From assembly GCF_013122565.1 (NCBI RefSeq), contig NZ_CP053258.1: a DNA stretch of 64,000 nt. The stretch is one strand, 5' to 3'. The notes under the pieces were generated by a model. It saw only the letters and a list, made by a program, of their open reading frames with translations, made no database searches and had not been told where the DNA came from. This document shows positions 1-64,000 of this stretch, one piece after another; within the stretch, counting starts at the first letter, position 1, and the number at the start of each line of letters is the position of its first letter. A program made the translations under genes and the position numbers. Source of the stretch: Escherichia coli. Lineage in GTDB: Bacteria > Pseudomonadota > Gammaproteobacteria > Enterobacterales > Enterobacteriaceae.

Positions 1-191
1 CGGCATTAATTGAAAGTGGGGAACTGGAAAGCGCGATTGGCCTGCCGATGAATAAAGAAACCAGCCATGTGATGCTGTGCGGCAATCCACAGATGGTGCG
101 CGATACACAACAGTTGCTGAAAGAGACCCGGCAGATGACGAAACATTTACGTCGCCGACCGGGCCATATGACAGCGGAGCATTACTGGTAA
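1..191 (+). CDS. fpr: ferredoxin-NADP+ reductase, C-terminal fragment (5' end outside window)
   Basis: Frame-3 translation ends ...QMTKHLRRRPGHMTAEHYW*, matching the Fpr C-terminus; stop TAA 189-191; not in ORF track because the start is off-window. Confidence 0.85.
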   Translation, partial: ALIESGELESAIGLPMNKETSHVMLCGNPQMVRDTQQLLKETRQMTKHLRRRPGHMTAEHYW

Positions 192-195
192 GCGG

Positions 196-624
196 TTACT
201 TATCGATAAACGGCACGATGAGCAAATCCGCACTCATCTTATTGATCATCCCGCGATATGCCGGCATCAAACGGTTGATAAATGAGTGATGATGACCACA
301 GACAAGGAGGTCGCACTGCTCTTTTTGCATAATTTCCAGCAGTGTTTCCGGCATTTCTCCGCGTTCAATACGCAGTTTTGTCTTCGGCCATTGAATATTT
401 TTCGTCAGTTTATACAGCTTGTTATCCGACTTATTCTTCAACAATTGAAGAATATCTTCTGTTGCAGGGAAGTAGATACCCGGATACAACTCGCTTAAGC
501 CATCATCAATATGAATTAACGTCAGGTGAGCGTCATTATGTCTGGCGAGCTCCAGAGCTTTATTCACCAGTAAGGCATCTTCTTCATTCCCGGAAATTGC
601 CACGCCAATGTGTTTATAAGCCAT
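196..624 (-). CDS. uspD: universal stress protein D
   Basis: 142-aa [19 protein letters not shown]..., Usp fold; position fpr-adjacent as in K-12. Confidence 0.9.
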
Positions 625-650
625 GTTTAACTCCTTCTAAAGCAACTCCA

Positions 651-950
651 TCAAGCTAACGAACGCAGTGATAACTCAAAAATAATCATCTCGGCCTGGC
701 ATGAGAAAGTGAAGGCCGCATCAAGCTCAACTTGCCCCTCCAGATCCTTAATCTTGTAGGCCACGCTGGCCCCTTCATCTGCAGAGGATGCAGCGGCGGC
801 AAGCTCTTTCAGTTTGGTCATAAAAGACTCTGCTTCTTCGCGGGTGGCAAAAAAGCGCGAAAACTTACTGGTACAGTTGTCGTTATCAATCACCGTACCG
901 ATATCAATCGCACATCCTTTAGTACTGCATTTATCTACGACATCTTTCAT
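651..950 (-). CDS. yiiS: DUF406 family protein YiiS
   Basis: 99-aa ORF; synteny between uspD and yiiR. Confidence 0.85.
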
Positions 951-1161
951 AGGGCACCTCTGTATATTCGCCTCTCTGTCGATTACGACTTAAGAATAAT
1001 GCGCCGTTAAGGGAAGAACAAACAAGTAATGATCTTATGGATTACCATTTTTTTTGATATTGCTTAAGGTGAAGAGTTCAGAAGGATTTTCCGGGTATTG
1101 TCATTTGCATCGTGGAAATAACAATCCCGGAAAAAAATAGCAGTAAGAGATATATTAAAGG

Positions 1162-1602
1162 TTAATTACTTGATTTATTGTCGGCTTTATACTTCACATC
1201 CTGAGTATCTTTACCATATTTATTTTCGCCTTGTGTGCCAACAAACGCACCAAGATCGATAAGCATCATCACCAGAATCAACGTCGGAACAAAACGCCCC
1301 ACCGCCCATTGCCAGACACCCGGTAAAATCGCCCAGTTACCCGCCAGCAGCATCCACGCCACAATCATCAGAAATGCCCATGCGCCGGAACGCCCGCGAT
1401 CATGCAAGCGCTTAACGGTTACTGCCGCTGTTGGCCAGAGCAAGCACACCAGGCAAAACGCCGCGGTCTGAATATCGAGTAAATTTTTACCCGCCAGTGA
1501 GAAAAGCACCAGCATGCCTGCGAACCACAGGCCTATCCAAATCCAGAAATCACGGCGTCCAATACGCCCTTTAAATGAGAATAACCATTGCTGTATGGTC
1601 AT
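1162..1602 (-). CDS. yiiR: DUF805 inner membrane protein YiiR
   Basis: 146-aa hydrophobic ORF; synteny. Confidence 0.85.
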   Translation of the reverse strand: MTIQQWLFSFKGRIGRRDFWIWIGLWFAGMLVLFSLAGKNLLDIQTAAFCLVCLLWPTAAVTVKRLHDRGRSGAWAFLMIVAWMLLAGNWAILPGVWQWAVGRFVPTLILVMMLIDLGAFVGTQGENKYGKDTQDVKYKADNKSSN

Positions 1603-1702
1603 GTAAGTTCCTTGATGGTTGTCTTTTCCAGGATTCTACCCTTTTGACAAGGGCGACAGATATCGTTTTAATCGGAGCCAGTCATAACAAAAGGTACTGT
1701 CA

Positions 1703-2302
1703 ATGAAGCCAGGGTGTACGCTGTTTTTTCTCTTATGTTCTGCATTAACCGTTACAACAACGGCGCATGCACAAACACCAGATACGGCAACGACCGCGCC
1801 TTATCTGCTGGCTGGAGCCCCTACTTTCGATCTCTCCATCAGCCAGTTTCGAGAAGACTTTAACAGCCAGAATCCCAGCCTGCCACTGAACGAATTTCGT
1901 GCCATCGACAGCAGTCCCGACAAAGCCAATCTCACTCGTGCTGCCAGTAAAATTAACGAGAACTTGTATGCTTCTACAGCGCTGGAGCGCGGTACCTTAA
2001 AAATCAAAAGCATTCAAATGACCTGGCTACCCATCCAGGGGCCAGAGCAAAAAGCCGCGAAAGCGAAAGCTCAAGAATACATGGCAGCGGTGATCCGCAC
2101 ACTCACCCCATTAATGACCAAAACACAAAGCCAGAAAAAACTGCAGTCACTACTAACGGCGGGGAAAAACAAACGTTATTACACCGAGACAGAAGGTGCA
2201 CTGCGTTATGTGGTCGCGGACAACGGCGAAAAGGGGCTGACCTTCGCTGTTGAACCGATTAAGCTGGCGCTATCTGAATCGCTTGAAGGTTTGAATAAAT
2301 GA
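1703..2302 (+). CDS. yiiQ: DUF1454 secreted protein YiiQ
   Basis: 199-aa ORF with N-terminal signal peptide (…TTTAHA/QT); synteny upstream of tpiA. Confidence 0.85.
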   Translation: MKPGCTLFFLLCSALTVTTTAHAQTPDTATTAPYLLAGAPTFDLSISQFREDFNSQNPSLPLNEFRAIDSSPDKANLTRAASKINENLYASTALERGTLKIKSIQMTWLPIQGPEQKAAKAKAQEYMAAVIRTLTPLMTKTQSQKKLQSLLTAGKNKRYYTETEGALRYVVADNGEKGLTFAVEPIKLALSESLEGLNK

Positions 2303-2409
2303 CAAAAAGCAAAGCCTTTGTGCCGATGAATCTCTATACTGTTTCACAGACCTGCTGCCCTGCGGGGCGGCCATCTTCCTTTATTCGCTTATAAGCGTGG
2401 AGAATTAAA

Positions 2410-3177
2410 ATGCGACATCCTTTAGTGATGGGTAACTGGAAACTGAACGGCAGCCGCCACATGGTTCACGAGCTGGTTTCTAACCTGCGTAAAGAGCTGG
2501 CAGGTGTTGCTGGCTGTGCGGTTGCAATCGCACCACCGGAAATGTACATCGATATGGCGAAGCGTGAAGCTGAAGGCAGCCACATCATGCTGGGTGCGCA
2601 AAACGTGGACCTGAACCTGTCCGGCGCATTCACCGGTGAAACCTCTGCTGCTATGCTGAAAGACATCGGCGCACAGTACATCATCATCGGTCACTCTGAA
2701 CGTCGTACTTACCACAAAGAATCTGACGAACTGATCGCGAAAAAATTCGCGGTGCTGAAAGAGCAGGGCCTGACTCCGGTTCTGTGCATCGGTGAAACCG
2801 AAGCTGAAAACGAAGCGGGCAAAACTGAAGAAGTTTGCGCACGTCAGATCGACGCGGTACTGAAAACTCAGGGTGCTGCGGCATTCGAAGGTGCGGTTAT
2901 CGCTTACGAACCTGTATGGGCAATCGGTACTGGCAAATCTGCAACTCCGGCTCAGGCACAGGCTGTTCACAAATTCATTCGTGACCACATCGCTAAAGTT
3001 GACGCCAACATCGCTGAACAAGTGATCATTCAGTACGGCGGTTCTGTAAATGCTTCTAATGCTGCAGAACTGTTCGCTCAGCCGGATATCGACGGCGCGC
3101 TGGTTGGTGGTGCGTCTCTGAAAGCTGACGCCTTCGCAGTAATCGTTAAAGCTGCAGAAGCGGCTAAACAGGCTTAA
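2410..3177 (+). CDS. tpiA: triosephosphate isomerase
   Basis: 255-aa [20 protein letters not shown]... with IGHSERR and [11 protein letters not shown] motifs. Confidence 0.97.
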
Positions 3178-3186
3178 GTCTGACAG

Positions 3187-3220
3187 GTGCCGGATTTCAT
3201 ATCCGGCACTTACTTTCCTT
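3187..3220 (+). terminator. intrinsic terminator after tpiA
   Basis: 9-bp stem gtgccggat/atccggcac with loop ttcat, followed by T-rich tract. Confidence 0.6.
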
Positions 3221-3231
3221 AACTCTTCGCC

Positions 3232-3987
3232 TTAACGCAAAATCTCACACTGATGATCCTGAATTTCCTCGGCTGAAGCACGGTTAAGCGTCAGTAGATT
3301 TCGTTGTGTCGCCAGCAATACAAATGAGTTATCACTCTGCCGTACCATCGCCAGCCCGTAGCTTCCCATATGTTCCCGCGCCTCAGGTACTTCTTCTGCC
3401 AGCATCATAAATGGGCTGCGTTGTACCAGTTCGCTTTCCGTTACCCGACGCGCCAGGTATTCATGCCCGCGCAAACCACCTGGCAGTGGCAACCAGCGGC
3501 TGCTGATGTTCGCCAGATTGTTATCCAGTTGTTCGCGCACATCAGGACGAATACAAGAGATATGAATATGAAAATGGTTTTGCGTACGCCCGGTGCGGGA
3601 GTTGATCGCCAAAGAAACCGCGCGATCGGGAACCGGCTGGCCGTACTTTTTGCTCATAAAATCACGCGCCTGCCAGGCCAACCAAAAGAAGTTCGGCGTT
3701 GAAGGATCGGTCAACAAAGGACTTTCAGTACCGTTAATACGATACGTTGGCATCAACAGATATTGCAGTGGGCCATTAAGATCTTTTAAAACCACGTATC
3801 CGGCATTGGGTTTGACTTCCGCACATGGCGAAGGATTTTGATTTTGCTGCTGATTGGGCAAACATTCCTCAAGGACAATCTTACGTAATGTATCCGACTC
3901 TTCACCGGTTAATTTCCAGTAACCAATACCGGCAGCCACAACGGCGATAACTATCATCACCAAAAAAAGAAGACCCGCTTTTTTCAT
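3232..3987 (-). CDS. cdh: CDP-diacylglycerol pyrophosphatase
   Basis: ORF-track 315-aa ORF trimmed to the internal ATG (3985-3987) giving [13 protein letters not shown]... 251 aa; the upstream extension overlaps sbp. Confidence 0.9.
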
Positions 3988-4041
3988 CTTTTTTTCCCTG
4001 TACCTCAAAGAGATGCAAGGGTAACGCAAAATCGTGACAAA

Positions 4042-4071
4042 TAAAAAACCCGGTCGCGAGAAACCACCGGG
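4042..4071 (-). terminator. intrinsic terminator after sbp
   Basis: minus-strand hairpin cccggt/accggg followed by a U-run (A-run 4042-4048 on + strand). Confidence 0.6.
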
Positions 4072-4093
4072 TTTGATAATTATCCTGGAGAAA

Positions 4094-5083
4094 TCAGCGT
4101 TTGCTGATCTGATCGAACGTACCGCCGTTAGCAAAATGCTCTTTTTGCGCTTTCGTCCAGCCGCCGAACTCTTCATCAATGGTGAATAACTTCAGCTTTG
4201 GAAACGCATTTTCGTACTTTTTCGCTACTTCAGCGTCGCGCGGACGGTAGTAGTTTTTCGCGGCAATTTCCTGACCTTCTGGCGAGTAGAGATATTTCAG
4301 GTAGGCTTCCGCCACCTCTTTGGTGCCTTTTTTCTCGACCACTTTATCGACCACCGACACGGTTGGCTCTGCGAGGATAGACTCACTCGGCGTGACGATT
4401 TCGAATTTATCTTTCCCCAGTTCATTCGCTGCCAGCAGAGCTTCGTTTTCCCAGGCAATCAGTACATCGCCAATTCCGCGCTCGACAAAAGTGTTAGTGG
4501 AGCCGCGCGCGCCAGAATCCAGAACTTCGACGTTTTTATACAGTGCCCGAACAAAATCCTGTGCTTTTGCCTGATCGTTGTTGTTGTGATGCAGCGCGTA
4601 GCCCCAGGCTGCCAGGTAGTTCCAGCGTGCGCCACCAGAGCTTTTCGGATTAGGCGTGATCACCGAAACACCCGGTTTAATCAGATCGTTCCAGTCATGG
4701 ATCTGCTTCGGATTGCCCTTACGTACCAGGAAAACAATGGTGGAAGTGTACGGTGCGGAGTTATCCGGCAGACGTTTGATCCACTCTTTATCAATCCGCC
4801 CGCGTTCCGCAATTGCGTCCACGTCATAGGCCAGAGCCAGCGTGACAACATCAGCTTCAATACCGTTGATTACCGACGTCGCTTGTTTGCCTGAACCACC
4901 GTGGGACTGACGGATCACCACGTTATCGCCAGTTTGCTGTTTCCAGTGGGCGCTGAATGCCTTGTTGTACTGTTCGTACAATTCGCGCGTTGGATCATAT
5001 GAAACGTTAAGAAGCTGAATATCCTTTGCCATAACGCTGGTTGCCGCCAGCAAAAATGTTAACCCTACGCCCCACTTGTTCAT
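4094..5083 (-). CDS. sbp: periplasmic sulfate-binding protein
   Basis: 329-aa ORF with signal peptide [19 protein letters not shown]; synteny. Confidence 0.95.
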
Positions 5084-5247
5084 CGCCTGACTCTCTTATG
5101 TTGTGTTGTGATGAGCAAAGCGTGCCAGAAGGTTAACCAAACATTAAAGAATAAAAAAAGATTGGCTATAACTTGCGGGTATATGTTGGGGGTTAAAAAG
5201 GCGGAAGAAATCCGCCTCATATTGCTGACAAAGTGCGCTTTATCGAT

Positions 5248-5346
5248 GCCGGATGCGGCGCGAACGCCTTATCCGGCCTACAAAAGCTTGTAAATTCAAT
5301 AAATTGTAGAATTCATGTAGGCCTGATAAGCGAAGCGCATCAGGCC
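5248..5346. repeat. REP/BIME element (two REP palindromes)
   Basis: gccggatgcggcgcgaacgccttatccggcctaca and gtaggcctgataagcgaagcgcatcaggcc, canonical enterobacterial REP sequences. Confidence 0.85.
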
Positions 5347-5401
5347 TTTTTGCTTCTGTCATCGGTTTCAGGCTAAAGGAATCTGCCTTTTTCCGAAATC
5401 A

Positions 5402-6364
5402 TTAATACAGTTTTTTCGCGCAGTCCAGCCAGTCGCCTTTGAACGGACGCTTCATGTTTTCGATAGCGTCGATGATGTCGTGGTGAACCAGCTGTTCGTT
5501 CTGGATACCTACGCAACGACCGCCGTAACCTGCCAGCAGCAGATCGATAGCGTAAGCGCCCATACGGGAAGCCAGAATACGGTCGTAAGGCACCGGAGAA
5601 CCACCGCGCTGGATGTGGCCCAGCACAGTTGCGCGGGTTTCACGACCGGTTTCTTTCTCGATGAAATGCGCCAGTTCGTCAACATCACACATATGTTCGG
5701 TAATCGCCACGATCGCGTGTTTTTTACCTTTCGCGATACCCGCTTTGATTTCGTTTACCAGGTCTTCACGGCTGAATTCAACTTCCGGAACCACAACGAA
5801 TTCACAGCCACCGGCAATGGCCGCAGCCAACGTCAGATCGCCACAATAACGGCCCATCACTTCCACCACGGAAATACGCTGGTGAGAAGAAGAGGTGTCA
5901 CGCAGACGGTCGATCGCTTCTACAACGGTGCTCAGCGCAGTGAAGAAACCGATAGTGTAGTCAGTGCCTTTGATGTCGTTGTCGATAGTGCCCGGCAGAC
6001 CGATGCACGGGAAGCCCATTTCGGTCAGACGCATTGCACCCATGTAGGAACCGTCACCGCCGATAACCACCAGCGCGTCGATACCACGTTTTTTCAGGTT
6101 TTCGATAGCCACGGCGCGGATGTTCTCGTCGCGGAATTCCGGGAAACGCGCAGAACCGAGGAACGTACCGCCACGGTTGATCATGTCAGAAACGCTGTAA
6201 CGGTCTAGCTGTACCATACGGTCTTCATACAGACCCAGATAGCCGTCATAAATACCCATTACTTCCAGACCTTCTGTCAGCGCAGAACGAACAACCCCGC
6301 GAATTGCGGCGTTCATGCCTGGCGCATCACCGCCGCTTGTCAACACACCGATTTTCTTAATCAT
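5402..6364 (-). CDS. pfkA: 6-phosphofructokinase I
   Basis: ORF trimmed to ATG at 6362-6364 giving [23 protein letters not shown]..., 320 aa. Confidence 0.97.
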
Positions 6365-6544
6365 GACTACCTCTGAACTTTGGAATGCAAAATGAAATCT
6401 GTTGCCGGAAGTCTTCTTACACATCGAAGTGATCCAACGAATGTGCAAATAGTATAACAATCACTTCCTGCTGAATTGATTCAGGTCAGGCCAAATGGCG
6501 GTATTTTATACACAAAATGCGGGTCTGGCTCTCTTTTATACTGA

Positions 6545-7447
6545 TTATGAAAGCATAGACCGTTTACCCTCCCTGGGTACGACGGAACAGGGGTCCTGAT
6601 GGATAATCACATCCGATCCCGGAAAACGCCGTAAAATAGCCTGCTCTACCTGATCCGCCACCATATGTGCCTGAACCAAAGGCAGAGAGTCTTCCATTTC
6701 CAAATGAATCTGAATAAAGCGGGTCGGCCCTGACTGCCGCGTGCGAAGATCGTGAGCGCCGCTAACACCCGGCCAGGAAGTCACGATATCAATAATTTCT
6801 TGCCGTTCCTCATCAGGTAATGCGCGATCCAGTAATGACTGTACCGCCTCATATCCCATGCGTAACGCGCTATATAAAATATAGATGCCGATTCCCAATG
6901 CAAACAGAGCATCGGCGCGATGCCAGCCGTACCAGGACAACCCCAGCGCCAGCAGAATTGCGCCGTTCATCATAACATCAGACTGGTAATGTAGCATATC
7001 AGCCCGCACCGCCTGGCTTTGCGTCCGGCGCACCACCCAACGCTGAAACGAGACAAGGATAATCGTACAAATTAGCGCCACAATTGTCACGATAACCCCG
7101 ACGCCTGGATCTGTCATCGGTGTTGGAGATATCAGATGTTGAATACCCGTCAAAAACAGGAATAGTGCCGAACCGGAGATAAACATACTTTGCGCCAGCG
7201 CCGCGAGGGACTCAGCTTTACCGTGACCAAACGAGTGATTATCGTCGGCAGGTTGCAGGGAATATCGCACCACCAGTAAATTCGTCAACGACGCGCCGAT
7301 ATCCACCAGCGAATCCACCAGCGCGGCGAGAATACTCACCGACCCGGTATACCACCATGCAAAAATTTTAATCAGCAATAGCAGCGAAGCCATCGCCGTC
7401 GCAGCAATCGCCGCCCGACTGACCAGCCGTCCATAAGATTGATTCAT
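6545..7447 (-). CDS. fieF: cation diffusion facilitator (Fe/Zn efflux) FieF
   Basis: ORF trimmed to ATG at 7445-7447 ([18 protein letters not shown]...), 300 aa; the ORF-track start is a TTG upstream. Confidence 0.93.
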
Positions 7448-7528
7448 AAATACTCCCGCTATCAACTGACGCTAGTATAACGGAAGCAAATCATCTGCAA
7501 TGCATTAAGCAGCAGGCAAATTGAGGAT

Positions 7529-7555
7529 AAAAAAAACCCCCACATCATGTGGGGG
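7529..7555 (-). terminator. cpxP intrinsic terminator
   Basis: minus-strand hairpin cccccacatgatgtggggg followed by a U-run (A-run 7529-7536 on + strand). Confidence 0.75.
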
Positions 7556-7592
7556 AAGACAGGGATGGTGTCTATGGCAAGGAAAACAGGGT
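7530..7592 (-). ncRNA. cpxQ: CpxQ sRNA (cpxP 3'UTR-derived), probable
   Basis: about 60 nt between the cpxP stop and its terminator; CpxQ is known to be processed from the cpxP 3'UTR; exact 5' end not determinable from sequence. Confidence 0.5.
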
Positions 7593-7595
7593 TTA

Positions 7596-8096
7596 CTACT
7601 GGGAACGTGAGTTGCTACTACTCAATAGCTTCAACGATGAACTTTTTTGCCATTGCGTCACGTCACGCAACTGCTCCATTCGTTGTTGATGTTTCTCGTT
7701 TAAAACCGCTTGCTGCTCCGGCGTTAACAGGCGATACATTTGGTTGCGGACTTTTGCCATCTCAACCTGACGAGCAATTTGCTCATTCGCCATTTTTTCT
7801 GCCTGTGCGCGCACAGCGTTTTCATCAAAATTTTCTGCGGTGACAAGGCGATGCATTGTCTCCAGTTCGCTAACATTAACAGGAGGCTGTTCGTGCCGGG
7901 CCTGTTGCATAAGATCTCGCATCTGCTGACGCTGATGTTCGGTTAAACTTATGCCGTCGAACATATGGCTCTGCGTACTGCGCTGCGTAAGTTCTTCACC
8001 CGGATGCCAGTTATCGCCTGAACCGACTTCAGCAGCGTGGCTTAATGAACTGACTGCCAGCGTTGAGGCCATGACGGCAGCGGTAACTATGCGCAT
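7596..8096 (-). CDS. cpxP: periplasmic Cpx pathway inhibitor/adaptor CpxP
   Basis: 166 aa from the second Met ([21 protein letters not shown] signal peptide); divergent from cpxRA. Confidence 0.93.
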
Positions 8097-8175
8097 CATT
8101 TGCTCCCAAAATCTTTCTGTCGCGATTCAACGATAGAGAGTTTACGATTCAGGCTGCAAACATGCGTCAGGGGGT

Positions 8176-8190
8176 GTAAAACAACGTAAA
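8176..8190. promoter_or_regulatory. CpxR-P binding box in cpxP-cpxR divergent promoter
   Basis: GTAAAacaacGTAAA, a perfect match to the tandem GTAAA-N5-GTAAA CpxR consensus; a further GTAAA half-site on the opposite strand near 8141-8150. Confidence 0.7.
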
Positions 8191-8245
8191 GTCATGGATT
8201 AGCGACGTCTGATGACGTAATTTCTGCCTCGGAGGTATTTAAACA

Positions 8246-8944
8246 ATGAATAAAATCCTGTTAGTTGATGATGACCGAGAGCTGACTTCCCTATTAAAGG
8301 AGCTGCTCGAGATGGAAGGCTTCAACGTGATTGTTGCCCACGATGGGGAACAGGCGCTTGATCTTCTGGACGACAGCATTGATTTACTTTTGCTTGATGT
8401 AATGATGCCGAAGAAAAATGGTATCGACACATTAAAAGCACTTCGCCAGACACACCAGACGCCTGTCATTATGTTGACGGCGCGCGGCAGTGAACTTGAT
8501 CGCGTTCTCGGCCTTGAGCTGGGCGCAGATGACTATCTCCCGAAACCGTTTAATGATCGTGAGCTGGTGGCACGTATTCGCGCGATCCTGCGCCGTTCGC
8601 ACTGGAGCGAGCAACAGCAAAACAACGACAACGGTTCACCGACACTGGAAGTTGATGCCTTAGTGCTGAATCCAGGCCGTCAGGAAGCCAGCTTCGACGG
8701 GCAAACGCTGGAGTTAACCGGCACTGAGTTTACCCTGCTCTATTTGCTGGCACAGCATCTGGGTCAGGTGGTTTCCCGTGAGCATTTAAGCCAGGAAGTG
8801 CTGGGCAAACGCCTGACGCCTTTCGACCGCGCTATCGATATGCACATTTCCAACCTGCGTCGTAAACTGCCGGATCGTAAAGATGGTCACCCGTGGTTTA
8901 AAACCTTGCGTGGTCGCGGCTATCTGATGGTTTCTGCTTCATGA
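8246..8944 (+). CDS. cpxR: response regulator CpxR
   Basis: 232-aa OmpR-family ORF MNKILLVDDDRELTSLLKELL...; 4-nt overlap with cpxA. Confidence 0.97.
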   Translation: MNKILLVDDDRELTSLLKELLEMEGFNVIVAHDGEQALDLLDDSIDLLLLDVMMPKKNGIDTLKALRQTHQTPVIMLTARGSELDRVLGLELGADDYLPKPFNDRELVARIRAILRRSHWSEQQQNNDNGSPTLEVDALVLNPGRQEASFDGQTLELTGTEFTLLYLLAQHLGQVVSREHLSQEVLGKRLTPFDRAIDMHISNLRRKLPDRKDGHPWFKTLRGRGYLMVSAS

Positions 8945-10314
8945 TAGGCAGCTTAACCGCGCGCATCTTCGCCATCTTCTGGCTGACGCTGGCGCTGGTG
9001 TTGATGTTGGTTTTGATGTTGCCCAAGCTCGATTCACGCCAGATGACCGAGCTTCTGGATAGCGAACAGCGTCAGGGGCTGATGATTGAGCAGCATGTTG
9101 AAGCGGAGCTGGCGAACGATCCGCCCAACGATTTAATGTGGTGGCGGCGTCTGTTCCGGGCGATTGATAAGTGGGCACCGCCAGGACAGCGTTTGTTATT
9201 GGTGACCACCGAAGGCCGCGTGATCGGCGCTGAACGCAGCGAAATGCAGATCATTCGTAACTTTATTGGTCAGGCCGATAACGCCGATCATCCGCAGAAG
9301 AAAAAGTATGGCCGCGTGGAACTGGTCGGTCCGTTCTCCGTGCGTGATGGCGAAGATAATTACCAACTTTATCTGATTCGTCCGGCCAGCAGTTCTCAAT
9401 CCGATTTCATTAACTTACTGTTTGACCGCCCGCTATTACTGCTGATTGTCACCATGTTGGTCAGTACGCCGCTGCTGTTGTGGTTGGCCTGGAGTCTGGC
9501 AAAACCGGCGCGTAAGCTGAAAAACGCTGCCGATGAAGTTGCCCAGGGAAACTTACGCCAGCACCCGGAACTGGAAGCGGGGCCACAGGAATTCCTTGCC
9601 GCAGGTGCCAGTTTTAACCAGATGGTCACCGCGCTGGAGCGCATGATGACCTCTCAGCAACGTTTGCTTTCTGATATCTCTCACGAGCTGCGCACCCCGC
9701 TGACGCGTCTGCAACTGGGTACGGCGTTACTGCGCCGTCGTAGCGGTGAAAGCAAAGAACTGGAGCGTATTGAAACCGAAGCGCAACGTCTGGACAGCAT
9801 GATTAACGACCTGTTGGTGATGTCACGTAATCAGCAGAAAAACGCGCTGGTAAGCGAGACATTGAAAGCTAACCAGTTGTGGGGCGAAGTGCTGGATAAC
9901 GCGGCGTTCGAAGCCGAGCAAATGGGCAAGTCGTTTACGGTTAACTTCCCGCCTGGGCCGTGGCCGTTGTATGGCAACCCGAACGCCCTGGAAAGTGCGC
10001 TGGAAAACATTGTCCGTAATGCTCTGCGTTATTCCCATACGAAGATTGAAGTGGGCTTTGCGGTAGATAAAGACGGTATCACCATTACGGTGGACGACGA
10101 TGGTCCTGGCGTTAGCCCGGAAGATCGCGAACAGATTTTCCGTCCGTTCTATCGGACCGATGAAGCACGCGATCGTGAATCTGGCGGCACGGGCTTAGGG
10201 CTGGCAATTGTTGAAACCGCCATTCAGCAGCATCGTGGCTGGGTGAAGGCAGAAGACAGCCCGCTAGGCGGTTTACGGCTGATGATTTGGTTGCCGCTGT
10301 ATAAGCGGAGTTAA
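8941..10314 (+). CDS. cpxA: sensor histidine kinase CpxA
   Basis: 457-aa ORF with two TM segments, H-box SHELRTPLTR and ATPase G-boxes. Confidence 0.97.
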   Translation: MIGSLTARIFAIFWLTLALVLMLVLMLPKLDSRQMTELLDSEQRQGLMIEQHVEAELANDPPNDLMWWRRLFRAIDKWAPPGQRLLLVTTEGRVIGAERSEMQIIRNFIGQADNADHPQKKKYGRVELVGPFSVRDGEDNYQLYLIRPASSSQSDFINLLFDRPLLLLIVTMLVSTPLLLWLAWSLAKPARKLKNAADEVAQGNLRQHPELEAGPQEFLAAGASFNQMVTALERMMTSQQRLLSDISHELRTPLTRLQLGTALLRRRSGESKELERIETEAQRLDSMINDLLVMSRNQQKNALVSETLKANQLWGEVLDNAAFEAEQMGKSFTVNFPPGPWPLYGNPNALESALENIVRNALRYSHTKIEVGFAVDKDGITITVDDDGPGVSPEDREQIFRPFYRTDEARDRESGGTGLGLAIVETAIQQHRGWVKAEDSPLGGLRLMIWLPLYKRS

Positions 10315-10325
10315 ACTCCGCATTT

Positions 10326-10410
10326 GTAGGCAGGATAAGGCGTTTACGCCGCATCCGGCATTTGAGCAGGATGCCTGATGCGATGCTGGTAGCGTCTTAT
10401 CAGGCCTACA
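10326..10410. repeat. REP/BIME element
   Basis: gtaggcaggataaggcgtttacgccgcatccggca plus gatgcctgatgcgatgctggtagcgtcttatcaggcctaca. Confidence 0.8.
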
Positions 10411-10419
10411 CTCCGGGGG

Positions 10420-11094
10420 TTATTTTCCCCACAACCGGCGTGAAAAATCTTCGATCTTGCCGCTCAGTCGGCGCTTTTGCATCGTCCGCGTCCAGCTTTT
10501 CGATAACCCGGCGGCGGAGAGTAAACGGTGATACTGATCGTCATCAAACGGCATATGCCATGCGATGGCGGCAGCCTCCTGCACGGTCACATCACTGACA
10601 CGGGAAACCAGCTCCAGCGGTGCGTCCGCAGACACTTTCCCCGGCGCTATCACGCTATACAACCACCCCACTTTACCCGTGTTTTGCATCAACTGCGCTA
10701 TATCGCTGATATCAAAATGGTAATTGAGTTTATAGCAAGGCGAGCGTGGCTGGCTGACCTGAATTAATGCCTCTCCCCAGCGGAAAATATCGCCAATATA
10801 AACATTACTTTCCGTCAGGCCGTCGGTTGAGAGATTTTCGCCAAACGCAGGCGCCACAAACAACTCCGCCTGTTCCGGAAATTCCCGCGCCCAGTAGAGA
10901 TAATGCTCACGAGGATAATGACACAGCGCTCTGTCTGGTCCGCCGTGAACCTTTTTCTCCGCCTGCTCGTCACCTTCCAGCCCCAGCTCCGTCAGCATCA
11001 ACTCACCATCAACCTGGATTTTGGCAATTGCGCTGGGTTTGCCTTCGGGATAAGCCTGAATCTTGCCTGTGTATACATCAACCGGATATCGCAT
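10420..11094 (-). CDS. yiiM: MOSC-domain protein YiiM
   Basis: ORF trimmed to ATG at 11092-11094 (MRYPVDVYTGKIQAYPEGK...), 224 aa. Confidence 0.88.
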   Translation of the reverse strand: MRYPVDVYTGKIQAYPEGKPSAIAKIQVDGELMLTELGLEGDEQAEKKVHGGPDRALCHYPREHYLYWAREFPEQAELFVAPAFGENLSTDGLTESNVYIGDIFRWGEALIQVSQPRSPCYKLNYHFDISDIAQLMQNTGKVGWLYSVIAPGKVSADAPLELVSRVSDVTVQEAAAIAWHMPFDDDQYHRLLSAAGLSKSWTRTMQKRRLSGKIEDFSRRLWGK

Positions 11095-11242
11095 CTGTTC
11101 CCTCTCCACGAGAAATTTCCCCATTAGACCATATTTATTTTATGTCAGGCGTGCTGTTTTCGCGGTAAGTATCCAGGCAGGAACTCAATAGCAAACCGGA
11201 CGAACGTTAGTTCATCCGGCGGTGGGGATTAAGGAAGCAGGT

Positions 11243-12226
11243 TTATTTCACCGTACCTAAAATTTCGATTTTCGCCGCTCTGGCTTTGACTTTACGTGAC
11301 CAGATAGAGGTAAGAATTGGCACCAGAATCGAAGTCACAATGACCGCCGTCGCTACCAGCGAAGTTGCTGCCGGAGCCATCGGTTTAAACGCAGGCACCA
11401 TTTCTGCAATCAGCACAGGTGTCGCTACCGCGGCCCCTGCGGAACTGGAAGCGGCAATTCCGGCAGTGCCATCGCCACCGCCAATCAATTTATCAGCGAT
11501 AATCAACGGAATACCGGTCACGATAATGACTGCCACACCCAACAGGATCCCCAGCAAACCTGTCTGGGCAATTACAGTCAAATCAATGGTATTGCCCAGT
11601 GCGAAGGCAAAGAATGGAATCAGCGTCTGCACCGCTTTGCTGAAAAATTCTCGTAATTCAGGGTCAAGGTTCCCAAGGGCAAAGCCCACCAGGAACGGTA
11701 ATACTGCGCCGACGAAAACATGCGGTTCAAACGAGGCAATCCCGGCAGTGCCCAGAATAATCATCGTCATGAGCGGCCCGGACTCCAACGACATCAACAC
11801 AAATGCCCCAGCTTCTTCTTTTGTGCCGTACTGCTGCATGATGGAAGCGTAAAGTCCGCCGTTGGTCATATCCATCGCCGCCACCAGCGCCAGCGTTGAA
11901 AGTCCGGCAAAGAATCCAACTTCAACACCATGTTCCGGAATAATGCGCGAGGCAATTGCCGCAACCACCCACGCGACGGCAATTTTAGTTACCACCAGCG
12001 TACCGGATTTACGCAGTACCGTTCCCGTCGCGCTTAATTTTATTGACGCCCCCATGCAAAAAAACCACACCGCCAGAATGGGCACCGTACCGGTAATCAT
12101 CCCGTTGGTGAATGATCCAAAATATTTCCCCGCCCCCGGCGAGAAGGTGTGGCACAGTGCGCCAAGGAATAGCGGGACGAGCATCATCCCCCCCGGGATT
12201 TTCTCAATCGAGCGTTTTATCTGCAT
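11243..12226 (-). CDS. kdgT: 2-keto-3-deoxygluconate permease
   Basis: ORF trimmed to ATG at 12224-12226 ([23 protein letters not shown]...), 327 aa, polytopic. Confidence 0.9.
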
Positions 12227-12345
12227 TTCCATCACCTGTCGGCATATTTTTAAGGGCTGATGCGTCATTCCTCAACGGAGCATCAGTGTTGATGGAAACG
12301 AAGATAGACATTCATTTGATCAATAAAAGTGATCAAAACCACATC

Positions 12346-12365
12346 AATTGAAACAGTGTTTTATT
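12346..12365. promoter_or_regulatory. putative KdgR operator upstream of kdgT
   Basis: aattgaaacagtgttttatt, close to the KdgR palindrome AAATGAAACAnTGTTTCATTT; about 120 bp upstream of the kdgT start. Confidence 0.55.
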
Positions 12366-12400
12366 TTTATCGGATCATTGTTTTTATTTTGAAATTGATC

Positions 12401-12430
12401 ACAAAAAAACCACCGCCATTGGCGATGGTT
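12401..12430 (-). terminator. sodA intrinsic terminator
   Basis: minus-strand hairpin aaccatcgcc/ggcggtggtt (one mismatch) followed by a U-run. Confidence 0.5.
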
Positions 12431-12485
12431 CATTTTTTAAGCTGATATGCGGCGTAAACGCCTCATTGCAGCAGACGGCAAATGA

Positions 12486-13106
12486 TTATTTTTTCGCCGC
12501 GAAACGTGCCGCTGCTTCGTCCCAGTTCACCACGTTCCAGAACTCTTTGATGTAGTCCGGACGGCGGTTCTGGAATTTCAGATAGTAAGCATGTTCCCAC
12601 ACATCCAGGCCCAGAATAGGGAAGCCGGATGCGCCAGAAATAGCTTCACCCATCAGCGGGGAGTCCTGGTTAGCAGTAGAAACCACCGCCAGTTTATCGC
12701 CTTTCAGCACCAGCCATGCCCAGCCGGAACCAAAGCGGGAAGCTGCCGCTTTTTCAAATTCTGCTTTGAAGTTATCAACGGAGCCGAAGTCACGTTCGAT
12801 AGCCGCTTTCAGGTCACCCTGCAGGGTGGTGCCTTTTTTCAAACCTTTCCAGAACAGGCTGTGGTTAGCGTGACCGCCAGCGTTGTTGCGCAGTACGGTT
12901 TTCTTGTCTGCTGGCAGCTGGTCCAGTTTGGTGATCAGCTCTTCAACCGGCAGGTTGGCAAATTCTGGCAGGCTTTCCAGCGCCGCGTTGGCATTGTTGA
13001 CATAGGTCTGATGGTGTTTGGTGTGGTGGATTTCCATGGTCTGCTTATCGAAGTGCGGTTCCAGGGCATCGTAAGCATACGGCAGGGATGGCAGGGTATA
13101 GCTCAT
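12486..13106 (-). CDS. sodA: manganese superoxide dismutase
   Basis: 206 aa from [32 protein letters not shown]... Confidence 0.97.
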
Positions 13107-13160
13107 ATTCATCTCCAGTATTGTCGGGCGGCCGATTGTTAATGCCGCGTAAGCAGTTGG

Positions 13161-13200
13161 ATCATTATAGTTAATTAAATGATATTGAAAATGATTATCA
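13161..13200 (-). promoter_or_regulatory. sodA promoter (-10 TATAAT) with Fur-box-like sequence
   Basis: minus-strand TATAAT at 13164-13169 and tgataatcattttcaatatcatt resembling the Fur box GATAATGATAATCATTATC. Confidence 0.5.
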
Positions 13201-13390
13201 ATGCCGTACTTTTCGTAAGGGTATGGTTTTGCAGGAAAATGCCCGAGATGTGAAGCAAATCACCCACTTAATGCCGTGATTGCCAGTAAATCGACAACGG
13301 CGGCAACAGGCGAAAGGTTAATCGACAGCACGATTTTTACACTCATCTCGTCGGAGATGTGACGCGACGAAAAATGATGAGGATAAGAAG

Positions 13391-14425
13391 ATGAGTAACG
13401 CGATTACGATGGGGATATTTTGGCATTTGATCGGCGCGGCCAGTGCAGCCTGTTTTTACGCTCCGTTCAAAAAAGTAAAAAAATGGTCATGGGAAACCAT
13501 GTGGTCAGTCGGTGGGATTGTTTCGTGGATTATTCTGCCGTGGGCTATCAGCGCCCTGTTACTACCGAATTTCTGGGCGTATTACAGCTCGTTTAGTCTC
13601 TCTACGCTGCTGCCTGTTTTTCTGTTCGGCGCTATGTGGGGGATCGGTAATATCAACTACGGCCTGACCATGCGTTATCTCGGCATGTCGATGGGAATTG
13701 GCATCGCCATTGGCATTACGTTGATTGTCGGTACGCTGATGACGCCAATTATCAACGGCAATTTCGATGTGTTGATTAGCACCGAAGGCGGACGCATGAC
13801 GTTGCTCGGCGTTCTGGTGGCGCTGATTGGCGTAGGGATTGTAACTCGAGCCGGGCAGTTGAAAGAGCGCAAGATGGGCATTAAAGCCGAAGAGTTCAAT
13901 CTGAAAAAAGGACTGGTGCTGGCGGTGATGTGCGGCATTTTCTCTGCCGGGATGTCCTTTGCGATGAACGCCGCAAAACCGATGCATGAAGCCGCTGCCG
14001 CACTAGGCGTCGATCCACTGTATGTCGCTCTGCCAAGCTATGTTGTCATCATGGGCGGCGGCGCGATCATCAACCTCGGTTTCTGTTTTATTCGTCTGGC
14101 AAAAGTGAAGGATTTGTCGCTAAAAGCCGACTTCTCGCTGGCAAAACCGCTGATCATTCACAATGTGTTACTCTCAGCACTGGGCGGGTTGATGTGGTAT
14201 CTGCAATTCTTTTTCTATGCCTGGGGCCACGCCCGCATTCCGGCGCAGTATGACTACATCAGTTGGATGCTGCATATGAGTTTCTATGTATTGTGCGGCG
14301 GTATCGTCGGGCTGGTGCTGAAAGAGTGGAACAATGCAGGACGCCGTCCGGTAACGGTGTTGAGCCTTGGTTGTGTGGTGATTATTGTTGCCGCCAACAT
14401 CGTTGGCATGGGCATGGCGAATTAA
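13391..14425 (+). CDS. rhaT: L-rhamnose:H+ symporter
   Basis: 344-aa polytopic ORF; divergent from sodA, upstream of rhaR/rhaS. Confidence 0.95.
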
Positions 14426-15270
14426 TCTTTCTGCGAATTGAGATGACGCCACTGGCTGGGCGTCATCCCGGTTTCCCGGGTAAACACCACCGAAAAATAG
14501 TTACTATCTTCAAAGCCACATTCGGTCGAAATATCACTGATTAACAGGCGGCTATGCTGGAGAAGATATTGCGCATGACACACTCTGACCTGCCGCAGAT
14601 ATTGATTGATGGTCATTCCAGTCTGCTGGCGAAATTGCTGACGCAAAACGCGCTCACTGCACGATGCCTCATCACAAAATTTATCCAGCGCAAAGGGACT
14701 TTTCAGGCTGGCCGCCAGCCGGGTAATCAGATTATCCAGCAACGTTTCGCTGGATGTTGGCGGCAACGAATCACTGGTGTAACGATGGCGATTCAGCAAC
14801 ATCACCAACTGCCCGAACAGCAACTCTGCCATTTCGTTAGCAAACGGCACATGCTGACTACTTTCATGCTCAAGCTGACCGATAACCTGCCGCGCCTGCG
14901 CCATCCCAACGCTACCTAAGCGCCAGTGTGGTTGCCCTGCGCTGGCGCTAAATCCCGGAATCGCCCCCTGCCAGTCAAGATTCAGCTTCAGCCGCTCCGG
15001 GCAATAAATAATATTCTGCAAAACCAGATCGTTAACGGAAGCGTAGGAGTGTTTATCGTCAGCATGAATGTAAAAGAGATCGCCACGGGTAATGCGATAA
15101 GGGCGATCGTTGAGTACATGCAGGCCATTACCGCGCCAGACAATCACCAGCTCACAAAAATCATGTGTATGTTCAGCAAAGACATCTTGCGGATAACGGT
15201 CAGCCACAGCGACTGCCTGCTGGTCGCTGGCAAAAAAATCATCTTTGAAAAGTTTTAACTGATGCGCCAC
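14422..15270 (-). CDS. rhaR: AraC-family activator RhaR
   Basis: ORF-track 319-aa ORF; start placed at GTG 15268-15270 (MAHQLKL..., 282 aa) from my recollection of the K-12 annotation; the alternative ATG at 15360 gives 312 aa and overlaps the rhaS 3' end. Confidence 0.8.
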
Positions 15271-15343
15271 CGTGGCTACCTCGGCCAGAGAACGAAGTTG
15301 ATTATTCGCAATATGGCGTACAAATACGTTGAGTAGATTCGCG

Positions 15344-16180
15344 TTATTGCAGAAAGCCATCCCGTCCCTGACGAATATCACGCGGTGACCAGTTAAACTC
15401 TCGGCGAAAAAGCGTCGAAAAGTGGTTACTGTCGCTGAATCCGCAGCGATAGGCGATGTCAGTAACGCTGGCCTCGCTGTGGCGTAGTAGATGTCGGGCC
15501 TTCATCAGTCGCAGGCGGTTCAGGTAACGCTGAGGCGTCAGTCCCGTTTGCTGCTTAAGCTGCCGATGTAGCGTACGCAGCGAAAGAGAAAATTGATCCG
15601 CCACGGCATCCCAATTCACCTCATCGGCAAAATGGTCCTCCAGCCAGGCCAGAAGCAAGTTGAGACGTGATGCGCTGTTTTCCAGGTTCTCCTGCAAACT
15701 GCTTTTACGCAGCAAGAGCAGTAATTGCATAAACAAGATCTCGCGACTGGCGGTCGAGGGTAAATCATTTTCCCCTTCCTGCTGTTCCATCTGTGCAACC
15801 AGCTGTCGCACCTGCTGCAATACGCTGTGATTAACGCGCCAGTGAGACGGATACTGCCCATCCAGCTCTTGTGGCAGCAACTGATTCAGCCCGGTGAGAA
15901 ACTGAAATCGATCCGGCGAACGATACAGCACATTGGTCAGACACAGATTATCGGTATGTTCATACAGATGCCGATCATGGTCGCGCACAAAACAGACCGT
16001 GCCACCGGTGATGGTATAGGGCTGCCCATTAAACACATGAATACCCGTGCCATGTTCGACAATCACAATTTCATGAAAATCATGATGATGTTCAGGGAAA
16101 TCCGCCTGCGGGAGCCGGGGTTCTATCGCCACGGACGCGTTACCAGACGGAAAAAAATCCACACTATGTAATACGGTCAT
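15344..16180 (-). CDS. rhaS: AraC-family activator RhaS
   Basis: 278-aa [25 protein letters not shown]... Confidence 0.95.
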
Positions 16181-16343
16181 ACTGGCCTCCTGATGTCGTC
16201 AACACGGCGAAATAGTAATCACGAGGTCAGGTTCTTACCTTAAATTTTCGACGGAAAACCACGTAAAAAACGTCGATTTTTCAAGATACAGCGTGAATTT
16301 TCAGGAAATGCGGTGAGCATCACATCACCACAATTCAGCAAAT
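16181..16343 (-). promoter_or_regulatory. rhaSR promoter region (RhaR and CRP sites expected)
   Basis: divergent intergenic region immediately upstream of rhaS; individual sites not resolved by eye. Confidence 0.45.
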
Positions 16344-19193
<2,850 letters not shown>

Positions 19194-19197
19194 ACAC

Positions 19198-19326
19198 TGC
19201 CGGATGCGGCGCGAGCGCCTTATCCGGCCTACAGGTCGGCAACAGTTGTAGGCCTGATAAGACGCGACAGCGTCGCATCAGGCATTGATTGCCGGATGCG
19301 GCACGAGTGCCTTATCCGGCCTACAG
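19198..19326. repeat. REP/BIME cluster (three REP palindromes)
   Basis: three copies of gccggatgcggcgcgagcgccttatccggcctacag-type palindromes between rhaA and rhaD. Confidence 0.85.
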
Positions 19327-19367
19327 GTCGTGCATCTGACAACACCGAATTTACAGGAACACAGAAC

Positions 19368-20192
19368 ATGCAAAACATTACCCAGTCCTGGTTTGTCCAG
19401 GAAATGATCAAAGCCACCACCGATGCCTGGCTGAAAGGCTGGGACGAACGCAACGGCGGCAACCTGACGCTGCGCCTGGATGACGCCGATATCGCACCAT
19501 ATCACGACAATTTCCACCCACAACCGCGCTATATCCCGCTCAGCCAGCCCATGCCTTTACTGGCAAATACACCGTTTATTGTCACCGGCTCCGGCAAATT
19601 CTTCCGTAACGTCCAGCTTGATCCTGCAGCTAACTTAGGCGTCGTAAAAGTCGACAGCGACGGCGCGGGCTACCATATTCTCTGGGGGTTAACCAACGAA
19701 GCCGTTCCCACTTCTGAACTTCCGGCTCACTTTCTCTCCCACTGCGAGCGCATTAAAGCCACCAACGGTAAAGATCGGGTGATCATGCACTGCCATGCCA
19801 CCAACCTGATCGCCCTCACCTATGTACTGGAAAACGACACCGCGGTCTTCACTCGCCAACTGTGGGAAGGCAGCACCGAGTGTCTGGTAGTGTTCCCGGA
19901 TGGCGTTGGCATTCTGCCGTGGATGGTACCCGGCACGGACGAAATCGGCCAGGCGACCGCACAAGAAATGCAAAAACATTCGCTGGTGTTGTGGCCCTTC
20001 CACGGTGTGTTCGGTTCCGGACCGACACTGGATGAAGCCTTTGGTTTGATAGATACCGCAGAAAAATCAGCACAAGTATTAGTGAAGGTTTATTCGATGG
20101 GCGGCATGAAACAGACTATCAGCCGTGAAGAGTTGATAGCGCTCGGCCAGCGTTTCGGCGTTACACCACTCGCCAGTGCGCTGGCGCTGTAA
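19368..20192 (+). CDS. rhaD: rhamnulose-1-phosphate aldolase
   Basis: 274 aa from ATG 19368 ([21 protein letters not shown]...); the ORF-track extension upstream runs through the REP cluster. Confidence 0.95.
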
Positions 20193-20201
20193 GGAGCAAA
20201 C

Positions 20202-20516
20202 ATGATCCGCAAAGCCTTTGTCATGCAGGTAAACCCAGACGCCCACGAAGAGTATCAGCGTCGGCATAATCCCATCTGGCCGGAACTGGAAGCAGTGCTG
20301 AAATCTCACGGTGCGCATAACTACGCCATCTATCTCGACAAAGCGCGTAATCTGCTGTTTGCCATGGTAGAGATTGAATCTGAAGAACGCTGGAATGCGG
20401 TTGCCAGTACTGATGTTTGCCAACGTTGGTGGAAATATATGACCGATGTTATGCCAGCTAATGCGGATAACAGCCCGGTGAGTAGCGAGCTGCAAGAAGT
20501 GTTTTACCTGCCTTAA
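20202..20516 (+). CDS. rhaM: L-rhamnose mutarotase
   Basis: 104-aa [31 protein letters not shown]... Confidence 0.93.
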
Positions 20517-20522
20517 TGAGTA

Positions 20523-20549
20523 GCGGTGCCGGAAAATATCCAGCACCGC
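20523..20549. terminator. bidirectional hairpin between convergent rhaM and porin gene
   Basis: 7-bp stem gcggtgc/gcaccgc with a 13-nt loop. Confidence 0.5.
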
Positions 20550-20556
20550 GCCTTCA

Positions 20557-21951
20557 TCAGAAGAAGTATTTAAAGCGAACGCGTGCGCCGTAACGGTCAT
20601 CAGTATCATCACCGTGTTTTTTATCACCGTCGCTATCCAGAATTGAGTAATACGTCCCAAGGTAAATATTAAAGTTCTCCATATCCATCACATTAGCGAA
20701 CTGATATGACGCATGAATGGTGTGAATGGTGTACGTCCCTTCATCATCAATCCAGCAGTCGTTATCACAAACTACACCGCTGAATTCATCAATCTTATTG
20801 TGCGCGTAGATATAACCGAGCTCGAAACGTTTCCACAGCGCGTTAATCCCGGCAGTGAAATCTTTCTCATTATTAGCATCTAAATAGGCGGTATTAAGAT
20901 TAACCACAATGCCATTGTCCGGATCCGTTTTCAGGCCATTCCAGGTCATACTCATACCATAGCCGGTACGATCGGACTGATCGACAAAGTTACCCTTACT
21001 ATCGGTATAACCGTAAGCATTATTTACCACGTTCGCTTCCATCGCTGCGGAAACGGTGAATTCTTCCGTCGGCGACCAGGCAATTACCGGACGCAGATAA
21101 GCAACATTTTTCTGCTGCTCCATATCGCGTCCATGATAATTACCGTCATTATATAAAGATGTTCCGTCTTCAAGTAACGTGTTTAATTCAAAATACCAGT
21201 TATCGAGTTGTTTGCTGACGAGGAAATTACCGCCAGCGTTAGAACGCCCGCGGCCCTCTTTCATCATATAGATATAACCGCTGCCATCATCATAAAGATC
21301 GTTCGCAGTATTGCCGGAATGTTCAACAAAGGTATCCTGATTCAGCGGGAACATATCGTAGGCTTCAAAACGGCCTACTTTGACCTTCCAGTCGTTTTCT
21401 TTGCCAAAGAAGAATACCGCATCATCGATATTTACTGAACCGTGCATATCCCCCAGCGGTTGTGCGGAGAACCCGGCGAAATAACCATTATCCAGTTTTC
21501 GCATACCATCAAAACCTAACAGAATACGACCATTGAGATTCCACTGTTCATTAGTGGGATCGCTATTCACATCAGCGTTGGTCATTGCCAGCAGGCCATG
21601 ATTACTTTCCGCATCCATATTAAATTCTACGTCGCCGTAGATTTTTAAATCGCCATAACCTGAAAGCAAAAGATTAGGTGAGGTGGCATTTTTCTTTGCA
21701 GATTCCGCCGTTGTCTGTCCATTTACCGGCATATTGCCCTGGGCAGCCTTAATTTCGCGGATCTCAGCGGCTTGTTGTGTCTGCAGCTGTTTTACCTGCC
21801 CCTCTGCTTTTGCTGCCCGCATTTCTGCCGCTTCCAGGCGTTCTTCCAGCAATGCCATGCGTTGTTCCAGCGTTAAATGCTGTGTTTTTGCCATACCGGT
21901 ACTACATGCCAATAATAAACCGATGGCTAAAGATAATGTCGATTTTTTCAT
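20557..21951 (-). CDS. carbohydrate-selective outer-membrane porin (OprB-like) with N-terminal coiled-coil
   Basis: 464-aa ORF: signal peptide MKKSTLSLAIGLLLACSTGMA, an about 50-aa coiled-coil (LEQRMALLEERLEAAEMRAAKAEGQVKQLQ), then a beta-rich domain ending in C-terminal F (…RFKYFF); I do not recall a K-12 gene at this position (rhaM and frvA are adjacent there). Confidence 0.75.
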   Translation of the reverse strand: MKKSTLSLAIGLLLACSTGMAKTQHLTLEQRMALLEERLEAAEMRAAKAEGQVKQLQTQQAAEIREIKAAQGNMPVNGQTTAESAKKNATSPNLLLSGYGDLKIYGDVEFNMDAESNHGLLAMTNADVNSDPTNEQWNLNGRILLGFDGMRKLDNGYFAGFSAQPLGDMHGSVNIDDAVFFFGKENDWKVKVGRFEAYDMFPLNQDTFVEHSGNTANDLYDDGSGYIYMMKEGRGRSNAGGNFLVSKQLDNWYFELNTLLEDGTSLYNDGNYHGRDMEQQKNVAYLRPVIAWSPTEEFTVSAAMEANVVNNAYGYTDSKGNFVDQSDRTGYGMSMTWNGLKTDPDNGIVVNLNTAYLDANNEKDFTAGINALWKRFELGYIYAHNKIDEFSGVVCDNDCWIDDEGTYTIHTIHASYQFANVMDMENFNIYLGTYYSILDSDGDKKHGDDTDDRYGARVRFKYFF

Positions 21952-22428
21952 TATTTACGTTCCCTGAAATAAAGGAGACCCTACGCTTTCCAAAAGGAAT
22001 ACGTATATAGAGAAATATAAGGTGTGCACTTTCGAATTTTTAATCCAACTTCAGCAGGCCGATGGATAGTATCCCGCCGCATAATATGAGTAAATCCGCT
22101 GATTTCCTGGAACGTGAGGAATATAACAATAGTGCCGTTTTTAACTAAATATCGTAAAAAATATTAGATATGATTCACGCTGACTCATAAGCCACAAATA
22201 TAAATAACGTTTAGACAAATTATCTGAGACATTTAAACATTCACAAAATCATTAAATAATAACTCTTTATTCACAAGATTTATTTTACCTACTAATATGT
22301 GCCTTACGCCGCAAAATTTATCCTTCACTCTGCTTTATATTGTCACGACTTCACGACATATCCGCGCTCATCACAAACACGCCTCGCTATTACAATTAAC
22401 TGAAATATTTTTTCATGGAGTCCGATTT

Positions 22429-22875
22429 ATGGCAGCTCTTACTGCAAGCTGTATTGACCTGAATATTCAGGGCAATGGCGCTTATTCCGTTCTGAAGCAG
22501 TTGGCGACAATAGCGTTACAAAACGGTTTTATCACCGACTCACACCAGTTCCTGCAAATTCTGCTGCTGCGCGAAAAAATGCACTCCACCGGTTTTGGTT
22601 CCGGCATCGCCGTGCCGCACGGTAAAAGCGCCTGCGTTAAACAACCGTTCGTGTTATTCGCCCGCAAAGCGCAGGCCATTGACTGGAAAGCCAGCGACGG
22701 CGAAGACGTCAATTGCTGGATCTGCCTCGGCGTGCCGCAAAGCGGCGAAGAGGATCAGGTCAAAATCATCGGCACACTGTGTCGCAAAATTATTCACAAG
22801 GAATTTATTCATCAACTGCAACAGGGCGATACCGACCAGGTGCTTGCCTTGTTAAATCAAACCCTCAGCTCATAA
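22429..22875 (+). CDS. frvA: PTS fructose-like EIIA component
   Basis: 148 aa from ATG 22429 (MAALTASCIDLNIQGNGAY...). Confidence 0.88.
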   Translation: MAALTASCIDLNIQGNGAYSVLKQLATIALQNGFITDSHQFLQILLLREKMHSTGFGSGIAVPHGKSACVKQPFVLFARKAQAIDWKASDGEDVNCWICLGVPQSGEEDQVKIIGTLCRKIIHKEFIHQLQQGDTDQVLALLNQTLSS

Positions 22876-22885
22876 GGAAGTGGCG

Positions 22886-24337
22886 ATGGAGTCATCCTTA
22901 CGTATTGTCGCGATCACCAACTGCCCCGCCGGGATCGCTCACACCTACATGGTGGCGGAAGCCCTGGAACAGAAAGCCCGTTCTCTCGGCCATACCATAA
23001 AAGTGGAAACTCAAGGGTCCAGTGGCGTTGAAAACCGCTTATCCAGCGAAGAGATTGCCGCTGCCGATTACGTGATTCTCGCCACCGGGCGTGGCCTGAG
23101 CGGTGACGATCGCGCGCGGTTTGCCGGGAAAAAGGTTTATGAGATTGCCATCTCCCAGGCGCTGAAAAATATCGATCAGATTTTCAGCGAATTACCAACA
23201 AACTCGCAGCTTTTTGCCGCAGATAGCGGCGTGAAGCTAGGCAAACAGGAAGTACAAAGCGGCAGCGTGATGAGCCACCTGATGGCGGGCGTCTCTGCGG
23301 CGCTGCCGTTTGTCATCGGCGGTGGTATCCTGGTGGCGCTTGCCAACATGCTGGTGCAGTTCGGTTTGCCATATACCGATATGTCGAAAGGCGCGCCGTC
23401 GTTTACCTGGGTAGTTGAATCCATCGGTTACCTTGGCTTCACCTTTATGATCCCCATCATGGGCGCTTATATTGCCTCGTCGATTGCCGATAAACCGGCT
23501 TTCGCTCCGGCGTTTCTGGTTTGCTATCTGGCGAACGACAAAGCGCTGCTCGGCACCCAGTCGGGTGCGGGATTCCTCGGCGCGGTGGTGCTGGGGCTGG
23601 CGATTGGCTATTTCGTCTTCTGGTTCCGCAAAGTGCGCCTTGGCAAAGCATTACAACCTCTGCTCGGTTCAATGCTTATCCCGTTCGTTACTCTGCTGGT
23701 TTTTGGCGTACTGACTTACTACGTTATCGGACCGGTGATGTCCGATATTATGGGCGGGCTGCTGCACTTCCTGAATACCATTCCTCCATCAATGAAGTTT
23801 GCGGCGGCGTTTCTGGTTGGTGCGATGCTGGCGTTCGATATGGGCGGCCCCATCAATAAAACTGCCTGGTTCTTCTGCTTCTCACTGCTGGAAAAACACA
23901 TTTATGACTGGTATGCCATCGTCGGCGTTGTCGCGCTGATGCCGCCCGTCGCGGCGGGTCTTGCAACGTTCATTGCGCCCAAACTGTTTACCCGACAGGA
24001 AAAAGAGGCTGCCAGTAGTGCCATTGTGGTCGGTGCCACAGTCGCAACCGAACCGGCTATTCCTTACGCTCTGGCAGCTCCGTTGCCGATGATTACCGCC
24101 AATACGCTGGCGGGCGGTATTACCGGCGTGCTGGTGATCGCTTTCGGAATCAAACGTCTGGCGCCGGGTTTGGGTATCTTTGACCCGCTGATCGGCCTGA
24201 TGTCACCGGTGGGTTCGTTTTATCTGGTGCTGGCGATTGGCCTTGCGCTAAACATTTCATTCATTATCGTCCTGAAAGGATTGTGGTTACGCCGCAAAGC
24301 GAAAGCCGCGCAACAGGAGCTTGTCCATGAACATTGA
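22886..24337 (+). CDS. frvB: PTS fructose-like EIIBC component
   Basis: 483 aa from ATG 22886 (RBS aaggaag 5 nt upstream); N-terminal IIB domain (ITNCPAGIAHTYM) plus polytopic IIC. Confidence 0.9.
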   Translation: MESSLRIVAITNCPAGIAHTYMVAEALEQKARSLGHTIKVETQGSSGVENRLSSEEIAAADYVILATGRGLSGDDRARFAGKKVYEIAISQALKNIDQIFSELPTNSQLFAADSGVKLGKQEVQSGSVMSHLMAGVSAALPFVIGGGILVALANMLVQFGLPYTDMSKGAPSFTWVVESIGYLGFTFMIPIMGAYIASSIADKPAFAPAFLVCYLANDKALLGTQSGAGFLGAVVLGLAIGYFVFWFRKVRLGKALQPLLGSMLIPFVTLLVFGVLTYYVIGPVMSDIMGGLLHFLNTIPPSMKFAAAFLVGAMLAFDMGGPINKTAWFFCFSLLEKHIYDWYAIVGVVALMPPVAAGLATFIAPKLFTRQEKEAASSAIVVGATVATEPAIPYALAAPLPMITANTLAGGITGVLVIAFGIKRLAPGLGIFDPLIGLMSPVGSFYLVLAIGLALNISFIIVLKGLWLRRKAKAAQQELVHEH

Positions 24338-25397
24338 GTTACTGCAACAGTTGTGCGAAGCCAGCGCCGTCAGCGGCGATGAACAGGAAGTTCGCAATAT
24401 CCTCATCAAGAAGCTGGAGCCTTGCGTTAATGAGATCACCTTTGATGGTCTGGGCAGCTTTGTCGCCCGTAAGGGGAATAAAGGTCCAAAAGTTGCCGTT
24501 GTCGGGCATATGGATGAAGTCGGCTTTATGGTCACCCACATCGACGAGAGCGGTTTTCTGCGTTTCACCACCATTGGTGGCTGGTGGAATCAGTCGATGC
24601 TCAACCACCGGGTAACCATACGCACACACAAGGGAGTGAAAATCCCTGGTGTGATTGGTTCCGTCGCGCCTCATGCGTTAACCGAAAAACAAAAGCAACA
24701 ACCGCTGTCATTTGATGAGATGTTCATTGATATTGGTGCAAACAGTCGCGAAGAGGTGGAAAAACGCGGCGTGGAAATTGGCGATTTTATTAGCCCGGAA
24801 GCCAATTTTGCCTGCTGGGGCGAAGATAAAGTGGTCGGCAAGGCACTGGATAATCGCATCGGCTGCGCAATGATGGCTGAGCTATTACAGACAGTAAATA
24901 ACCCCGAAATTACGCTGTATGGTGTTGGCAGTGTGGAAGAAGAAGTTGGGCTACGCGGGGCACAAACCTCGGCTGAACACACTAAACCGGATGTGGTGAT
25001 CGTGCTGGATACTGCTGTCGCAGGTGATGTTCCGGGCATTGATAACATAAAATACCCTCTGAAACTGGGCCAGGGGCCGGGGCTGATGCTGTTTGACAAG
25101 CGCTACTTCCCCAACCAGAAACTGGTAGCAGCGTTAAAAAACTGTGCCGCACATAACGATTTACCGCTGCAATTTTCCACCATGAAAACCGGAGCGACGG
25201 ATGGCGGGCGCTACAACGTAATGGGCGGCGGGCGTCCGGTTGTCGCGCTGTGTCTGCCAACTCGCTATCTGCACGCTAACAGCGGTATGATTTCAAAAGC
25301 CGATTACGATGCTCTGCTCACGCTGATACGGGATTTTCTGACGACCTTAACTGCGGAGAAAGTCAACGCGTTTAGCCAGTTCCGTCAGGTGGATTAA
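24327..25397 (+). CDS. frvX: M42-family aminopeptidase/endoglucanase-like protein FrvX
   Basis: 356 aa from ATG 24327 (MNIELLQQLCEASAVSGDEQ...). Confidence 0.9.
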   Translation: MNIELLQQLCEASAVSGDEQEVRNILIKKLEPCVNEITFDGLGSFVARKGNKGPKVAVVGHMDEVGFMVTHIDESGFLRFTTIGGWWNQSMLNHRVTIRTHKGVKIPGVIGSVAPHALTEKQKQQPLSFDEMFIDIGANSREEVEKRGVEIGDFISPEANFACWGEDKVVGKALDNRIGCAMMAELLQTVNNPEITLYGVGSVEEEVGLRGAQTSAEHTKPDVVIVLDTAVAGDVPGIDNIKYPLKLGQGPGLMLFDKRYFPNQKLVAALKNCAAHNDLPLQFSTMKTGATDGGRYNVMGGGRPVVALCLPTRYLHANSGMISKADYDALLTLIRDFLTTLTAEKVNAFSQFRQVD

Positions 25398-27145
25398 TGC
25401 TAAACGAACGCCAGTTAAAGATTGTCGATCTGCTGGAGCAACAGCCGCGCACGCCTGGCGAGCTGGCGCAACAGACTGGCGTTTCAGGCAGGACCATCCT
25501 GCGTGATATTGACTATCTCAACTTTACCCTTAACGGCAAAGCCCGCATTTCCGCCAGTGGTAACGCGGGCTATCAGTTGGAAATCTTCGAACGCCGCAGC
25601 TTTTTTCAGTTGCTGCAAAAGCACGATAACGACGATCGGCTGCTGGCGCTGTTATTACTGAATACTTTCACTCCCCGCGCGCAACTCGCCTCGGCGCTTA
25701 ATTTGCCAGAAACGTGGGTCGCAGAGCGTCTGCCACGATTAAAGCAACGTTATGAGCGCACTTGCTGCCTGGCCAGTCGCCCCGGTTTGGGCCATTTCAT
25801 TGATGAGACAGAAGAGAAACGCGTTATATTGCTGGCGAACTTGCTGCGCAAAGATCCGTTTTTAATTCCGCTGGCGGGCGTAACACGAGACAACCTTCAG
25901 CATTTATCCACGGCCTGCGACAACCAACACCGCTGGCCGCTGATGCAGGGTGATTATCTCTCCAGCCTGATTCTGGCTATTTACGCCCTGCGTAATCAAC
26001 TGACCGATGAGTGGCCGCAATATCCCGGTAACGAGATAAAACAAATCGTTGAACAGAGCGGCCTGTTTCTTGGTGATAACGCTGTAAGAACCCTGACGGG
26101 TTTGATAGAGAAACAACATCAGCAAGCGCAAATAATTTCTGCCGATAATGTGCAGGGGTTGCTGCAAAGGGTGCCGGGTATCGCGTCATTGAATATTATT
26201 GATACGCAGCTGGTTGAGAACATTACCGGGCATTTATTACGTTGCCTTGCCGCCCCGGTGTGGATTGCTGAGCATCGCCAAAGCAGCATGAATAACCTGA
26301 AAGCCGCCTGGCCTGCGGCCTTTGATATGAGTCTGCACTTTATTACGCTACTGCGTGAACAGCTCGATATTCCCCTTTTCGACAGCGATCTGATCGGTTT
26401 GTATTTTGCCTGTGCGCTGGAACGACATCAAAACGAACGCCAGCCGATCATTTTGCTCTCGGACCAGAACGCGATTGCCACTATTAATCAGCTCGCCATT
26501 GAGCGCGATGTTTTACATTGTCGGGTGATTATTGCCCGTAGCTTAAGCGAACTTGTTGCCATTCGCGAAGAGATTGAGCCGTTATTGATCATTAACAACA
26601 GCCATTATTTACTGGATGACGCGGTAAATAATTACATCACCGTAAAAAATATCATTACGGCTGCCGGTATCGAACAAATAAAACATTTTCTGGCGACGGC
26701 ATTTATTCGCCAGCAACCGGAGCGTTTTTTCTCTGCCCCCGGAAGTTTTCATTATTCGAATGTACGCGGTGAAAGCTGGCAACATATTACCCGGCAAATT
26801 TGTGCGCAATTAGTCGCACAACACCATATTACCGCCGATGAAGCGCAACGGATCATCGCCCGCGAAGGCGAAGGTGAAAACCTGATTGTTAATCGCCTCG
26901 CCATCCCACATTGCTGGAGCGAACAGGAGCGACGTTTTCGTGGATTTTTTATTACCCTCGCCCAACCAGTTGAGGTGAATAACGAAGTCATTAACCATGT
27001 CTTGATCGCCTGCGCCGCCGCCGATGCGCGTCATGAGCTAAAAATATTTAGCTATCTGGCAAGCGTATTGTGTCAGCATCCGGCAGAAGTTATTGCCGGG
27101 TTAACAGGATATGAGGCATTTATGGAGTTACTTCACAAGGGGTGA
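25397..27145 (+). CDS. frvR: frv operon transcriptional regulator (HTH plus PRD/PTS-regulatory domains)
   Basis: 582-aa ORF, TAATG overlap with frvX. Confidence 0.88.
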   Translation: MLNERQLKIVDLLEQQPRTPGELAQQTGVSGRTILRDIDYLNFTLNGKARISASGNAGYQLEIFERRSFFQLLQKHDNDDRLLALLLLNTFTPRAQLASALNLPETWVAERLPRLKQRYERTCCLASRPGLGHFIDETEEKRVILLANLLRKDPFLIPLAGVTRDNLQHLSTACDNQHRWPLMQGDYLSSLILAIYALRNQLTDEWPQYPGNEIKQIVEQSGLFLGDNAVRTLTGLIEKQHQQAQIISADNVQGLLQRVPGIASLNIIDTQLVENITGHLLRCLAAPVWIAEHRQSSMNNLKAAWPAAFDMSLHFITLLREQLDIPLFDSDLIGLYFACALERHQNERQPIILLSDQNAIATINQLAIERDVLHCRVIIARSLSELVAIREEIEPLLIINNSHYLLDDAVNNYITVKNIITAAGIEQIKHFLATAFIRQQPERFFSAPGSFHYSNVRGESWQHITRQICAQLVAQHHITADEAQRIIAREGEGENLIVNRLAIPHCWSEQERRFRGFFITLAQPVEVNNEVINHVLIACAAADARHELKIFSYLASVLCQHPAEVIAGLTGYEAFMELLHKG

Positions 27146-27148
27146 ACT

Positions 27149-27173
27149 GTGTCGGATGCGCCGCATCCGACAC
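27149..27173. terminator. palindromic hairpin between convergent frvR and yiiG
   Basis: tgtcggatgcg-c-cgcatccgaca perfect inverted repeat (REP-like). Confidence 0.5.
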
Positions 27174-27194
27174 TGCATTTATCATCAAAAACGT

Positions 27195-28250
27195 TTAACG
27201 CAGGCTATTATAGTCATCAACCATTTCGTTGTACTCGCGTAACGCGCGTGGAAATGAGTCTTCGACCATCCAGCTTGTGTTTGCATCCTGAAGATGCTCT
27301 TTATCCCAGTCAGAGTACGGGACTTTATCTCTGACGCGGCGAACATATTTTTTAGTCTCGAGTTGATACTGGTCTGCCGAATTAATGAACGAGAAATTCA
27401 TACCGCCTTTATCCGCTTCTTTGGCCTGCGCTACCAGCGTTTCCAGTTCAGAGACTTTCTTCATTGCCGCATCAACATCAAACTTCTCTTGCGATATCAG
27501 GTTATTAATTTGTTTCGCTGAAATCATGACTGCCAGAGAGTAGTAGTGGAATGTTTTCCCTTCTCTTTCTTCAATATTTTTCAGTTCCGCAAGCTGACGC
27601 TTATCGTTAATTTCCTGAATCGCCGCATGATAAGATTCTGCTACAGGTTCAAAGGCTTCCAGATTTTTTAAGAATGTCTGGTGCAGCGTTTTCCCTTTCG
27701 CAAACGCATCGTCTTTATAATTTTCCTGGGTGTAATATTTATCCATTTCGTTAATGGTATTACCCAACGCCACGGCAGCATCGATATAACTCACCGCCAC
27801 GCCATCAATTGGTTGCAGCGCAGGCGTTAACGCCACGACTCTTTTTATTCCTTTTTGACACTCAGAGAGATTGGATTCACTAATGCCGTAAATGCCATAA
27901 ACAAGGCTCTCTCTACCCGTTGGCCCCTGTTTAAAATCTTTCAGCCAGTCAGCGTAACGCGCCAGACTGTTCTGTACAGGAATCTGTAACTTGTTGTAGC
28001 ACTTGATATAGACATCCATTTTTTCGTCGAAAACCGCTTGTTCATCGACCACCGGTTGCGCAGGCGTTTCAGGTTTAACTTCTGCTTTTGCAACGGGAGC
28101 TTCAGTAGGTTTCGCTTCAGGAGCTGGTGCGGCAGGTTGACTATTGGCAGGCGGGGGCGTTTCTGTTTCGGCTTTTTTATCATCACAACCCGTGAGACCG
28201 AGGGACATGATGGCGACTATAATAGCGGAAGATAATAAATTCCTTTTCAT
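27195..28250 (-). CDS. yiiG: DUF3829 lipoprotein YiiG
   Basis: 351-aa ORF with lipobox (…SLGLTGC) and a low-complexity PAxP-rich linker. Confidence 0.85.
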   Translation of the reverse strand: MKRNLLSSAIIVAIMSLGLTGCDDKKAETETPPPANSQPAAPAPEAKPTEAPVAKAEVKPETPAQPVVDEQAVFDEKMDVYIKCYNKLQIPVQNSLARYADWLKDFKQGPTGRESLVYGIYGISESNLSECQKGIKRVVALTPALQPIDGVAVSYIDAAVALGNTINEMDKYYTQENYKDDAFAKGKTLHQTFLKNLEAFEPVAESYHAAIQEINDKRQLAELKNIEEREGKTFHYYSLAVMISAKQINNLISQEKFDVDAAMKKVSELETLVAQAKEADKGGMNFSFINSADQYQLETKKYVRRVRDKVPYSDWDKEHLQDANTSWMVEDSFPRALREYNEMVDDYNSLR

Positions 28251-28444
28251 TTAATTGCCTTATAAATATATAGATAAGAGAGATAATATTTTAAATGAAA
28301 AAATGATCCGTCACTATACACATCTTGCTTATAAACAAACCGAAATTATTCATACCCCAAATAATTCCTGCGACTTAAAATATAAATCGCAGGAAGCTAT
28401 TTTAATTACCCGCTCTACCAGTGGCGCAGGATATAAACTCTCAC

Positions 28445-30751
28445 CTACATTCCATAACGTTCAGAAATAGCAGCATGTTTCTCTTCATTCGCCCCGGCTT
28501 CTTTGGCAAGACGCCACCAGCACAACGGATGTTCCCAGTCAGCGGTCAATTCGTGCAAGGTCTTATCGATATCACCTTTAGAAACTGAACGCGGCGCACT
28601 GATAACAAAGTAGAATGCGGGAAGTGGCTGCGCATCTTCACCCTGATGACTGTCCGTTAACGTATAGTCGTCATTACTGTTGCTCCAGTAGTACCAGTTT
28701 CGTTCGCGGAGCGCCTCACGGAAGGCATTAAACTGTTCTTCACCAGGCATGACACCTTCGCAGAACCAGGACTCGCCGTATTCGGTCGGAATAATGGTTT
28801 GCAGGCAGGCATAAAGTGGCGTGAAATTCTTCTGCTCTTCCTCATCCTCTGGTCGGGAGTTCAACATTTCTGCATCGAATACCACAACTTCATCAACATG
28901 TTGCGGATAATCGGTCCGGTAAGTTGGCTCAATGATCCTTGCTGTTACCGGCCCAATACGTTGAGCATAGTAATAGCGGTATTCATAATTTTCCCGGAAG
29001 CGGATGTTTAACAACCCCCATTTTTCGTCAATAAAACCTTCGCCTTCCGTGAGTTCGATTTCCAGTTCAGCAGCAATAGCACGAACCAAATCCCATTGTT
29101 GCAGGATGCTGGCGGTCGCCATGATATCCCACTGGAGATTTCGAATATCTTCTTCACGGCTAATCATCAGTTGCTGCAATTGCTGTAAATAATCCAGTTG
29201 TCGATCCCAGGCTTCCTGTTTTTGTGCTGCCCAGGAGCACATGCGATAAACGCCAACCCACTCACGCCCTTTTTCGTGTTGCAGCAACTGTTGCCCAATC
29301 GACTCCAGTTCACTCCAGTCTTCCTGTTGGTTGATCACTCGCGCGCGGAACCACAAGGCCATATGTAGCAGCCCCGCCTGTTCATACTGCTTCGCCAGAT
29401 GCTCGATAGTTTGCAAATCGTCACGGTGGAGCAAGAGATCCAACAGATCGAAGCAAAGTCCATTATCTTCCTGAAGATGGCTTTCAACGTAGCGTTGCAG
29501 GAGTTCAATCGATTCATCAATCGCATTGCAGGCGTTTAACGCATTGACCAGCTTGCCCAGCAATTCCGCATCATCAGGCGTGTTCAGATAAGCGCGGCGG
29601 AATGTTTCTACGTCTTTTTCTGGATCTGGCTGCGTTTCTTCATCGCTATTTTCAGGTACTTCTACAACCGGACGAGCCAGCAACTCTGCTTCTTTGGCGG
29701 CTATTTTTTCACTCAGTTCGAGAAATTCGCGATCGACGCCCAGTAACGCGCGTAATTTTGGCATGTGTCGCTGGGCCAGTTTCATCGCTATTTTGGCAAC
29801 CCAGACGGATTCACGCTCCAGCGCCAGGGTAATTTGCAGTTTCGCCAGATCAACCACTTTGCGGTGCGCCCCGGCCTGTGAACGTTGCTCCAGCATTTTC
29901 TGGATGATGCGCGCCAGTTGCCAGTTGTTTCTTTGTGGATGACGGGGAAGTAACACAGTAATGATTTTCAGCCATGACCCCCATGAATGCGGAGTCAGAT
30001 CGGACCAACGCGGTAATTCCTCCCAGACTTCTTCGTCCTGCCCGCATAACGCCATGATGTACAGTTTTTTTAGGTGATTACTAATGCGGTCGCGGCCCCA
30101 GTAATCATTGCTTTCTGTCAGCTCATCAATCAGTTTGCGTGCTTCATCATAACGCTGAAGTTCAATCAGAATATCGGCGCGAGTATAAAGTAATGGATCA
30201 AAATCATCTTCCCCGGCGGCTTTAACCGCGTCGATTTGCCGATCCAGATAAGCCAGTGCCTCCTCTGTTCTTTTGGAATCTATCAGTGCACTGGCATATT
30301 CAGTGGACAAACACTGAAAACAGCTCCAGGTTGCATCAATGCGCGCGATGGTTTCTTCACACACCGCCATGCGTTCATTCGCCCAGCCAGGTGCATCAAT
30401 ATTTTCGTAGCAGGCGGATAAATCCTGGGTAACGCAGATAGATTGCGGGCAATCTTTCGCCTCTTCCCGGTGCGCTTTTTCAAACAGCGCCACCACGTCT
30501 GGCAGTACTTTTTCGCCTTCTTCGCGGTTAGTGAGACGATGGCGCATTTCCCAGTGACCAATAAAAATCTCCAGCCACGGATTTTTTGCCACCTGGGTAA
30601 GCGCTTTTACTTCAGGTAATAGCGAATCGCACTTTTCCATTTGCAGGTGCATAACGCCTTCCGAATAATCATCGATAAGTTGCGGAATATACTCCTGCCC
30701 GGCATCGCGCAACTCCTTAGTATATTTATGGTACCAATCCCATATATCCAT
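28445..30751 (-). CDS. hypothetical 768-aa helical/acidic protein, translationally coupled to upstream Hsp90-like gene
   Basis: ORF MDIWDWYHKYTKELRDAGQEY...; RBS AAGGAAA 6 nt upstream of the ATG, embedded in the end of the upstream gene; 1-nt gap from its stop; no catalytic motif recognised. Confidence 0.8.
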   Translation of the reverse strand: MDIWDWYHKYTKELRDAGQEYIPQLIDDYSEGVMHLQMEKCDSLLPEVKALTQVAKNPWLEIFIGHWEMRHRLTNREEGEKVLPDVVALFEKAHREEAKDCPQSICVTQDLSACYENIDAPGWANERMAVCEETIARIDATWSCFQCLSTEYASALIDSKRTEEALAYLDRQIDAVKAAGEDDFDPLLYTRADILIELQRYDEARKLIDELTESNDYWGRDRISNHLKKLYIMALCGQDEEVWEELPRWSDLTPHSWGSWLKIITVLLPRHPQRNNWQLARIIQKMLEQRSQAGAHRKVVDLAKLQITLALERESVWVAKIAMKLAQRHMPKLRALLGVDREFLELSEKIAAKEAELLARPVVEVPENSDEETQPDPEKDVETFRRAYLNTPDDAELLGKLVNALNACNAIDESIELLQRYVESHLQEDNGLCFDLLDLLLHRDDLQTIEHLAKQYEQAGLLHMALWFRARVINQQEDWSELESIGQQLLQHEKGREWVGVYRMCSWAAQKQEAWDRQLDYLQQLQQLMISREEDIRNLQWDIMATASILQQWDLVRAIAAELEIELTEGEGFIDEKWGLLNIRFRENYEYRYYYAQRIGPVTARIIEPTYRTDYPQHVDEVVVFDAEMLNSRPEDEEEQKNFTPLYACLQTIIPTEYGESWFCEGVMPGEEQFNAFREALRERNWYYWSNSNDDYTLTDSHQGEDAQPLPAFYFVISAPRSVSKGDIDKTLHELTADWEHPLCWWRLAKEAGANEEKHAAISERYGM

Positions 30752-30752
30752 T

Positions 30753-32588
30753 TTATTTTCCTTGATTAATTAAAACGGGAATAACCTGAGTAAAATCTTC
30801 CAGTGCCTGGTGTAAATCCCACTGCTGTTCTTTATTGCCGCTGGAGCACAAAATCACTTTCAGCGATTTTAATAACCGTAATGCTGCCGCTGGCTGTTGA
30901 TGGTGTTGTAAGGCAGTCACCAGTTGCATGACACAGGGGTTATTAAGATTGATATACAGACTTGAGGTTTTCGTTTTTTGGATTTGCGAGGTAAATTGCC
31001 GCGCCAGCATTAACGCTGCGGTACTGATGCGTTTATCTGCGTCATCCTGTTCGAGAATTTGTTTTAATTCTGCTTCCCGGTCTGGCGTGACCACTAACGG
31101 CAAAACGGCGGGTTCGAAGCGGGAGATAATTAATTGCTCGCCATCGCAAAGATGCTCTTCCAGATAAGCCACTTGCTCTTCGGGTAATTCCGCCAGGCTG
31201 AACAATTGCTCATTGCCCGTTTGCGTACCGACTTCGATAATCCGGCAATGATATAACAGCGCCCAACGGCGTAAAAATGGCACCACCGCATAGCGATCGC
31301 CACGGGCTACAGGCCGTTGCAGAATATGGAACAACATCTCTTCAAAACCGCCGTCGCGGCTTAACAGAATATGAATGCTGTTATTAACGCGTAAATCCTT
31401 CGCCAACAGTGCGCCTTTTGACGTTGGCACCTGTAAGCGATCTTTGAGCAAATCAAACAGACGGTCATCACACAATGCCGCGCCCAGCAACGCTTCGTTG
31501 TGGCGCATTAATACACGCCGCCAGATTTCTGGCTGATTTTGTGCGAGATCGGACAAACCAGAAATCAGCGCCTCTTTTAACGCCTCCTGCACCGCAACCC
31601 AGGTTTCATCCCGCTGGAGATCTTCCCTGCTCGCCGTCGGCGTCAGTTTCGATGACTCAATCACGCCACCAATAAATCCGGCCCAGGGCGGTAACAACTC
31701 ACGCGCTTCGTCATCCAGTAACATACCGCGCAAAAACAACGACAGGTTGCGGTTATCGCTGGTGCCGTAGGTTGCGCCATCCTGAATCCATAAAATCCCG
31801 ACCGCGTCGCTCATCCCCGCTGGCACCACCGGAATGGTGCAAATCGGTTCGAAGGAGGATTCAAACTGTGCGGCAAAGGCGAGATTTTTACGCTGCACCA
31901 GCGCGCGGTGCATGGTCACGCCTTCGGGGGCAACTTCACGCCACGGTGGTTGAAGTTTATTTACCGGCTCGCTGGCATCGCCGACATAAACCGGTTCGTG
32001 CAGCAATATGCAGTAGCGGGAAAGAACGCGGTTCAGCAAATTATTACTTGCCAGATGGCTGTACTCTTCTTTGAGCGTCAGAATCACCTGCGTACCCGTT
32101 TCCGAGGACTGATGCGGCGTAACGGTATATTTTTGCCCGTCAGTAGAGTGGTATTTCCAGCTCTGATCCGGCGTTTGCCAGGATGTGGTCAACACCGTGA
32201 CCTCTTTTGCAAGTACAAATGCTGACAAGAAACCAAGGCCGAACATACCAATTAAACCGGTGTTGTCATCCTGCTGGCGCAACATTCGGGTATAACCCAC
32301 GCCCACTGTTGCCAGGAAGCCGTGAATTTCGCTTTCTGTCAAACCCGCACCGGTATCGGTAATGGTGATGGTGGACTTCGCCACGTCTGCCACTACACGA
32401 ATTTGGTTATCCTTTGGCGCATCGGGCTGCTCAATCCTGCGGCGCACGATCGCATCGTGTCCGTTCTGCACCAGCTCGCGCACGGCGACCACGGGCGTAG
32501 AGTAAAGGTGCTTACTGAGCACCTCAATTAAGCCGTTTAAATTAACTTCAGTAGAATATGAACTGCCAGGTAACTGTAATGTACTCAT
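30753..32588 (-). CDS. Hsp90-family (HtpG-like) GHKL ATPase paralog
   Basis: 611-aa ORF with Bergerat-fold motifs (…VRELVQNGHDA… ; …ITDTGAGLT… ; …GMFGLGFLSAF…) mirroring the HtpG N-domain ELISNASDA / DNGIGM / GQFGVGFYSAF; too divergent to be htpG itself. Confidence 0.75.
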   Translation of the reverse strand: MSTLQLPGSSYSTEVNLNGLIEVLSKHLYSTPVVAVRELVQNGHDAIVRRRIEQPDAPKDNQIRVVADVAKSTITITDTGAGLTESEIHGFLATVGVGYTRMLRQQDDNTGLIGMFGLGFLSAFVLAKEVTVLTTSWQTPDQSWKYHSTDGQKYTVTPHQSSETGTQVILTLKEEYSHLASNNLLNRVLSRYCILLHEPVYVGDASEPVNKLQPPWREVAPEGVTMHRALVQRKNLAFAAQFESSFEPICTIPVVPAGMSDAVGILWIQDGATYGTSDNRNLSLFLRGMLLDDEARELLPPWAGFIGGVIESSKLTPTASREDLQRDETWVAVQEALKEALISGLSDLAQNQPEIWRRVLMRHNEALLGAALCDDRLFDLLKDRLQVPTSKGALLAKDLRVNNSIHILLSRDGGFEEMLFHILQRPVARGDRYAVVPFLRRWALLYHCRIIEVGTQTGNEQLFSLAELPEEQVAYLEEHLCDGEQLIISRFEPAVLPLVVTPDREAELKQILEQDDADKRISTAALMLARQFTSQIQKTKTSSLYINLNNPCVMQLVTALQHHQQPAAALRLLKSLKVILCSSGNKEQQWDLHQALEDFTQVIPVLINQGK

Positions 32589-32866
32589 TTTTCAATACTC
32601 ATAATCCATCACCCACTATTGAAAATACATTGCTGTTTTTACAACCGGTGCAAGGTTTGTTATTTGCATTCACTCATCAGAAACATTTATTTATTGATGC
32701 GATGATTAAAACAAAATGTCTTATATAAATAATGATTAATTCTTAAAGGATTAATGCGACCGGAGTATATCGATATAAACCGGAATTAACGAGATAATTT
32801 ATTGTGGTGAAAATATTATTTAAATGCTGAATAATATATTGAGGATTATTTAATAGAAAAATAAAA

Positions 32867-32891
32867 CCGCAATCCAGAATCAGAATTGCGG
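32867..32891 (-). terminator. hairpin downstream of fdhD
   Basis: stem ccgcaat/attgcgg with an 11-nt loop, flanked by T-rich sequence on both strands. Confidence 0.5.
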
Positions 32892-32898
32892 TATTTAT

Positions 32899-33735
32899 TT
32901 AATTATGAATCAAACGCTGCGGATGCGTATAAACCGTCGCCCGACCCGGTTTACAAAAGCCCACCAGCGTCAGATTACAGCGCTCGGCCACTTCCACGGC
33001 AAGTGTGGTCGCGGCAGACACCGCAAACAAAATCTCTACGCCACACATCGCCGACTTTTGCACCATTTCATAACTGGCACGGCTGGAAACCAGTACCGCA
33101 CCTTGCTGCCAGCTTTCCCCTTCTTGTGACCGGCGGCCTAACAGTTTGTCCAGCGCCACATGACGCCCCACGTCTTCATGCCCGCCGACCAGTTCGCCAG
33201 ATGGCAACATCCATGCAGCGGCGTGAGTACAACCAGTCAGTTGCCCCACTGGCTGGAAATCGTTGAGATGACGTAATGCATCATCCAGTTTGTTGAGATC
33301 AAACGTCTGGGTGAACGGTAGCGGCTGCACCGGTTTTCCGATGTCATTAAGTTGCTCCACGCCGCATACACCACAGCCCGTACGTCCCGCCAGCGCCCGG
33401 CGGCGCTCCTTCAACCCCATAAAGCGGCGGCTGGAAAGCTCAATTTGTACTTCAAGACCATTACAGGAAGGAACGACATCCATGCCGAAGATATCGCGCG
33501 GGCTTTCTATAATCCCCTCGGAAAGCGAAAAACCGAGCGCAAAGTACTCAAGGTCTTTGGGCGACGCCATCATCACCACATGCGAAATGCCGTTGTAGAC
33601 CAGCGCAACGGGAACTTCTTCCGCCACCTCATCTAACCGTGGGTGTTGTAAATCATCACGTCGCCATAACACAATTTGACGAACACCTGTGACATTTGTC
33701 ACATTTTCGATTTCTTTTTGCTGTGTTTTTTTCAC
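32899..33735 (-). CDS. fdhD: formate dehydrogenase sulfurtransferase/accessory protein FdhD
   Basis: 278-aa [23 protein letters not shown]... Confidence 0.95.
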
Positions 33736-33928
33736 TTTCTATTAACCGGATAAGAACACACACACCAACATTATGGTATTCTGTTACAAACCCTTCCTGG
33801 ATGGAGGGAAATTGAGCCAATTCTGGACCTTTGCGGCCCCTTCCGCAAAGAAAAATAACTCCCACTCCCTGCACACGCAGCAAGCGAATGTAAATGGGAC
33901 GTGACAATGTCGAAACAAGGAGCAATCC

Positions 33929-36900
33929 ATGCAGGTCAGCAGAAGGCAGTTCTTTAAGATCTGCGCTGGCGGTATGGCAGGCACCACGGCAGCGGCACTG
34001 GGTTTTGCACCCAGCGTAGCACTCGCGGAAACCCGGCAGTATAAACTGCTGCGCACCCGCGAAACCCGTAATACCTGCACCTATTGTTCCGTAGGCTGTG
34101 GGCTGTTGATGTACAGCCTCGGTGACGGAGCAAAAAACGCCAAAGCATCTATCTTCCATATCGAAGGCGATCCGGATCACCCGGTCAACCGCGGTGCACT
34201 TTGTCCGAAAGGCGCTGGCCTGGTGGATTTCATCCACTCCGAAAGCCGTCTGAAGTTTCCGGAATACCGTGCGCCAGGTTCTGATAAATGGCAGCAAATC
34301 AGTTGGGAAGAGGCGTTTGATCGCATCGCCAAACTGATGAAAGAAGACCGCGATGCTAACTACATTGCGCAAAACGCCGAAGGCGTGACTGTTAACCGCT
34401 GGCTCTCTACCGGGATGCTGTGTGCTTCCGCATCGAGTAACGAAACCGGCTATTTAACGCAAAAATTCTCCCGCGCGCTGGGTATGCTCGCGGTCGACAA
34501 CCAGGCGCGTGTCTGACACGGACCAACGGTAGCAAGTCTTGCTCCAACATTTGGTCGCGGTGCGATGACCAACCACTGGGTCGACATCAAGAACGCCAAC
34601 CTCGTCGTGGTGATGGGCGGTAATGCCGCTGAAGCTCACCCGGTCGGGTTCCGCTGGGCGATGGAAGCCAAAATTCACAACGGCGCGAAGCTGATTGTGA
34701 TCGATCCTCGCTTTACGCGTACGGCGGCGGTAGCTGACTACTATGCCCCTATTCGTTCCGGTACTGACATTGCTTTCCTGTCAGGCGTATTGCTGTACCT
34801 GCTGAACAATGAAAAATTCAACCGCGAATACACCGAAGCCTATACCAACGCCAGCCTGATCGTGCGTGAGGATTACGGCTTTGAAGATGGCCTGTTCACC
34901 GGCTATGACGCGGAAAAACGCAAGTACGATAAATCCTCCTGGACTTACGAACTGGACGAAAACGGCTTCGCCAAACGCGATACCACGCTGCAACATCCGC
35001 GCTGCGTGTGGAACTTGCTGAAACAGCACGTTTCCCGCTACACGCCAGATGTGGTTGAAAACATCTGTGGTACGCCAAAAGACGCGTTCCTGAAAGTCTG
35101 CGAATACATCGCAGAAACCAGTGCTCACGATAAAACTGCCTCGTTCCTGTATGCCCTCGGCTGGACGCAACACTCCGTTGGTGCGCAAAACATTCGTACG
35201 ATGGCGATGATCCAGCTGCTGCTCGGCAATATGGGGATGGCAGGCGGCGGCGTTAACGCCCTGCGCGGTCACTCCAATATTCAGGGGCTGACGGACCTGG
35301 GGCTGCTGTCGCAGAGCCTGCCAGGTTACATGACGCTGCCAAGCGAGAAGCAGACCGATCTGCAAACCTACCTTACCGCCAACACGCCAAAACCGCTGCT
35401 GGAAGGCCAGGTAAACTACTGGGGCAACTACCCGAAATTCTTCGTCTCTATGATGAAGGCCTTCTTTGGTGATAAAGCGACGGCGGAAAATAGCTGGGGC
35501 TTTGACTGGTTGCCGAAGTGGGATAAAGGCTACGACGTCCTGCAATACTTCGAGATGATGAAAGAAGGCAAGGTCAATGGCTATATCTGCCAGGGCTTTA
35601 ACCCTGTTGCCTCATTCCCGAACAAAAACAAAGTGATCGGTTGTCTGTCGAAACTGAAGTTCCTCGTCACTATCGACCCGCTGAACACTGAAACCTCTAA
35701 CTTCTGGCAGAACCACGGTGAGCTGAACGAAGTTGACTCGTCGAAGATCCAGACCGAAGTGTTCCGTCTGCCATCGACCTGCTTCGCGGAAGAGAACGGT
35801 TCAATCGTTAACTCAGGTCGCTGGTTGCAGTGGCACTGGAAAGGTGCGGACGCCCCGGGGATTGCGCTGACTGACGGCGAGATCCTCTCCGGTATCTTCC
35901 TGCGCTTGCGCAAGATGTATGCCGAACAGGGTGGCGCAAACCCGGATCAGGTGCTGAACATGACCTGGAACTACGCCATTCCGCATGAGCCGAAGTCGGA
36001 AGAAGTGGCGATGGAGAGCAACGGTAAGGCGCTGGCCGATATTACCGATCCGGCAACCGGTGCGGTTATCGTCAAGAAAGGTCAACAACTTAGCTCGTTC
36101 GCCCAACTGCGCGATGACGGTACAACTTCCTGTGGTTGCTGGATTTTCGCCGGTAGCTGGACGCCGGAAGGCAACCAGATGGCACGCCGTGATAACGCCG
36201 ATCCGTCTGGCCTCGGTAACACGCTGGGCTGGGCATGGGCATGGCCGCTTAACCGCCGCATTCTGTATAACCGCGCCTCCGCAGATCCGCAGGGTAACCC
36301 GTGGGATCCGAAGCGTCAGTTGCTGAAATGGGACGGCACTAAGTGGACCGGCTGGGATATTCCGGACTACAGCGCAGCGCCTCCGGGTAGCGGCGTCGGG
36401 CCGTTTATCATGCAGCAGGAAGGCATGGGGCGTCTGTTTGCCCTCGATAAGATGGCGGAAGGTCCGTTCCCGGAACACTACGAGCCGTTTGAAACGCCGC
36501 TGGGAACTAACCCGCTGCATCCAAACGTTATCTCGAACCCGGCTGCACGTATCTTTAAAGACGACGCCGAAGCATTGGGTAAAGCCGATAAGTTCCCGTA
36601 TGTCGGAACCACCTATCGTCTGACCGAGCACTTCCACTACTGGACCAAACACGCGCTGTTGAACGCGATTTTGCAGCCAGAGCAGTTTGTGGAAATCGGT
36701 GAGTCGCTGGCGAATAAACTTGGCATTGCCCAGGGCGATACCGTGAAAGTCTCCTCCAACCGTGGCTATATCAAAGCCAAAGCGGTGGTGACCAAACGTA
36801 TTCGCACGCTGAAAGCGAACGGCAAAGATATCGATACCATCGGTATTCCGATTCACTGGGGCTATGAAGGCGTTGCGAAAAAAGGCTTTATTGCCAATAC

Positions 36901-46624: not shown

Positions 46625-47493
46625 GGTTCGTCGTCTTCTTCTTGTTCAGCAGCTTGTTTTAATTTGCGGTATTCCCCGAGAGTGACAGTAATTTCCGCGC
46701 CAAGCAAGACGATACACCATGTCCAGTAGACCCAAACAAAGAGAATGGGGATCACCGCCAGCACGCCGTAAATGAGCTGATATGACGGGAACATGGTGAT
46801 ATAAAGCGCGAAACCTTTCTTTCCTGCTTCGAACAGGAGTGCAGCGACAAACGCGCCGACAATCGCGTCGCGGTTAGGTACGCGGATGGTTGGAACAATG
46901 CTGTACAGCAACCAGAAGGAGATCCACGACAACAGCAGCGGAAAAATACGCAGCACGTTGTCGATGACAGTATTGAGATCGCTCGCCCAGCGTAGGGAGA
47001 GCAAATAGGAACTGATCGCCAGACTGGCCCCTGCCAGCAGCGGCCCCAGCGTTAAAATCATCCAGTACACGGCAAACGAGTAAATTTTTGGTCGCGCTCG
47101 TTTACTGCGCCAGATGGTATTCAACGCGCTATCGATGGAGTACATCAACAATAACGCTGTGACGATCAGCCCGCACGCGCCAACGGCGGTCATCTTGTTG
47201 GAATTGGCGACAAATTGTTCGATATACCGCTGAATAACATCGCCAGTAGCAGGCAGAAAGTTGGCAAAAATAAAGTGACGCAACTGAATGCTGACGTCGG
47301 AAAACATGGGAAAAGCGGCGAAAAGCGCAAAAACAACGGCAACCAGCGGCACTAATGAGAGCAACGACACATAGGCAAGGTTACCTGCCAGGGTTGTCAT
47401 GTTGTCCTCATCAATGCGTTGCCAGAGTAGTTTTAGCCAGGCCCATAGTGGACGGGTACGGTGCCTGGCTTTGTCCTGAATGGTTTTTAGCAT
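46621..47493 (-). CDS. yihY: BrkB/YihY-family inner membrane protein
   Basis: 290-aa polytopic ORF; overlaps the dtd start. Confidence 0.9.
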
Positions 47494-48086
47494 AACACCT
47501 TCGCGAAATAGTCCGGGATGGTGGTTTTATCTTTCACCAGAATACTGGTAATGCCCAGCTGATTAGCTCCTTCTATATTATCGGCGTTATCGTCGAAAAA
47601 GACCGTATCGCTGGGTGAAAAACCCTCCGCCTGCAAAACATGCTGGTAAATTCGTGCTTCAGGTTTGCGCATCCCCAGATCTTGCGACAGATAGATATGG
47701 TCAGCAGCATCACGAATTTCCGGGTATTCTTCCGGCCAGAAGGTGGTATGCAGGCGGTTGGTATTGGAAAGCACCACCACGCGATGCCCCTGCTCACGCA
47801 GTTTATGCATGATGGCGATCACTTCCGGGCGCAGCGCAACAAACACAGCCTGCCAGCCGTGAGAGAACTGCTCGTAGCTTAGCGGTAGAGCCATCTCATG
47901 ACACAGCGCCTCAGCGAACGCTTCGTCGCTAATTTCCCCACGCTCATGCTGATGAAACGCCTCCCCCATATGAAAACTCTTCTTAAGCGATGCCAGCGGA
48001 ATACGCGTTAAATCGCTCCAGGTTCCCAGCACACGGTTAAAGTCGATATCGACAATCACATTACCTAAATCAAAGATATAGAGCAT
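47487..48086 (-). CDS. yihX: HAD-family alpha-D-glucose-1-phosphate phosphatase
   Basis: 199 aa from ATG 48084-48086 ([16 protein letters not shown]…; DxD HAD motif). Confidence 0.92.
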
Positions 48087-48184
48087 TTTTGCCTCCTTTC
48101 GCGCCACAAGAAATTAACTGTAGCGGGAAAGGATGGGTTTGGCTATGTGGCAAGGTATGAAGCCAGGTCAACGGTCACAAAAAT

Positions 48185-48970
48185 CTACGCGTCTTCTTGG
48201 GGAAGAATGATTTCAATTTGGCTGTCTTGTAAGCGTGATTTTAGCGCAGCGGGCGGCAGCTCGTCGGTAAAGAGCGCGGTGACCTGTGCAACGTTACCAA
48301 TTTCAACCGCCGCCGAAGCATGATACTTAGTGTGATCGGCGACCAGCAGGATATTTCTCGCGTGCGCCATCATCGTTTTCACCACGTTAGCTTCGTTAAC
48401 ATCAAACTCCATCAACGCGCCATCGCTCTCGATTGCGCCTACGCTTGTTACCAGATAATCAGCACGAAAATCGGCCACAAAGGACGCCGCTGAAGGGCCA
48501 ATGATCCCGCTATTATGAGAGCGCAACGTACCGCCGGGCACCATCACTTCAAAGCGCGGGTTGTGGTAAAGAATATGCGCCACACGCAGGCTGTTGGTGA
48601 TTATCCGCAAATGATTATGGTTAAGTAACGCCCGGGCAACATGCTCAACGGTCGTACCAATGGTGATAAATATTGTTGAACCATCAGGAATATAGTCTGC
48701 CACCGCTTCGGCAATCGCTTTTTTTTCCTCGGTTTGCGAAACCTCACGCTGCTCGAACGCCGTATTAACGACGCTGGAAGCCCGACCCGCGCCACCGTGA
48801 TGGCGCGTAATCAGGCCTTGCTCGCTTAATTTACGAATATCCCGGCGCACCGTCTGCGTGGAGACATCCAGCAGATTTGCCAGCTCATCAATATTCATAT
48901 ACCCACGCTCGGCGATCAGCATGAGGAGTTGGTCGTGCCGCGGGTTACCGGTTAGTTCGGTAAGGCTCAT
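48185..48970 (-). CDS. yihW: DeoR-family repressor of the sulfoquinovose operons (CsqR)
   Basis: 261 aa from ATG 48968-48970 (MSLTELTGNPRHDQLLMLIAERGYMNIDELANLLDVSTQTVRRDIRKL…). Confidence 0.88.
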   Translation of the reverse strand: MSLTELTGNPRHDQLLMLIAERGYMNIDELANLLDVSTQTVRRDIRKLSEQGLITRHHGGAGRASSVVNTAFEQREVSQTEEKKAIAEAVADYIPDGSTIFITIGTTVEHVARALLNHNHLRIITNSLRVAHILYHNPRFEVMVPGGTLRSHNSGIIGPSAASFVADFRADYLVTSVGAIESDGALMEFDVNEANVVKTMMAHARNILLVADHTKYHASAAVEIGNVAQVTALFTDELPPAALKSRLQDSQIEIILPQEDA

Positions 48971-49003
48971 GAAAATTCCTCGAAAAACCATCACCCTGGC
49001 ATT

Positions 49004-49900
49004 TTATACAAAAAGTGACAAAAAAGATCGGGTTTGATCACAGTCAGGGATCCCGGCTCGTCCACCGGGACGCGTGCATTTCAACGCCGCTACACCGCTG
49101 GCGAAGCGGACTGACTCCGCTAAATCCCCACCTGTTGCCAGCGCCACCGCCAATGCGCCGTGAAAAACATCACCCGCACCTGTGGTATCTACCACATCAA
49201 CTTTGAAGGCCGGTTGATGTTGACGCCCGCCATTTTCCAGCCAGTCGCAGCCTGCGCTGCCCTGGGTCACATAGACATGACCATTTGTGAGCGTTTGTGC
49301 CTGTTTTAGCGCACTGGCCATCTCTTTCACGCCCGTTAAGCGCGCCAGACCCGGTTCTGAAAAGGCCGCGTGATCGCTTAATGCCACCAGCTCGCTAATA
49401 TCCTGCGGCGTAATGTCCCCGTCCAGAACGGTCATCACGCCCGCCTGCCGGGCCAGGGTGAAGGCTTTTTTAGCACCCTCGTGCCAGCGTACATCTGCCA
49501 GCACAACATCCCACTGAGAGAAATCAATTTCCTCCAACCACTCTGCGTCAGGCAACAGGTCCGGGCTGGGGTAGTTAATGATTATCCGCTCGCCTTTGGC
49601 ATCCACCATGATGGCGGATTGCGAAGATTTCGCCTGGTTATACCGCTTAGTGTAACGGGTGTTAACGCCCCAGGATTCCAGCTCTGCCAGCAGGCTGTTG
49701 CCCGTGTCGTCATCACCTACGCGACCAATAAAATCGACCTGCGCCCCCAGCCTTGCTGCCGCAACCGCTGCCGTCGCCGCTGGCCCGCCACCAACTTCCT
49801 TATAATTTCTCGCCACGTATTTACCGCTCTCCGTCGGTAACCCTTCCACGTAATAGATGCGATCCATCACGGTTATACCTACACAAGCAACACGAATCAT
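49004..49900 (-). CDS. yihV: 6-deoxy-6-sulfofructose kinase (PfkB family)
   Basis: 298 aa from ATG 49898-49900 (MIRVACVGITVMDRIYYVEGLP…; C-terminal TGAGDVF motif). Confidence 0.9.
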   Translation of the reverse strand: MIRVACVGITVMDRIYYVEGLPTESGKYVARNYKEVGGGPAATAAVAAARLGAQVDFIGRVGDDDTGNSLLAELESWGVNTRYTKRYNQAKSSQSAIMVDAKGERIIINYPSPDLLPDAEWLEEIDFSQWDVVLADVRWHEGAKKAFTLARQAGVMTVLDGDITPQDISELVALSDHAAFSEPGLARLTGVKEMASALKQAQTLTNGHVYVTQGSAGCDWLENGGRQHQPAFKVDVVDTTGAGDVFHGALAVALATGGDLAESVRFASGVAALKCTRPGGRAGIPDCDQTRSFLSLFV

Positions 49901-49906
49901 GGTCAT

Positions 49907-50067
49907 TCCTTAAACATTTTGGGATGCGTTCATTTTAATTTCACCAATTGTTTAAAAAGTGACGGCTGTCAATTTTTTGACCATAAATTACAAATACGAT
50001 CAAAAACAGACAATCAAAGCGTGTCATAAATGACAAAAAGTGACATCACTGTATTCAGGAGAAGGTT
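49907..50067. promoter_or_regulatory. yihV/yihUTSR divergent promoter region with candidate CsqR operators
   Basis: palindromes tgtcataaatgaca (50012-50025) and gtgacatcac, repeated aaaaagtgac; CsqR is known to repress here but its site is assigned by inference only. Confidence 0.4.
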
Positions 50068-50964
50068 ATGGCAGCAATCGCGTTTATCGGTTTAGGACAA
50101 ATGGGTTCGCCAATGGCGAGCAATTTATTGCAGCAAGGGCACCAACTTCGCGTCTTTGATGTGAATGCCGAGGCTGTGCGGCATCTGGTAGACAAAGGCG
50201 CGACTCCCGCCGCCAATCCGGCGCAGGCCGCAAAAGATGCCGAATTTATCATTACCATGTTGCCGAATGGCGATCTGGTGCGCAGCGTGTTGTTCGGTGA
50301 AAACGGCGTTTGCGAAAGCTTATCTACCGATGCGCTGGTCATTGATATGTCGACCATCCATCCGCTGCAAACCGATAAATTGATTGCCGATATGCAAGCC
50401 AAAGGCTTCAGCATGATGGATGTTCCGGTAGGCCGTACTTCTGCAAATGCCATTACCGGTACTCTGTTACTGCTGGCTGGCGGCACCGCTGAACAAGTTG
50501 AACGTGCCACGCCGATCCTGATGGCGATGGGCAGTGAGTTGATCAACGCGGGCGGTCCGGGCATGGGGATCCGCGTTAAGCTCATCAACAACTATATGAG
50601 TATCGCGCTCAATGCGCTTTCGGCAGAAGCTGCCGTTTTGTGCGAAGCCCTGAATCTTCCTTTCGATGTTGCCGTCAAGGTGATGAGCGGCACCGCCGCC
50701 GGTAAAGGCCACTTCACCACTTCCTGGCCGAATAAAGTCCTCAGCGGGGATCTTTCTCCCGCCTTCATGATCGATCTTGCCCATAAGGATCTTGGCATCG
50801 CCCTTGATGTCGCCAACCAGCTGCATGTGCCAATGCCGCTGGGGGCCGCCTCGCGGGAGGTTTATAGCCAGGCGCGCGCAGCGGGTCGCGGTCGCCAGGA
50901 CTGGTCCGCCATTCTGGAACAGGTCCGTGTCAGTGCCGGGATGACTGCCAAAGTAAAAATGTAA
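50068..50964 (+). CDS. yihU: 3-sulfolactaldehyde reductase
   Basis: 298-aa ORF with Rossmann motif AFIGLGQMG. Confidence 0.93.
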
Positions 50965-50987
50965 CGACTGGATAAAGGAATAAATGA

Positions 50988-51866
50988 ATGAATAAGTACA
51001 CCATCAACGACATTACGCGCGCATCGGGCGGTTTTGCCATGCTGGCGGTCGATCAGCGCGAAGCCATGCGTATGATGTTTGCCGCGGCAGGGGCACCCGC
51101 TCCGGTAGCCGATAGCGTTTTAACTGATTTCAAAGTTAACGCGGCGAAGACCCTCTCGCCTTATGCCTCGGCGATTCTGGTAGATCAACAATTCTGTTAC
51201 CGCCAGGTGGTTGAGCAAAACGCGATTGCCAAAAGTTGCGCCATGATTGTCGCCGCCGATGAGTTCATTCCTGGCAACGGTATTCCGGTAGATAGCGTGG
51301 TCATTGACCGCAAAATCAATCCGCTACAGATCAAACAAGACGGTGGCAAAGCCTTAAAACTGCTGGTGCTGTGGCGTAGTGATGAAGATGCGCAGCAACG
51401 CCTGGATATGGTGAAAGAGTTTAACGAACTGTGCCACTCACACGGCCTGGTAAGCATTATTGAGCCAGTCGTCCGCCCACCACGTCGTGGCGATAAATTC
51501 GATCGCGAACAAGCGATCATCGATGCTGCCAAAGAGCTGGGCGACAGTGGCGCAGACCTCTACAAAGTTGAAATGCCGCTTTACGGTAAAGGTCCGCAAC
51601 AAGAGCTTCTCAGTGCTTCACAACGTCTGAATGACCATATCAATATGCCGTGGGTGATCCTCTCTTCCGGTGTCGACGAAAAACTGTTCCCGCGTGCCGT
51701 ACGCGTGGCAATGACAGCGGGTGCATCGGGCTTCCTGGCTGGTCGTGCCGTCTGGGCATCGATCGTCGGTTTACCAGACAACGAGCTGATGCTGCGTGAC
51801 GTTTGCGCACCGAAATTACAACAACTTGGCGATATCGTCGACGAAATGATGGCTAAACGCCGCTAA
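50988..51866 (+). CDS. yihT: 6-deoxy-6-sulfofructose-1-phosphate aldolase
   Basis: 292-aa ORF; synteny within the sulfoquinovose cluster. Confidence 0.93.
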
Positions 51867-51881
51867 GATGGGGATACAAAA

Positions 51882-53123
51882 ATGAAATGGTTTAACACCT
51901 TAAGTCACAACCGTTGGCTGGAACAGGAAACCGATCGCATCTTTGATTTTGGTAAAAATTCCGTAGTACCGACCGGATTTGGCTGGTTAGGCAATAAAGG
52001 GCAAATCAAAGAAGAGATGGGCACCCATCTGTGGATCACCGCTCGTATGTTGCACGTTTATTCCGTTGCTGCGGCGATGGGTCGCCCTGGCGCTTACGCG
52101 CTGGTTGATCACGGTATCAAAGCCATGAACGGCGCACTGCGCGATAAAAAATATGGCGGCTGGTATGCCTGTGTGAATGACGAGGGCGTGGTGGATGCCT
52201 CCAAACAAGGCTATCAACACTTCTTTGCTCTGCTGGGTGCCGCCAGCGCCGTCACTACCGGTCACCCGGAAGCACGCAAGCTGCTCGATTACACCATTGA
52301 AATTATTGAAAAATATTTCTGGAGTGAAGAAGAGCAGATGTGCCTGGAGTCGTGGGACGAAGCCTTCAGCAAAACCGAAGAGTACCGCGGCGGCAATGCC
52401 AATATGCACGCGGTGGAAGCCTTCCTGATTGTTTATGACGTAACGCATGACAAAAAATGGCTGGATCGCGCGATTCGCGTGGCTTCTGTGATTATCCACG
52501 ACGTCGCCAGAAATAATCATTATCGCGTTAACGAGCACTTCGATACCCAGTGGAATCCGCTGCCGGATTACAACAAAGATAACCCTGCTCACCGTTTCCG
52601 CGCATTCGGAGGTACTCCGGGCCACTGGATCGAATGGGGCCGTTTAATGCTGCATATCCACGCGGCCCTGGAAGCCCGTTGCGAACAACCGCCAGCATGG
52701 CTGCTAGAAGATGCCAAAGGTCTGTTTAACGCCACCGTGCGTGATGCCTGGGCACCCGATGGTGCGGACGGGATTGTTTATACCGTTGACTGGGAAGGAA
52801 AACCGGTGGTCCGCGAACGTGTGCGTTGGCCTATCGTCGAAGCGATGGGTACGGCCTACGCGCTCTACACCGTCACCGGCGATCGCCAGTACGAAACCTG
52901 GTATCAGACATGGTGGGACTACTGCATTAAGTACCTGATGGACTATGAAAATGGTTCCTGGTGGCAGGAGCTGGATGCGGACAATAAAGTCACCACGAAA
53001 GTCTGGGACGGCAAACAGGATATTTATCACCTGCTGCATTGCCTGGTGATCCCGCGTATCCCGTTAGCACCAGGCCTGGCTCCGGCGGTTGCAGCGGGTC
53101 TGCTGGATATTAACGCGAAATAA
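51882..53123 (+). CDS. yihS: sulfoquinovose isomerase
   Basis: 413-aa ORF; synteny. Confidence 0.93.
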
Positions 53124-53189
53124 CTGACTAAAAAAACGACATATCAGGCTGCACGCCGGGTATGTCGTTATTCAATAAAGGTACCTCGT

Positions 53190-54092
53190 ATGCAAATCAC
53201 CAACATGCATTGCAGTGGACAGACCGTTTCACTTGCCGCGGGGGATTATCACGCGACCATTGTGACCGTCGGTGCAGGTCTGGCTGAATTAACCTTTCAG
53301 GGCTGTCATTTAGTTATTCCGCATAAGCCCGAAGAGATGCCACTGGCACATCTGGGCAAAGTCCTTATTCCGTGGCCGAACCGGATCGCCAACGGCTGTT
53401 ACCGCTATCAGGGGCAGGATTATCAGTTACCCATTAATGAACATGGTTCAAAAGCCGCTATTCATGGGCTGCTCGCCTGGCGTGACTGGCAAATCAGCGA
53501 ATTAACCGCCACCAGCGTTACCCTGACAGCTTTTCTGCCGCCCAGTTACGGCTATCCGTTTATGCTGGCTTCGCAGGTTGTTTATTCGCTCAATGCACGC
53601 ACGGGTCTTTCCGTTGAGATCGCAAGCCAGAATATTGGTACTGTGACCGCACCCTATGGTGTGGGTATTCATCCTTATTTAACCTGCAACTTAACGCCTG
53701 TTGATGACTATGTATTCCAGCTTCCGGCAAACCAGGTTTATGCCGTCGATGAGCACGCGAATCCGACAACGCTTCACCACGTTGATGAGCTGGATTTAAA
53801 TTTCACGCAGGCGAAAAAAATAGCCGCGACAAAAATCGACCACACCTTTAAAACCGCGAATGATCTGTGGGAAATGACCATTACCCATCCAGAGCAAGCG
53901 CTTTCGGTAAGCCTTTGTTCCGATCAACCCTGGGTGCAGGTTTATAGCGGCGAAAAATTACAGCGTCAGGGACTGGCAGTTGAACCTATGAGTTGCCCAC
54001 CTAACGCCTTTAATTCAGGTCTCGACTTATTATTACTGGAACCAGGGAAAACGCACCGCCTGTTTTTTAATATTTACGGGCAGCACAATTAA
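53190..54092 (+). CDS. yihR: aldose-1-epimerase family protein (sulfoquinovose mutarotase)
   Basis: 300-aa ORF; synteny. Confidence 0.88.
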   Translation: MQITNMHCSGQTVSLAAGDYHATIVTVGAGLAELTFQGCHLVIPHKPEEMPLAHLGKVLIPWPNRIANGCYRYQGQDYQLPINEHGSKAAIHGLLAWRDWQISELTATSVTLTAFLPPSYGYPFMLASQVVYSLNARTGLSVEIASQNIGTVTAPYGVGIHPYLTCNLTPVDDYVFQLPANQVYAVDEHANPTTLHHVDELDLNFTQAKKIAATKIDHTFKTANDLWEMTITHPEQALSVSLCSDQPWVQVYSGEKLQRQGLAVEPMSCPPNAFNSGLDLLLLEPGKTHRLFFNIYGQHN

Positions 54093-54152
54093 TTTTATTA
54101 AGAAAAGAACGAGATCATTGTTTAGAGTTGTATTTACGCAACAGGAAATATC

Positions 54153-55028
54153 ATGGACTTTTTTACGTTATTTTCACCGGATGGGGTCATGCTGGAAACA
54201 AACGTGGTATGTATCGTTATCGCGTTAATGTTTCTTTATACCTTTGTGGGGATATGCGCGGGATTTGGCGGTGGTTTAACCACTATGCCGCTCGTCACGT
54301 TAATGCTCCCCGTAAAAATGGCAACTCCGCTCTCGGTGATTGTCGGCACCGCGACCGCCTTGTACGCCACCTGGCTGTCACGTAAAGAAACGGATTGGCG
54401 ATCGGCAATGGTACTGATTATTTTCTCGTTTCTGGGAATACCCGTCGGTTTATATGCGCTGTCATATTTACCCGACCATTTTATGAAAGTGGGCTTAGGC
54501 GGATTCCTTATCCTCTACTCGTTTTATAGTATGTTTATTCCACGCCTGCCGATTTATGACCGCAACTGGATCGCCGCACCTATAGGCGCAGTAGCTGGCG
54601 CATTAGGCGCGGCGTTCTCAACCAACGGACCGCCGATGGTTATCTACGGTATGCTGCGTAACTTAGGCCCGGCGGCATTTCGCGGCACTCTGAACGCTTT
54701 CTTCACCGCAAACAACATCGCGGTGATCGGCGGACTGGCGACCAGCGGAATTTTGACTGTTTCTATCTTTAAACTGGTGCTGTTTTGTATTCCCACCATG
54801 ATCCTCGGTTCACTGGTTGGACAATATGTGCATAAACGCATTTCAGTCAAAGTGTTCCGTGTGATGGTCTTTTTGTTGCTGATTGCCTCCGGTTCTATGT
54901 TGATAAAAGGCGCGCTGGGAATTCCCGCTGCTGCCGCGCTTCTGCCTCCTTTTACCTTGTTAGTTATACTGCAACTGGCATTTGGTAAAAAAGTGGCGGC
55001 AATCCGCCGGGCTGAAGAAAGTAAATAA
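54153..55028 (+). CDS. TauE/SafE-family anion (sulfite/sulfonate) exporter
   Basis: 291-aa polytopic ORF with glycine-rich N-terminal helix (GICAGFGGGLTTMPLV) and an internal duplicated 4-TM architecture; I recall yihR and yihQ as adjacent in K-12. Confidence 0.8.
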   Translation: MDFFTLFSPDGVMLETNVVCIVIALMFLYTFVGICAGFGGGLTTMPLVTLMLPVKMATPLSVIVGTATALYATWLSRKETDWRSAMVLIIFSFLGIPVGLYALSYLPDHFMKVGLGGFLILYSFYSMFIPRLPIYDRNWIAAPIGAVAGALGAAFSTNGPPMVIYGMLRNLGPAAFRGTLNAFFTANNIAVIGGLATSGILTVSIFKLVLFCIPTMILGSLVGQYVHKRISVKVFRVMVFLLLIASGSMLIKGALGIPAAAALLPPFTLLVILQLAFGKKVAAIRRAEESK

Positions 55029-55136
55029 TCACTTATGCGGGTTTTAATTTATACCAGCACCACATTCTTTAATTAATGAAACCTGTAACAACAGGATGGC
55101 ATGAAATATTAGCTTTATACTCTATGGAGATTATTT

Positions 55137-57173
55137 ATGGATACGCCACGCCCACAATTACCAGATTTTCAGTTTCATCAGAATAACGACAGTTTTACCC
55201 TACATTTTCAACAGCGTCTTATTTTAACCCATAGCAAAGATAATCCTTGTTTATGGATTGGTTCAGGTATTGCGGATATCGATATGTTCCGCGGCAATTT
55301 CAGCATTAAAGATAAACTACAGGAGAAAATTGCGCTTACCGACGCCATCGTCAGCCAGTCACCGGATGGTTGGTTAATCCATTTCAGCCGTGGTTCTGAC
55401 ATTAGCGCCACGCTGAATATCTCTGCCGACGATCAGGGCCGTTTATTGCTGGAACTACAAAACGACAACCTTAACCACAACCGTATCTGGCTGCGCCTTG
55501 CCGCTCAACCAGAGGACCATATCTACGGCTGCGGCGAACAGTTTTCCTACTTCGATCTGCGCGGCAAACCGTTCCCGCTATGGACCAGTGAACAAGGCGT
55601 TGGTCGCAACAAACAAACCTATGTCACCTGGCAGGCCGACTGCAAAGAAAATGCGGGCGGCGACTATTACTGGACTTTCTTCCCACAGCCTACGTTTGTC
55701 AGCACGCAGAAGTATTACTGCCATGTTAATAACAGTTGCTACATGAACTTCGACTTTAGCGCCCCGGAATACCATGAACTGGCGCTGTGGGAAGACAAAG
55801 CTACGCTACGTTTTGAATGTGCTGACACATACATCTCCCTGCTGGAAAAATTAACTGCCCTGCTGGGACGCCAGCCAGAACTGCCCGACTGGATTTATGA
55901 CGGGGTAACGTTCGGCATTCAGGGCGGGACGGAAGTGTGCCAGAAGAAACTGGACACCATGCGTAACGCGGGCGTGAAAGTCAACGGCATCTGGGCGCAG
56001 GACTGGTCCGGGATCCGTATGACCTCTTTTGGCAAGCGCGTAATGTGGAACTGGAAGTGGAACAGCGAAAACTACCCGCAACTGGATTCACGCATTAAGC
56101 AGTGGAATCAGGAGGGCGTGCAGTTCCTGGCCTATATCAACCCGTATGTAGCCAGCGATAAAGATCTCTGCGAAGAGGCGGCAAAGCGCGGTTATCTGGC
56201 AAAAGATGCCTCTGGCGGTGACTATCTGGTGGAGTTTGGCGAGTTTTACGGCGGCGTTGTCGATCTCACTAATCCGGAAGCCTACGCCTGGTTCAAGGAA
56301 GTTATCAAAAAGAACATGATTGAACTCGGCTGCGGCGGCTGGATGGCTGACTTCGGCGAGTATCTGCCCACCGACACTTACCTGCATAACGGCGTCAGCG
56401 CGGAAATTATGCATAACGCCTGGCCTGCGCTGTGGGCGAAGTGTAACTACGAAGCCCTTGAAGAAACGGGCAAGCTCGGCGAGATCCTTTTCTTTATGCG
56501 CGCCGGTTCTACCGGTAGCCAGAAATACTCCACCATGATGTGGGCGGGCGACCAGAACGTCGACTGGAGTCTCGACGATGGCCTGGCGTCGGTTGTCCCG
56601 GCGGCGCTGTCGCTGGCAATGACCGGACATGGCCTGCATCACAGCGACATTGGCGGTTACACCACCCTGTTTGAGATGAAGCGCAGCAAAGAGCTGCTGC
56701 TGCGCTGGTGCGATTTCAGCGCCTTCACGCCGATGATGCGCACCCACGAAGGTAACCGTCCGGGCGACAACTGGCAGTTTGACGGCGACGCGGAAACTAT
56801 CGCCCATTTCGCCCGTATGACCACCGTCTTCACCACCCTGAAACCTTACCTGAAAGAGGCCGTCGCGCTGAATGCGAAGTCTGGCCTACCGGTTATGCGC
56901 CCGCTGTTCCTTCATTACGAAGACGATGCGCACACTTACACCCTGAAATATCAGTACCTGTTAGGTCGCGACATTCTGGTCGCTCCGGTGCATGAAGAAG
57001 GCCGTAGCGACTGGACGCTCTATCTACCGGAGGATAACTGGGTCCACGCCTGGACGGGTGAAGCGTTCCGGGGCGGGGAAGTTACCGTTAATGCGCCCAT
57101 CGGCAAGCCGCCGGTCTTTTATCGCGCCGATAGCGAATGGGCGGCACTGTTCGCGTCGTTAAAAAGCATCTAA
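55137..57173 (+). CDS. yihQ: sulfoquinovosidase (GH31)
   Basis: 678-aa ORF; GH31-like WAQDWSG / GGWMADFGE motifs. Confidence 0.93.
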   Translation: MDTPRPQLPDFQFHQNNDSFTLHFQQRLILTHSKDNPCLWIGSGIADIDMFRGNFSIKDKLQEKIALTDAIVSQSPDGWLIHFSRGSDISATLNISADDQGRLLLELQNDNLNHNRIWLRLAAQPEDHIYGCGEQFSYFDLRGKPFPLWTSEQGVGRNKQTYVTWQADCKENAGGDYYWTFFPQPTFVSTQKYYCHVNNSCYMNFDFSAPEYHELALWEDKATLRFECADTYISLLEKLTALLGRQPELPDWIYDGVTFGIQGGTEVCQKKLDTMRNAGVKVNGIWAQDWSGIRMTSFGKRVMWNWKWNSENYPQLDSRIKQWNQEGVQFLAYINPYVASDKDLCEEAAKRGYLAKDASGGDYLVEFGEFYGGVVDLTNPEAYAWFKEVIKKNMIELGCGGWMADFGEYLPTDTYLHNGVSAEIMHNAWPALWAKCNYEALEETGKLGEILFFMRAGSTGSQKYSTMMWAGDQNVDWSLDDGLASVVPAALSLAMTGHGLHHSDIGGYTTLFEMKRSKELLLRWCDFSAFTPMMRTHEGNRPGDNWQFDGDAETIAHFARMTTVFTTLKPYLKEAVALNAKSGLPVMRPLFLHYEDDAHTYTLKYQYLLGRDILVAPVHEEGRSDWTLYLPEDNWVHAWTGEAFRGGEVTVNAPIGKPPVFYRADSEWAALFASLKSI

Positions 57174-57218
57174 TCACATCCGCCCGTGGGGAAACTCACG
57201 GGCAAAGGGAGAACAACG

Positions 57219-64000: not shown

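Follow-up and report, generated by a model that had tools for sequence, protein, structure and literature searches.

[quoted passage not shown] It is released by RNase E with the assistance of Hfq, and mutation of the conserved cleavage site abolishes it (PMC9438474, citing Chao and Vogel 2016; PMC5222698). Cleavage by RNase E was reported for Salmonella (PMC9438474, PMC5222698). For E. coli, processing by RNase E, dependence on Hfq and a species of 58 nt have been described (PMC6755755, PMC9438474, PMC10250213). Northern blots of E. coli reveal this 58-nt CpxQ, and constructs that start further upstream are processed to the same RNA (PMC6755755). CpxQ carries a natural 5' monophosphate, has a half-life of more than 16 min and represses nhaB in E. 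coli (PMC10250213), where deletion of hfq lowers its level (PMC7815308). The 5' end of the RNA serves as the seed for nhaB and cfa (PMC6755755). CpxQ furthermore lowers the levels of Skp and CpxP (PMC4817254) and represses fatty-acid degradation genes (bioRxiv 10.1101/2024.10.18.618624), while the repression of cfa acts mainly via an exposed Rho-utilisation site (bioRxiv 10.1101/2024.02.02.578684).

Several small RNAs are reminiscent of CpxQ. SroC, SdhX, NarS and MalH are likewise cleaved near the parental stop codon, keep the terminator of the mRNA, require Hfq and possess a conserved seed (PMC9438474). However, they derive from other parental genes and have other seeds and regulons. In contrast to these four RNAs, CpxQ originates from a monocistronic stress mRNA and belongs to the same pathway as the protein CpxP. 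Hrs1 of Erwinia amylovora, an Hfq-dependent RNA of about 74 nt, resembles CpxQ in its position between cpxP and fieF and in having a terminator. It is co-oriented with cpxP and fieF, its terminator is Rho-independent, and its original authors held it to be Erwinia-specific (PMC4070566).

We compared these systems with a locus in a 64-kb stretch of E. coli DNA (64,000 nt, hereafter the window). Its open reading frames and annotation identify the region as the E. coli arrangement cpxA-cpxR / cpxP / fieF / pfkA. The cpxP coding sequence, found both as an open reading frame and in the annotation, spans 7596..8096 on the minus strand and represents the parental mRNA of CpxQ. The encoded CpxP is 99% identical to E. 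coli CpxP proteins. The gene stops with TAG at 7598-7596 (minus strand), and a second in-frame stop, TAA, follows at 7595-7593. Other species do not conserve the second stop of this tandem TAG TAA (7593-7598). Two plus-strand reading frames, 7547..7843 and 7549..7689, were considered as small-ORF candidates and rejected, as they merely run antisense through cpxP.

The mature CpxQ of the window occupies 7529..7586 on the minus strand, measures 58 nt and corresponds to cpxQ (b4716) of MG1655. In the MG1655 record NC_000913.3, the ncRNA is annotated at 4106330..4106387 and starts 9 nt past the cpxP stop codon. Alignment with known CpxQ, the check named by the sequence-only reading of this DNA, yielded 57 of 58 identical positions with K-12 and 58 of 58 with the locus of S. 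enterica subsp. diarizonae (L006). The sole mismatch with K-12 lies in the terminator loop at position 7545, where the window has A and MG1655 has C. A is also the predominant base within E. coli and occurs in other genera, and the polymorphism, which affects an unpaired base, is probably neutral. Apart from this base, the window shares with the CpxQ of K-12 and Salmonella enterica the same locus, strand, length, structure, parental gene and CpxR box. The 64-nt 3' UTR was found in 5,425 of 5,426 complete E. coli genomes and is identical to that of the window in 4,191.

The sequence-only reading had equated CpxQ with 7530-7592, the stretch right after the cpxP stop. Its identification stands, since the interval contains b4716, and the stretch is indeed the 3' UTR. 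Its bounds do not: they begin 6 nt too early and end 1 nt short. The interval represents the entire 3' UTR past the double stop, minus one U, and not the mature RNA, whose 5' end lies 9 nt past the stop codon at 7586. Here, the mature 5' end and the definitions of the seed were taken from the K-12 annotation and from secondary sources. That CpxQ resides in the cpxP 3' UTR is correct and already known. For the full statement that 7586-7529 is CpxQ and acts as published, we estimate a probability of roughly 0.96.

Folding of the 58-nt RNA gave a minimum free energy (MFE) of -17.4 kcal/mol (z = -2.7), with 2 of 200 shuffles performing equally well. The first 13 nt (UUUUCCUUGCCAU; 7574..7586, minus strand) form a single-stranded 5' seed, unpaired in the MFE fold and invariant in 81 species. 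They are followed by stem-loop 1 (7557..7573, minus strand), which appears in both the MFE and the consensus fold and consists of a 5-bp stem, AGACA/UGUCU, with the loop CCAUCCC (7568-7562). Stem-loop 1 is invariant in sequence in Enterobacteriaceae, so that there is no covariation to score. The CCAUCCC loop is a possible second seed.

The intrinsic terminator that had been proposed past cpxP is borne out on the minus strand by a hairpin at 7555-7537 and a run of eight U at 7536-7529. The hairpin (CCCCCACA-UGA-UGUGGGGG; 7537..7555) is apparent in the sequence, the scan and the fold, and has 8 bp, six of them G-C, and the loop UGA. The U8 tail (7529..7536), with 6 of 8 columns invariant, marks the transcription stop and the expected Hfq-binding 3' end. 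A generic scan counted 2 terminator-like sites in 1 kb where 1.0 is expected, and thus does not discriminate by itself. The 81 species contain 18 distinct hairpin sequences. Folded one by one, all of them form a hairpin, of 6-9 bp and -10.7 to -17 kcal/mol. The variants carry compensatory changes, from A-U to U-A and from C-G to G-C or U-A, and two of them contain U-G pairs that are feasible solely on the cpxP-sense strand. Covariation was read from this per-sequence folding in place of an RNAalifold alignment. When MAFFT and RNAalifold were applied to the 24 unique CpxQ variants, differences in loop length caused the terminator to be misaligned and just 4 pairs were recovered.

The comparison set comprised the window and the cpxP loci of 80 other Enterobacteriaceae species, 81 in total. 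Loci were gathered by the CpxP protein and not by the RNA, so as not to select for the seed. The protein alignment for the locus scan was built from a representative search, as a plain homologue search returned just proteins that were at least 88% identical. Across this set, the last 150 nt of cpxP show 75% identity to the window (63% at third codon positions), with 25 of 150 columns invariant. The 5' 31 nt of CpxQ (7586-7556) are 100% identical, with all 31 columns invariant. The values for the terminator stem-loop (7555-7537) are 92% and 5 of 19 columns, and those for the 80 nt downstream (7528-7449) are 44.5% and 0 of 80. CpxQ is therefore conserved far beyond chance. The seed region, whose divergence had been named as the observation that would speak against CpxQ, does not diverge: the 5' 31 nt are the same in 81 of 81 loci, two Salmonella enterica subspecies included.

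The CpxQ core is also retained in more distant loci. Loci whose CpxP is only 48-54% identical keep CCUUGCCAUAGACAC...CUGUCUU, 10-85 nt past the stop codon. In one of these (L094, about 2040-2100), the 5' seed and the small stem are kept and the CCAUCCC loop is replaced by UAUAUCU. In a further locus (L095, about 1996-2035), where CpxP is 36% identical, the neighbouring genes differ and gmk/rpoZ lie downstream, we found a plain terminator only, and not the CpxQ core. L094 and L095 mark how far the conservation of CpxQ reaches. The hairpin is under structural constraint and the 5' part under strict sequence constraint. The latter fits the expectation for a seed that serves multiple targets and for recognition by RNase E and Hfq.

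These data bear on the view that the region serves cpxP solely as 3' UTR and terminator, halting transcription ahead of fieF and stabilising the mRNA, and has no function as a trans-acting RNA. The hairpin and its U8 tail do constitute a normal intrinsic terminator, and one is needed at this place anyway. However, a terminator leaves 31 invariant, unpaired or weakly paired nucleotides in 81 species unexplained, while the sequence of the hairpin itself varies freely. The published deletion and overexpression phenotypes (PMC4817254, PMC6755755, PMC10250213) also argue against this view, as do a stable 58-nt species and the loss of target regulation upon seed mutation, both of which are published for K-12. 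We therefore consider it highly improbable.

Upstream of cpxP, in the cpxR-cpxP intergenic region, lies a CpxR-P box (GTAAAACAACGTAAA; 8176..8190, plus strand). Its pattern, GTAAA-N5-GTAAA, is the established consensus for phosphorylated CpxR and reportedly goes back to De Wulf et al. 2002, as cited in PMC4817254. The box is the sole perfect match in the 64-kb window, for which 0.09 would be expected. Judging from this motif, transcription of cpxP, and hence of CpxQ, is predicted to be driven via the box at 8176-8190. Phosphorylated CpxR would activate the cpxP promoter, and the resulting transcript of about 0.6 kb would stop at the intrinsic terminator (7555-7529). RNase E would then cut 9 nt past the stop codon, between 7587 and 7586, and Hfq would stabilise the 3' fragment on the hairpin and the U tail. 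Binding of Hfq at the hairpin and the U8 3' end is to be expected from published work (PMC9438474, PMC7815308).

The context of the predicted processing site, ACCCUG/UUUU (7583..7592, minus strand; the slash marks the cleavage between 7587 and 7586), was recognised by its conservation. The hexamer ACCCUG, which immediately precedes the mature 5' end, reaches a conservation of at least 90% despite a spacer between stop codon and CpxQ that ranges from 0 to about 85 nt. When compared with the RNase E consensus RN/WUU, the annotated 5' end agrees at +1 to +3 and deviates at -2, which is U and not R.

CpxQ could in principle be an independent sRNA gene with its own promoter within the end of cpxP, as is the case for MicL or DapZ. 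Internal promoters exist for some sRNAs from mRNA 3' ends, and the tandem stop provides a weak -10-like sequence, TAGTAA, at 7598-7593. This sequence, however, does not end in the invariant T, and no -35 element stands at a suitable spacing from it. A generic scan for a sigma-70-like promoter before CpxQ found none, although the same scan misses the cpxP promoter too. Moreover, the spacer of 0 to 85 nt between stop codon and CpxQ is without conserved promoter-like sequence, and both the processing from longer transcripts and the natural 5' monophosphate (PMC6755755, PMC10250213) point to cleavage. An own promoter thus appears just as improbable as a mere 3' UTR, and release from the cpxP mRNA by RNase E is the reading that we retain.

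To score targets, we used a search for contiguous helices, which replaced global duplex energies. Calculated against long target windows, the latter were no better than those of shuffles and were dominated by long interior loops. CpxQ nt 4-11 are complementary to the cfa 5' UTR at -135..-128. Counted along the long UTR, these positions are +78..+85, where the CpxQ site has been described (bioRxiv 10.1101/2024.02.02.578684). Nucleotides 7-18 are complementary to nhaB +299..+310, within the coding sequence, with U7 in a G-U pair, matching the published interaction (PMC10250213). Nucleotides 18-25 (ACCAUCCC) are perfectly complementary to skp -20..-13, beside the Shine-Dalgarno sequence. An alternative pairing with skp would place nt 3-13 across the Shine-Dalgarno sequence, and the 5' seed is also complementary to the translation-initiation regions of nhaB and skp. 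Compared with shuffled seeds, the cfa duplex was the sole one to stand out (3/100), whereas the duplex energies of nhaB and skp were no better than those of shuffled seeds; for seeds this short, statistical distinction is not to be expected. Complementarity to cfa, nhaB and skp, as predicted from sequence, falls at the published target sites. According to this model, mRNAs such as those of nhaB, skp, cfa, agp, ydjN and fimA would base-pair with the unpaired, invariant 5' end and perhaps also with the CCAUCCC loop. Pairing would block translation initiation, promote decay or, for cfa, raise Rho-dependent termination. As an outcome, the load on the inner membrane would be lightened under envelope stress.

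The 3' part of cpxQ has a second use, as an attachment site for P2-like prophages. The 47-bp att core (7526..7572, a DNA site with no strand) consists of the 3' 44 nt of cpxQ plus ATC and is unoccupied in the window. In strain 67-1, a 31.7-kb P2-like prophage lies between cpxQ and fieF and is flanked by a 47-bp direct repeat. The copies of the repeat, at 921-967 and 32645-32691 of locus L003, are equal to window 7572..7526. The left junction of strain 67-1 contains an intact cpxQ. At the right junction lies a copy truncated at its 5' end, in which stem-loop 1 with its CCAUCCC loop, the terminator and the U tail are present. Among 5,426 complete E. coli genomes, about 12-15% diverge immediately past the terminator (835 genomes; 673 extra partial copies), corresponding to insertions at the site in about 670-835 genomes. 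Outside E. coli, 6 of 88 loci, among them those of Kosakonia and Yokenella, also have P2-type integrases or their remnants next to cpxQ.

Insertion between cpxP and fieF is known from prophage Wphi1 of E. coli W (PMC3032704) and from a Salmonella Infantis prophage (bioRxiv 10.64898/2026.03.17.712176), and both sources call it intergenic. The arrangement is similar to that of the P2-like Wphi2 at cyaR (PMC3032704), where the phage core repeats the 3'-terminal sequence of an sRNA gene and the gene is intact after integration. In lysogens of Wphi-type P2-like phages, the truncated cpxQ copy directly past the last prophage gene could end phage transcripts and give rise to a phage-derived RNA that resembles CpxQ, binds Hfq and disturbs the Cpx response of the host. 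We regard this as unlikely, and it concerns lysogens, not the empty site of the window.

Such a DNA-level attachment role could also be invoked to explain the conservation in place of RNA function, given that the 47-bp core overlaps the 3' 44 nt of cpxQ and that P2-type integrases adjoin the gene in several genera. Yet the att core leaves out the most conserved 5' 14 nt, and keeping a phage target constant brings a host no advantage. What phages typically exploit are RNA genes with pre-existing conservation, for instance tRNA genes, ssrA and cyaR (PMC3032704, table). Attachment as the cause of conservation is hence scarcely credible, and the att role more plausibly reflects phages that exploit a conserved gene. 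Use as an att site is a property of the DNA, unlike the RNA mechanism by which CpxQ acts.

Rfam 15 contains no CpxQ family, and no sense-strand match to an Rfam model was obtained for CpxQ in the window. Elsewhere in the window, REP-type repeats at 10329-10406 (+), 19251-19321 (-) and 5237-5324 match naRNA4 (CssrE) and ES036, two of them above the gathering threshold. A strong SECIS_3 match of 84.3 bits at 34511-34569 (+) presumably marks a formate dehydrogenase gene with its selenocysteine insertion element. At the cpxQ locus itself, RF02628 (Hrs1) matches 7529-7601 on the plus strand, opposite to cpxP, with 44.5 bits (E = 2e-6), which does not reach the gathering score of 56.4 bits. The model scores above gathering in two Erwinia-like loci, L088 at 2011-2084 (-) and L089 at 2029-2101 (-), with 83.4 and 74.7 bits respectively. 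In both, the match again lies on the strand opposite to cpxP. The RF02628 consensus opens with A7 and a hairpin comes next, the order of a terminator in reverse. Hrs1 and CpxQ have the core CCUUGCCA...AUCCCUGUCU in common, and on the basis of this shared core, Hrs1 is the Erwiniaceae orthologue of CpxQ. The orientation of RF02628, apparently on the wrong strand, is most likely a curation error, and the low score of the window reflects the narrow Erwinia seed of the model together with its orientation.

A functional plus-strand RNA antisense to the cpxP 3' UTR, which the orientation of RF02628 in the window, L088 and L089 might suggest, can be dismissed as next to impossible: such an RNA would open with A8 and have a hairpin without a U tail and hence no termination, its fold reaches merely z = -1.6, the U-G pairs of two hairpin variants would turn into A-C mismatches, and hrs1 itself was placed on the cpxP/fieF strand with a Rho-independent terminator (PMC4070566).

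Automated annotation misses cpxQ. Among the matches listed, PGAP-annotated RefSeq E. coli genomes have no cpxQ feature, and only the curated MG1655 record annotates it. Rfam offers no model for the sense strand, and its Hrs1 model is apparently inverted, which probably contributes to the omission. Within the Cpx response to inner-membrane stress, CpxQ constitutes the non-coding arm, and it is a textbook case of a regulatory RNA from an mRNA 3' end. Its presence in the window only confirms that the annotation is correct. At the same time, cpxQ doubles as a hot spot for P2-like prophages, which is relevant for engineering and interpreting the cpxP-fieF interval.

Follow-up and report, generated by a model that had tools for sequence, protein, structure and literature searches.

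In the analysed window, a stretch of 64,000 nucleotides of Escherichia coli DNA, the gene between rhaM and frvA is, judging by its sequence, a chromosomal member of the already described RafY glycoporin family. It encodes an ordinary accessory porin, which probably serves as a wide, low-specificity oligosaccharide channel expressed from its own cAMP-CRP promoter, stands as an orphan in its locus, and was lost in K-12. The evidence lies in the family assignment and the fold, in the history of gene order and the distribution among genomes, and in purifying selection and a conserved cis-element with its spacing. An earlier note on this DNA had proposed an OprB-type porin that supplies the missing uptake partner of the frv PTS; neither the family nor the partnership is upheld. 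The RafY family was described in 1997–98 and the chromosomal copy has been noted as rafY2 in a comparative-genomics paper on O157:H7; the finding itself is of little weight, the gene being routinely annotated as a carbohydrate porin (PGAP label of the window gene: "carbohydrate porin").

The protein and its family

The coding sequence and its parts, all on the minus strand, are:

20557..21951, minus strand: coding sequence of the RafY-family glycoporin, 464 aa; ATG start, stop codon at 20557-20559 (ORF list)
21886..21951, minus strand: signal peptide, residues 1-22 (MKKSTLSLAIGLLLACSTGMA, followed by K), from sequence features and ortholog conservation
21742..21870, minus strand: periplasmic N-terminal coiled-coil helix, residues 28-70, Sugarporin_N-like (AlphaFold2 helix, heptads, PF11471)
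21661..21741, minus strand: low-complexity, poorly conserved linker, residues 71-97 (pLDDT <50; variable in the alignment)
20560..21651, minus strand: 16-strand beta-barrel, residues 101-464, with a long conserved inward loop (195-240), Cys395/Cys399 and the C-terminus ...RFKYFF

The 464-aa reading frame with a signal-peptide-like N-terminus, as given in the earlier note, is confirmed. The protein begins with MKK and a hydrophobic core, followed by ...TGMA and K23, so that signal peptidase I would be expected to cut after Ala22; the porin would, thus, be exported via a cleavable signal peptide. AlphaFold2 pLDDT is low at residues 17-22. The alternative of a lipoprotein, suggested by 'LLAC' at Cys16, was rejected as unlikely, because the small-x-A motif preceding K23 (...G-x-A, then K) is kept in the aligned orthologues whereas Cys16 is not conserved among them.

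The coiled coil, previously put at roughly 50 residues, is present but shorter. AlphaFold2 predicts a helix at residues 28-70 (pLDDT about 85-88) in which 11/13 a/d positions are hydrophobic in one heptad register versus 4-6/13 in the other registers; helix and register together give a coiled coil of about 43 residues. It contains the Sugarporin_N-like motif T-L-E-Q-R-x-x-x-L-E-x-R-L-x-x-A-E, and E29, R31, L35, E36, R38, L39, E43, R45, A49, and E50 are invariant in the alignment of homologues. While PF11471 (Sugarporin_N) scores only E 0.031 and 15 bits against the window protein (Pfam cut-off 25.7), it matches 17/20 aligned homologues at E<=0.01 (best 4e-7), and an N-terminal periplasmic coiled-coil extension of the same Pfam type is found in ScrY (PF02264 + PF11471). 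OprB is not known to have a coiled-coil extension of this kind.

The claim of a beta-barrel with an aromatic end also stands, the predicted barrel spanning residues 101-463/464 and closing with ...RFKYFF, i.e., a terminal ...KYFF (AlphaFold2 model and sequence). The model (pLDDT 81.6) has 16 strands, the number listed for RafY in TCDB entry 1.B.15. The inward loop 195-240 is long and highly conserved and reads FPLNQDTF...GYIYMMKEGRGRS; the pair Cys395/Cys399 is conserved as well. Trimers would probably form via the N-terminal periplasmic coiled coil.

In the Pfam scan, PF16966 (Porin_8/RafY) matched in full length with E 6.3e-154 and 512.9 bits (cut-off 25), covering residues 104-464 and model positions 1-372 of 372, that is, the entire barrel. 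In contrast, PF04966 (OprB) gave no match to the window protein at E<=10. A PDB search with the single protein returned chance matches to dehydroquinase only (E about 0.7-0.9), and a profile built from 49 family members retrieved no PDB chain, OprB included; the family has no solved relative detectable by sequence. That the window protein is an OprB-family carbohydrate-selective porin is, therefore, next to inconceivable, and at the level of sequence families OprB membership is already refuted. OprB likewise did not emerge as the nearest solved fold. Membership in LamB/ScrY was rejected too, the window protein having neither a PF02264 HMM match nor an 18-strand barrel, and the NCBIfam search with the window protein returned no family. 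Identity to the 16-strand trimeric porins DcaP of Acinetobacter baumannii, OprP, Omp32, and VhChiP is only 8-14%, and their substrates—dicarboxylates, phosphate, and chitosugars—differ.

The reference for comparison is RafY of the raffinose plasmid pRSD2 (PF16966; TC 1.B.15), which equals the window porin in length (464 aa) and aligns with it free of gaps at 359/464 identical positions (77.4%), rising to about 85% in the barrel. Both proteins share signal peptide, coiled coil, linker, and barrel, together with the conserved loop and the Cys pair, while divergence between them is seen in the signal peptide and in the distal half of the coiled coil. Among the genera compared, the window protein is the nearest relative of plasmid RafY, which appears as its sister in a small neighbour-joining tree. 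The two genes are separated by a dS of about 0.94; the window gene is, therefore, not a recent copy of the plasmid gene.

Gene order, distribution and the frv operon

Two features concern the history of the locus:

20523..20549, no strand assigned: G+C-rich hairpin with a 10-bp stem and a 7-nt loop, no U tract, between the stop codons of rhaM and the porin gene (RNA fold)
20518..22240, no strand assigned: 1,723-bp segment, i.e., the porin gene plus 289 bp upstream, missing in K-12-type strains (blastn against K-12 ER3413)

The porin gene lies between the convergent rhaM, which ends at 20516 and is 40 bp away from the porin stop codon, and the divergent frvA. It had been described as inserted between the two; gene order points the other way. 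The same site, convergent with rhaM, holds an orthologue in Citrobacter, Kluyvera, Klebsiella, Trabulsiella, Pseudocitrobacter, Superficieibacter, and Enterobacter, and overall in about ten other genera among the matches listed (the scan of related loci used 20 closer sequences, and E. coli is the one Escherichia species among the matches listed). Since orthologues are found at the same site in other genera, the porin is ancestral here and the K-12 state is a loss. K-12-type strains carry 111 bp of unrelated sequence in place of the 1,723-bp segment, for which no match was found in any fetched related locus. The gene was lost elsewhere too, through an IS1 deletion (HS30-1) and the insertion of an IS5-family element (EC05). 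By this comparison of gene orders, the porin has long resided in the variable stretch between fdhD and rhaM in Enterobacteriaceae, and K-12-type E. coli has lost it. Unlike pRSD2 rafY, the window copy is chromosomal and sits at an old syntenic site beside rhaM rather than as the last gene of a raf operon; the raf-linked porin ends the order rafR-rafA-rafB-rafD-porin, which was found on a plasmid and in the chromosome of an isolate from chicken.

The constant neighbour of the porin across genera is rhaM, and convergence of the two in nearly all orthologous loci examined (about ten genera among the matches listed) might suggest that the porin serves the rhamnose system, e.g., by admitting rhamnose-containing oligosaccharides. 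We regard this as very unlikely. The two genes are not co-transcribed, because they converge and are separated by a strong hairpin, whose predicted free energy is -28.2 kcal/mol (z -5.8) when folded as porin-strand RNA and -21.4 kcal/mol (z -4.8) as rhaM-strand RNA. The hairpin, which was not called in a consensus terminator scan of 20400-22600, is probably a bidirectional transcript end or stabiliser. Furthermore, a GntR gene, a PTS EIIC gene, a GH4 gene, or about 8 kb of other DNA lie between rhaM and the porin in Pseudocitrobacter, a Citrobacter, and RIT691, and K-12 uses rhamnose without the porin.

The gene upstream of the orthologues varies, being frvA, azlCD plus a regulator, or rafRAB. 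The earlier note had raised the possibility that the FrvAB PTS has in this porin a dedicated outer-membrane channel for its substrate, the two being co-regulated from a shared divergent region. The porin is indeed the direct divergent neighbour of frvA in three genera (E. coli, Trabulsiella, and Enterobacter sp. ENT03), and Kluyvera genomosp. 1, RIT691, and a Citrobacter have frvRXBA in this region as well, oriented alike relative to the porin. There is also a precedent in an Enterobacter BIGb0383 operon, in which a distant RafY-family porin is combined with fructose-family PTS IIA/IIB/IIC components, a GH38 hydrolase, and a regulator of FrvR-like build (HTH_11/PRD/EIIA_2); marker matches in Cedecea suggest the same arrangement. 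Nevertheless, only part of the orthologous loci contain frv, and azlCD plus an HTH/cupin regulator gene often separate frvA from the porin, as seen in several genera.

Population data also weigh against the partnership. The porin gene was found at >=80% coverage in 2,557/5,426 complete E. coli genomes; 1,378 genomes carry both porin and frv, about 1,179 have a porin gene with no frv next to it, and about 2,813 have frv but lack the porin. In these approximate raw counts, which take every genome singly irrespective of kinship, the porin is present in about 33% of frv-positive versus about 95% of frv-negative genomes. In ST131-type strains, frvABXR is deleted whereas the porin remains together with its entire upstream region, and dN/dS between the window porin and the ST131 allele is 0.07. 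The porin gene is real, well conserved, under purifying selection, and inherited independently of the frv operon. The closest relatives of the porin elsewhere are attached to raffinose genes, and a search of one literature library found no paper linking the porin and frv; searches for such a link and for rafY2 turned up the O157:H7 comparative-genomics paper alone. An accessory carbohydrate-type porin divergent from frvA, thus, remains of the earlier description, while its dedicated link to frv does not: the position next to frvA appears to be a matter of synteny, the porin is not supported by these sequence comparisons as the missing partner, and we consider that role improbable. What looked like an inviting clue to the frv substrate, hence, lacks support and can be dropped.

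The upstream region and its predicted promoter

The features between the porin gene and frvA are:

21952..22059, minus strand: predicted 5' UTR, about 108 nt, with the conserved ribosome-binding region TTTATTTCAGGGAA (derived from the promoter prediction)
22066..22094, minus strand: predicted sigma-70 promoter; -35 TTTACT (22089-22094), 17-nt spacer, -10 TACTAT (22066-22071)
22113..22128, minus strand: CRP-like site TGTTATATTCCTCACG, 16 bp, with 8/10 bases of TGTGA-N6-TCACA
22241..22428, plus strand: frvA-proximal part of the gap, retained in K-12 at only about 71% identity (K-12 comparison)

The AT-rich gap of 477 bp to the oppositely oriented frvA (21952-22428) was correctly described, with 34% G+C versus 50% for the window; its reading as one shared divergent promoter region does not hold. 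The gap consists of two modules: 289 bp (21952-22240) that travel with the porin and 188 bp (22241-22428) that stay with frvA in K-12. The latter resembles none of the porin-upstream regions from other genera and, on this comparison, belongs to frv and not to the porin; the ST131-type frv deletion begins at 22411.

The CRP-like site lies within the 289 bp that are absent from K-12, 18 nt upstream of the -35 hexamer. Its pattern occurs once in the 64-kb window versus 0.02 expected, and in its strict form once per locus in 17/17 fetched orthologue loci, always upstream of the porin and on the porin strand, while the paralogue loci have none. The site is kept in 14/15 aligned upstream regions, whatever the upstream gene. 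The layout is also conserved: 18 nt after the site comes a hexamer of the TTTAC type, followed after 17 nt (in a few sequences 16) by a TA-rich one. The distance from site to -35 is unchanged in about 14/18 sequences, and a TTTATTTCA(A/G)GGAA block upstream of the porin is conserved across genera. The -35 and -10 hexamers each match the consensus at 4/6 positions; transcription would start near 22059, placing the centre of the site at -61.5 from the predicted start in most orthologues. A generic promoter/terminator scan of 20400-22600 called 6 sites versus 5.4 expected in shuffled sequence, the conserved promoter pair not being among them.

These features predict that the porin has its own conserved promoter of the class I CRP-dependent type, though a regulator other than CRP could bind the conserved element. 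The plasmid rafD-rafY spacer, in contrast to the window copy's own 5' region, lacks it. With respect to frv, the module is present with or without the operon, and about 300 bp separate the CRP-like site from the frvA start codon, a distance at which it could not serve an frv promoter. With its 34% G+C, the upstream region could be silenced by H-NS in laboratory culture. The Rfam scan covering 19000-24000 placed no RNA element in the porin-frvA gap; REP-type naRNA4 matches were the only ones in that interval and lie between rhaA and rhaD.

Proposed role and related systems

According to passages in later papers citing the original work, plasmid RafY is a large general diffusion pore for raffinose, sucrose, and maltodextrins; its conductance is reported to be large and not blocked by sugar. 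Given the 77% identity to RafY, the window porin would be expected to have similar channel properties, allowing wide, low-specificity diffusion of di- to oligosaccharides such as the raffinose family, sucrose, and maltodextrins, which would then be taken up by whichever inner-membrane systems the cell has. The gene is an orphan with its own promoter, which would be activated by cAMP-CRP from the predicted class I site at -61.5, so that the porin would be made once preferred sugars run out. The role of the RafY family in oligosaccharide entry overlaps with that of the sucrose porin ScrY and the maltoporin LamB; Ulmke et al. reportedly found in 1997 that RafY complements lamB and scrY mutants.

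No linkage to an oligosaccharide utilisation operon was found at the E. coli locus, which has no co-oriented catabolic gene. The gene might, accordingly, be viewed as the silent remnant of a former chromosomal raffinose cluster rafR-rafA-rafB-porin, functionless in E. coli. In Klebsiella sp. B345 and K. oxytoca, rafR-rafA-rafB lies directly upstream of the rhaM-adjacent orthologue, and in Superficieibacter within 4-5 kb of it; furthermore, the gene has been lost many times, as in K-12-type strains, HS30-1, and EC05, and rafABD is present in only 23/45 rafY-carrying isolates of one study (PMC12987596). We hold this view to be quite unlikely, however, considering that about 2,550 genomes carry an intact copy, with the low dN/dS given above, and that the promoter element is conserved in about ten genera among the matches listed, most of them without raf genes at the locus. 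At this site the porin and its own promoter occur more widely than rafRAB, so that insertion of raf beside a porin already there is no less likely than loss of raf.

The RafY-family glycoporin proposed here can be compared with GlyP, a porin of the same Pfam family encoded in the K. pneumoniae operon glyR (LacI)-permease-hydrolase-porin (10.64898/2026.03.29.715108). When derepressed, this Klebsiella porin alone restores the fitness of OmpK35/36 mutants (10.64898/2026.03.29.715108); GlyP is a wide alternative channel whose expression by itself shifts fitness in the absence of the general porins. GlyP-type porins are paralogues of the window porin (about 55-62% identity), co-transcribed with permease and hydrolase under a LacI-type repressor, and a GlyP-like MFS-GH32-porin layout was found at 8 loci among the matches listed. 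The window gene, unlike GlyP, stands alone and has no adjacent repressor gene.

K-12, widely used as it is, lacks a wide-channel glycoporin that is carried by about half of the complete E. coli genomes, including B strains, O157, and ST131; its absence in K-12 could matter for the scavenging of gut oligosaccharides and for outer-membrane permeability. The conserved CRP-like promoter module yields a simple prediction of when the porin is expressed. As something of a long shot, and with the Enterobacter BIGb0383 operon as a model, porin and frv PTS could, in strains that have both, jointly serve a bulky glycoside or an oligosaccharide for which OmpF/OmpC are poor channels, or the CRP-type orphan porin could be a wide 'hunger' channel that alters permeability. 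If the two cooperate, comparing porin-positive and porin-negative frv strains on oligosaccharides would offer a route to the frv substrate; if the 'hunger' channel is real, strains with and without the porin would differ in how readily their outer membrane admits large solutes, antibiotics among them, in parallel to the effect of GlyP in Klebsiella. Induction on lactulose, compared with glucose, is described for a homologue from Salmonella (PMC13304739). Within the RafY family, operon linkage is usual but not strictly required, relatives being linked to raf, GH32, GH130, and GH38 operons.

Family placement and predicted architecture of the porin

The gene at issue runs towards rhaM, whose end is at 20516, and away from frvA, whose start at 22429 lies across an intergenic gap of 477 bp. 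The G+C content is 34% in this gap, 45% in the porin gene, 52–55% in the rha and frv genes, and 50% in the whole window.

20557..21951, minus strand, porin ORF with ATG start, 464 aa

The earlier note had called the protein OprB-type and had proposed a Pfam scan as a check. In that scan (E≤10), PF16966 ("Porin-like glycoporin RafY") spans the entire barrel with an E-value of 6.3e-154, and PF04966 (OprB) gives no match to the porin; membership in the OprB family is refuted by these sequence data and retains next to no probability. Gene, family, and annotation are already known: RefSeq labels the gene "carbohydrate porin" in thousands of genomes, and a comparative study of O157:H7 lists it under the name "rafY2", a homologue of rafY, in strains without rafRABD (PMC4809568).

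The N-terminus resembles a signal peptide, running from MKK through a hydrophobic core to TGMA before K. A lipoprotein reading of the string "LLAC" was rejected; it was taken as a chance lipobox look-alike, since the orthologues in the alignment keep the small-x-A motif preceding the Lys, while Cys16 is variable. AlphaFold2, run on 49 homologues, gives a model (mean pLDDT 81.6) in which a single long helix (28–70) is followed by a disordered linker (71–97) and a 16-strand barrel (101–463), and the sequence ends in ...RFKYFF. Heptad a/d positions are hydrophobic in 11/13 cases in one register versus 4–6/13 in the other six. ORF, sequence, and model thus bear out the 464 aa, the signal peptide, and the β-barrel with aromatic end described previously; the coiled coil is likewise present, with a length of ~43 residues instead of ~50, as judged from the helix and its heptad register. 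The porin matches PF11471, which covers the ScrY-type periplasmic extension at the N-terminus, only weakly (E 0.031, under the cut-off). Given that 17 of the 20 aligned homologues match this family at E≤0.01 and that its motif residues are invariant among them, the helix appears to be the same module. No PDB chain was detectable by sequence, either with the porin alone or with the family profile.

Locus history and relation to frv

Porin orthologues with 70–85% identity occupy the same rhaM-convergent position in, among the matches listed, Citrobacter, C. rodentium, Kluyvera, Klebsiella, Pseudocitrobacter, Trabulsiella, Superficieibacter, Enterobacter sp. ENT03, and a further Enterobacteriaceae isolate. 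In most genera, the far-side neighbour is a HTH_3/cupin regulator together with azlCD; in Klebsiella sp. B345 and K. oxytoca, it is rafR-rafA-rafB (nearby in Superficieibacter); frvA is the direct neighbour in E. coli, Trabulsiella, and ENT03, and in Kluyvera genomosp. 1, RIT691, and one Citrobacter, azlCD and the regulator separate frvRXBA from the porin. Because the rhaM side is kept while the other neighbour varies, the porin is the stable element of a variable fdhD-to-rhaM region, ancestral at the locus and lost in K-12; the view that it had been inserted between rhaM and frvA in the window strain is, therefore, abandoned. This locus history, including the K-12 deletion, is a modest new point. 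A link to rhamnose, as the rhaM side might imply, is highly improbable, given that the two genes converge on a strong hairpin (20523–20549; −28 kcal/mol, z −5.8) and that other genes sit between them in some genera.

K-12 lacks window 20518–22240 and carries 111 bp in its place (L003, the K-12 ER3413 locus, 3369–3479), located after rhaM and with its own hairpin and T-run. As these 111 bp match neither the window nor any fetched locus, the K-12 state is a replacement and not a clean deletion. The porin locus is susceptible to IS activity. In E. coli HS30-1 (L071 2501–3290), IS1 took out most of the porin, frvABXR, and yiiG, leaving a 75-bp porin remnant adjoining rhaM, and in strain EC05 (H4/H31), the gene is split by the IS5-family element ISKpn26. 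In the set of 5,426 complete E. coli genomes, the window stretch 20150–24337 finds best matches of 98.0–99.0%, compared with 99.5% for 30000–36000, and is for that reason a haplotype or mosaic without a close representative among them.

Queries in 5,426 complete E. coli genomes (presence: at least 80% coverage)
Porin gene: 2,557 genomes
Porin-frvA junction: 1,378 genomes
frvA-frvB: 4,191 genomes

Arrangements at the locus
1. rhaM-porin-frvABXR: window, O157 Xuzhou21, BLR(DE3)
2. rhaM-porin-(frv deleted, yiiG truncated)-fdhD: ST131-type strains
3. rhaM-frvABXR: K-12

From the three queries, ~1,378 genomes carry both, ~1,179 the porin without adjacent frv, ~2,813 frv without the porin, and ~56 neither; in these raw genome counts, uncorrected for phylogeny, the porin is commoner where frv is absent. 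The porin-only and frv-only genomes, counted in the presence/absence check that the earlier note had suggested, speak against its proposal of an uptake partner for the frv PTS. Furthermore, the ST131-type frv deletion begins at window 22411 and spares the porin together with its upstream region, and a dN/dS of 0.07 between the window and ST131 alleles indicates purifying selection on a porin kept without frv. One PTS-linked precedent favours the proposal and is the only point that speaks for a PTS being linked to a RafY-type porin: an operon of Enterobacter sp. BIGb0383 (L053 2278–12142) encodes a DeoR regulator, fructose-family PTS IIA-IIB-IIC, a GH38 α-mannosidase-like hydrolase, a regulator of FrvR-like build (HTH_11/PRD/EIIA_2), a RafY-family porin without coiled coil, and a ROK kinase, and is a glycoside system that combines a PTS with a RafY-type porin of its own. 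Marker hits suggest a similar PTS/GH38/porin layout in Cedecea (L057). On balance, a dedicated frv partner is unlikely, and independence from frv is one of the modest new points.

Upstream region and predicted promoter

In the porin-upstream alignment, conservation is nearly nil except for the ribosome-binding region and one block containing TGTTAT.T..CTCACG.

22113-22128, minus strand, CRP-like site TGTTATATTCCTCACG, conserved block in the porin-upstream alignment

The strict pattern of this site is present a single time in the 64-kb window, against 0.02 expected, and once per locus in 17/17 fetched orthologue loci, always on the porin strand and upstream of the porin; none was found in the fetched paralogue loci or the plasmid. 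It agrees with the CRP core TGTGA-N6-TCACA at 8/10 bases. Exactly 18 nt 3' of it lies a TTTAC-type −35, with a spacer of 17 nt (in a few cases 16 nt) to a TA-rich −10, and the spacing between site and −35 shows no length change in ~14/18 sequences. With the −10 hexamer set at −12 to −7, the site is centred at −61.5, which is the class I position, as in lac P1. Transcription is predicted to start near 22059, with a leader of ~108 nt; a generic promoter scan did not list this promoter. The conserved CRP-like promoter module is a further modest new point.

Site and predicted promoter lie within the 289 bp missing in K-12, the frvA-side 188 bp (22241–22428) are retained there, and the site, ~300 bp away from the start codon of frvA, is too far off for an frv promoter; the gap, hence, consists of two separate modules. 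Of the divergent promoter region postulated earlier, the 477-bp extent and AT-richness stand and the sharing does not. Upstream of the porins of other genera, nothing corresponding to the 188 bp was detected; they are only ~71% identical to K-12 (L003 3480–3667), the flanking coding DNA apparently being far more alike (rhaM side ~96%). Two frv promoter haplotypes track porin presence/absence, and ST131-type strains have a 35-bp deletion within this region.

RafY relatives, proposed function, and other features of the window

Plasmid RafY, likewise labelled "carbohydrate porin", is 77.4% identical to the window's porin, gap-free, and of equal length (L001, plasmid raf locus, 8003–9397, versus window 20557–21951). 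It is the last gene of a LacI-regulator/α-galactosidase/MFS permease/GH32 operon on an E. coli plasmid, which is the raf operon, also present on the chromosome of a chicken isolate. In a small neighbour-joining tree (no bootstrap), plasmid RafY is, on a long branch, sister to the E. coli chromosomal porin, and its identity to the orthologue of any other genus compared is ≤70%; both suggest that the raf plasmid captured its porin from the E. coli chromosomal lineage. More distant family members, that of BIGb0383 included, end other sugar operons, such as ABC transporter + GH13 + GH130 + porin in Buttiauxella, and MFS + GH32 + porin in eight loci among the matches listed, a layout matching the glyR/GlyP operon of a K. 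pneumoniae preprint (10.64898/2026.03.29.715108). That the chromosomal porin is a silent leftover of a former raf cluster is improbable in view of the purifying selection and the conserved promoter.

From the model, homology, and the predicted promoter, we infer a protein that would be exported, inserted through the BAM pathway, and folded as a 16-strand barrel whose inward loop (residues 195–240) is conserved. The porin probably forms trimers, with the coiled coil holding the subunits together on their periplasmic side, as in ScrY and DcaP. By analogy with RafY at 77% identity, it should form a wide channel of weak selectivity, speeding the entry of di- to oligosaccharides. [quoted passage not shown] The porin gene is also predicted to be subject to catabolite control, in agreement with the induction of a Salmonella homologue on lactulose relative to glucose (PMC13304739).

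Between yiiG/DUF3829 (27195–28250) and fdhD (32899–33735), a minus-strand cassette (28445–32588) of two accessory genes encodes a 611-aa GHKL/HSP90-like ATPase (HATPase_c_3, HSP90), with a weak PADLOC match to TmtA (E 5e-6), along with a TPR protein of 768 aa. The cassette may serve in conflict or defence. The stretch 30000–36000 is fully covered in only 254 of the 5,426 complete genomes. In the rhaA-rhaD gap (19141–19321), two adjoining REP-type elements match Rfam naRNA4 (RF02564), one of them above the gathering score (74.4 bits, both strands).

Follow-up and report, generated by a model that had tools for sequence, protein, structure and literature searches.

The analyzed window (a 64,000-nucleotide stretch of Escherichia coli DNA) contains, between fdhD and yiiG, a two-gene operon with terminator-like hairpins at both borders. 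The first gene encodes a divergent Hsp90-family paralog and the second a large acidic partner protein (Table 1); the coordinates, strand and lengths (611 and 768 aa) of both ORFs proposed in the initial annotation were all reproduced. At their junction (CAAGGAAAATAA A ATG, i.e. TAA-A-ATG), only 1 nt separates the stop codon from the ATG, and a Shine-Dalgarno-like run for the partner, AAGGAAAA, lies within the 3' end of the paralog gene, so that both features could be read in the sequence as originally described. The co-expression of the pair as one unit, postulated from this junction, is supported by other genomes: in 89 of 90 loci the genes followed each other in the same order, with spacing of -32 to +129 nt.

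The 310-bp spacer upstream of the operon is indeed AT-rich (Table 1). It includes the fdhD terminator hairpin (32866-32892), was kept among Escherichia species according to sequence comparison, and is presumably where the operon promoter sits. A sigma-70 scan of the minus strand of the spacer revealed no convincing match, the total being 9 sites in the scanned region versus 8.0 expected by chance. A purine-rich run, GGTGATGG, is located 5' of a short leader ORF, whose TGA overlaps the ATG of the paralog (ATGA). This leader is conserved in Escherichia, its Salmonella version reads MSVEK, and in Superficieibacter electus its ATG is apparently in frame with the Hsp90 gene. As for the opposite border, a homologue of the operon-end hairpin stands directly 3' of fdhD in E. 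coli lacking the pair. Two copies of a direct repeat flank the 4.5-kb presence/absence segment, and one copy is found at the joint in the pair-less strain L002; being so short and AT-rich, the repeat could have occurred by chance.

Table 1 Features of the operon and its borders (positions within the window)
Feature	Position	Strand	Remarks
Direct repeat, left copy	32895..32905	-	TAATTAAATAA; overlaps fdhD stop codon
AT-rich spacer upstream of operon	32589..32898	-	GC ~0.35-0.39 (overlapping 400-bp frames)
Five-codon leader ORF	32585..32602	-	MSIEK-stop; read from sequence
Hsp90-family paralog gene	30753..32588	-	611-aa ORF
Partner gene	28445..30751	-	768-aa ORF; acidic product, TPR-type superhelix then alpha/beta C-terminal domain (predicted)
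Partner N-domain, aa 1-352	29696..30751	-	Common to stand-alone ~350-aa short forms
Cys cluster, aa 101-147	30311..30451	-	C101-P-Q-S-x-C106 ... C114 ... C131 ... C144-x-x-C147
Second TPR array, aa 377-562	29066..29623	-	Long forms only
C-terminal alpha/beta domain (predicted), aa 579-768	28448..29017	-	Long forms only; no known family matched
Terminator-like hairpin, operon end	28365..28395	-	13-pair stem, 50 nt past partner stop codon
Direct repeat, right copy	28398..28408	-	TAATTAAAATA

The paralog is composed of an N-terminal GHKL ATPase domain, a middle domain with a catalytic Arg, and a divergent part comprising the last ~250 aa. The three Bergerat motifs pointed out initially were all present (E38/N42/D45 in RELVQNGHD, D78-x-G-x-G and G114-x-x-G-x-G), together with the middle-domain catalytic R321 in ASRED, and the Pfam search suggested at that stage returned HATPase_c_3 and HSP90. 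With E38, N42, D78, the Gly-rich lid and R321 all conserved, and with dN/dS of 0.018-0.035, the ATPase looks active. Among relatives of known structure, TRAP1 and HtpG match best (aa 10-359, E about 1e-28 to 1e-30, catalytic residues kept); they share with the paralog the family, the Bergerat ATP site, the Arg of the SRE motif and a length of about 610-630 aa, while phmmer produced no alignment of its C-terminal ~250 aa to solved Hsp90s. On the other hand, the paralog reached 199 bits against the NCBIfam HtpG model NF003555 (cut-off 371 bits), and 289 bits over aa 13-571 against NF010683, the 'HSP90 family protein' paralog model (cut-off 455 bits). Because both scores fall under the NCBI cut-offs, the protein is a paralog and, as first assumed, not the housekeeping HtpG. 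A conserved C-terminal amphipathic helix does not constitute clade-specific evidence, since other Hsp90 relatives, taken without regard to a partner, possess it too. The paralog very likely belongs to the Group B/C assemblage (Chen et al. 2006, PMC1525184), named hsp90B/hsp90C in Press et al. 2013 (PMC3708813). These bacterial Hsp90 lineages are ancient and divergent, and occur as second copies with unassigned function in gamma-proteobacteria and actinobacteria. Both studies concern phylogeny only and describe no conserved operon partner, and the latter explicitly left these paralogs aside.

The initial description of the partner as helical, acidic and devoid of a catalytic motif was correct in part. 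The protein is acidic (142 D+E versus 83 K+R), its residues 1-562 are predicted to be helical, forming a TPR-type superhelix, and nothing was detectable in an enzyme-domain search; what had been overlooked was the TPR identity, the predicted alpha/beta domain of residues 579-768 and a cluster of cysteines. The helical-repeat portion was predicted as regular with high confidence (pLDDT 91.8), a low-confidence linker (aa 360-376) precedes the second TPR array, and a profile search against consensus-TPR structures gave E 1e-37 over aa 383-535. The cysteines are located where conservation along the protein is highest: C101, C106, C144 and C147 were invariant in 57/57 long forms, C114 was present in 54/57, and P102, Q103, C106, C144 and C147 remained invariant after short forms were added to the alignment. 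We infer from this pattern a putative metal (Zn or Fe-S) or redox site; aa 1-150 had no match in Pfam or among PDB sequences. Overall, the partner looks like a scaffold.

Structural neighbours of the partner are ligand-sensing TPR domains, namely the MalT sensor domain and the peptide receptors AimR, Rap, NprR and PlcR. This would suit an ATP-driven molecular switch, in which the partner would sense a ligand, peptide, metal or redox state via its TPR grooves and Cys site, and the GHKL dimer would clamp in reply, in MutL-/MORC-type fashion, signalling to or remodelling a target; a variant would be a redox-gated stress response in Hsp33 style. The invariance of the Cys cluster is in accord with such a switch, as is a weak similarity of the paralog N-terminus to non-chaperone GHKL proteins (sacsin, BbrUII-type restriction enzymes, PADLOC TmtA). 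We nevertheless consider it improbable, as the paralog is Hsp90-like over its full length (the NF010683 match and the middle-domain SRE motif) instead of GHKL alone, and output domains (DNA-binding, kinase, nuclease) were found neither in the two proteins nor in conserved neighbours.

Many homologs of the partner have only 345-365 aa. The long-form profile was aligned by hhalign with two of these short forms (L093 and L095) over aa 1-352, with a probability of 99.8-99.9% (E 1e-29 to 6e-31), and the paralog was located directly upstream of the short-form gene in 4/4 loci examined. Being common to the stand-alone short forms, the N-domain appears to be the conserved core of the partnership; the coupling of all four short forms, along with their homology to aa 1-352, points to this domain as the Hsp90-linked core and to the rest as an add-on.

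Of 80 species loci, 75 have the paralog immediately upstream of the partner and in the same orientation, and three of the other five had no upstream DNA; this corresponds to 75 of the 77 species genomes with enough upstream DNA. The paired loci span Gamma- and Betaproteobacteria, an Acidobacterium and a Chloroflexi MAG. Co-occurrence of both genes elsewhere, on which the initial proposal depended, is thus documented by the same order recurring across about 30 genera, and the pairing is an old one. Flanking genes vary between genera, and no third conserved family was present beside the pair among the neighbouring genes inspected. Purifying selection on both genes is strong (dN/dS 0.02-0.10 for the pair, 0.018-0.035 for the paralog), and such values far below 1, together with the recurring order, indicate more than chance. 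That two functionally unrelated genes share one transcript can therefore hardly be credited: nothing specific favours it, order and tight spacing persist from Proteobacteria to the Acidobacterium and the Chloroflexi MAG while other neighbours change, and coupling persists with a truncated partner. Across the same genomes, the partner retains 36-41% identity versus 55-63% for the ATPase, and this faster evolution is to be expected of a specificity subunit.

At three loci (in Thorsellia, Nonomuraea and a metagenomic contig, L010), the adjacent Hsp90 gene is missing, so the partner might act there alone or with a Hsp90 encoded elsewhere. Its full architecture is retained in these cases, which suggests a function of its own and is consistent with a chaperone-client module: the partner would be the end product (a metal- or peptide-binding scaffold or sensor) and the paralog its private foldase or maturase, needed for folding the long solenoid or loading the Cys-bound cofactor. 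An invariant Cys cluster in the common N-domain suits chaperone-dependent cofactor insertion, and the tight 1:1 coupling fits equally well. We regard this explanation as doubtful, though worth serious consideration. The partner consists mostly of regular helical repeats predicted with high confidence, a type of protein not known as a typical client of Hsp90. If the paralog were a private foldase, its loss should be as easy as its retention, yet selection constrains it more strongly than the partner (dN/dS 0.02-0.035). Finally, the add-on modularity of short and long forms is more reminiscent of an adaptor family.

In E. coli, the pair was carried by 254 of 5426 complete genomes (4.7%), each time at a single chromosomal site, in agreement with its assignment to accessory content. 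The adjacency of yiiG and fdhD in the absence of the pair was likewise confirmed in strain L002, where 152 bp separate the two genes; in other pair-less strains, only a short match covering both genes was obtained. However, the insertion between yiiG and fdhD assumed at first is probably wrong. The fdhD-pair-yiiG arrangement is also present in E. whittamii, two further Escherichia species and the genus Superficieibacter, and the GC content of the pair (about 0.42-0.57) is close to that of neighbouring genes, unlike the AT-rich spacer. Since the same site is occupied in these relatives, the simpler history is probably that the segment is ancestral and that about 95% of E. coli have lost it. In Salmonella Infantis, the pair lies just downstream of fdhD.

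This distribution, along with the genomic context, also disfavours the defence system considered initially. An anti-phage version of it would use the TPR protein as sensor of a phage component, with abortive infection executed by the GHKL ATPase together with the C-terminal domain. A compact two-gene cassette, accessory in E. coli and with neighbours varying by genus, would fit an anti-phage or conflict role; known defence systems include TPR sensors and GHKL ATPases, PADLOC gave weak N-terminal matches of the paralog to TmtA and REase_II, the C-terminal domain of the partner matches no known family, and in one Pseudomonas genome the pair adjoins T6SS effector and immunity genes. Still, we find such a role very unlikely. 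The pair is widespread in Xanthomonas and Stenotrophomonas (28 and 17 species representatives, respectively) and syntenic across enterobacterial genera, it was essentially absent from the true plasmids and phages searched, and its ATPase evolves slowly under strong purifying selection. Moreover, the ATPase match is limited to the generic GHKL N-terminus, and no defence genes were found among the called neighbours of inspected loci, nor a conserved third gene, nor a recognisable effector.

No PADLOC or NCBIfam model matched the partner and nothing on the pair was found in the literature searched, so the initial view that it belongs to no named system still stands. We tentatively favour, at somewhat short of an even chance, the view that the operon encodes a specialised Hsp90 machine of two subunits, one of them a dedicated scaffold or co-chaperone. 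The paralog would act as an ATP-driven Hsp90-type clamp, the residues for ATP binding and hydrolysis being all present, and translational coupling, as suggested by the 1-nt gap, would provide both proteins in roughly equal amounts. The ~350-aa N-domain of the partner, bearing the putative Cys-ligated metal/redox centre, would dock on the paralog. In long forms, a specificity module would be formed by the additional TPR array together with the family-specific C-terminal domain; this module would recognise a particular protein or peptide as substrate and either pass it on to the ATPase or gate the latter. The partner would thereby be a dedicated co-chaperone or adaptor, and the task would be chromosomal, housekeeping-like proteostasis or assembly, not mobile defence. 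Several observations run counter to such a machine: the partner gene has a nonsense mutation in PT62, the closest strain, some 95% of E. coli thrive without the pair, and the three loci mentioned above have no adjacent Hsp90.

HtpG has been described as functioning without co-chaperones (PMC8629791, PMC9312948), whereas the paralog is almost always encoded with its partner. The combination of a Hsp90 ATPase with a TPR-repeat protein is shared with eukaryotic TPR co-chaperones (Hop/Sti1, CHIP, PP5, Sgt1, Tah1), whose Hsp90-linked part and variable client/effector module resemble the short versus long partner forms. The closest precedent for the proposed logic is provided by hscB-hscA and hscC-djlB/djlC, where a general-chaperone ATPase has a paralog that is encoded beside a dedicated co-chaperone of its own and is devoted to a narrow task; these, however, belong to the Hsp70 family and have J-domain partners, and we know of no Hsp90 equivalent of such specialised operons. 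In the Hsp90-SGT1-RAR1/CHORD system of plants and animals, Hsp90 is combined with a partner containing TPRs and with a partner domain that binds zinc through Cys/His, but this likeness is an analogy only, as no sequence or fold similarity of our partner to CHORD/CS domains was detected. If the two-subunit reading holds, the pair may be the first case of a bacterial Hsp90 with a dedicated helper.

The paralog (the Hsp90-type ATPase) and its partner (the TPR-type protein) are encoded by adjoining genes whose junction reads ...CAAGGAAAATAA-A-ATG, with a stop-to-start gap of 1 nt. A Shine-Dalgarno-like AAGGAAAA is located within the 3' end of the paralog gene, ahead of the partner start. Since terminator-like hairpins follow both fdhD and the partner gene, the pair can be considered a transcription unit of its own. 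The 310-bp spacer 5' of the operon is AT-rich (GC approximately 0.35-0.39 in overlapping frames), and the GC of the operon genes (approximately 0.42-0.57) is near that of adjoining genes. No convincing sigma-70 or sigma-32 site was detected in the spacer, where a sigma-70 scan gave chance-level counts and sigma-32 sites were sought by eye only. On rechecking, all that the initial annotation had read from the sequence of the pair (ORFs, strand, intergenic gap, Shine-Dalgarno-like run, AT-rich spacer) proved correct. The coordinates are summarised in the table.

Coordinates of the operon and its surroundings in the window
Feature	Position	Strand	Remark
yiiG	27195..28250		flanking gene
Terminator-like hairpin	28365-28395		after partner gene
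Partner, 768 aa	28445..30751	-	ORF
Hsp90 paralog, 611 aa	30753..32588	-	ORF
Mini-ORF ATG AGT ATT GAA AAA TGA (MSIEK, five codons)	32585-32602	-	just 5' of paralog
Terminator-like hairpin	32866-32892		after fdhD
fdhD	32899..33735		flanking gene
Imperfect 11-bp direct repeat TAATTAAA(A)TA	28398-28408 and 32895-32905		brackets 4.5-kb presence/absence segment

The stop codon of the mini-ORF overlaps the paralog ATG (ATGA) and a purine-rich GGTGATGG run lies ahead of it; the annotated ATG of the paralog has no obvious Shine-Dalgarno sequence of its own. The mini-ORF is kept in Escherichia and Salmonella (MSVEK), and in Superficieibacter electus its ATG is apparently in frame with the paralog gene. 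It could serve as a coupling leader, or the start codon of the paralog could have been mis-set. Elsewhere in the window, an in-frame TGA at 34514-34516 (+) separates ORFs 33929..34516 and 34565..36979 (...ARV-TGA-HGPTV...). This is the selenocysteine codon expected in the formate dehydrogenase alpha subunit, and the two ORFs therefore form one gene. RefSeq calls its equivalent in E. coli PT62 fdnG; the adjoining fdoH and fdoI indicate fdoG.

The paralog is an ATPase of the Hsp90 type in which the catalytic residues are retained. The three Bergerat motifs previously recognised in the 611-aa ORF were all recovered by alignment with TRAP1 and by the Pfam model HATPase_c_3 (E 2.9e-9), namely E38/N42/D45 (RELVQNGHD), D78-T-G-A-G and the G114-M-F-G-L-G lid. 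The catalytic Glu and Mg-binding Asn (E38, N42) as well as the adenine-binding Asp (D78 of DTGAG) are kept in the TRAP1/HtpG alignment, and the middle-domain catalytic Arg is R321 in A319-S-R321-E-D, aligned to the LSRE motif of TRAP1. Pfam HSP90 (PF00183) matched aa 274-353 (E 1.1e-7), so that the HMM searches suggested at the outset found both HATPase_c_3 and HSP90 in the protein. Its best solved relatives are TRAP1 and HtpG (E approximately 1e-28 to 1e-30, aa 10-359). Seventeen residues are listed as shared by every HSP90 subfamily (Y, REL, N, D, G, G, GQFG, G, P, SRE; Chen et al. 2006, PMC1525184); mapped by eye on the TRAP1 alignment, without a curated alignment, 16 of the 17 are present in the paralog, the exception being GQFG changed into GMFG.

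The nearest NCBIfam model, NF010683 ('HSP90 family protein', PRK14083), gave 288.9 bits over aa 13-571 (cut-off 455), and the HtpG equivalog NF003555 gave 198.7 bits over aa 14-385 only (cut-off 371). As both scores are well under the cut-offs, the paralog belongs neither to the modelled paralog family nor to housekeeping HtpG, the latter as the initial annotation had held. As regards the C-terminal dimerisation domain of the family, the NF010683 alignment reaches aa 571 and no solved Hsp90 aligned past aa 359; for the greater part of its length the protein appears to be an Hsp90-family member. Among 1.84 billion cluster representatives searched, a distinct paralog clade of approximately 50 full-length 50%-identity clusters (37-52% identity) was delimited, with a gap in score between full-length clade members (at least 333 bits) and the next relatives (at most 263 bits, 28-34% identity). 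The ATPase can be regarded, from its sequence, as a new clade within the known Hsp90 family. Phylogenies have already revealed divergent Hsp90 lineages in bacteria, namely HtpG groups B and C (hsp90B, hsp90C), which were left uncharacterised (Chen et al. 2006, PMC1525184; Press et al. 2013, PMC3708813), the latter authors explicitly ignoring them. Second Hsp90 copies of gamma-proteobacteria and actinobacteria were assigned to Groups A and C (Chen et al. 2006, PMC1525184).

The partner is a non-enzymatic TPR superhelix with an invariant cysteine cluster. Pfam found nothing in it beyond a weak TPR_19 match, and NCBIfam and PADLOC gave no match. Its AlphaFold2 model, based on 57 homologs, is confident (pLDDT 91.8). 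Helical repeats form an uninterrupted superhelix over aa 1-562, in which aa 360-376 make up a flexible linker, and an alpha/beta domain (aa 579-768) comes after it. Tandem 34-residue helix-turn-helix repeats, by which TPR proteins are defined, were recognised by both profile and structure. The earlier description of a helical, acidic protein without catalytic motif holds for the acidity (142 D+E vs 83 K+R) and for aa 1-562, but left out the alpha/beta domain and the cysteines. Conservation is strongest in aa 61-150, where C101-P-Q-S-x-C106, C114, C131 and C144-x-x-C147 are found; C101, C106, C144 and C147 are invariant in 57/57 partner sequences. Because of the arrangement of these four cysteines, the cluster is most simply read as a putative Zn or Fe-S site, or a redox site. 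Neither a Pfam family nor a PDB match by sequence was found for aa 1-150, and two domains of the partner, the N-terminal 'CPQ-Cys' and the C-terminal alpha/beta domain, are without family annotation.

The two genes are co-inherited and tightly coupled over a very wide phylogenetic span. Full-length homologs of the long partner (757-828 aa, mostly 760-775; 28-41% identity) are encoded by Cronobacter, Klebsiella aerogenes, P. aeruginosa, Xanthomonas, Acinetobacter, Rhodocyclaceae and Parabeggiatoa. In a pattern scan of one genome per species, relatives were detected in at least 124 of 100,044 species, a lower bound given by two peptide patterns only. Eighty loci were kept, including 28 Xanthomonas and 17 Stenotrophomonas species and, further, Lysobacter, Pseudoxanthomonas, Escherichia, Superficieibacter, Phytobacter, Kosakonia, Budvicia, P. 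aeruginosa PA7, several Rhodocyclales, Variovorax, Holophaga (Acidobacteria) and one Chloroflexi MAG. The Hsp90 paralog was present immediately upstream of the partner, on the same strand, in 75 of these 80 loci (tblastn), which bears out the co-occurrence of the two genes in other genomes. Three of the other five loci were without upstream DNA, and Thorsellia was the only real exception among the 80. The distance from paralog stop to partner start ranged from -32 to +129 nt in 89/90 loci. That the two genes are unrelated and merely co-transcribed can be considered extremely improbable. An adjacent paralog was also missing for Nonomuraea and for a distant metagenomic homolog (L010); a 608-aa neighbour of the latter, considered as a hidden Hsp90, was ruled out by BLASTP.

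The pair is not always located beside yiiG, as its flanking genes vary from genus to genus. When all flanking ORFs from approximately 85 loci were clustered, no third conserved family emerged, just the two genes recurring across genera; the next cluster consisted of spurious Arg-rich shadow ORFs in high-GC DNA. Cross-genus identity is 55-63% for the paralog and 36-41% for the partner. In Candidatus Parabeggiatoa (L089 4593-8014), the long-form partner match spans 3.4 kb and its start is called 1129 nt past the Hsp90 stop, possibly as a result of an insertion or an assembly problem. In Xanthomonas axonopodis DSM 3585 (L090 4122-5966), the paralog match is fragmented (best piece 264 bits, 49% identity; longest ORF 325 aa) and probably represents a frameshifted or pseudogenised copy beside an intact partner.

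The partner is also modular, with a constant N-terminal domain. Downstream of two distant paralogs of the clade (37-38% identity), at +5 and -8 nt, lie genes for proteins of 352 or 358 aa, and hhalign relates both of these to aa 1-352 of the long partner (probability 99.8-99.9%, E 1e-29 to 6e-31). The full CPQSxC...CxxC motif is present in one short form; C101 and C114 are lost in the other. Short forms of 345-365 aa are common, and those of Pseudomonas sp. KNUC1026 and Tahibacter amnicola are again located directly downstream of an Hsp90 paralog. An out-clade Hsp90 (33% identity) had no short-form-like neighbour. The coupling of short forms to the paralog and their homology to aa 1-352 indicate that what stays constant is the paralog plus an N-domain of approximately 350 aa that carries the cysteines, to which long forms add the second TPR array and the C-terminal domain. 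A Parabeggiatoa record (P0370) also holds a separate 352-aa short-form protein. In Pseudomonas sp. KNUC1026 (L096 1-4815), the short-form pair adjoins a VasX_N-domain gene and a Tla3_N-domain gene (type VI secretion effector/immunity families), a neighbourhood seen in no other genus.

A role in defence was considered as well. No defence model of PADLOC-DB 2.0 was matched; the partner had no hits, and the ATPase gave weak ones in its N-terminal GHKL part only (TmtA and REase_II, best E 5e-6, aa 13-137). No defence genes were found among the called neighbours of the loci inspected. A tblastn search of plasmids and phages with the partner returned three 'plasmid' records and one 'phage' record. 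Of these, the 'phage' proved to be a WGS contig of Salmonella, and the 'plasmids' of Nonomuraea and P. aeruginosa measure 11.85 Mb and 847 kb, so that at least three of the four represent no real mobile element (mislabelled chromosome or WGS, or megaplasmid). Plasmids and phages are essentially devoid of the partner. Its distribution is chromosomal and non-mobile, being widespread in Xanthomonas and Stenotrophomonas and syntenic in Enterobacteriaceae, and not patchy or linked to mobile elements. With the PADLOC results, few plasmid or phage records, distribution, synteny, selection (see below) and the lack of an effector all speaking against it, the pair being a defence system was rejected as very unlikely.

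Both genes are under strong purifying selection. In comparisons of the window with E. whittamii, Salmonella Infantis and a second E. coli allele, the paralog gave dN/dS values of 0.018-0.035 and the partner values of 0.055-0.099; both genes are functional, and the constraint on the ATPase is as strong as would be expected for a core gene. The pair was found in 254 of 5426 complete E. coli genomes, always on the chromosome and in one place per genome, and is accessory in this species, as had been supposed. In the closest strain, PT62 (L001, 99.8% identity), a single nonsense mutation (E416*) was detected in the partner gene (L001 6246-8552), which RefSeq marks as a pseudogene; the paralog of PT62 is intact. 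The operon alleles of the window and of E. coli S1-KEN-05-A (L100) are further apart than is usual within a species, with a dS of 0.20 in the paralog gene and 0.46 in the partner gene. The partner N-terminus MDTWEWYN is common to the S1-KEN-05-A, E. whittamii and Salmonella alleles, that of the window being MDIWDWYH. The divergent E. coli alleles could reflect old polymorphism or between-species recombination.

The fdhD-yiiG location of the pair is shared by E. whittamii, two further Escherichia species and Superficieibacter, and in Salmonella Infantis SARB27 the pair lies just downstream of fdhD. Pair-less E. coli contains one copy of the direct repeat (L002 3190-3204), a pattern consistent with precise deletion between short repeats. 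The final fdhD codons differ between pair-less strains and the window; in the former, fdhD is terminated by the hairpin that ends the operon in the window. Considering the same site in related genera, the repeat and hairpin pattern and the ordinary GC, the segment is best read as probably an ancestral occupant of this site that most E. coli have lost by deletion, and not as an insertion between yiiG and fdhD, as the initial annotation had it.

In composition, the nearest analogy to the pair is eukaryotic Hsp90 with its TPR co-chaperones. However, in Hop/CHIP-type systems Hsp90 ends in an EEVD-type peptide for the TPR carboxylate clamp, whereas the paralog ends in ...IPVLINQGK, and none of approximately 85 distinct tails listed from related loci has an EEVD ending. 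Since the paralog has no EEVD tail, any docking on it cannot be of the eukaryotic EEVD-clamp type. Comparison of the partner with the TPR domains of Hop, Sti1 and CHIP revealed no specific similarity beyond generic TPR. In related loci, the paralog C-terminus consists of a variable linker and a conserved amphipathic helix; this helix was considered as an EEVD-like docking tail and dropped as specific evidence, like helices occurring in Hsp90 relatives outside the clade.

We tentatively favour the partner as a dedicated co-chaperone or adaptor of the paralog, acting in a complex with it. The partner would attach to the paralog by its N-domain; the additional TPR array and the C-terminal domain of long forms would bring in a specific substrate or ligand. 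That the partner stands alone in Thorsellia and Nonomuraea speaks for its being a private client of the paralog, a reading that we regard as rather unlikely. It is more improbable still that the pair serves as an ATP-driven sensor switch and not as a foldase. If the partner is a co-chaperone, the pair might constitute the first case of a bacterial Hsp90 having a co-chaperone system of its own, in which a TPR subunit with a Cys-metal centre, evolved independently of Hop/Sti1, would dock on an ancient paralog in a non-EEVD manner and deliver specific substrates; this proposal as a whole is possible, if doubtful.

The role of Hsp90 in bacteria is not well understood: cells can do without HtpG, few of its clients are known and it is described as working without co-chaperones. 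To our knowledge, divergent bacterial Hsp90 paralogs, first noted in 2004-2006, have so far been known only as tree branches. The nearest precedents in logic are the specialised Hsp70 operons hscBA and hscC-djlBC. According to reviews, Hop-like proteins are absent from bacteria, and TRAP1, the closest HtpG relative, is described as having no co-chaperones (PMC9312948). Our literature search was negative for the pair, for 'Hsp90xo' (as some database records call the paralog) and for a bacterial Hsp90 co-chaperone, and the pair, its partner matching neither PADLOC nor NCBIfam, still belongs to no named system, as first noted.

The pair is solid, widely conserved and uncharacterised, and it makes the function of divergent bacterial Hsp90s directly testable, under a mechanism that we infer. 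Its conserved, translationally coupled partner provides a concrete way into the role of the paralog lineage, in the form of a defined two-protein system. E. coli K-12 is naturally without the pair and thus a clean heterologous host; tractable pathogens such as Xanthomonas, Stenotrophomonas maltophilia, Cronobacter and P. aeruginosa PA7-like strains possess it, and E38, R321 and the four invariant cysteines are clear mutational targets. Should the partner be a co-chaperone, the combination of Hsp90 with a TPR protein would have two evolutionary origins, the 'group B/C' Hsp90 lineage would gain a function, and the textbook view of co-chaperone-free bacterial Hsp90s would be overturned.

Follow-up and report, generated by a model that had tools for sequence, protein, structure and literature searches.

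Which bases does the repressor CsqR (YihW) read in the spacer between the divergently transcribed sulfoquinovose genes yihV and yihU? In the 64,000-nt stretch of Escherichia coli DNA analysed here (the window), an earlier reading made from the letters alone (the sequence-only reading) had recognized this spacer and, by eye, pointed to two palindromes and a repeated motif as candidate CsqR operators. CsqR regulation of the divergent yihUTS and yihV-csqR operons has been described for K-12 (Shimada et al. 2019; Kaznadzey et al. 2018; Gao et al. 2021). According to published reports, the K-12 yihU/yihV spacer is bound by CsqR in gSELEX, EMSA and ChIP-exo, the binding being strong at this spacer and weaker upstream of csqR. 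They further describe the release of CsqR by sulfoquinovose (SQ), SQ-glycerol and sulforhamnose, SQ-reversible binding to both K-12 and Nissle fragments, and cooperative multimeric loading of CsqR into large complexes, as observed by EMSA and AFM. A full-text literature search, which included literal operator strings and covered publications other than Shimada et al. 2019, found no base-level CsqR box or site sequence in the K-12 CsqR literature, whereas the Sites A, B, C and W described below are inferred here.

The yihV/yihU control region

The yih (sulfo-EMP, sulfoquinovose) cassette occupies positions 48185-57173 of the window in inverted orientation compared to K-12, with yihT, yihS, yihR and yihQ following yihU (Table 1). 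The names csqR, yihV and yihU were taken from the RefSeq annotation of near-identical E. coli genomes. This annotation, the open reading frames and the score of YihU against the NCBIfam equivalog NF012005 (603 bits, above the cut-off of 348) affirm the yihV/yihU divergent promoter as the locus named by the sequence-only reading. The spacer length of 160 bp given there holds if counted from an upstream in-frame ATG, but the RefSeq length is 167 bp. The spacer has a GC content of 33% and differs from that of K-12 MG1655 by five substitutions, at 49982, 50014, 50021, 50047 and 50063, all of which fall outside the conserved (T/A)GACA cores, with 49982 ending a weak flanking unit.

The csqR product is 100% identical to the K-12 CsqR protein. 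It combines a DeoR-type N-terminal wHTH with a DeoR C-terminal effector domain that matches PDB 7l6l; its best NCBIfam similarity is to DeoR/GlpR models, and similarity extends over the full length of the GlpR, AgaR, SrlR, UlaR and DeoR models. The earlier description of CsqR as a DeoR-family repressor that binds the spacer and its own promoter agrees with the published gSELEX, EMSA and ChIP-exo data. Positions 49901-50067 are the CsqR control region of the sulfoquinovose genes, which is already known, and no new system is added; locus and repressor are the same as in K-12 and the spacer is 97% identical, and the published binding, derepression and loading apply.

Of the 5426 complete E. coli genomes, no more than 12 match the csqR-yihV-yihU segment (48185-50964) at 99% identity or above, most matching at 95-99%, and a further 1327 genomes carry a short (Nissle-type) cassette alone. 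Because such close matches are few, the long cassette in the window belongs to an uncommon lineage of alleles.

Table 1. Genes, conserved blocks, repeats and proposed sites, with their positions in the window.
Feature	Position	Strand	Remarks
csqR (yihW), DeoR/GlpR-family repressor gene	48185..48970	-	RefSeq annotation, genomes 99.7% identical
yihV, sulfofructose kinase	49004..49900	-	RefSeq start 49900; ORF list extends to 49906
yihU, sulfolactaldehyde reductase, first gene of yihUTS	50068..50964	+	NCBIfam NF012005
yihV/yihU divergent control region, known CsqR target	49901..50067		167 bp, 97% identical to the K-12 spacer
Near-invariant core, ~80 bp	49931..50012		92% identity to window, 51 loci
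Stretch following the core	50013..50030		43% identity to window, 51 loci
Left palindrome arm TGTCA	50022..50026		22% identity to window, 51 loci
TGACA pentamer	50031..50035		94.5% identity to window, 51 loci
TGACA pentamer	50041..50045		97% identity to window, 51 loci
14-bp palindrome TGTCATAAATGACA (TGTCAT-AA-ATGACA)	50022..50035		left arm lineage-specific
Near-palindrome GTGACATCAC	50040..50049		conservation limited to the GTGACA part
Direct repeat AAAAAGTGAC	49954..49963 and 50035..50044	+	exact 10-nt copies
Likely yihV -10 hexamer TAAAAT	49931..49936	-	read from sequence, 7-9 nt upstream of the start; invariant
Site A: ATAAATTACA, AATACGATCA, AAAACAGACA	49983..50012	+	three 10-bp-phased units within the ChIP-exo interval; proposed primary CsqR operator
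Site B: ATAAATGACA, AAAAGTGACA	50026..50045	+	two TGACA units 10 bp apart; proposed from conservation and cross-prediction
Site C: inverted pair AAAAAGTGAC-GGCT-GTCAATTTTT	49954..49977		proposed; arms invariant, 58 spacers
Site C unit AAAAGTGACG	49955..49964	+
Site C unit AAAATTGACA	49967..49976	-
Site W: ATTTTATACA, AAAAGTGACA, AAAAAGATCG	49001..49030	+	proposed autoregulatory operator, csqR promoter

In vivo binding, conservation and a proposed array of units

The YihW ChIP-exo list of Gao et al. 2021, mapped on NC_000913.2, contains a site (site 8) at 4071641-4071681 with a signal-to-noise ratio (S/N) of 168 and yihV as the nearest gene. The shift from NC_000913.2 to NC_000913.3 was determined as 1977 bp from the difference in genome length, with an uncertainty of ±2 bp, and agrees with the data of Kaznadzey et al., in which the U00096.2 position 4071737 is the yihV -25/-27 start. 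After conversion the ChIP-exo interval extends from yihU -47 to -87, corresponding to window positions 49981-50021 (±2), where it sits inside the conserved core, abuts the left edge of the 14-bp palindrome and holds none of the motifs named by the sequence-only reading. Comparison with published footprints had been suggested as the check on the palindromes, and this footprint maps elsewhere in the spacer. The units within the interval are all degenerate (TTACA, GATCA and AGACA), with no exact copy of AAAAAGTGAC among them.

The same ChIP-exo table lists no separate peak at the csqR promoter. It includes weak YihW peaks at two further K-12 promoters, that of ssuEADCB, the sulfonate-sulfur operon (NC_000913.2 996770-996800, upstream of ssuE; S/N 8.2), and that of glpA, which is under GlpR control (NC_000913.2 2350653-2350658; S/N 13.7). 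In sequence, both contain loose GACA-like strings only.

Orthologous loci were collected by a scan of species-representative genomes with CsqR, which yielded 67 loci, 57 of them with syntenic yihU, yihV and csqR and a recoverable spacer. The orthologues range from Escherichia to Pantoea, Pectobacterium, Buttiauxella and Leminorella. Spacer counts refer to n = 58, and identity figures to a set of 51 loci in which the coding DNA on either side shares less than 85% identity with the window (mean 74%, third positions 48%). The core of the spacer is near-invariant across these loci (Table 1), and in the variable yihU-proximal part the two TGACA pentamers alone are conserved, with flanks at ~43%. 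At the other end of yihV, the csqR-proximal block CTGTGATCAAACCCGnTCTTTTyTGTCACTTTTTGTATAAAATG is coding yet shows no wobble variation, while the codons upstream of it vary at third positions. Conservation alone cannot divide the core into sub-sites; the core would also have to accommodate two promoters and a putative CRP site. An RNA element as the cause of core conservation is not supported, as an Rfam scan of 49700-50300 (E ≤ 1) found no RNA family and the invariant columns give no covariation. The invariant core also includes a mini-ORF of four codons (TTG TTT AAA AAG TGA) at 49948-49962 on the plus strand, with ATG as first codon in most other genera, which is probably a mere by-product of the operator and promoter sequence.

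Three units in tandem, proposed as Site A, lie within the ChIP-exo interval and overlap the published yihU start at -62/-63; the complete 30-mer is identical in 38 of the 58 spacers. Site B resembles Site A minus the middle unit and matches the direct repeats D1 and D2. It spans the right palindrome arm, the right copy of AAAAAGTGAC and the GTGACA of the near-palindrome, and is the only place in the window with an exact TGACA-N5-TGACA; allowing 1 mismatch, this pattern is not enriched window-wide (3 found, 3.3 expected), so that the weight lies with the exact copy and its conservation. Site C includes the left copy of AAAAAGTGAC and a reverse copy with 1 mismatch, its arms being invariant across the 58 spacers, whereas positions 49964-66 within the 4-nt centre vary. 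Site W overlaps the last yihV codons and the csqR -10 region.

The repeated motif of the sequence-only reading connects these sites. An exact 10-nt direct repeat arises within the spacer with P ~0.04 in dinucleotide-preserving shuffles, and a third exact copy, AAAAAGTGACA (that is AAAAAGTGAC(A)), is found at 49010-49020, in the last yihV codons directly upstream of csqR. The 64-kb window holds these three exact copies of AAAAAGTGAC only. Likewise, AAAAANTGACA has exactly three exact matches in the window (49010+, 49967- and 50035+), all within the two regions reported to be bound by CsqR. The left AAAAAGTGAC copy of the spacer is retained in 46 of 58 spacers and the right one in 6, although the TGACA of the latter is kept in 51.

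Units were delimited by eye before scoring, and cross-prediction was run as a test. When both strands of the 64 kb were scored with a matrix derived solely from Sites B and W, Site A ranked first among the untrained tandem triples (24.5 bits; next unrelated hit 16.8), and a matrix of the Site A units only placed Site B first among the untrained tandem pairs. A ten-unit matrix comprising Sites A, B, C and W, from which the weak flanking unit TTTTTTGACC was excluded, detected 123 tandem pairs of at least 17 bits in yihU/V spacers, 58 in csqR promoters and none elsewhere in 517 kb of orthologous loci; these matches are homologous to the training sites and gauge specificity rather than representing independent discovery. 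Within the window, tandem pairs of this strength number five, each belonging to Site A, B or W. The ~10-bp periodicity of the units (49983/49993/50003, 50026/50036 and 49001/49011/49021) is specific to the two promoter regions, as judged from the 517 kb and the 64-kb window.

We favor, at a probability of about 0.6, an operator that consists of an array of 10-bp-phased, A-rich (T/A)GACA units and not of the palindromes. Contact of CsqR in vivo is documented by cross-linking at Site A; TGACA would act as the half-site, and Sites B, C and W are predicted to be contacted as well. Conserved TGACA units underlie the AAAAAGTGAC repeat and the right arm of the palindrome, and these units probably serve CsqR as auxiliary sites. 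The by-eye site assignment thereby retains some of its content, as the AAAAAGTGAC repeat, the right palindrome arm and the GTGACA of the near-palindrome do coincide with conserved TGACA units, but the dyads themselves do not hold up.

In the mechanism that we propose, a CsqR operator unit would be an A-rich stretch ending in (T/A)GACA, or in the degenerate forms TTACA or GATCA. Site A would place three head-to-tail units over the upstream yihU start and correspond to the site cross-linked in vivo, while Site B would provide two head-to-tail units between this start and the yihU Shine-Dalgarno sequence. Site C would consist of two inverted units covering a CRP-like site halfway between the divergent starts, and the three units of Site W would cover the csqR core promoter between a proposed CRP site and the -10 element (TATAAAAT), leading to autorepression. 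Positioned one helical turn apart, the units would bring the wHTH domains of CsqR to the same face of the helix and permit cooperative multimeric loading. Loaded CsqR would block RNA polymerase, and probably CRP too, until its release by SQ, SQ-glycerol or sulforhamnose results in derepression. In its most extended form, to which we give somewhat less than even odds, the model has CsqR read a non-palindromic, filament-type operator. The yihV/yihU spacer would then hold no fewer than eight (T/A)GACA units with 10-bp phasing across ~90 bp and the csqR promoter another three, and a single CRP site used by both divergent class II promoters would be interspersed among the units. On this reading the entire ~80-bp core would be preserved nearly unaltered throughout Enterobacterales, in long and short yih cassettes alike. 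Should this hold, it would give the CsqR box its first base-level definition and account for the cooperative 'aggregates' observed by AFM.

Promoter elements and competing explanations

Kaznadzey et al. reported transcription starts of yihV at -25/-27 and of yihU at -15, -25, -35, -62/-63 and -82/-92, and binding of CRP to both fragments, with CRP shifting the yihU/V fragment. The yihV starts at -25/-27 correspond to window positions 49925-49927 and the yihU start at -62 to 50006. As scanning the spacer for sigma-70 promoter and terminator consensus sequences returned no matches, promoter elements were placed from these published start sites. The hexamer TAAAAT is the likely -10 element of yihV (Table 1), and that of the yihU -62/-63 start is likely TACGAT at 49995-50000, which is covered by Site A.

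Site C can also be read as a CRP site, AGTGA-N6-TCAAT, with 3 mismatches to TGTGA-N6-TCACA, a quality of match found 198 times in the window against 219 expected. Its centre at 49965.5 is the midpoint between the yihV -25 (49925) and yihU -62 (50006) starts, ~40.5 bp from each. Given this midway position, the CRP-like reading and the lack of a consensus sigma-70 promoter in the spacer, it is plausible on positional grounds that one CRP dimer serves two divergent class II promoters and is overlapped by CsqR units. Within the would-be CRP spacer, C49963 is kept in 53 of 58 spacers and G49968 in all 58, and this conservation fits TGAC/GTCA units better than the loosely specified spacer of a CRP site.

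Near the csqR promoter, CTGTGATCAAACCCGATC (49020-49050, minus strand) at the 3' end of yihV is coding but free of wobble variation, with a perfect left half TGTGA and a poor right half, and probably represents the CRP site assigned by Kaznadzey et al. to -41.5 of the csqR promoter. Elsewhere in the window, a perfect CRP core consensus, TGTGACATTTGTCACA, is located at 33688-33703 and constitutes the sole exact match to TGTGA-N6-TCACA (0 mismatches).

These promoter features bear on an explanation that we regard as unlikely but as the strongest of the alternatives, in which CsqR contacts Site A alone and the other TGACA and AAAAAGTGAC elements are promoter and CRP DNA (one class II CRP site at 49955-49976 serving both promoters, along with elements resembling -35 or UP sequences) that look alike as A-rich promoter DNA. 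The placement of AGTGA-N6-TCAAT relative to both published starts, the lack of a consensus sigma-70 promoter, which suggests activator dependence, and the single interval in the ChIP-exo list are all in line with it; moreover, TGACA matches the -35 hexamer in 5 of 6 positions, and AAAAAGTGA looks like half of a CRP site. However, a CRP match as good as that of Site C is expected by chance, and the two conserved bases in its spacer argue against a CRP site as the sole content of Site C. At Site B most genera have ATGACA instead of GTGA, leaving no CRP half-site, and several Enterobacter copies of Site B abut the ribosome-binding site, too near to serve as -35 element of yihU. The csqR promoter repeats the exact 11-mer AAAAAGTGACA, flanked there by the proposed CRP site and the -10 element, and Site A on the one hand and Sites B and W on the other predict each other.

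Still less probable is a mainly architectural cause of the core conservation, in which binding of IHF or Fis together with A-tract bending would bring separate CsqR sites together in a DNA loop, as occurs elsewhere in the DeoR family. The IHF consensus is WATCAANNNNTTR, to which TGTCAATTTTTTG (49967-49979) comes near. Phased A/T tracts are abundant in the region, and DeoR-family relatives are oligomeric (UlaR tetramer, DeoR octamer). Yet such a model leaves both the recurrence of AAAAAGTGACA at three places and the TGACA-only footprint at Site B unexplained.

There remain the palindromes. Every string listed by the sequence-only reading (TGTCATAAATGACA, GTGACATCAC and AAAAAGTGAC) is present in the spacer, the 14-bp palindrome being an imperfect one in which 6-bp arms (TGTCAT and ATGACA) flank an AA centre. 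Neither palindrome exceeds chance, because equally good inverted repeats (perfect arms of at least 6 bp, spacer of 0-10) were obtained in 57% of 2000 dinucleotide-preserving shuffles of the spacer. The 14-mer is retained in 3 of the 58 orthologous spacers (the window, K-12 and E. whittamii) and GTGACATCAC in 2, K-12 having GTGACATAAC instead. Conservation of the right arm TGACA (94-97%) stands against that of the left arm, and the conserved core dyads are spaced differently (TGAC-N4-GTCA and GTCA-N6-TGAC) from the palindrome (GTCA-N4-TGAC). Furthermore, the short cassette lacks the 14-bp palindrome in its spacer even though the regulator wHTH is conserved there. With the ChIP-exo interval lying to the left, a CsqR dimer bound near the yihU start to the dyad TGTCATAAATGACA, and perhaps to GTGACATCAC, is very improbable, although both strings exist, the right arm ATGACA is conserved, the uncertainty of ±2 bp lets the ChIP-exo border touch the left edge of the palindrome and DeoR-family repressors have often been described with semi-palindromic operators. 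EMSA or mutagenesis experiments designed around the two palindromes would probably not hit the actual operator; the site assignment is redirected to the conserved, cross-linked stretch 49983-50012 and the TGACA pairs at 50026-50045 and 49001-30.

Related operators, the short cassette and cassette gene content

The closest characterized paralogue by NCBIfam score, E. coli GlpR, shares the DeoR/GlpR-type wHTH and a sugar-phosphate-binding fold with CsqR, which scores 256 bits on the GlpR equivalog, below the cut-off of 331. GlpR sites follow the consensus WATGTTCGWT and are arranged as multiple adjacent 10-bp half-sites, with a GAACA-type pentamer resembling TGACA. The two regulators differ in this pentamer and in their effector, which is glycerol-3-P for GlpR and a sulfosugar for CsqR. 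According to published work, GlpR acts alongside CRP at catabolic promoters. E. coli DeoR, a repressor of the same family, occludes the core promoter and acts with CRP, as proposed here for CsqR. However, DeoR uses a true 16-bp palindrome over the deo -10 region together with long-range looping, whereas in the yihV/yihU spacer the palindromes are unconserved and the units mostly head-to-tail. The symmetry class of Sites A, B and W is also found in the DeoR-family RhaR regulators, with two imperfect direct repeats at 10-11 bp periodicity (Rodionova et al. 2013, PMC3870299), although these regulators are not orthologous to CsqR and their motifs are computational predictions of unrelated sequence.

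The short cassette, which shows 60-80% nucleotide identity to the long one (a value of 66% was also obtained), offers a paralogous comparison. Its spacer retains TTTTTGAACATAAATTACAAATATGCTCAAAAACAGAC, that is the ChIP-exo interval in almost unaltered form, with the core part 49974-50011 kept; Site A and the W2 unit are likewise retained, and the promoter of its regulator retains AAAGTGACAAAAATGAT. Its yihU-proximal part contains a pair of TGACA units with a 10-bp offset, on the strand opposite to that of Site B in the window. The regulators of the long and the short cassette are 72% identical overall but nearly identical across the N-terminal wHTH, which fits the published cross-binding of the K-12 spacer by the short-cassette regulator. 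A defined CsqR box would help to explain why the short cassette does not respond to SQ, and would aid both the prediction of sulfoglycolysis regulons in other Enterobacterales and the design of SQ-responsive reporters.

An 885-bp contig labelled Bacillus coahuilensis m4-4 (NZ_ABFU01000106.1) encodes CsqR residues 52-261 with 100% identity to E. coli, and is almost certainly an E. coli contamination of that assembly. Within the cassette of the window, a gene for a TauE/SafE-family protein (sulfite/sulfonate exporter; 291 aa) is located at 54153-55028 on the plus strand, between yihR and yihQ. It is missing from K-12 and from strain CP52E, the closest genome in the csqR-yihU segment, and is present in 1296 of 5426 complete E. 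coli genomes (~24%); its product could export a sulfonate product such as DHPS.

Follow-up and report, generated by a model that had tools for sequence, protein, structure and literature searches.

The window, by which we mean the whole analyzed stretch of 64,000 nucleotides from Escherichia coli (contig NZ_CP053258.1), carries a complete sulfo-EMP cluster for the breakdown of sulfoquinovose (SQ), arranged as csqR-yihV / yihUTSR-tauE-yihQPO-ompL. Its divergent arm on the minus strand comprises csqR (yihW; 48185-48994) and yihV (SF kinase; 49004-49906). On the plus strand, yihU (SLA reductase; 50068-50964), yihT (SFP aldolase; 50988-51866), yihS (SQ isomerase; 51882-53123) and yihR (sulfoquinovose mutarotase; 53190-54092) are located upstream of, and co-directional with, a tauE-like coding sequence at 54153-55028 (+). 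A 60-bp spacer separates tauE from yihR, which adjoins it upstream, and a 108-bp spacer separates it from yihQ (sulfoquinovosidase; 55137-57173, +), which adjoins it downstream. Two GPH/MFS_2 permease genes, yihP and yihO, follow in the same direction together with the porin gene ompL (57186-60809, +; these coordinates are ORF-tool maxima and the PGAP starts lie further in). The proteins flanking TauE are close to their K-12 counterparts, with amino acid identities of 95.3% for YihR and 99.3% for YihQ. Within the window tauE is thus a co-directional part of an SQ-catabolic gene cluster, the setting in which an exporter of C3 sulfonates would be sought. The tauE-yihQ spacer contains a palindrome, CCTGTAACAACAGG (55082-55095), as a candidate operator or hairpin, which recurs in E. 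whittamii and in the E. coli clusters of either variant but is not conserved in Salmonella. A promoter/terminator scan of 53000-55400 yielded nothing above shuffle expectation, leaving the two spacers empty except for this palindrome, and no promoter or terminator signal convincingly separates tauE from its neighbours or links it to them.

According to the ORF listing and translation, tauE begins with ATG and encodes 291 aa, with the stop codon included in the coordinates. A Shine-Dalgarno-like AGGA (54143-54146, +), read from the sequence, lies six bases 5' of the ATG. The N-terminus MDFFTLF(S/T)PDG is kept in TauE orthologues from other genera, and because of this conservation the ATG at 54153 is the supported start. 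Comparison with E. whittamii gave a dN/dS of 0.018 (dS 0.17), and the values against Leminorella, Edwardsiella, Hafnia and Pantoea, for which dS is saturated, were about 0.04-0.06; tauE is under strong purifying selection. Since the ORF is intact, conserved and selected in this manner, it is far beyond chance, and 54153-55028 represents a real, intact gene.

Hydropathy analysis of the translation revealed a strongly hydrophobic protein. The Pfam model TauE (PF01925) matched it with an E-value of 4.7e-35 and 121.8 bits, above the gathering score of 32.6 bits, and the match spans protein residues 23-248 and profile positions 2-235 of 237, i.e. most of the TauE/SafE (TSUP) family profile. No specific model in NCBIfam matches the protein, and PGAP labels WP_000345434.1, which is 100% identical at the amino acid level, as a "sulfite exporter TauE/SafE family protein". 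The glycine/proline motifs conserved in the TauE/SafE family are present: in an alignment of 84 sequences that included relatives of 26-38% identity, residues G37, F38, G39 and G99 were invariant, and P46, P59, G95, P97, G159 and P160 were nearly so. By HMM, topology and motifs, the tauE product therefore belongs to the TSUP (TauE/SafE) family of permeases and would reside in the inner membrane. Both this family assignment and the position of the gene between yihR and yihQ agree with an earlier note on this DNA that had proposed them. For this protein, the term "sulfite exporter" denotes no more than its family, because the sulfo-EMP cluster is without a recognisable desulfonating enzyme.

An AlphaFold2 model calculated from the 84-sequence alignment (pLDDT 93.8, pTM 0.90) is all-helical and polytopic, with helices at residues 16-36/40-48, 54-75, 82-105, 108-128, 138-155/159-168, 173-198, 203-227 and 232-255. 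An extra, ninth helix at the C-terminus (259-290) is absent from shorter relatives. Hydropathy and the model agree on a polytopic protein of about 8 TM helices. The model consists of two halves, each with a helix-break-helix element followed by three TM helices, and the breaks fall at the conserved GFGGG (37-41) and NGPP (158-161) motifs. In the model the helix pattern is the same in both halves, as it would be after an internal 4+4 TM duplication, and comparisons of the two halves by sequence were not significant, either by BLASTP (E 12) or by hhalign (probability 1.6%, E 0.03, in register). A sequence search of the PDB gave no match to TauE even at E 1, and no TSUP-family structure was found there. 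With Foldseek, the closest solved fold in the PDB was that of the undecaprenyl-pyrophosphate phosphatase BacA/UppP (PDB 5OON and 6FMT; TM 0.44-0.52, E 0.015). This is a weak fold likeness at 16% identity and without a sequence relationship, and BacA is an enzyme rather than a known transporter.

In K-12 MG1655, only a 198-bp spacer without an annotated gene lies between yihR and yihQ. Comparison of the window with the K-12 locus by blastn placed the end of homology at 54083 and its resumption at 55079, leaving an indel segment (54084-55078, unstranded) that carries tauE and has no K-12 counterpart; 996 bp of the window are replaced by 152 bp of unrelated DNA in K-12. A permissive global alignment for a tauE remnant in the K-12 spacer produced scattered short matches only. 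When the 152 bp of K-12 filler were compared by blastn-short with the window and with the Salmonella, E. whittamii, RIT691 and Klebsiella loci, only chance matches of 10-11 bases came up. The absence of the gene from K-12, which the earlier note had assumed, was thereby confirmed, and neither blastn, global alignment nor blastn-short uncovered an unannotated copy at this place.

Contrary to what the earlier note implied, the gene is not a peculiarity of this strain. In a RefSeq sample of 5426 complete E. coli genomes, tauE is present and annotated in 1296 (~24%), including O157:H7, O55:H7 and several ETEC; 1287 of these 1296 matches are nearly full length and mostly 95-99% identical. The K-12-type spacer was detected in 2634 genomes of the same sample (~49%), and any match to the yihS-yihR-(tauE)-yihQ region in 4004. 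Genomes without a match to this region plausibly carry the "short" yihTUVW cassette. Over its whole length the window is ~98% identical to its best E. coli matches, and its lineage is therefore not closely represented in that collection. Kaznadzey et al. (2025) divided yih cassettes into long and short only, and their survey of cassette diversity makes no mention of the tauE gene (PMC12608037); the long cassette with tauE constitutes a third structural variant beside these two.

The same slot is occupied by tauE in E. whittamii, with the order yihR-tauE-yihQ as in the window, and in Salmonella enterica, where the order is identical throughout: yihS, yihR, TauE (291 aa, 87% identical), yihQ, two GPH permeases and ompL. 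The chromosomal flanks in Salmonella are also the same (yihX, yihY and dtd; bipA and glnA), and the assembly collection has the Salmonella TauE protein indexed in more than 23,000 of its blocks. At the amino acid level, TauE of the window is 86.9% identical to that of Salmonella, and CsqR, YihV, YihU, YihT, YihQ, YihP, YihO and OmpL are 84-89% identical. Divergence of TauE equal to that of the flanking yih proteins is the pattern predicted for vertical co-inheritance, with K-12 as the derived, reduced form. On this comparative basis, the K-12-type cluster is a deletion or replacement derivative and the form with tauE is ancestral. Insertion or horizontal acquisition of tauE in this strain was considered as well and rejected in view of the same synteny and equal divergence in Salmonella.

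For placement of the protein within its family, 1.84 billion cluster representatives were scanned exhaustively with HMMER, and 5632 relatives were retrieved (E ≤ 0.001). Only a single close full-length representative of a 50%-identity cluster was present among them, 80% identical to the query; the full-length sequences that come next in similarity reach 26-38% identity and have a length of about 240-250 aa. A word-indexed search recovered a close group of 77-87% identity in Salmonella, Kluyvera, Enterobacter, Klebsiella, Raoultella, Hafnia, Pantoea, Mixta, Lelliottia, Morganella, Leminorella, Edwardsiella and Vibrio. Judged by these identities, the TauE orthologues form a tight, isolated clade within the TauE/SafE family.

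Gene neighbourhoods were examined in 14 taxa, and in each of them the orthologue belongs to a sulfoquinovose cluster. Five of the taxa have sulfo-EMP clusters and nine have clusters that we term sulfo-ED-like, an assignment that rests on the domain composition of the loci. The sulfo-EMP carriers E. coli, E. whittamii and Salmonella have the gene in the yihR-tauE-yihQ slot, and its position differs in Enterobacteriaceae RIT691 and Klebsiella quasipneumoniae (yihQ-tauE-GPH); in K. quasipneumoniae one GPH permease and TauE make up the whole transport set of the cluster. The sulfo-ED-like carriers are Leminorella, Edwardsiella, Vibrio owensii, Hafnia, Kluyvera, Pantoea, Enterobacter kobei, Morganella and Mixta. 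Their operons encode an IlvD/Edd dehydratase, an HpcH/HpaI aldolase, an aldose epimerase and an SMP-30 lactonase, followed by a reductase of the beta-hydroxyacid-dehydrogenase type, an SDR dehydrogenase and, in last position, TauE. An SSF symporter is encoded divergently, and a LacI-type regulator lies beyond it in the six loci with an annotated flank. Sulfo-ED genes have been listed independently in Hafnia, Leminorella and Vibrio by Frommeyer et al. (PMC7491151). As side observations, the Kluyvera sulfo-ED-like cluster is located beside bipA-glnA, the spot taken by the sulfo-EMP cluster in E. coli and Salmonella, and in E. kobei a sulfo-EMP cluster without yihR and tauE neighbours the sulfo-ED-like one.

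The two cluster types have in common only the substrate SQ, a mutarotase, a reductase and the TauE permease. A candidate importer of a sugar:cation-symporter type (GPH or SSF) was present at every one of the 14 loci. Among the domain families at these loci no recognisable desulfonating enzyme was found, and no aldehyde dehydrogenase family was listed, while a reductase was encoded in all of them. The sulfo-ED pathway of Pseudomonas putida has an SLA dehydrogenase where these loci have the reductase (PMC7491151). The reductases of the sulfo-ED-like loci are 27-30% identical to YihU and YihU-like in fold, and the YihU pocket residues Asn174 and Ser178 are replaced by His and Val. DHPS is only the presumed product of the sulfo-ED-like loci, because their reductase does not have the Asn174/Ser178 sulfonate pocket of YihU.

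In view of this gene context, we lean towards TauE being dedicated to the export of DHPS or, more broadly, of C3 sulfonates. YihU makes DHPS (2,3-dihydroxypropane-1-sulfonate), an anionic end product that the cell cannot metabolize further, and according to the proposed scheme TauE as an inner-membrane permease would export it, probably alongside or instead of YihP; tauE is an ancestral, co-directional member of the enterobacterial sulfo-EMP (yih) cluster. The pathway is known to end in excreted DHPS (PMC7491151), and the cluster in the window combines a YihU orthologue, and with it a sulfonate end product, with a separate candidate importer. Export is the most economical role for TauE because the clusters already have a symporter as well as an anionic sulfonate end product. 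Similar functions have been suggested for related proteins: TauE-type SftE is the predicted SL/DHPS exporter of sulfo-TAL clusters (PMC7491151), and a TauE permease has been proposed for SL export in the sulfo-EMP pathway of Arthrobacter (PMC8873060). We infer that the substrate of TauE is DHPS, that transport is outward and that tauE is co-transcribed or controlled by CsqR. The earlier note had raised either a product exporter or an extended pathway variant. The exporter is the best-supported reading from the gene context in the 14 taxa, although export is what we infer and K-12 excretes DHPS without the gene; an extended pathway is at odds with the lack of any additional enzyme gene beside tauE.

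The situation in K-12 bears directly on this proposal. This strain can use SQ for growth and excretes DHPS, and the literature assigns the export "most likely" to YihP (PMC6278857; PMC12890257). Because DHPS is excreted there without tauE, TauE would be dispensable or redundant under laboratory conditions, and DHPS excretion by this natural "knock-out" argues for redundancy, neither for nor against an exporter role. A further-reaching version, in which the dedicated exporter of DHPS was originally TauE rather than YihP and both YihO and YihP are importers (e.g. of SQ and of SQ-glycerol or other glycosides), is possible but rather doubtful, and we put it forward tentatively. To our knowledge, YihP was designated the exporter by elimination, and this was done in K-12. 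If TauE was the original exporter, the textbook transport scheme would be derived from K-12 and hence from a deletion-variant cluster.

Co-occurrence with SQ clusters would be expected of an importer no less than of an exporter, and the name of the TauE family includes "uptake permease". TauE might be an importer of a sulfonate (SQ, sulfoquinovosyl-glycerol or another) that supplements YihO and YihP, a role that we consider unlikely. The family is named after 4-toluene-sulfonate uptake, the strict co-occurrence with SQ clusters would be explained equally by the common substrate, TauE/TSUP proteins in sulfo-EMP and sulfo-ED clusters are said to import SQ and glycosides (PMC8940949), and DHPS leaves K-12 without TauE (PMC6278857). 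However, a GPH or SSF symporter, the usual types of sugar importer, is already part of every cluster, and clusters with one GPH permease and TauE would be left with two importers and no exporter. TauE is also small, with about 8-9 TM helices, and the cited members of its family have been proposed for small anions (sulfite, sulfolactate).

Export of a different pathway anion, either sulfolactaldehyde/sulfolactate as a detoxification valve or sulfite, is less probable still. The Pfam and PGAP names ("sulfite exporter TauE/SafE") point in this direction, as do the proposal of sulfolactate as the exported compound of the Arthrobacter TauE permease (PMC8873060) and the description of the founding family member as a sulfite exporter (references in PMC8873060). 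Yet sulfite is not to be expected, since a desulfonating enzyme was recognisable in none of the 14 loci and the sulfo-EMP pathway ends in DHPS, and the clusters have the reductase throughout but no aldehyde dehydrogenase that would provide sulfolactate. That TauE is a hitch-hiking or general membrane protein without a role in SQ metabolism, or one with the older "O-antigen capsule" role, is very improbable: half of the E. coli genomes are without tauE and the Salmonella yihU-yshA operon has been tied to capsule in the older literature, but the gene is under strong purifying selection and its isolated clade is found only in SQ clusters, in two unrelated pathway types and three positions.

Enterobacteriaceae that break down SQ supply DHPS to sulfite-respiring, H2S-producing bacteria of the gut. 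If TauE was the original DHPS exporter, E. coli with and without tauE (~24% versus 49%, an old polymorphism) would differ in the speed or cleanness with which DHPS is released to sulfonate-respiring gut bacteria. The K-12-centred literature overlooks the tauE gene: the model strain has a reduced cluster, and a TauE-type permease is part of the ancestral one, which Salmonella, O157:H7 and about a quarter of E. coli carry. Members of the same TauE clade also stand at the end of the sulfo-ED-like clusters in Hafnia, Vibrio and others, so that a specific clade can be defined and tied to SQ catabolism in two pathways. Clusters with tauE and those of the K-12 type make the DHPS export step directly and cheaply testable by genetics. 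The gain in knowledge is incremental, as the gene is catalogued, its family is known and TauE-type exporters in sulfoglycolysis clusters are an established idea; according to PMC8940949, the original sulfo-EMP and sulfo-ED papers show TauE genes in such clusters.

Among the systems with which TauE can be compared, YihP, the textbook "putative DHPS exporter" of K-12, has the same cluster and the same proposed role, and both proteins have been assigned their role by elimination. YihP belongs to the GPH (glycoside-pentoside-hexuronide) symporter family, is about 65% identical to YihO and is unrelated to TauE; both cluster variants encode YihP, but K-12 has no TauE. The TauE protein of Cupriavidus necator H16 and SafE, the founders of PF01925 (TSUP family, TC 2.A.102), resemble the protein described here in belonging to the same HMM family and in being small polytopic sulfur-anion permeases encoded in sulfonate-degradation clusters. 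They are associated with C2-sulfonate pathways from which sulfite or sulfoacetate is released, in contrast to the cluster in the window with its lack of a desulfonating enzyme. A further parallel is SftE of the sulfo-TAL/SFT clusters of Firmicutes (PMC7491151), which shares with TauE the Pfam family, the location in an SQ cluster and the proposed export of C3 sulfonates; some sulfo-TAL clusters with SftE also end in DHPS via a YihU-like reductase. SftE differs in being part of a transaldolase pathway and in coming from another phylum, and TauE is set apart from it by its separate Enterobacterales/Vibrio clade, to which the nearest other relatives in the library searched are at most 38% identical, and by the extra C-terminal helix.

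In the sulfoquinovose (yih) cluster of the window, yihR (53190-54092) stood out in that its product diverged clearly more than those of the neighboring genes in each comparison made. YihR was 95.3% identical to its K-12 counterpart, while the remaining yih proteins reached 98.5-99.6%. The corresponding values for E. whittamii were 88.7% for YihR and 96.6-99.3% for the remaining cluster proteins (99.3% for TauE, the TauE/SafE-family permease encoded between yihR and yihQ), and for Salmonella 69.8% compared to 84-97% for the comparison proteins. At the sequence level, the high divergence of YihR suggests either relaxed constraint or recombination breakpoints beside the tauE indel. The spacer between yihS and yihR also differed, being approximately 75 bases longer in K-12 due to a G/C-rich, repeat-like element containing …GGGTTTTCCCCTCTCCCTAACCCTCTCCCCAAAGGGGCGAGGGGACC… that has no counterpart in the window (53134-53160). 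The spacer difference is a second small indel separating the K-12-type and tauE-containing cluster variants.

A palindrome, CCTGTAACAACAGG, is located at 55082-55095, 42 bases 5' of the yihQ start. With one substitution it was kept in K-12, E. whittamii and another tauE-containing E. coli, even though the bases 5' of it were unrelated between the cluster variants, and it was absent when looked for in Salmonella. This palindrome could serve as an operator or RNA hairpin for yihQPO-ompL.

Homology to K-12 stops at position 60819, directly past ompL. While ompL is neighbored by yihN-yihM-yihL in K-12, three other ORFs follow in the window (60990-64000, plus strand), encoding proteins of 282, 328 and 290 aa. 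Their E. coli counterparts carry the PGAP names 'STM4015 family', 'STM4014 family' (matching ATP-grasp weakly) and 'STM4013/SEN3800 family hydrolase' (with a sulfatase/alkaline-phosphatase fold), and in related genomes the island continues with the radical-SAM proteins STM4012 and STM4011 and with a Cof-type HAD hydrolase. Few complete E. coli genomes (157 of 5426) contained the STM4015-STM4013 island, all with only 90-95% identity to the window, and it was found in some Salmonella as well (locus L009).

A further insertion occupies the yiiG-fdhD interval (28445-32588, minus strand) and consists of two genes, one for a TPR protein of 768 aa and the other for an HSP90-like GHKL ATPase of 611 aa with HATPase_c_3 and HSP90 middle region domains. 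Only 267 genomes covered at least 80% of positions 24001-48000, indicating variability either in this insertion or elsewhere between these positions. PADLOC returned only weak partial matches to TmtA for the two genes, which may represent a defence-type pair.

The bipA-glnA locus contains a sulfo-ED-like cluster in Kluyvera ascorbata versus the sulfo-EMP cluster in E. coli and Salmonella. Enterobacter kobei harbors both, a TauE-ended sulfo-ED-like cluster and a sulfo-EMP cluster in which yihS is directly followed by yihQ, without yihR or tauE; the two clusters are separated by approximately 1.4 kb, in which genes for a T6SS Hcp protein and a Tlde1-domain protein lie together with a small ORF. 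The bipA-glnA locus looks like a hotspot for the exchange of alternative sulfoquinovose pathways. The reductase of the sulfo-ED-like clusters (six loci: L005-L007, L011, L012 and L014) contains NAD_binding_2/NAD_binding_11 domains and shares just 27-30% identity with YihU, the SLA reductase of the sulfo-EMP pathway. In all six, the position matching YihU Lys171 is retained and the sulfonate-pocket residues Asn174 and Ser178 are replaced by His and Val. If this enzyme is an SLA reductase, these substitutions predict a mode of sulfonate recognition different from that of YihU.
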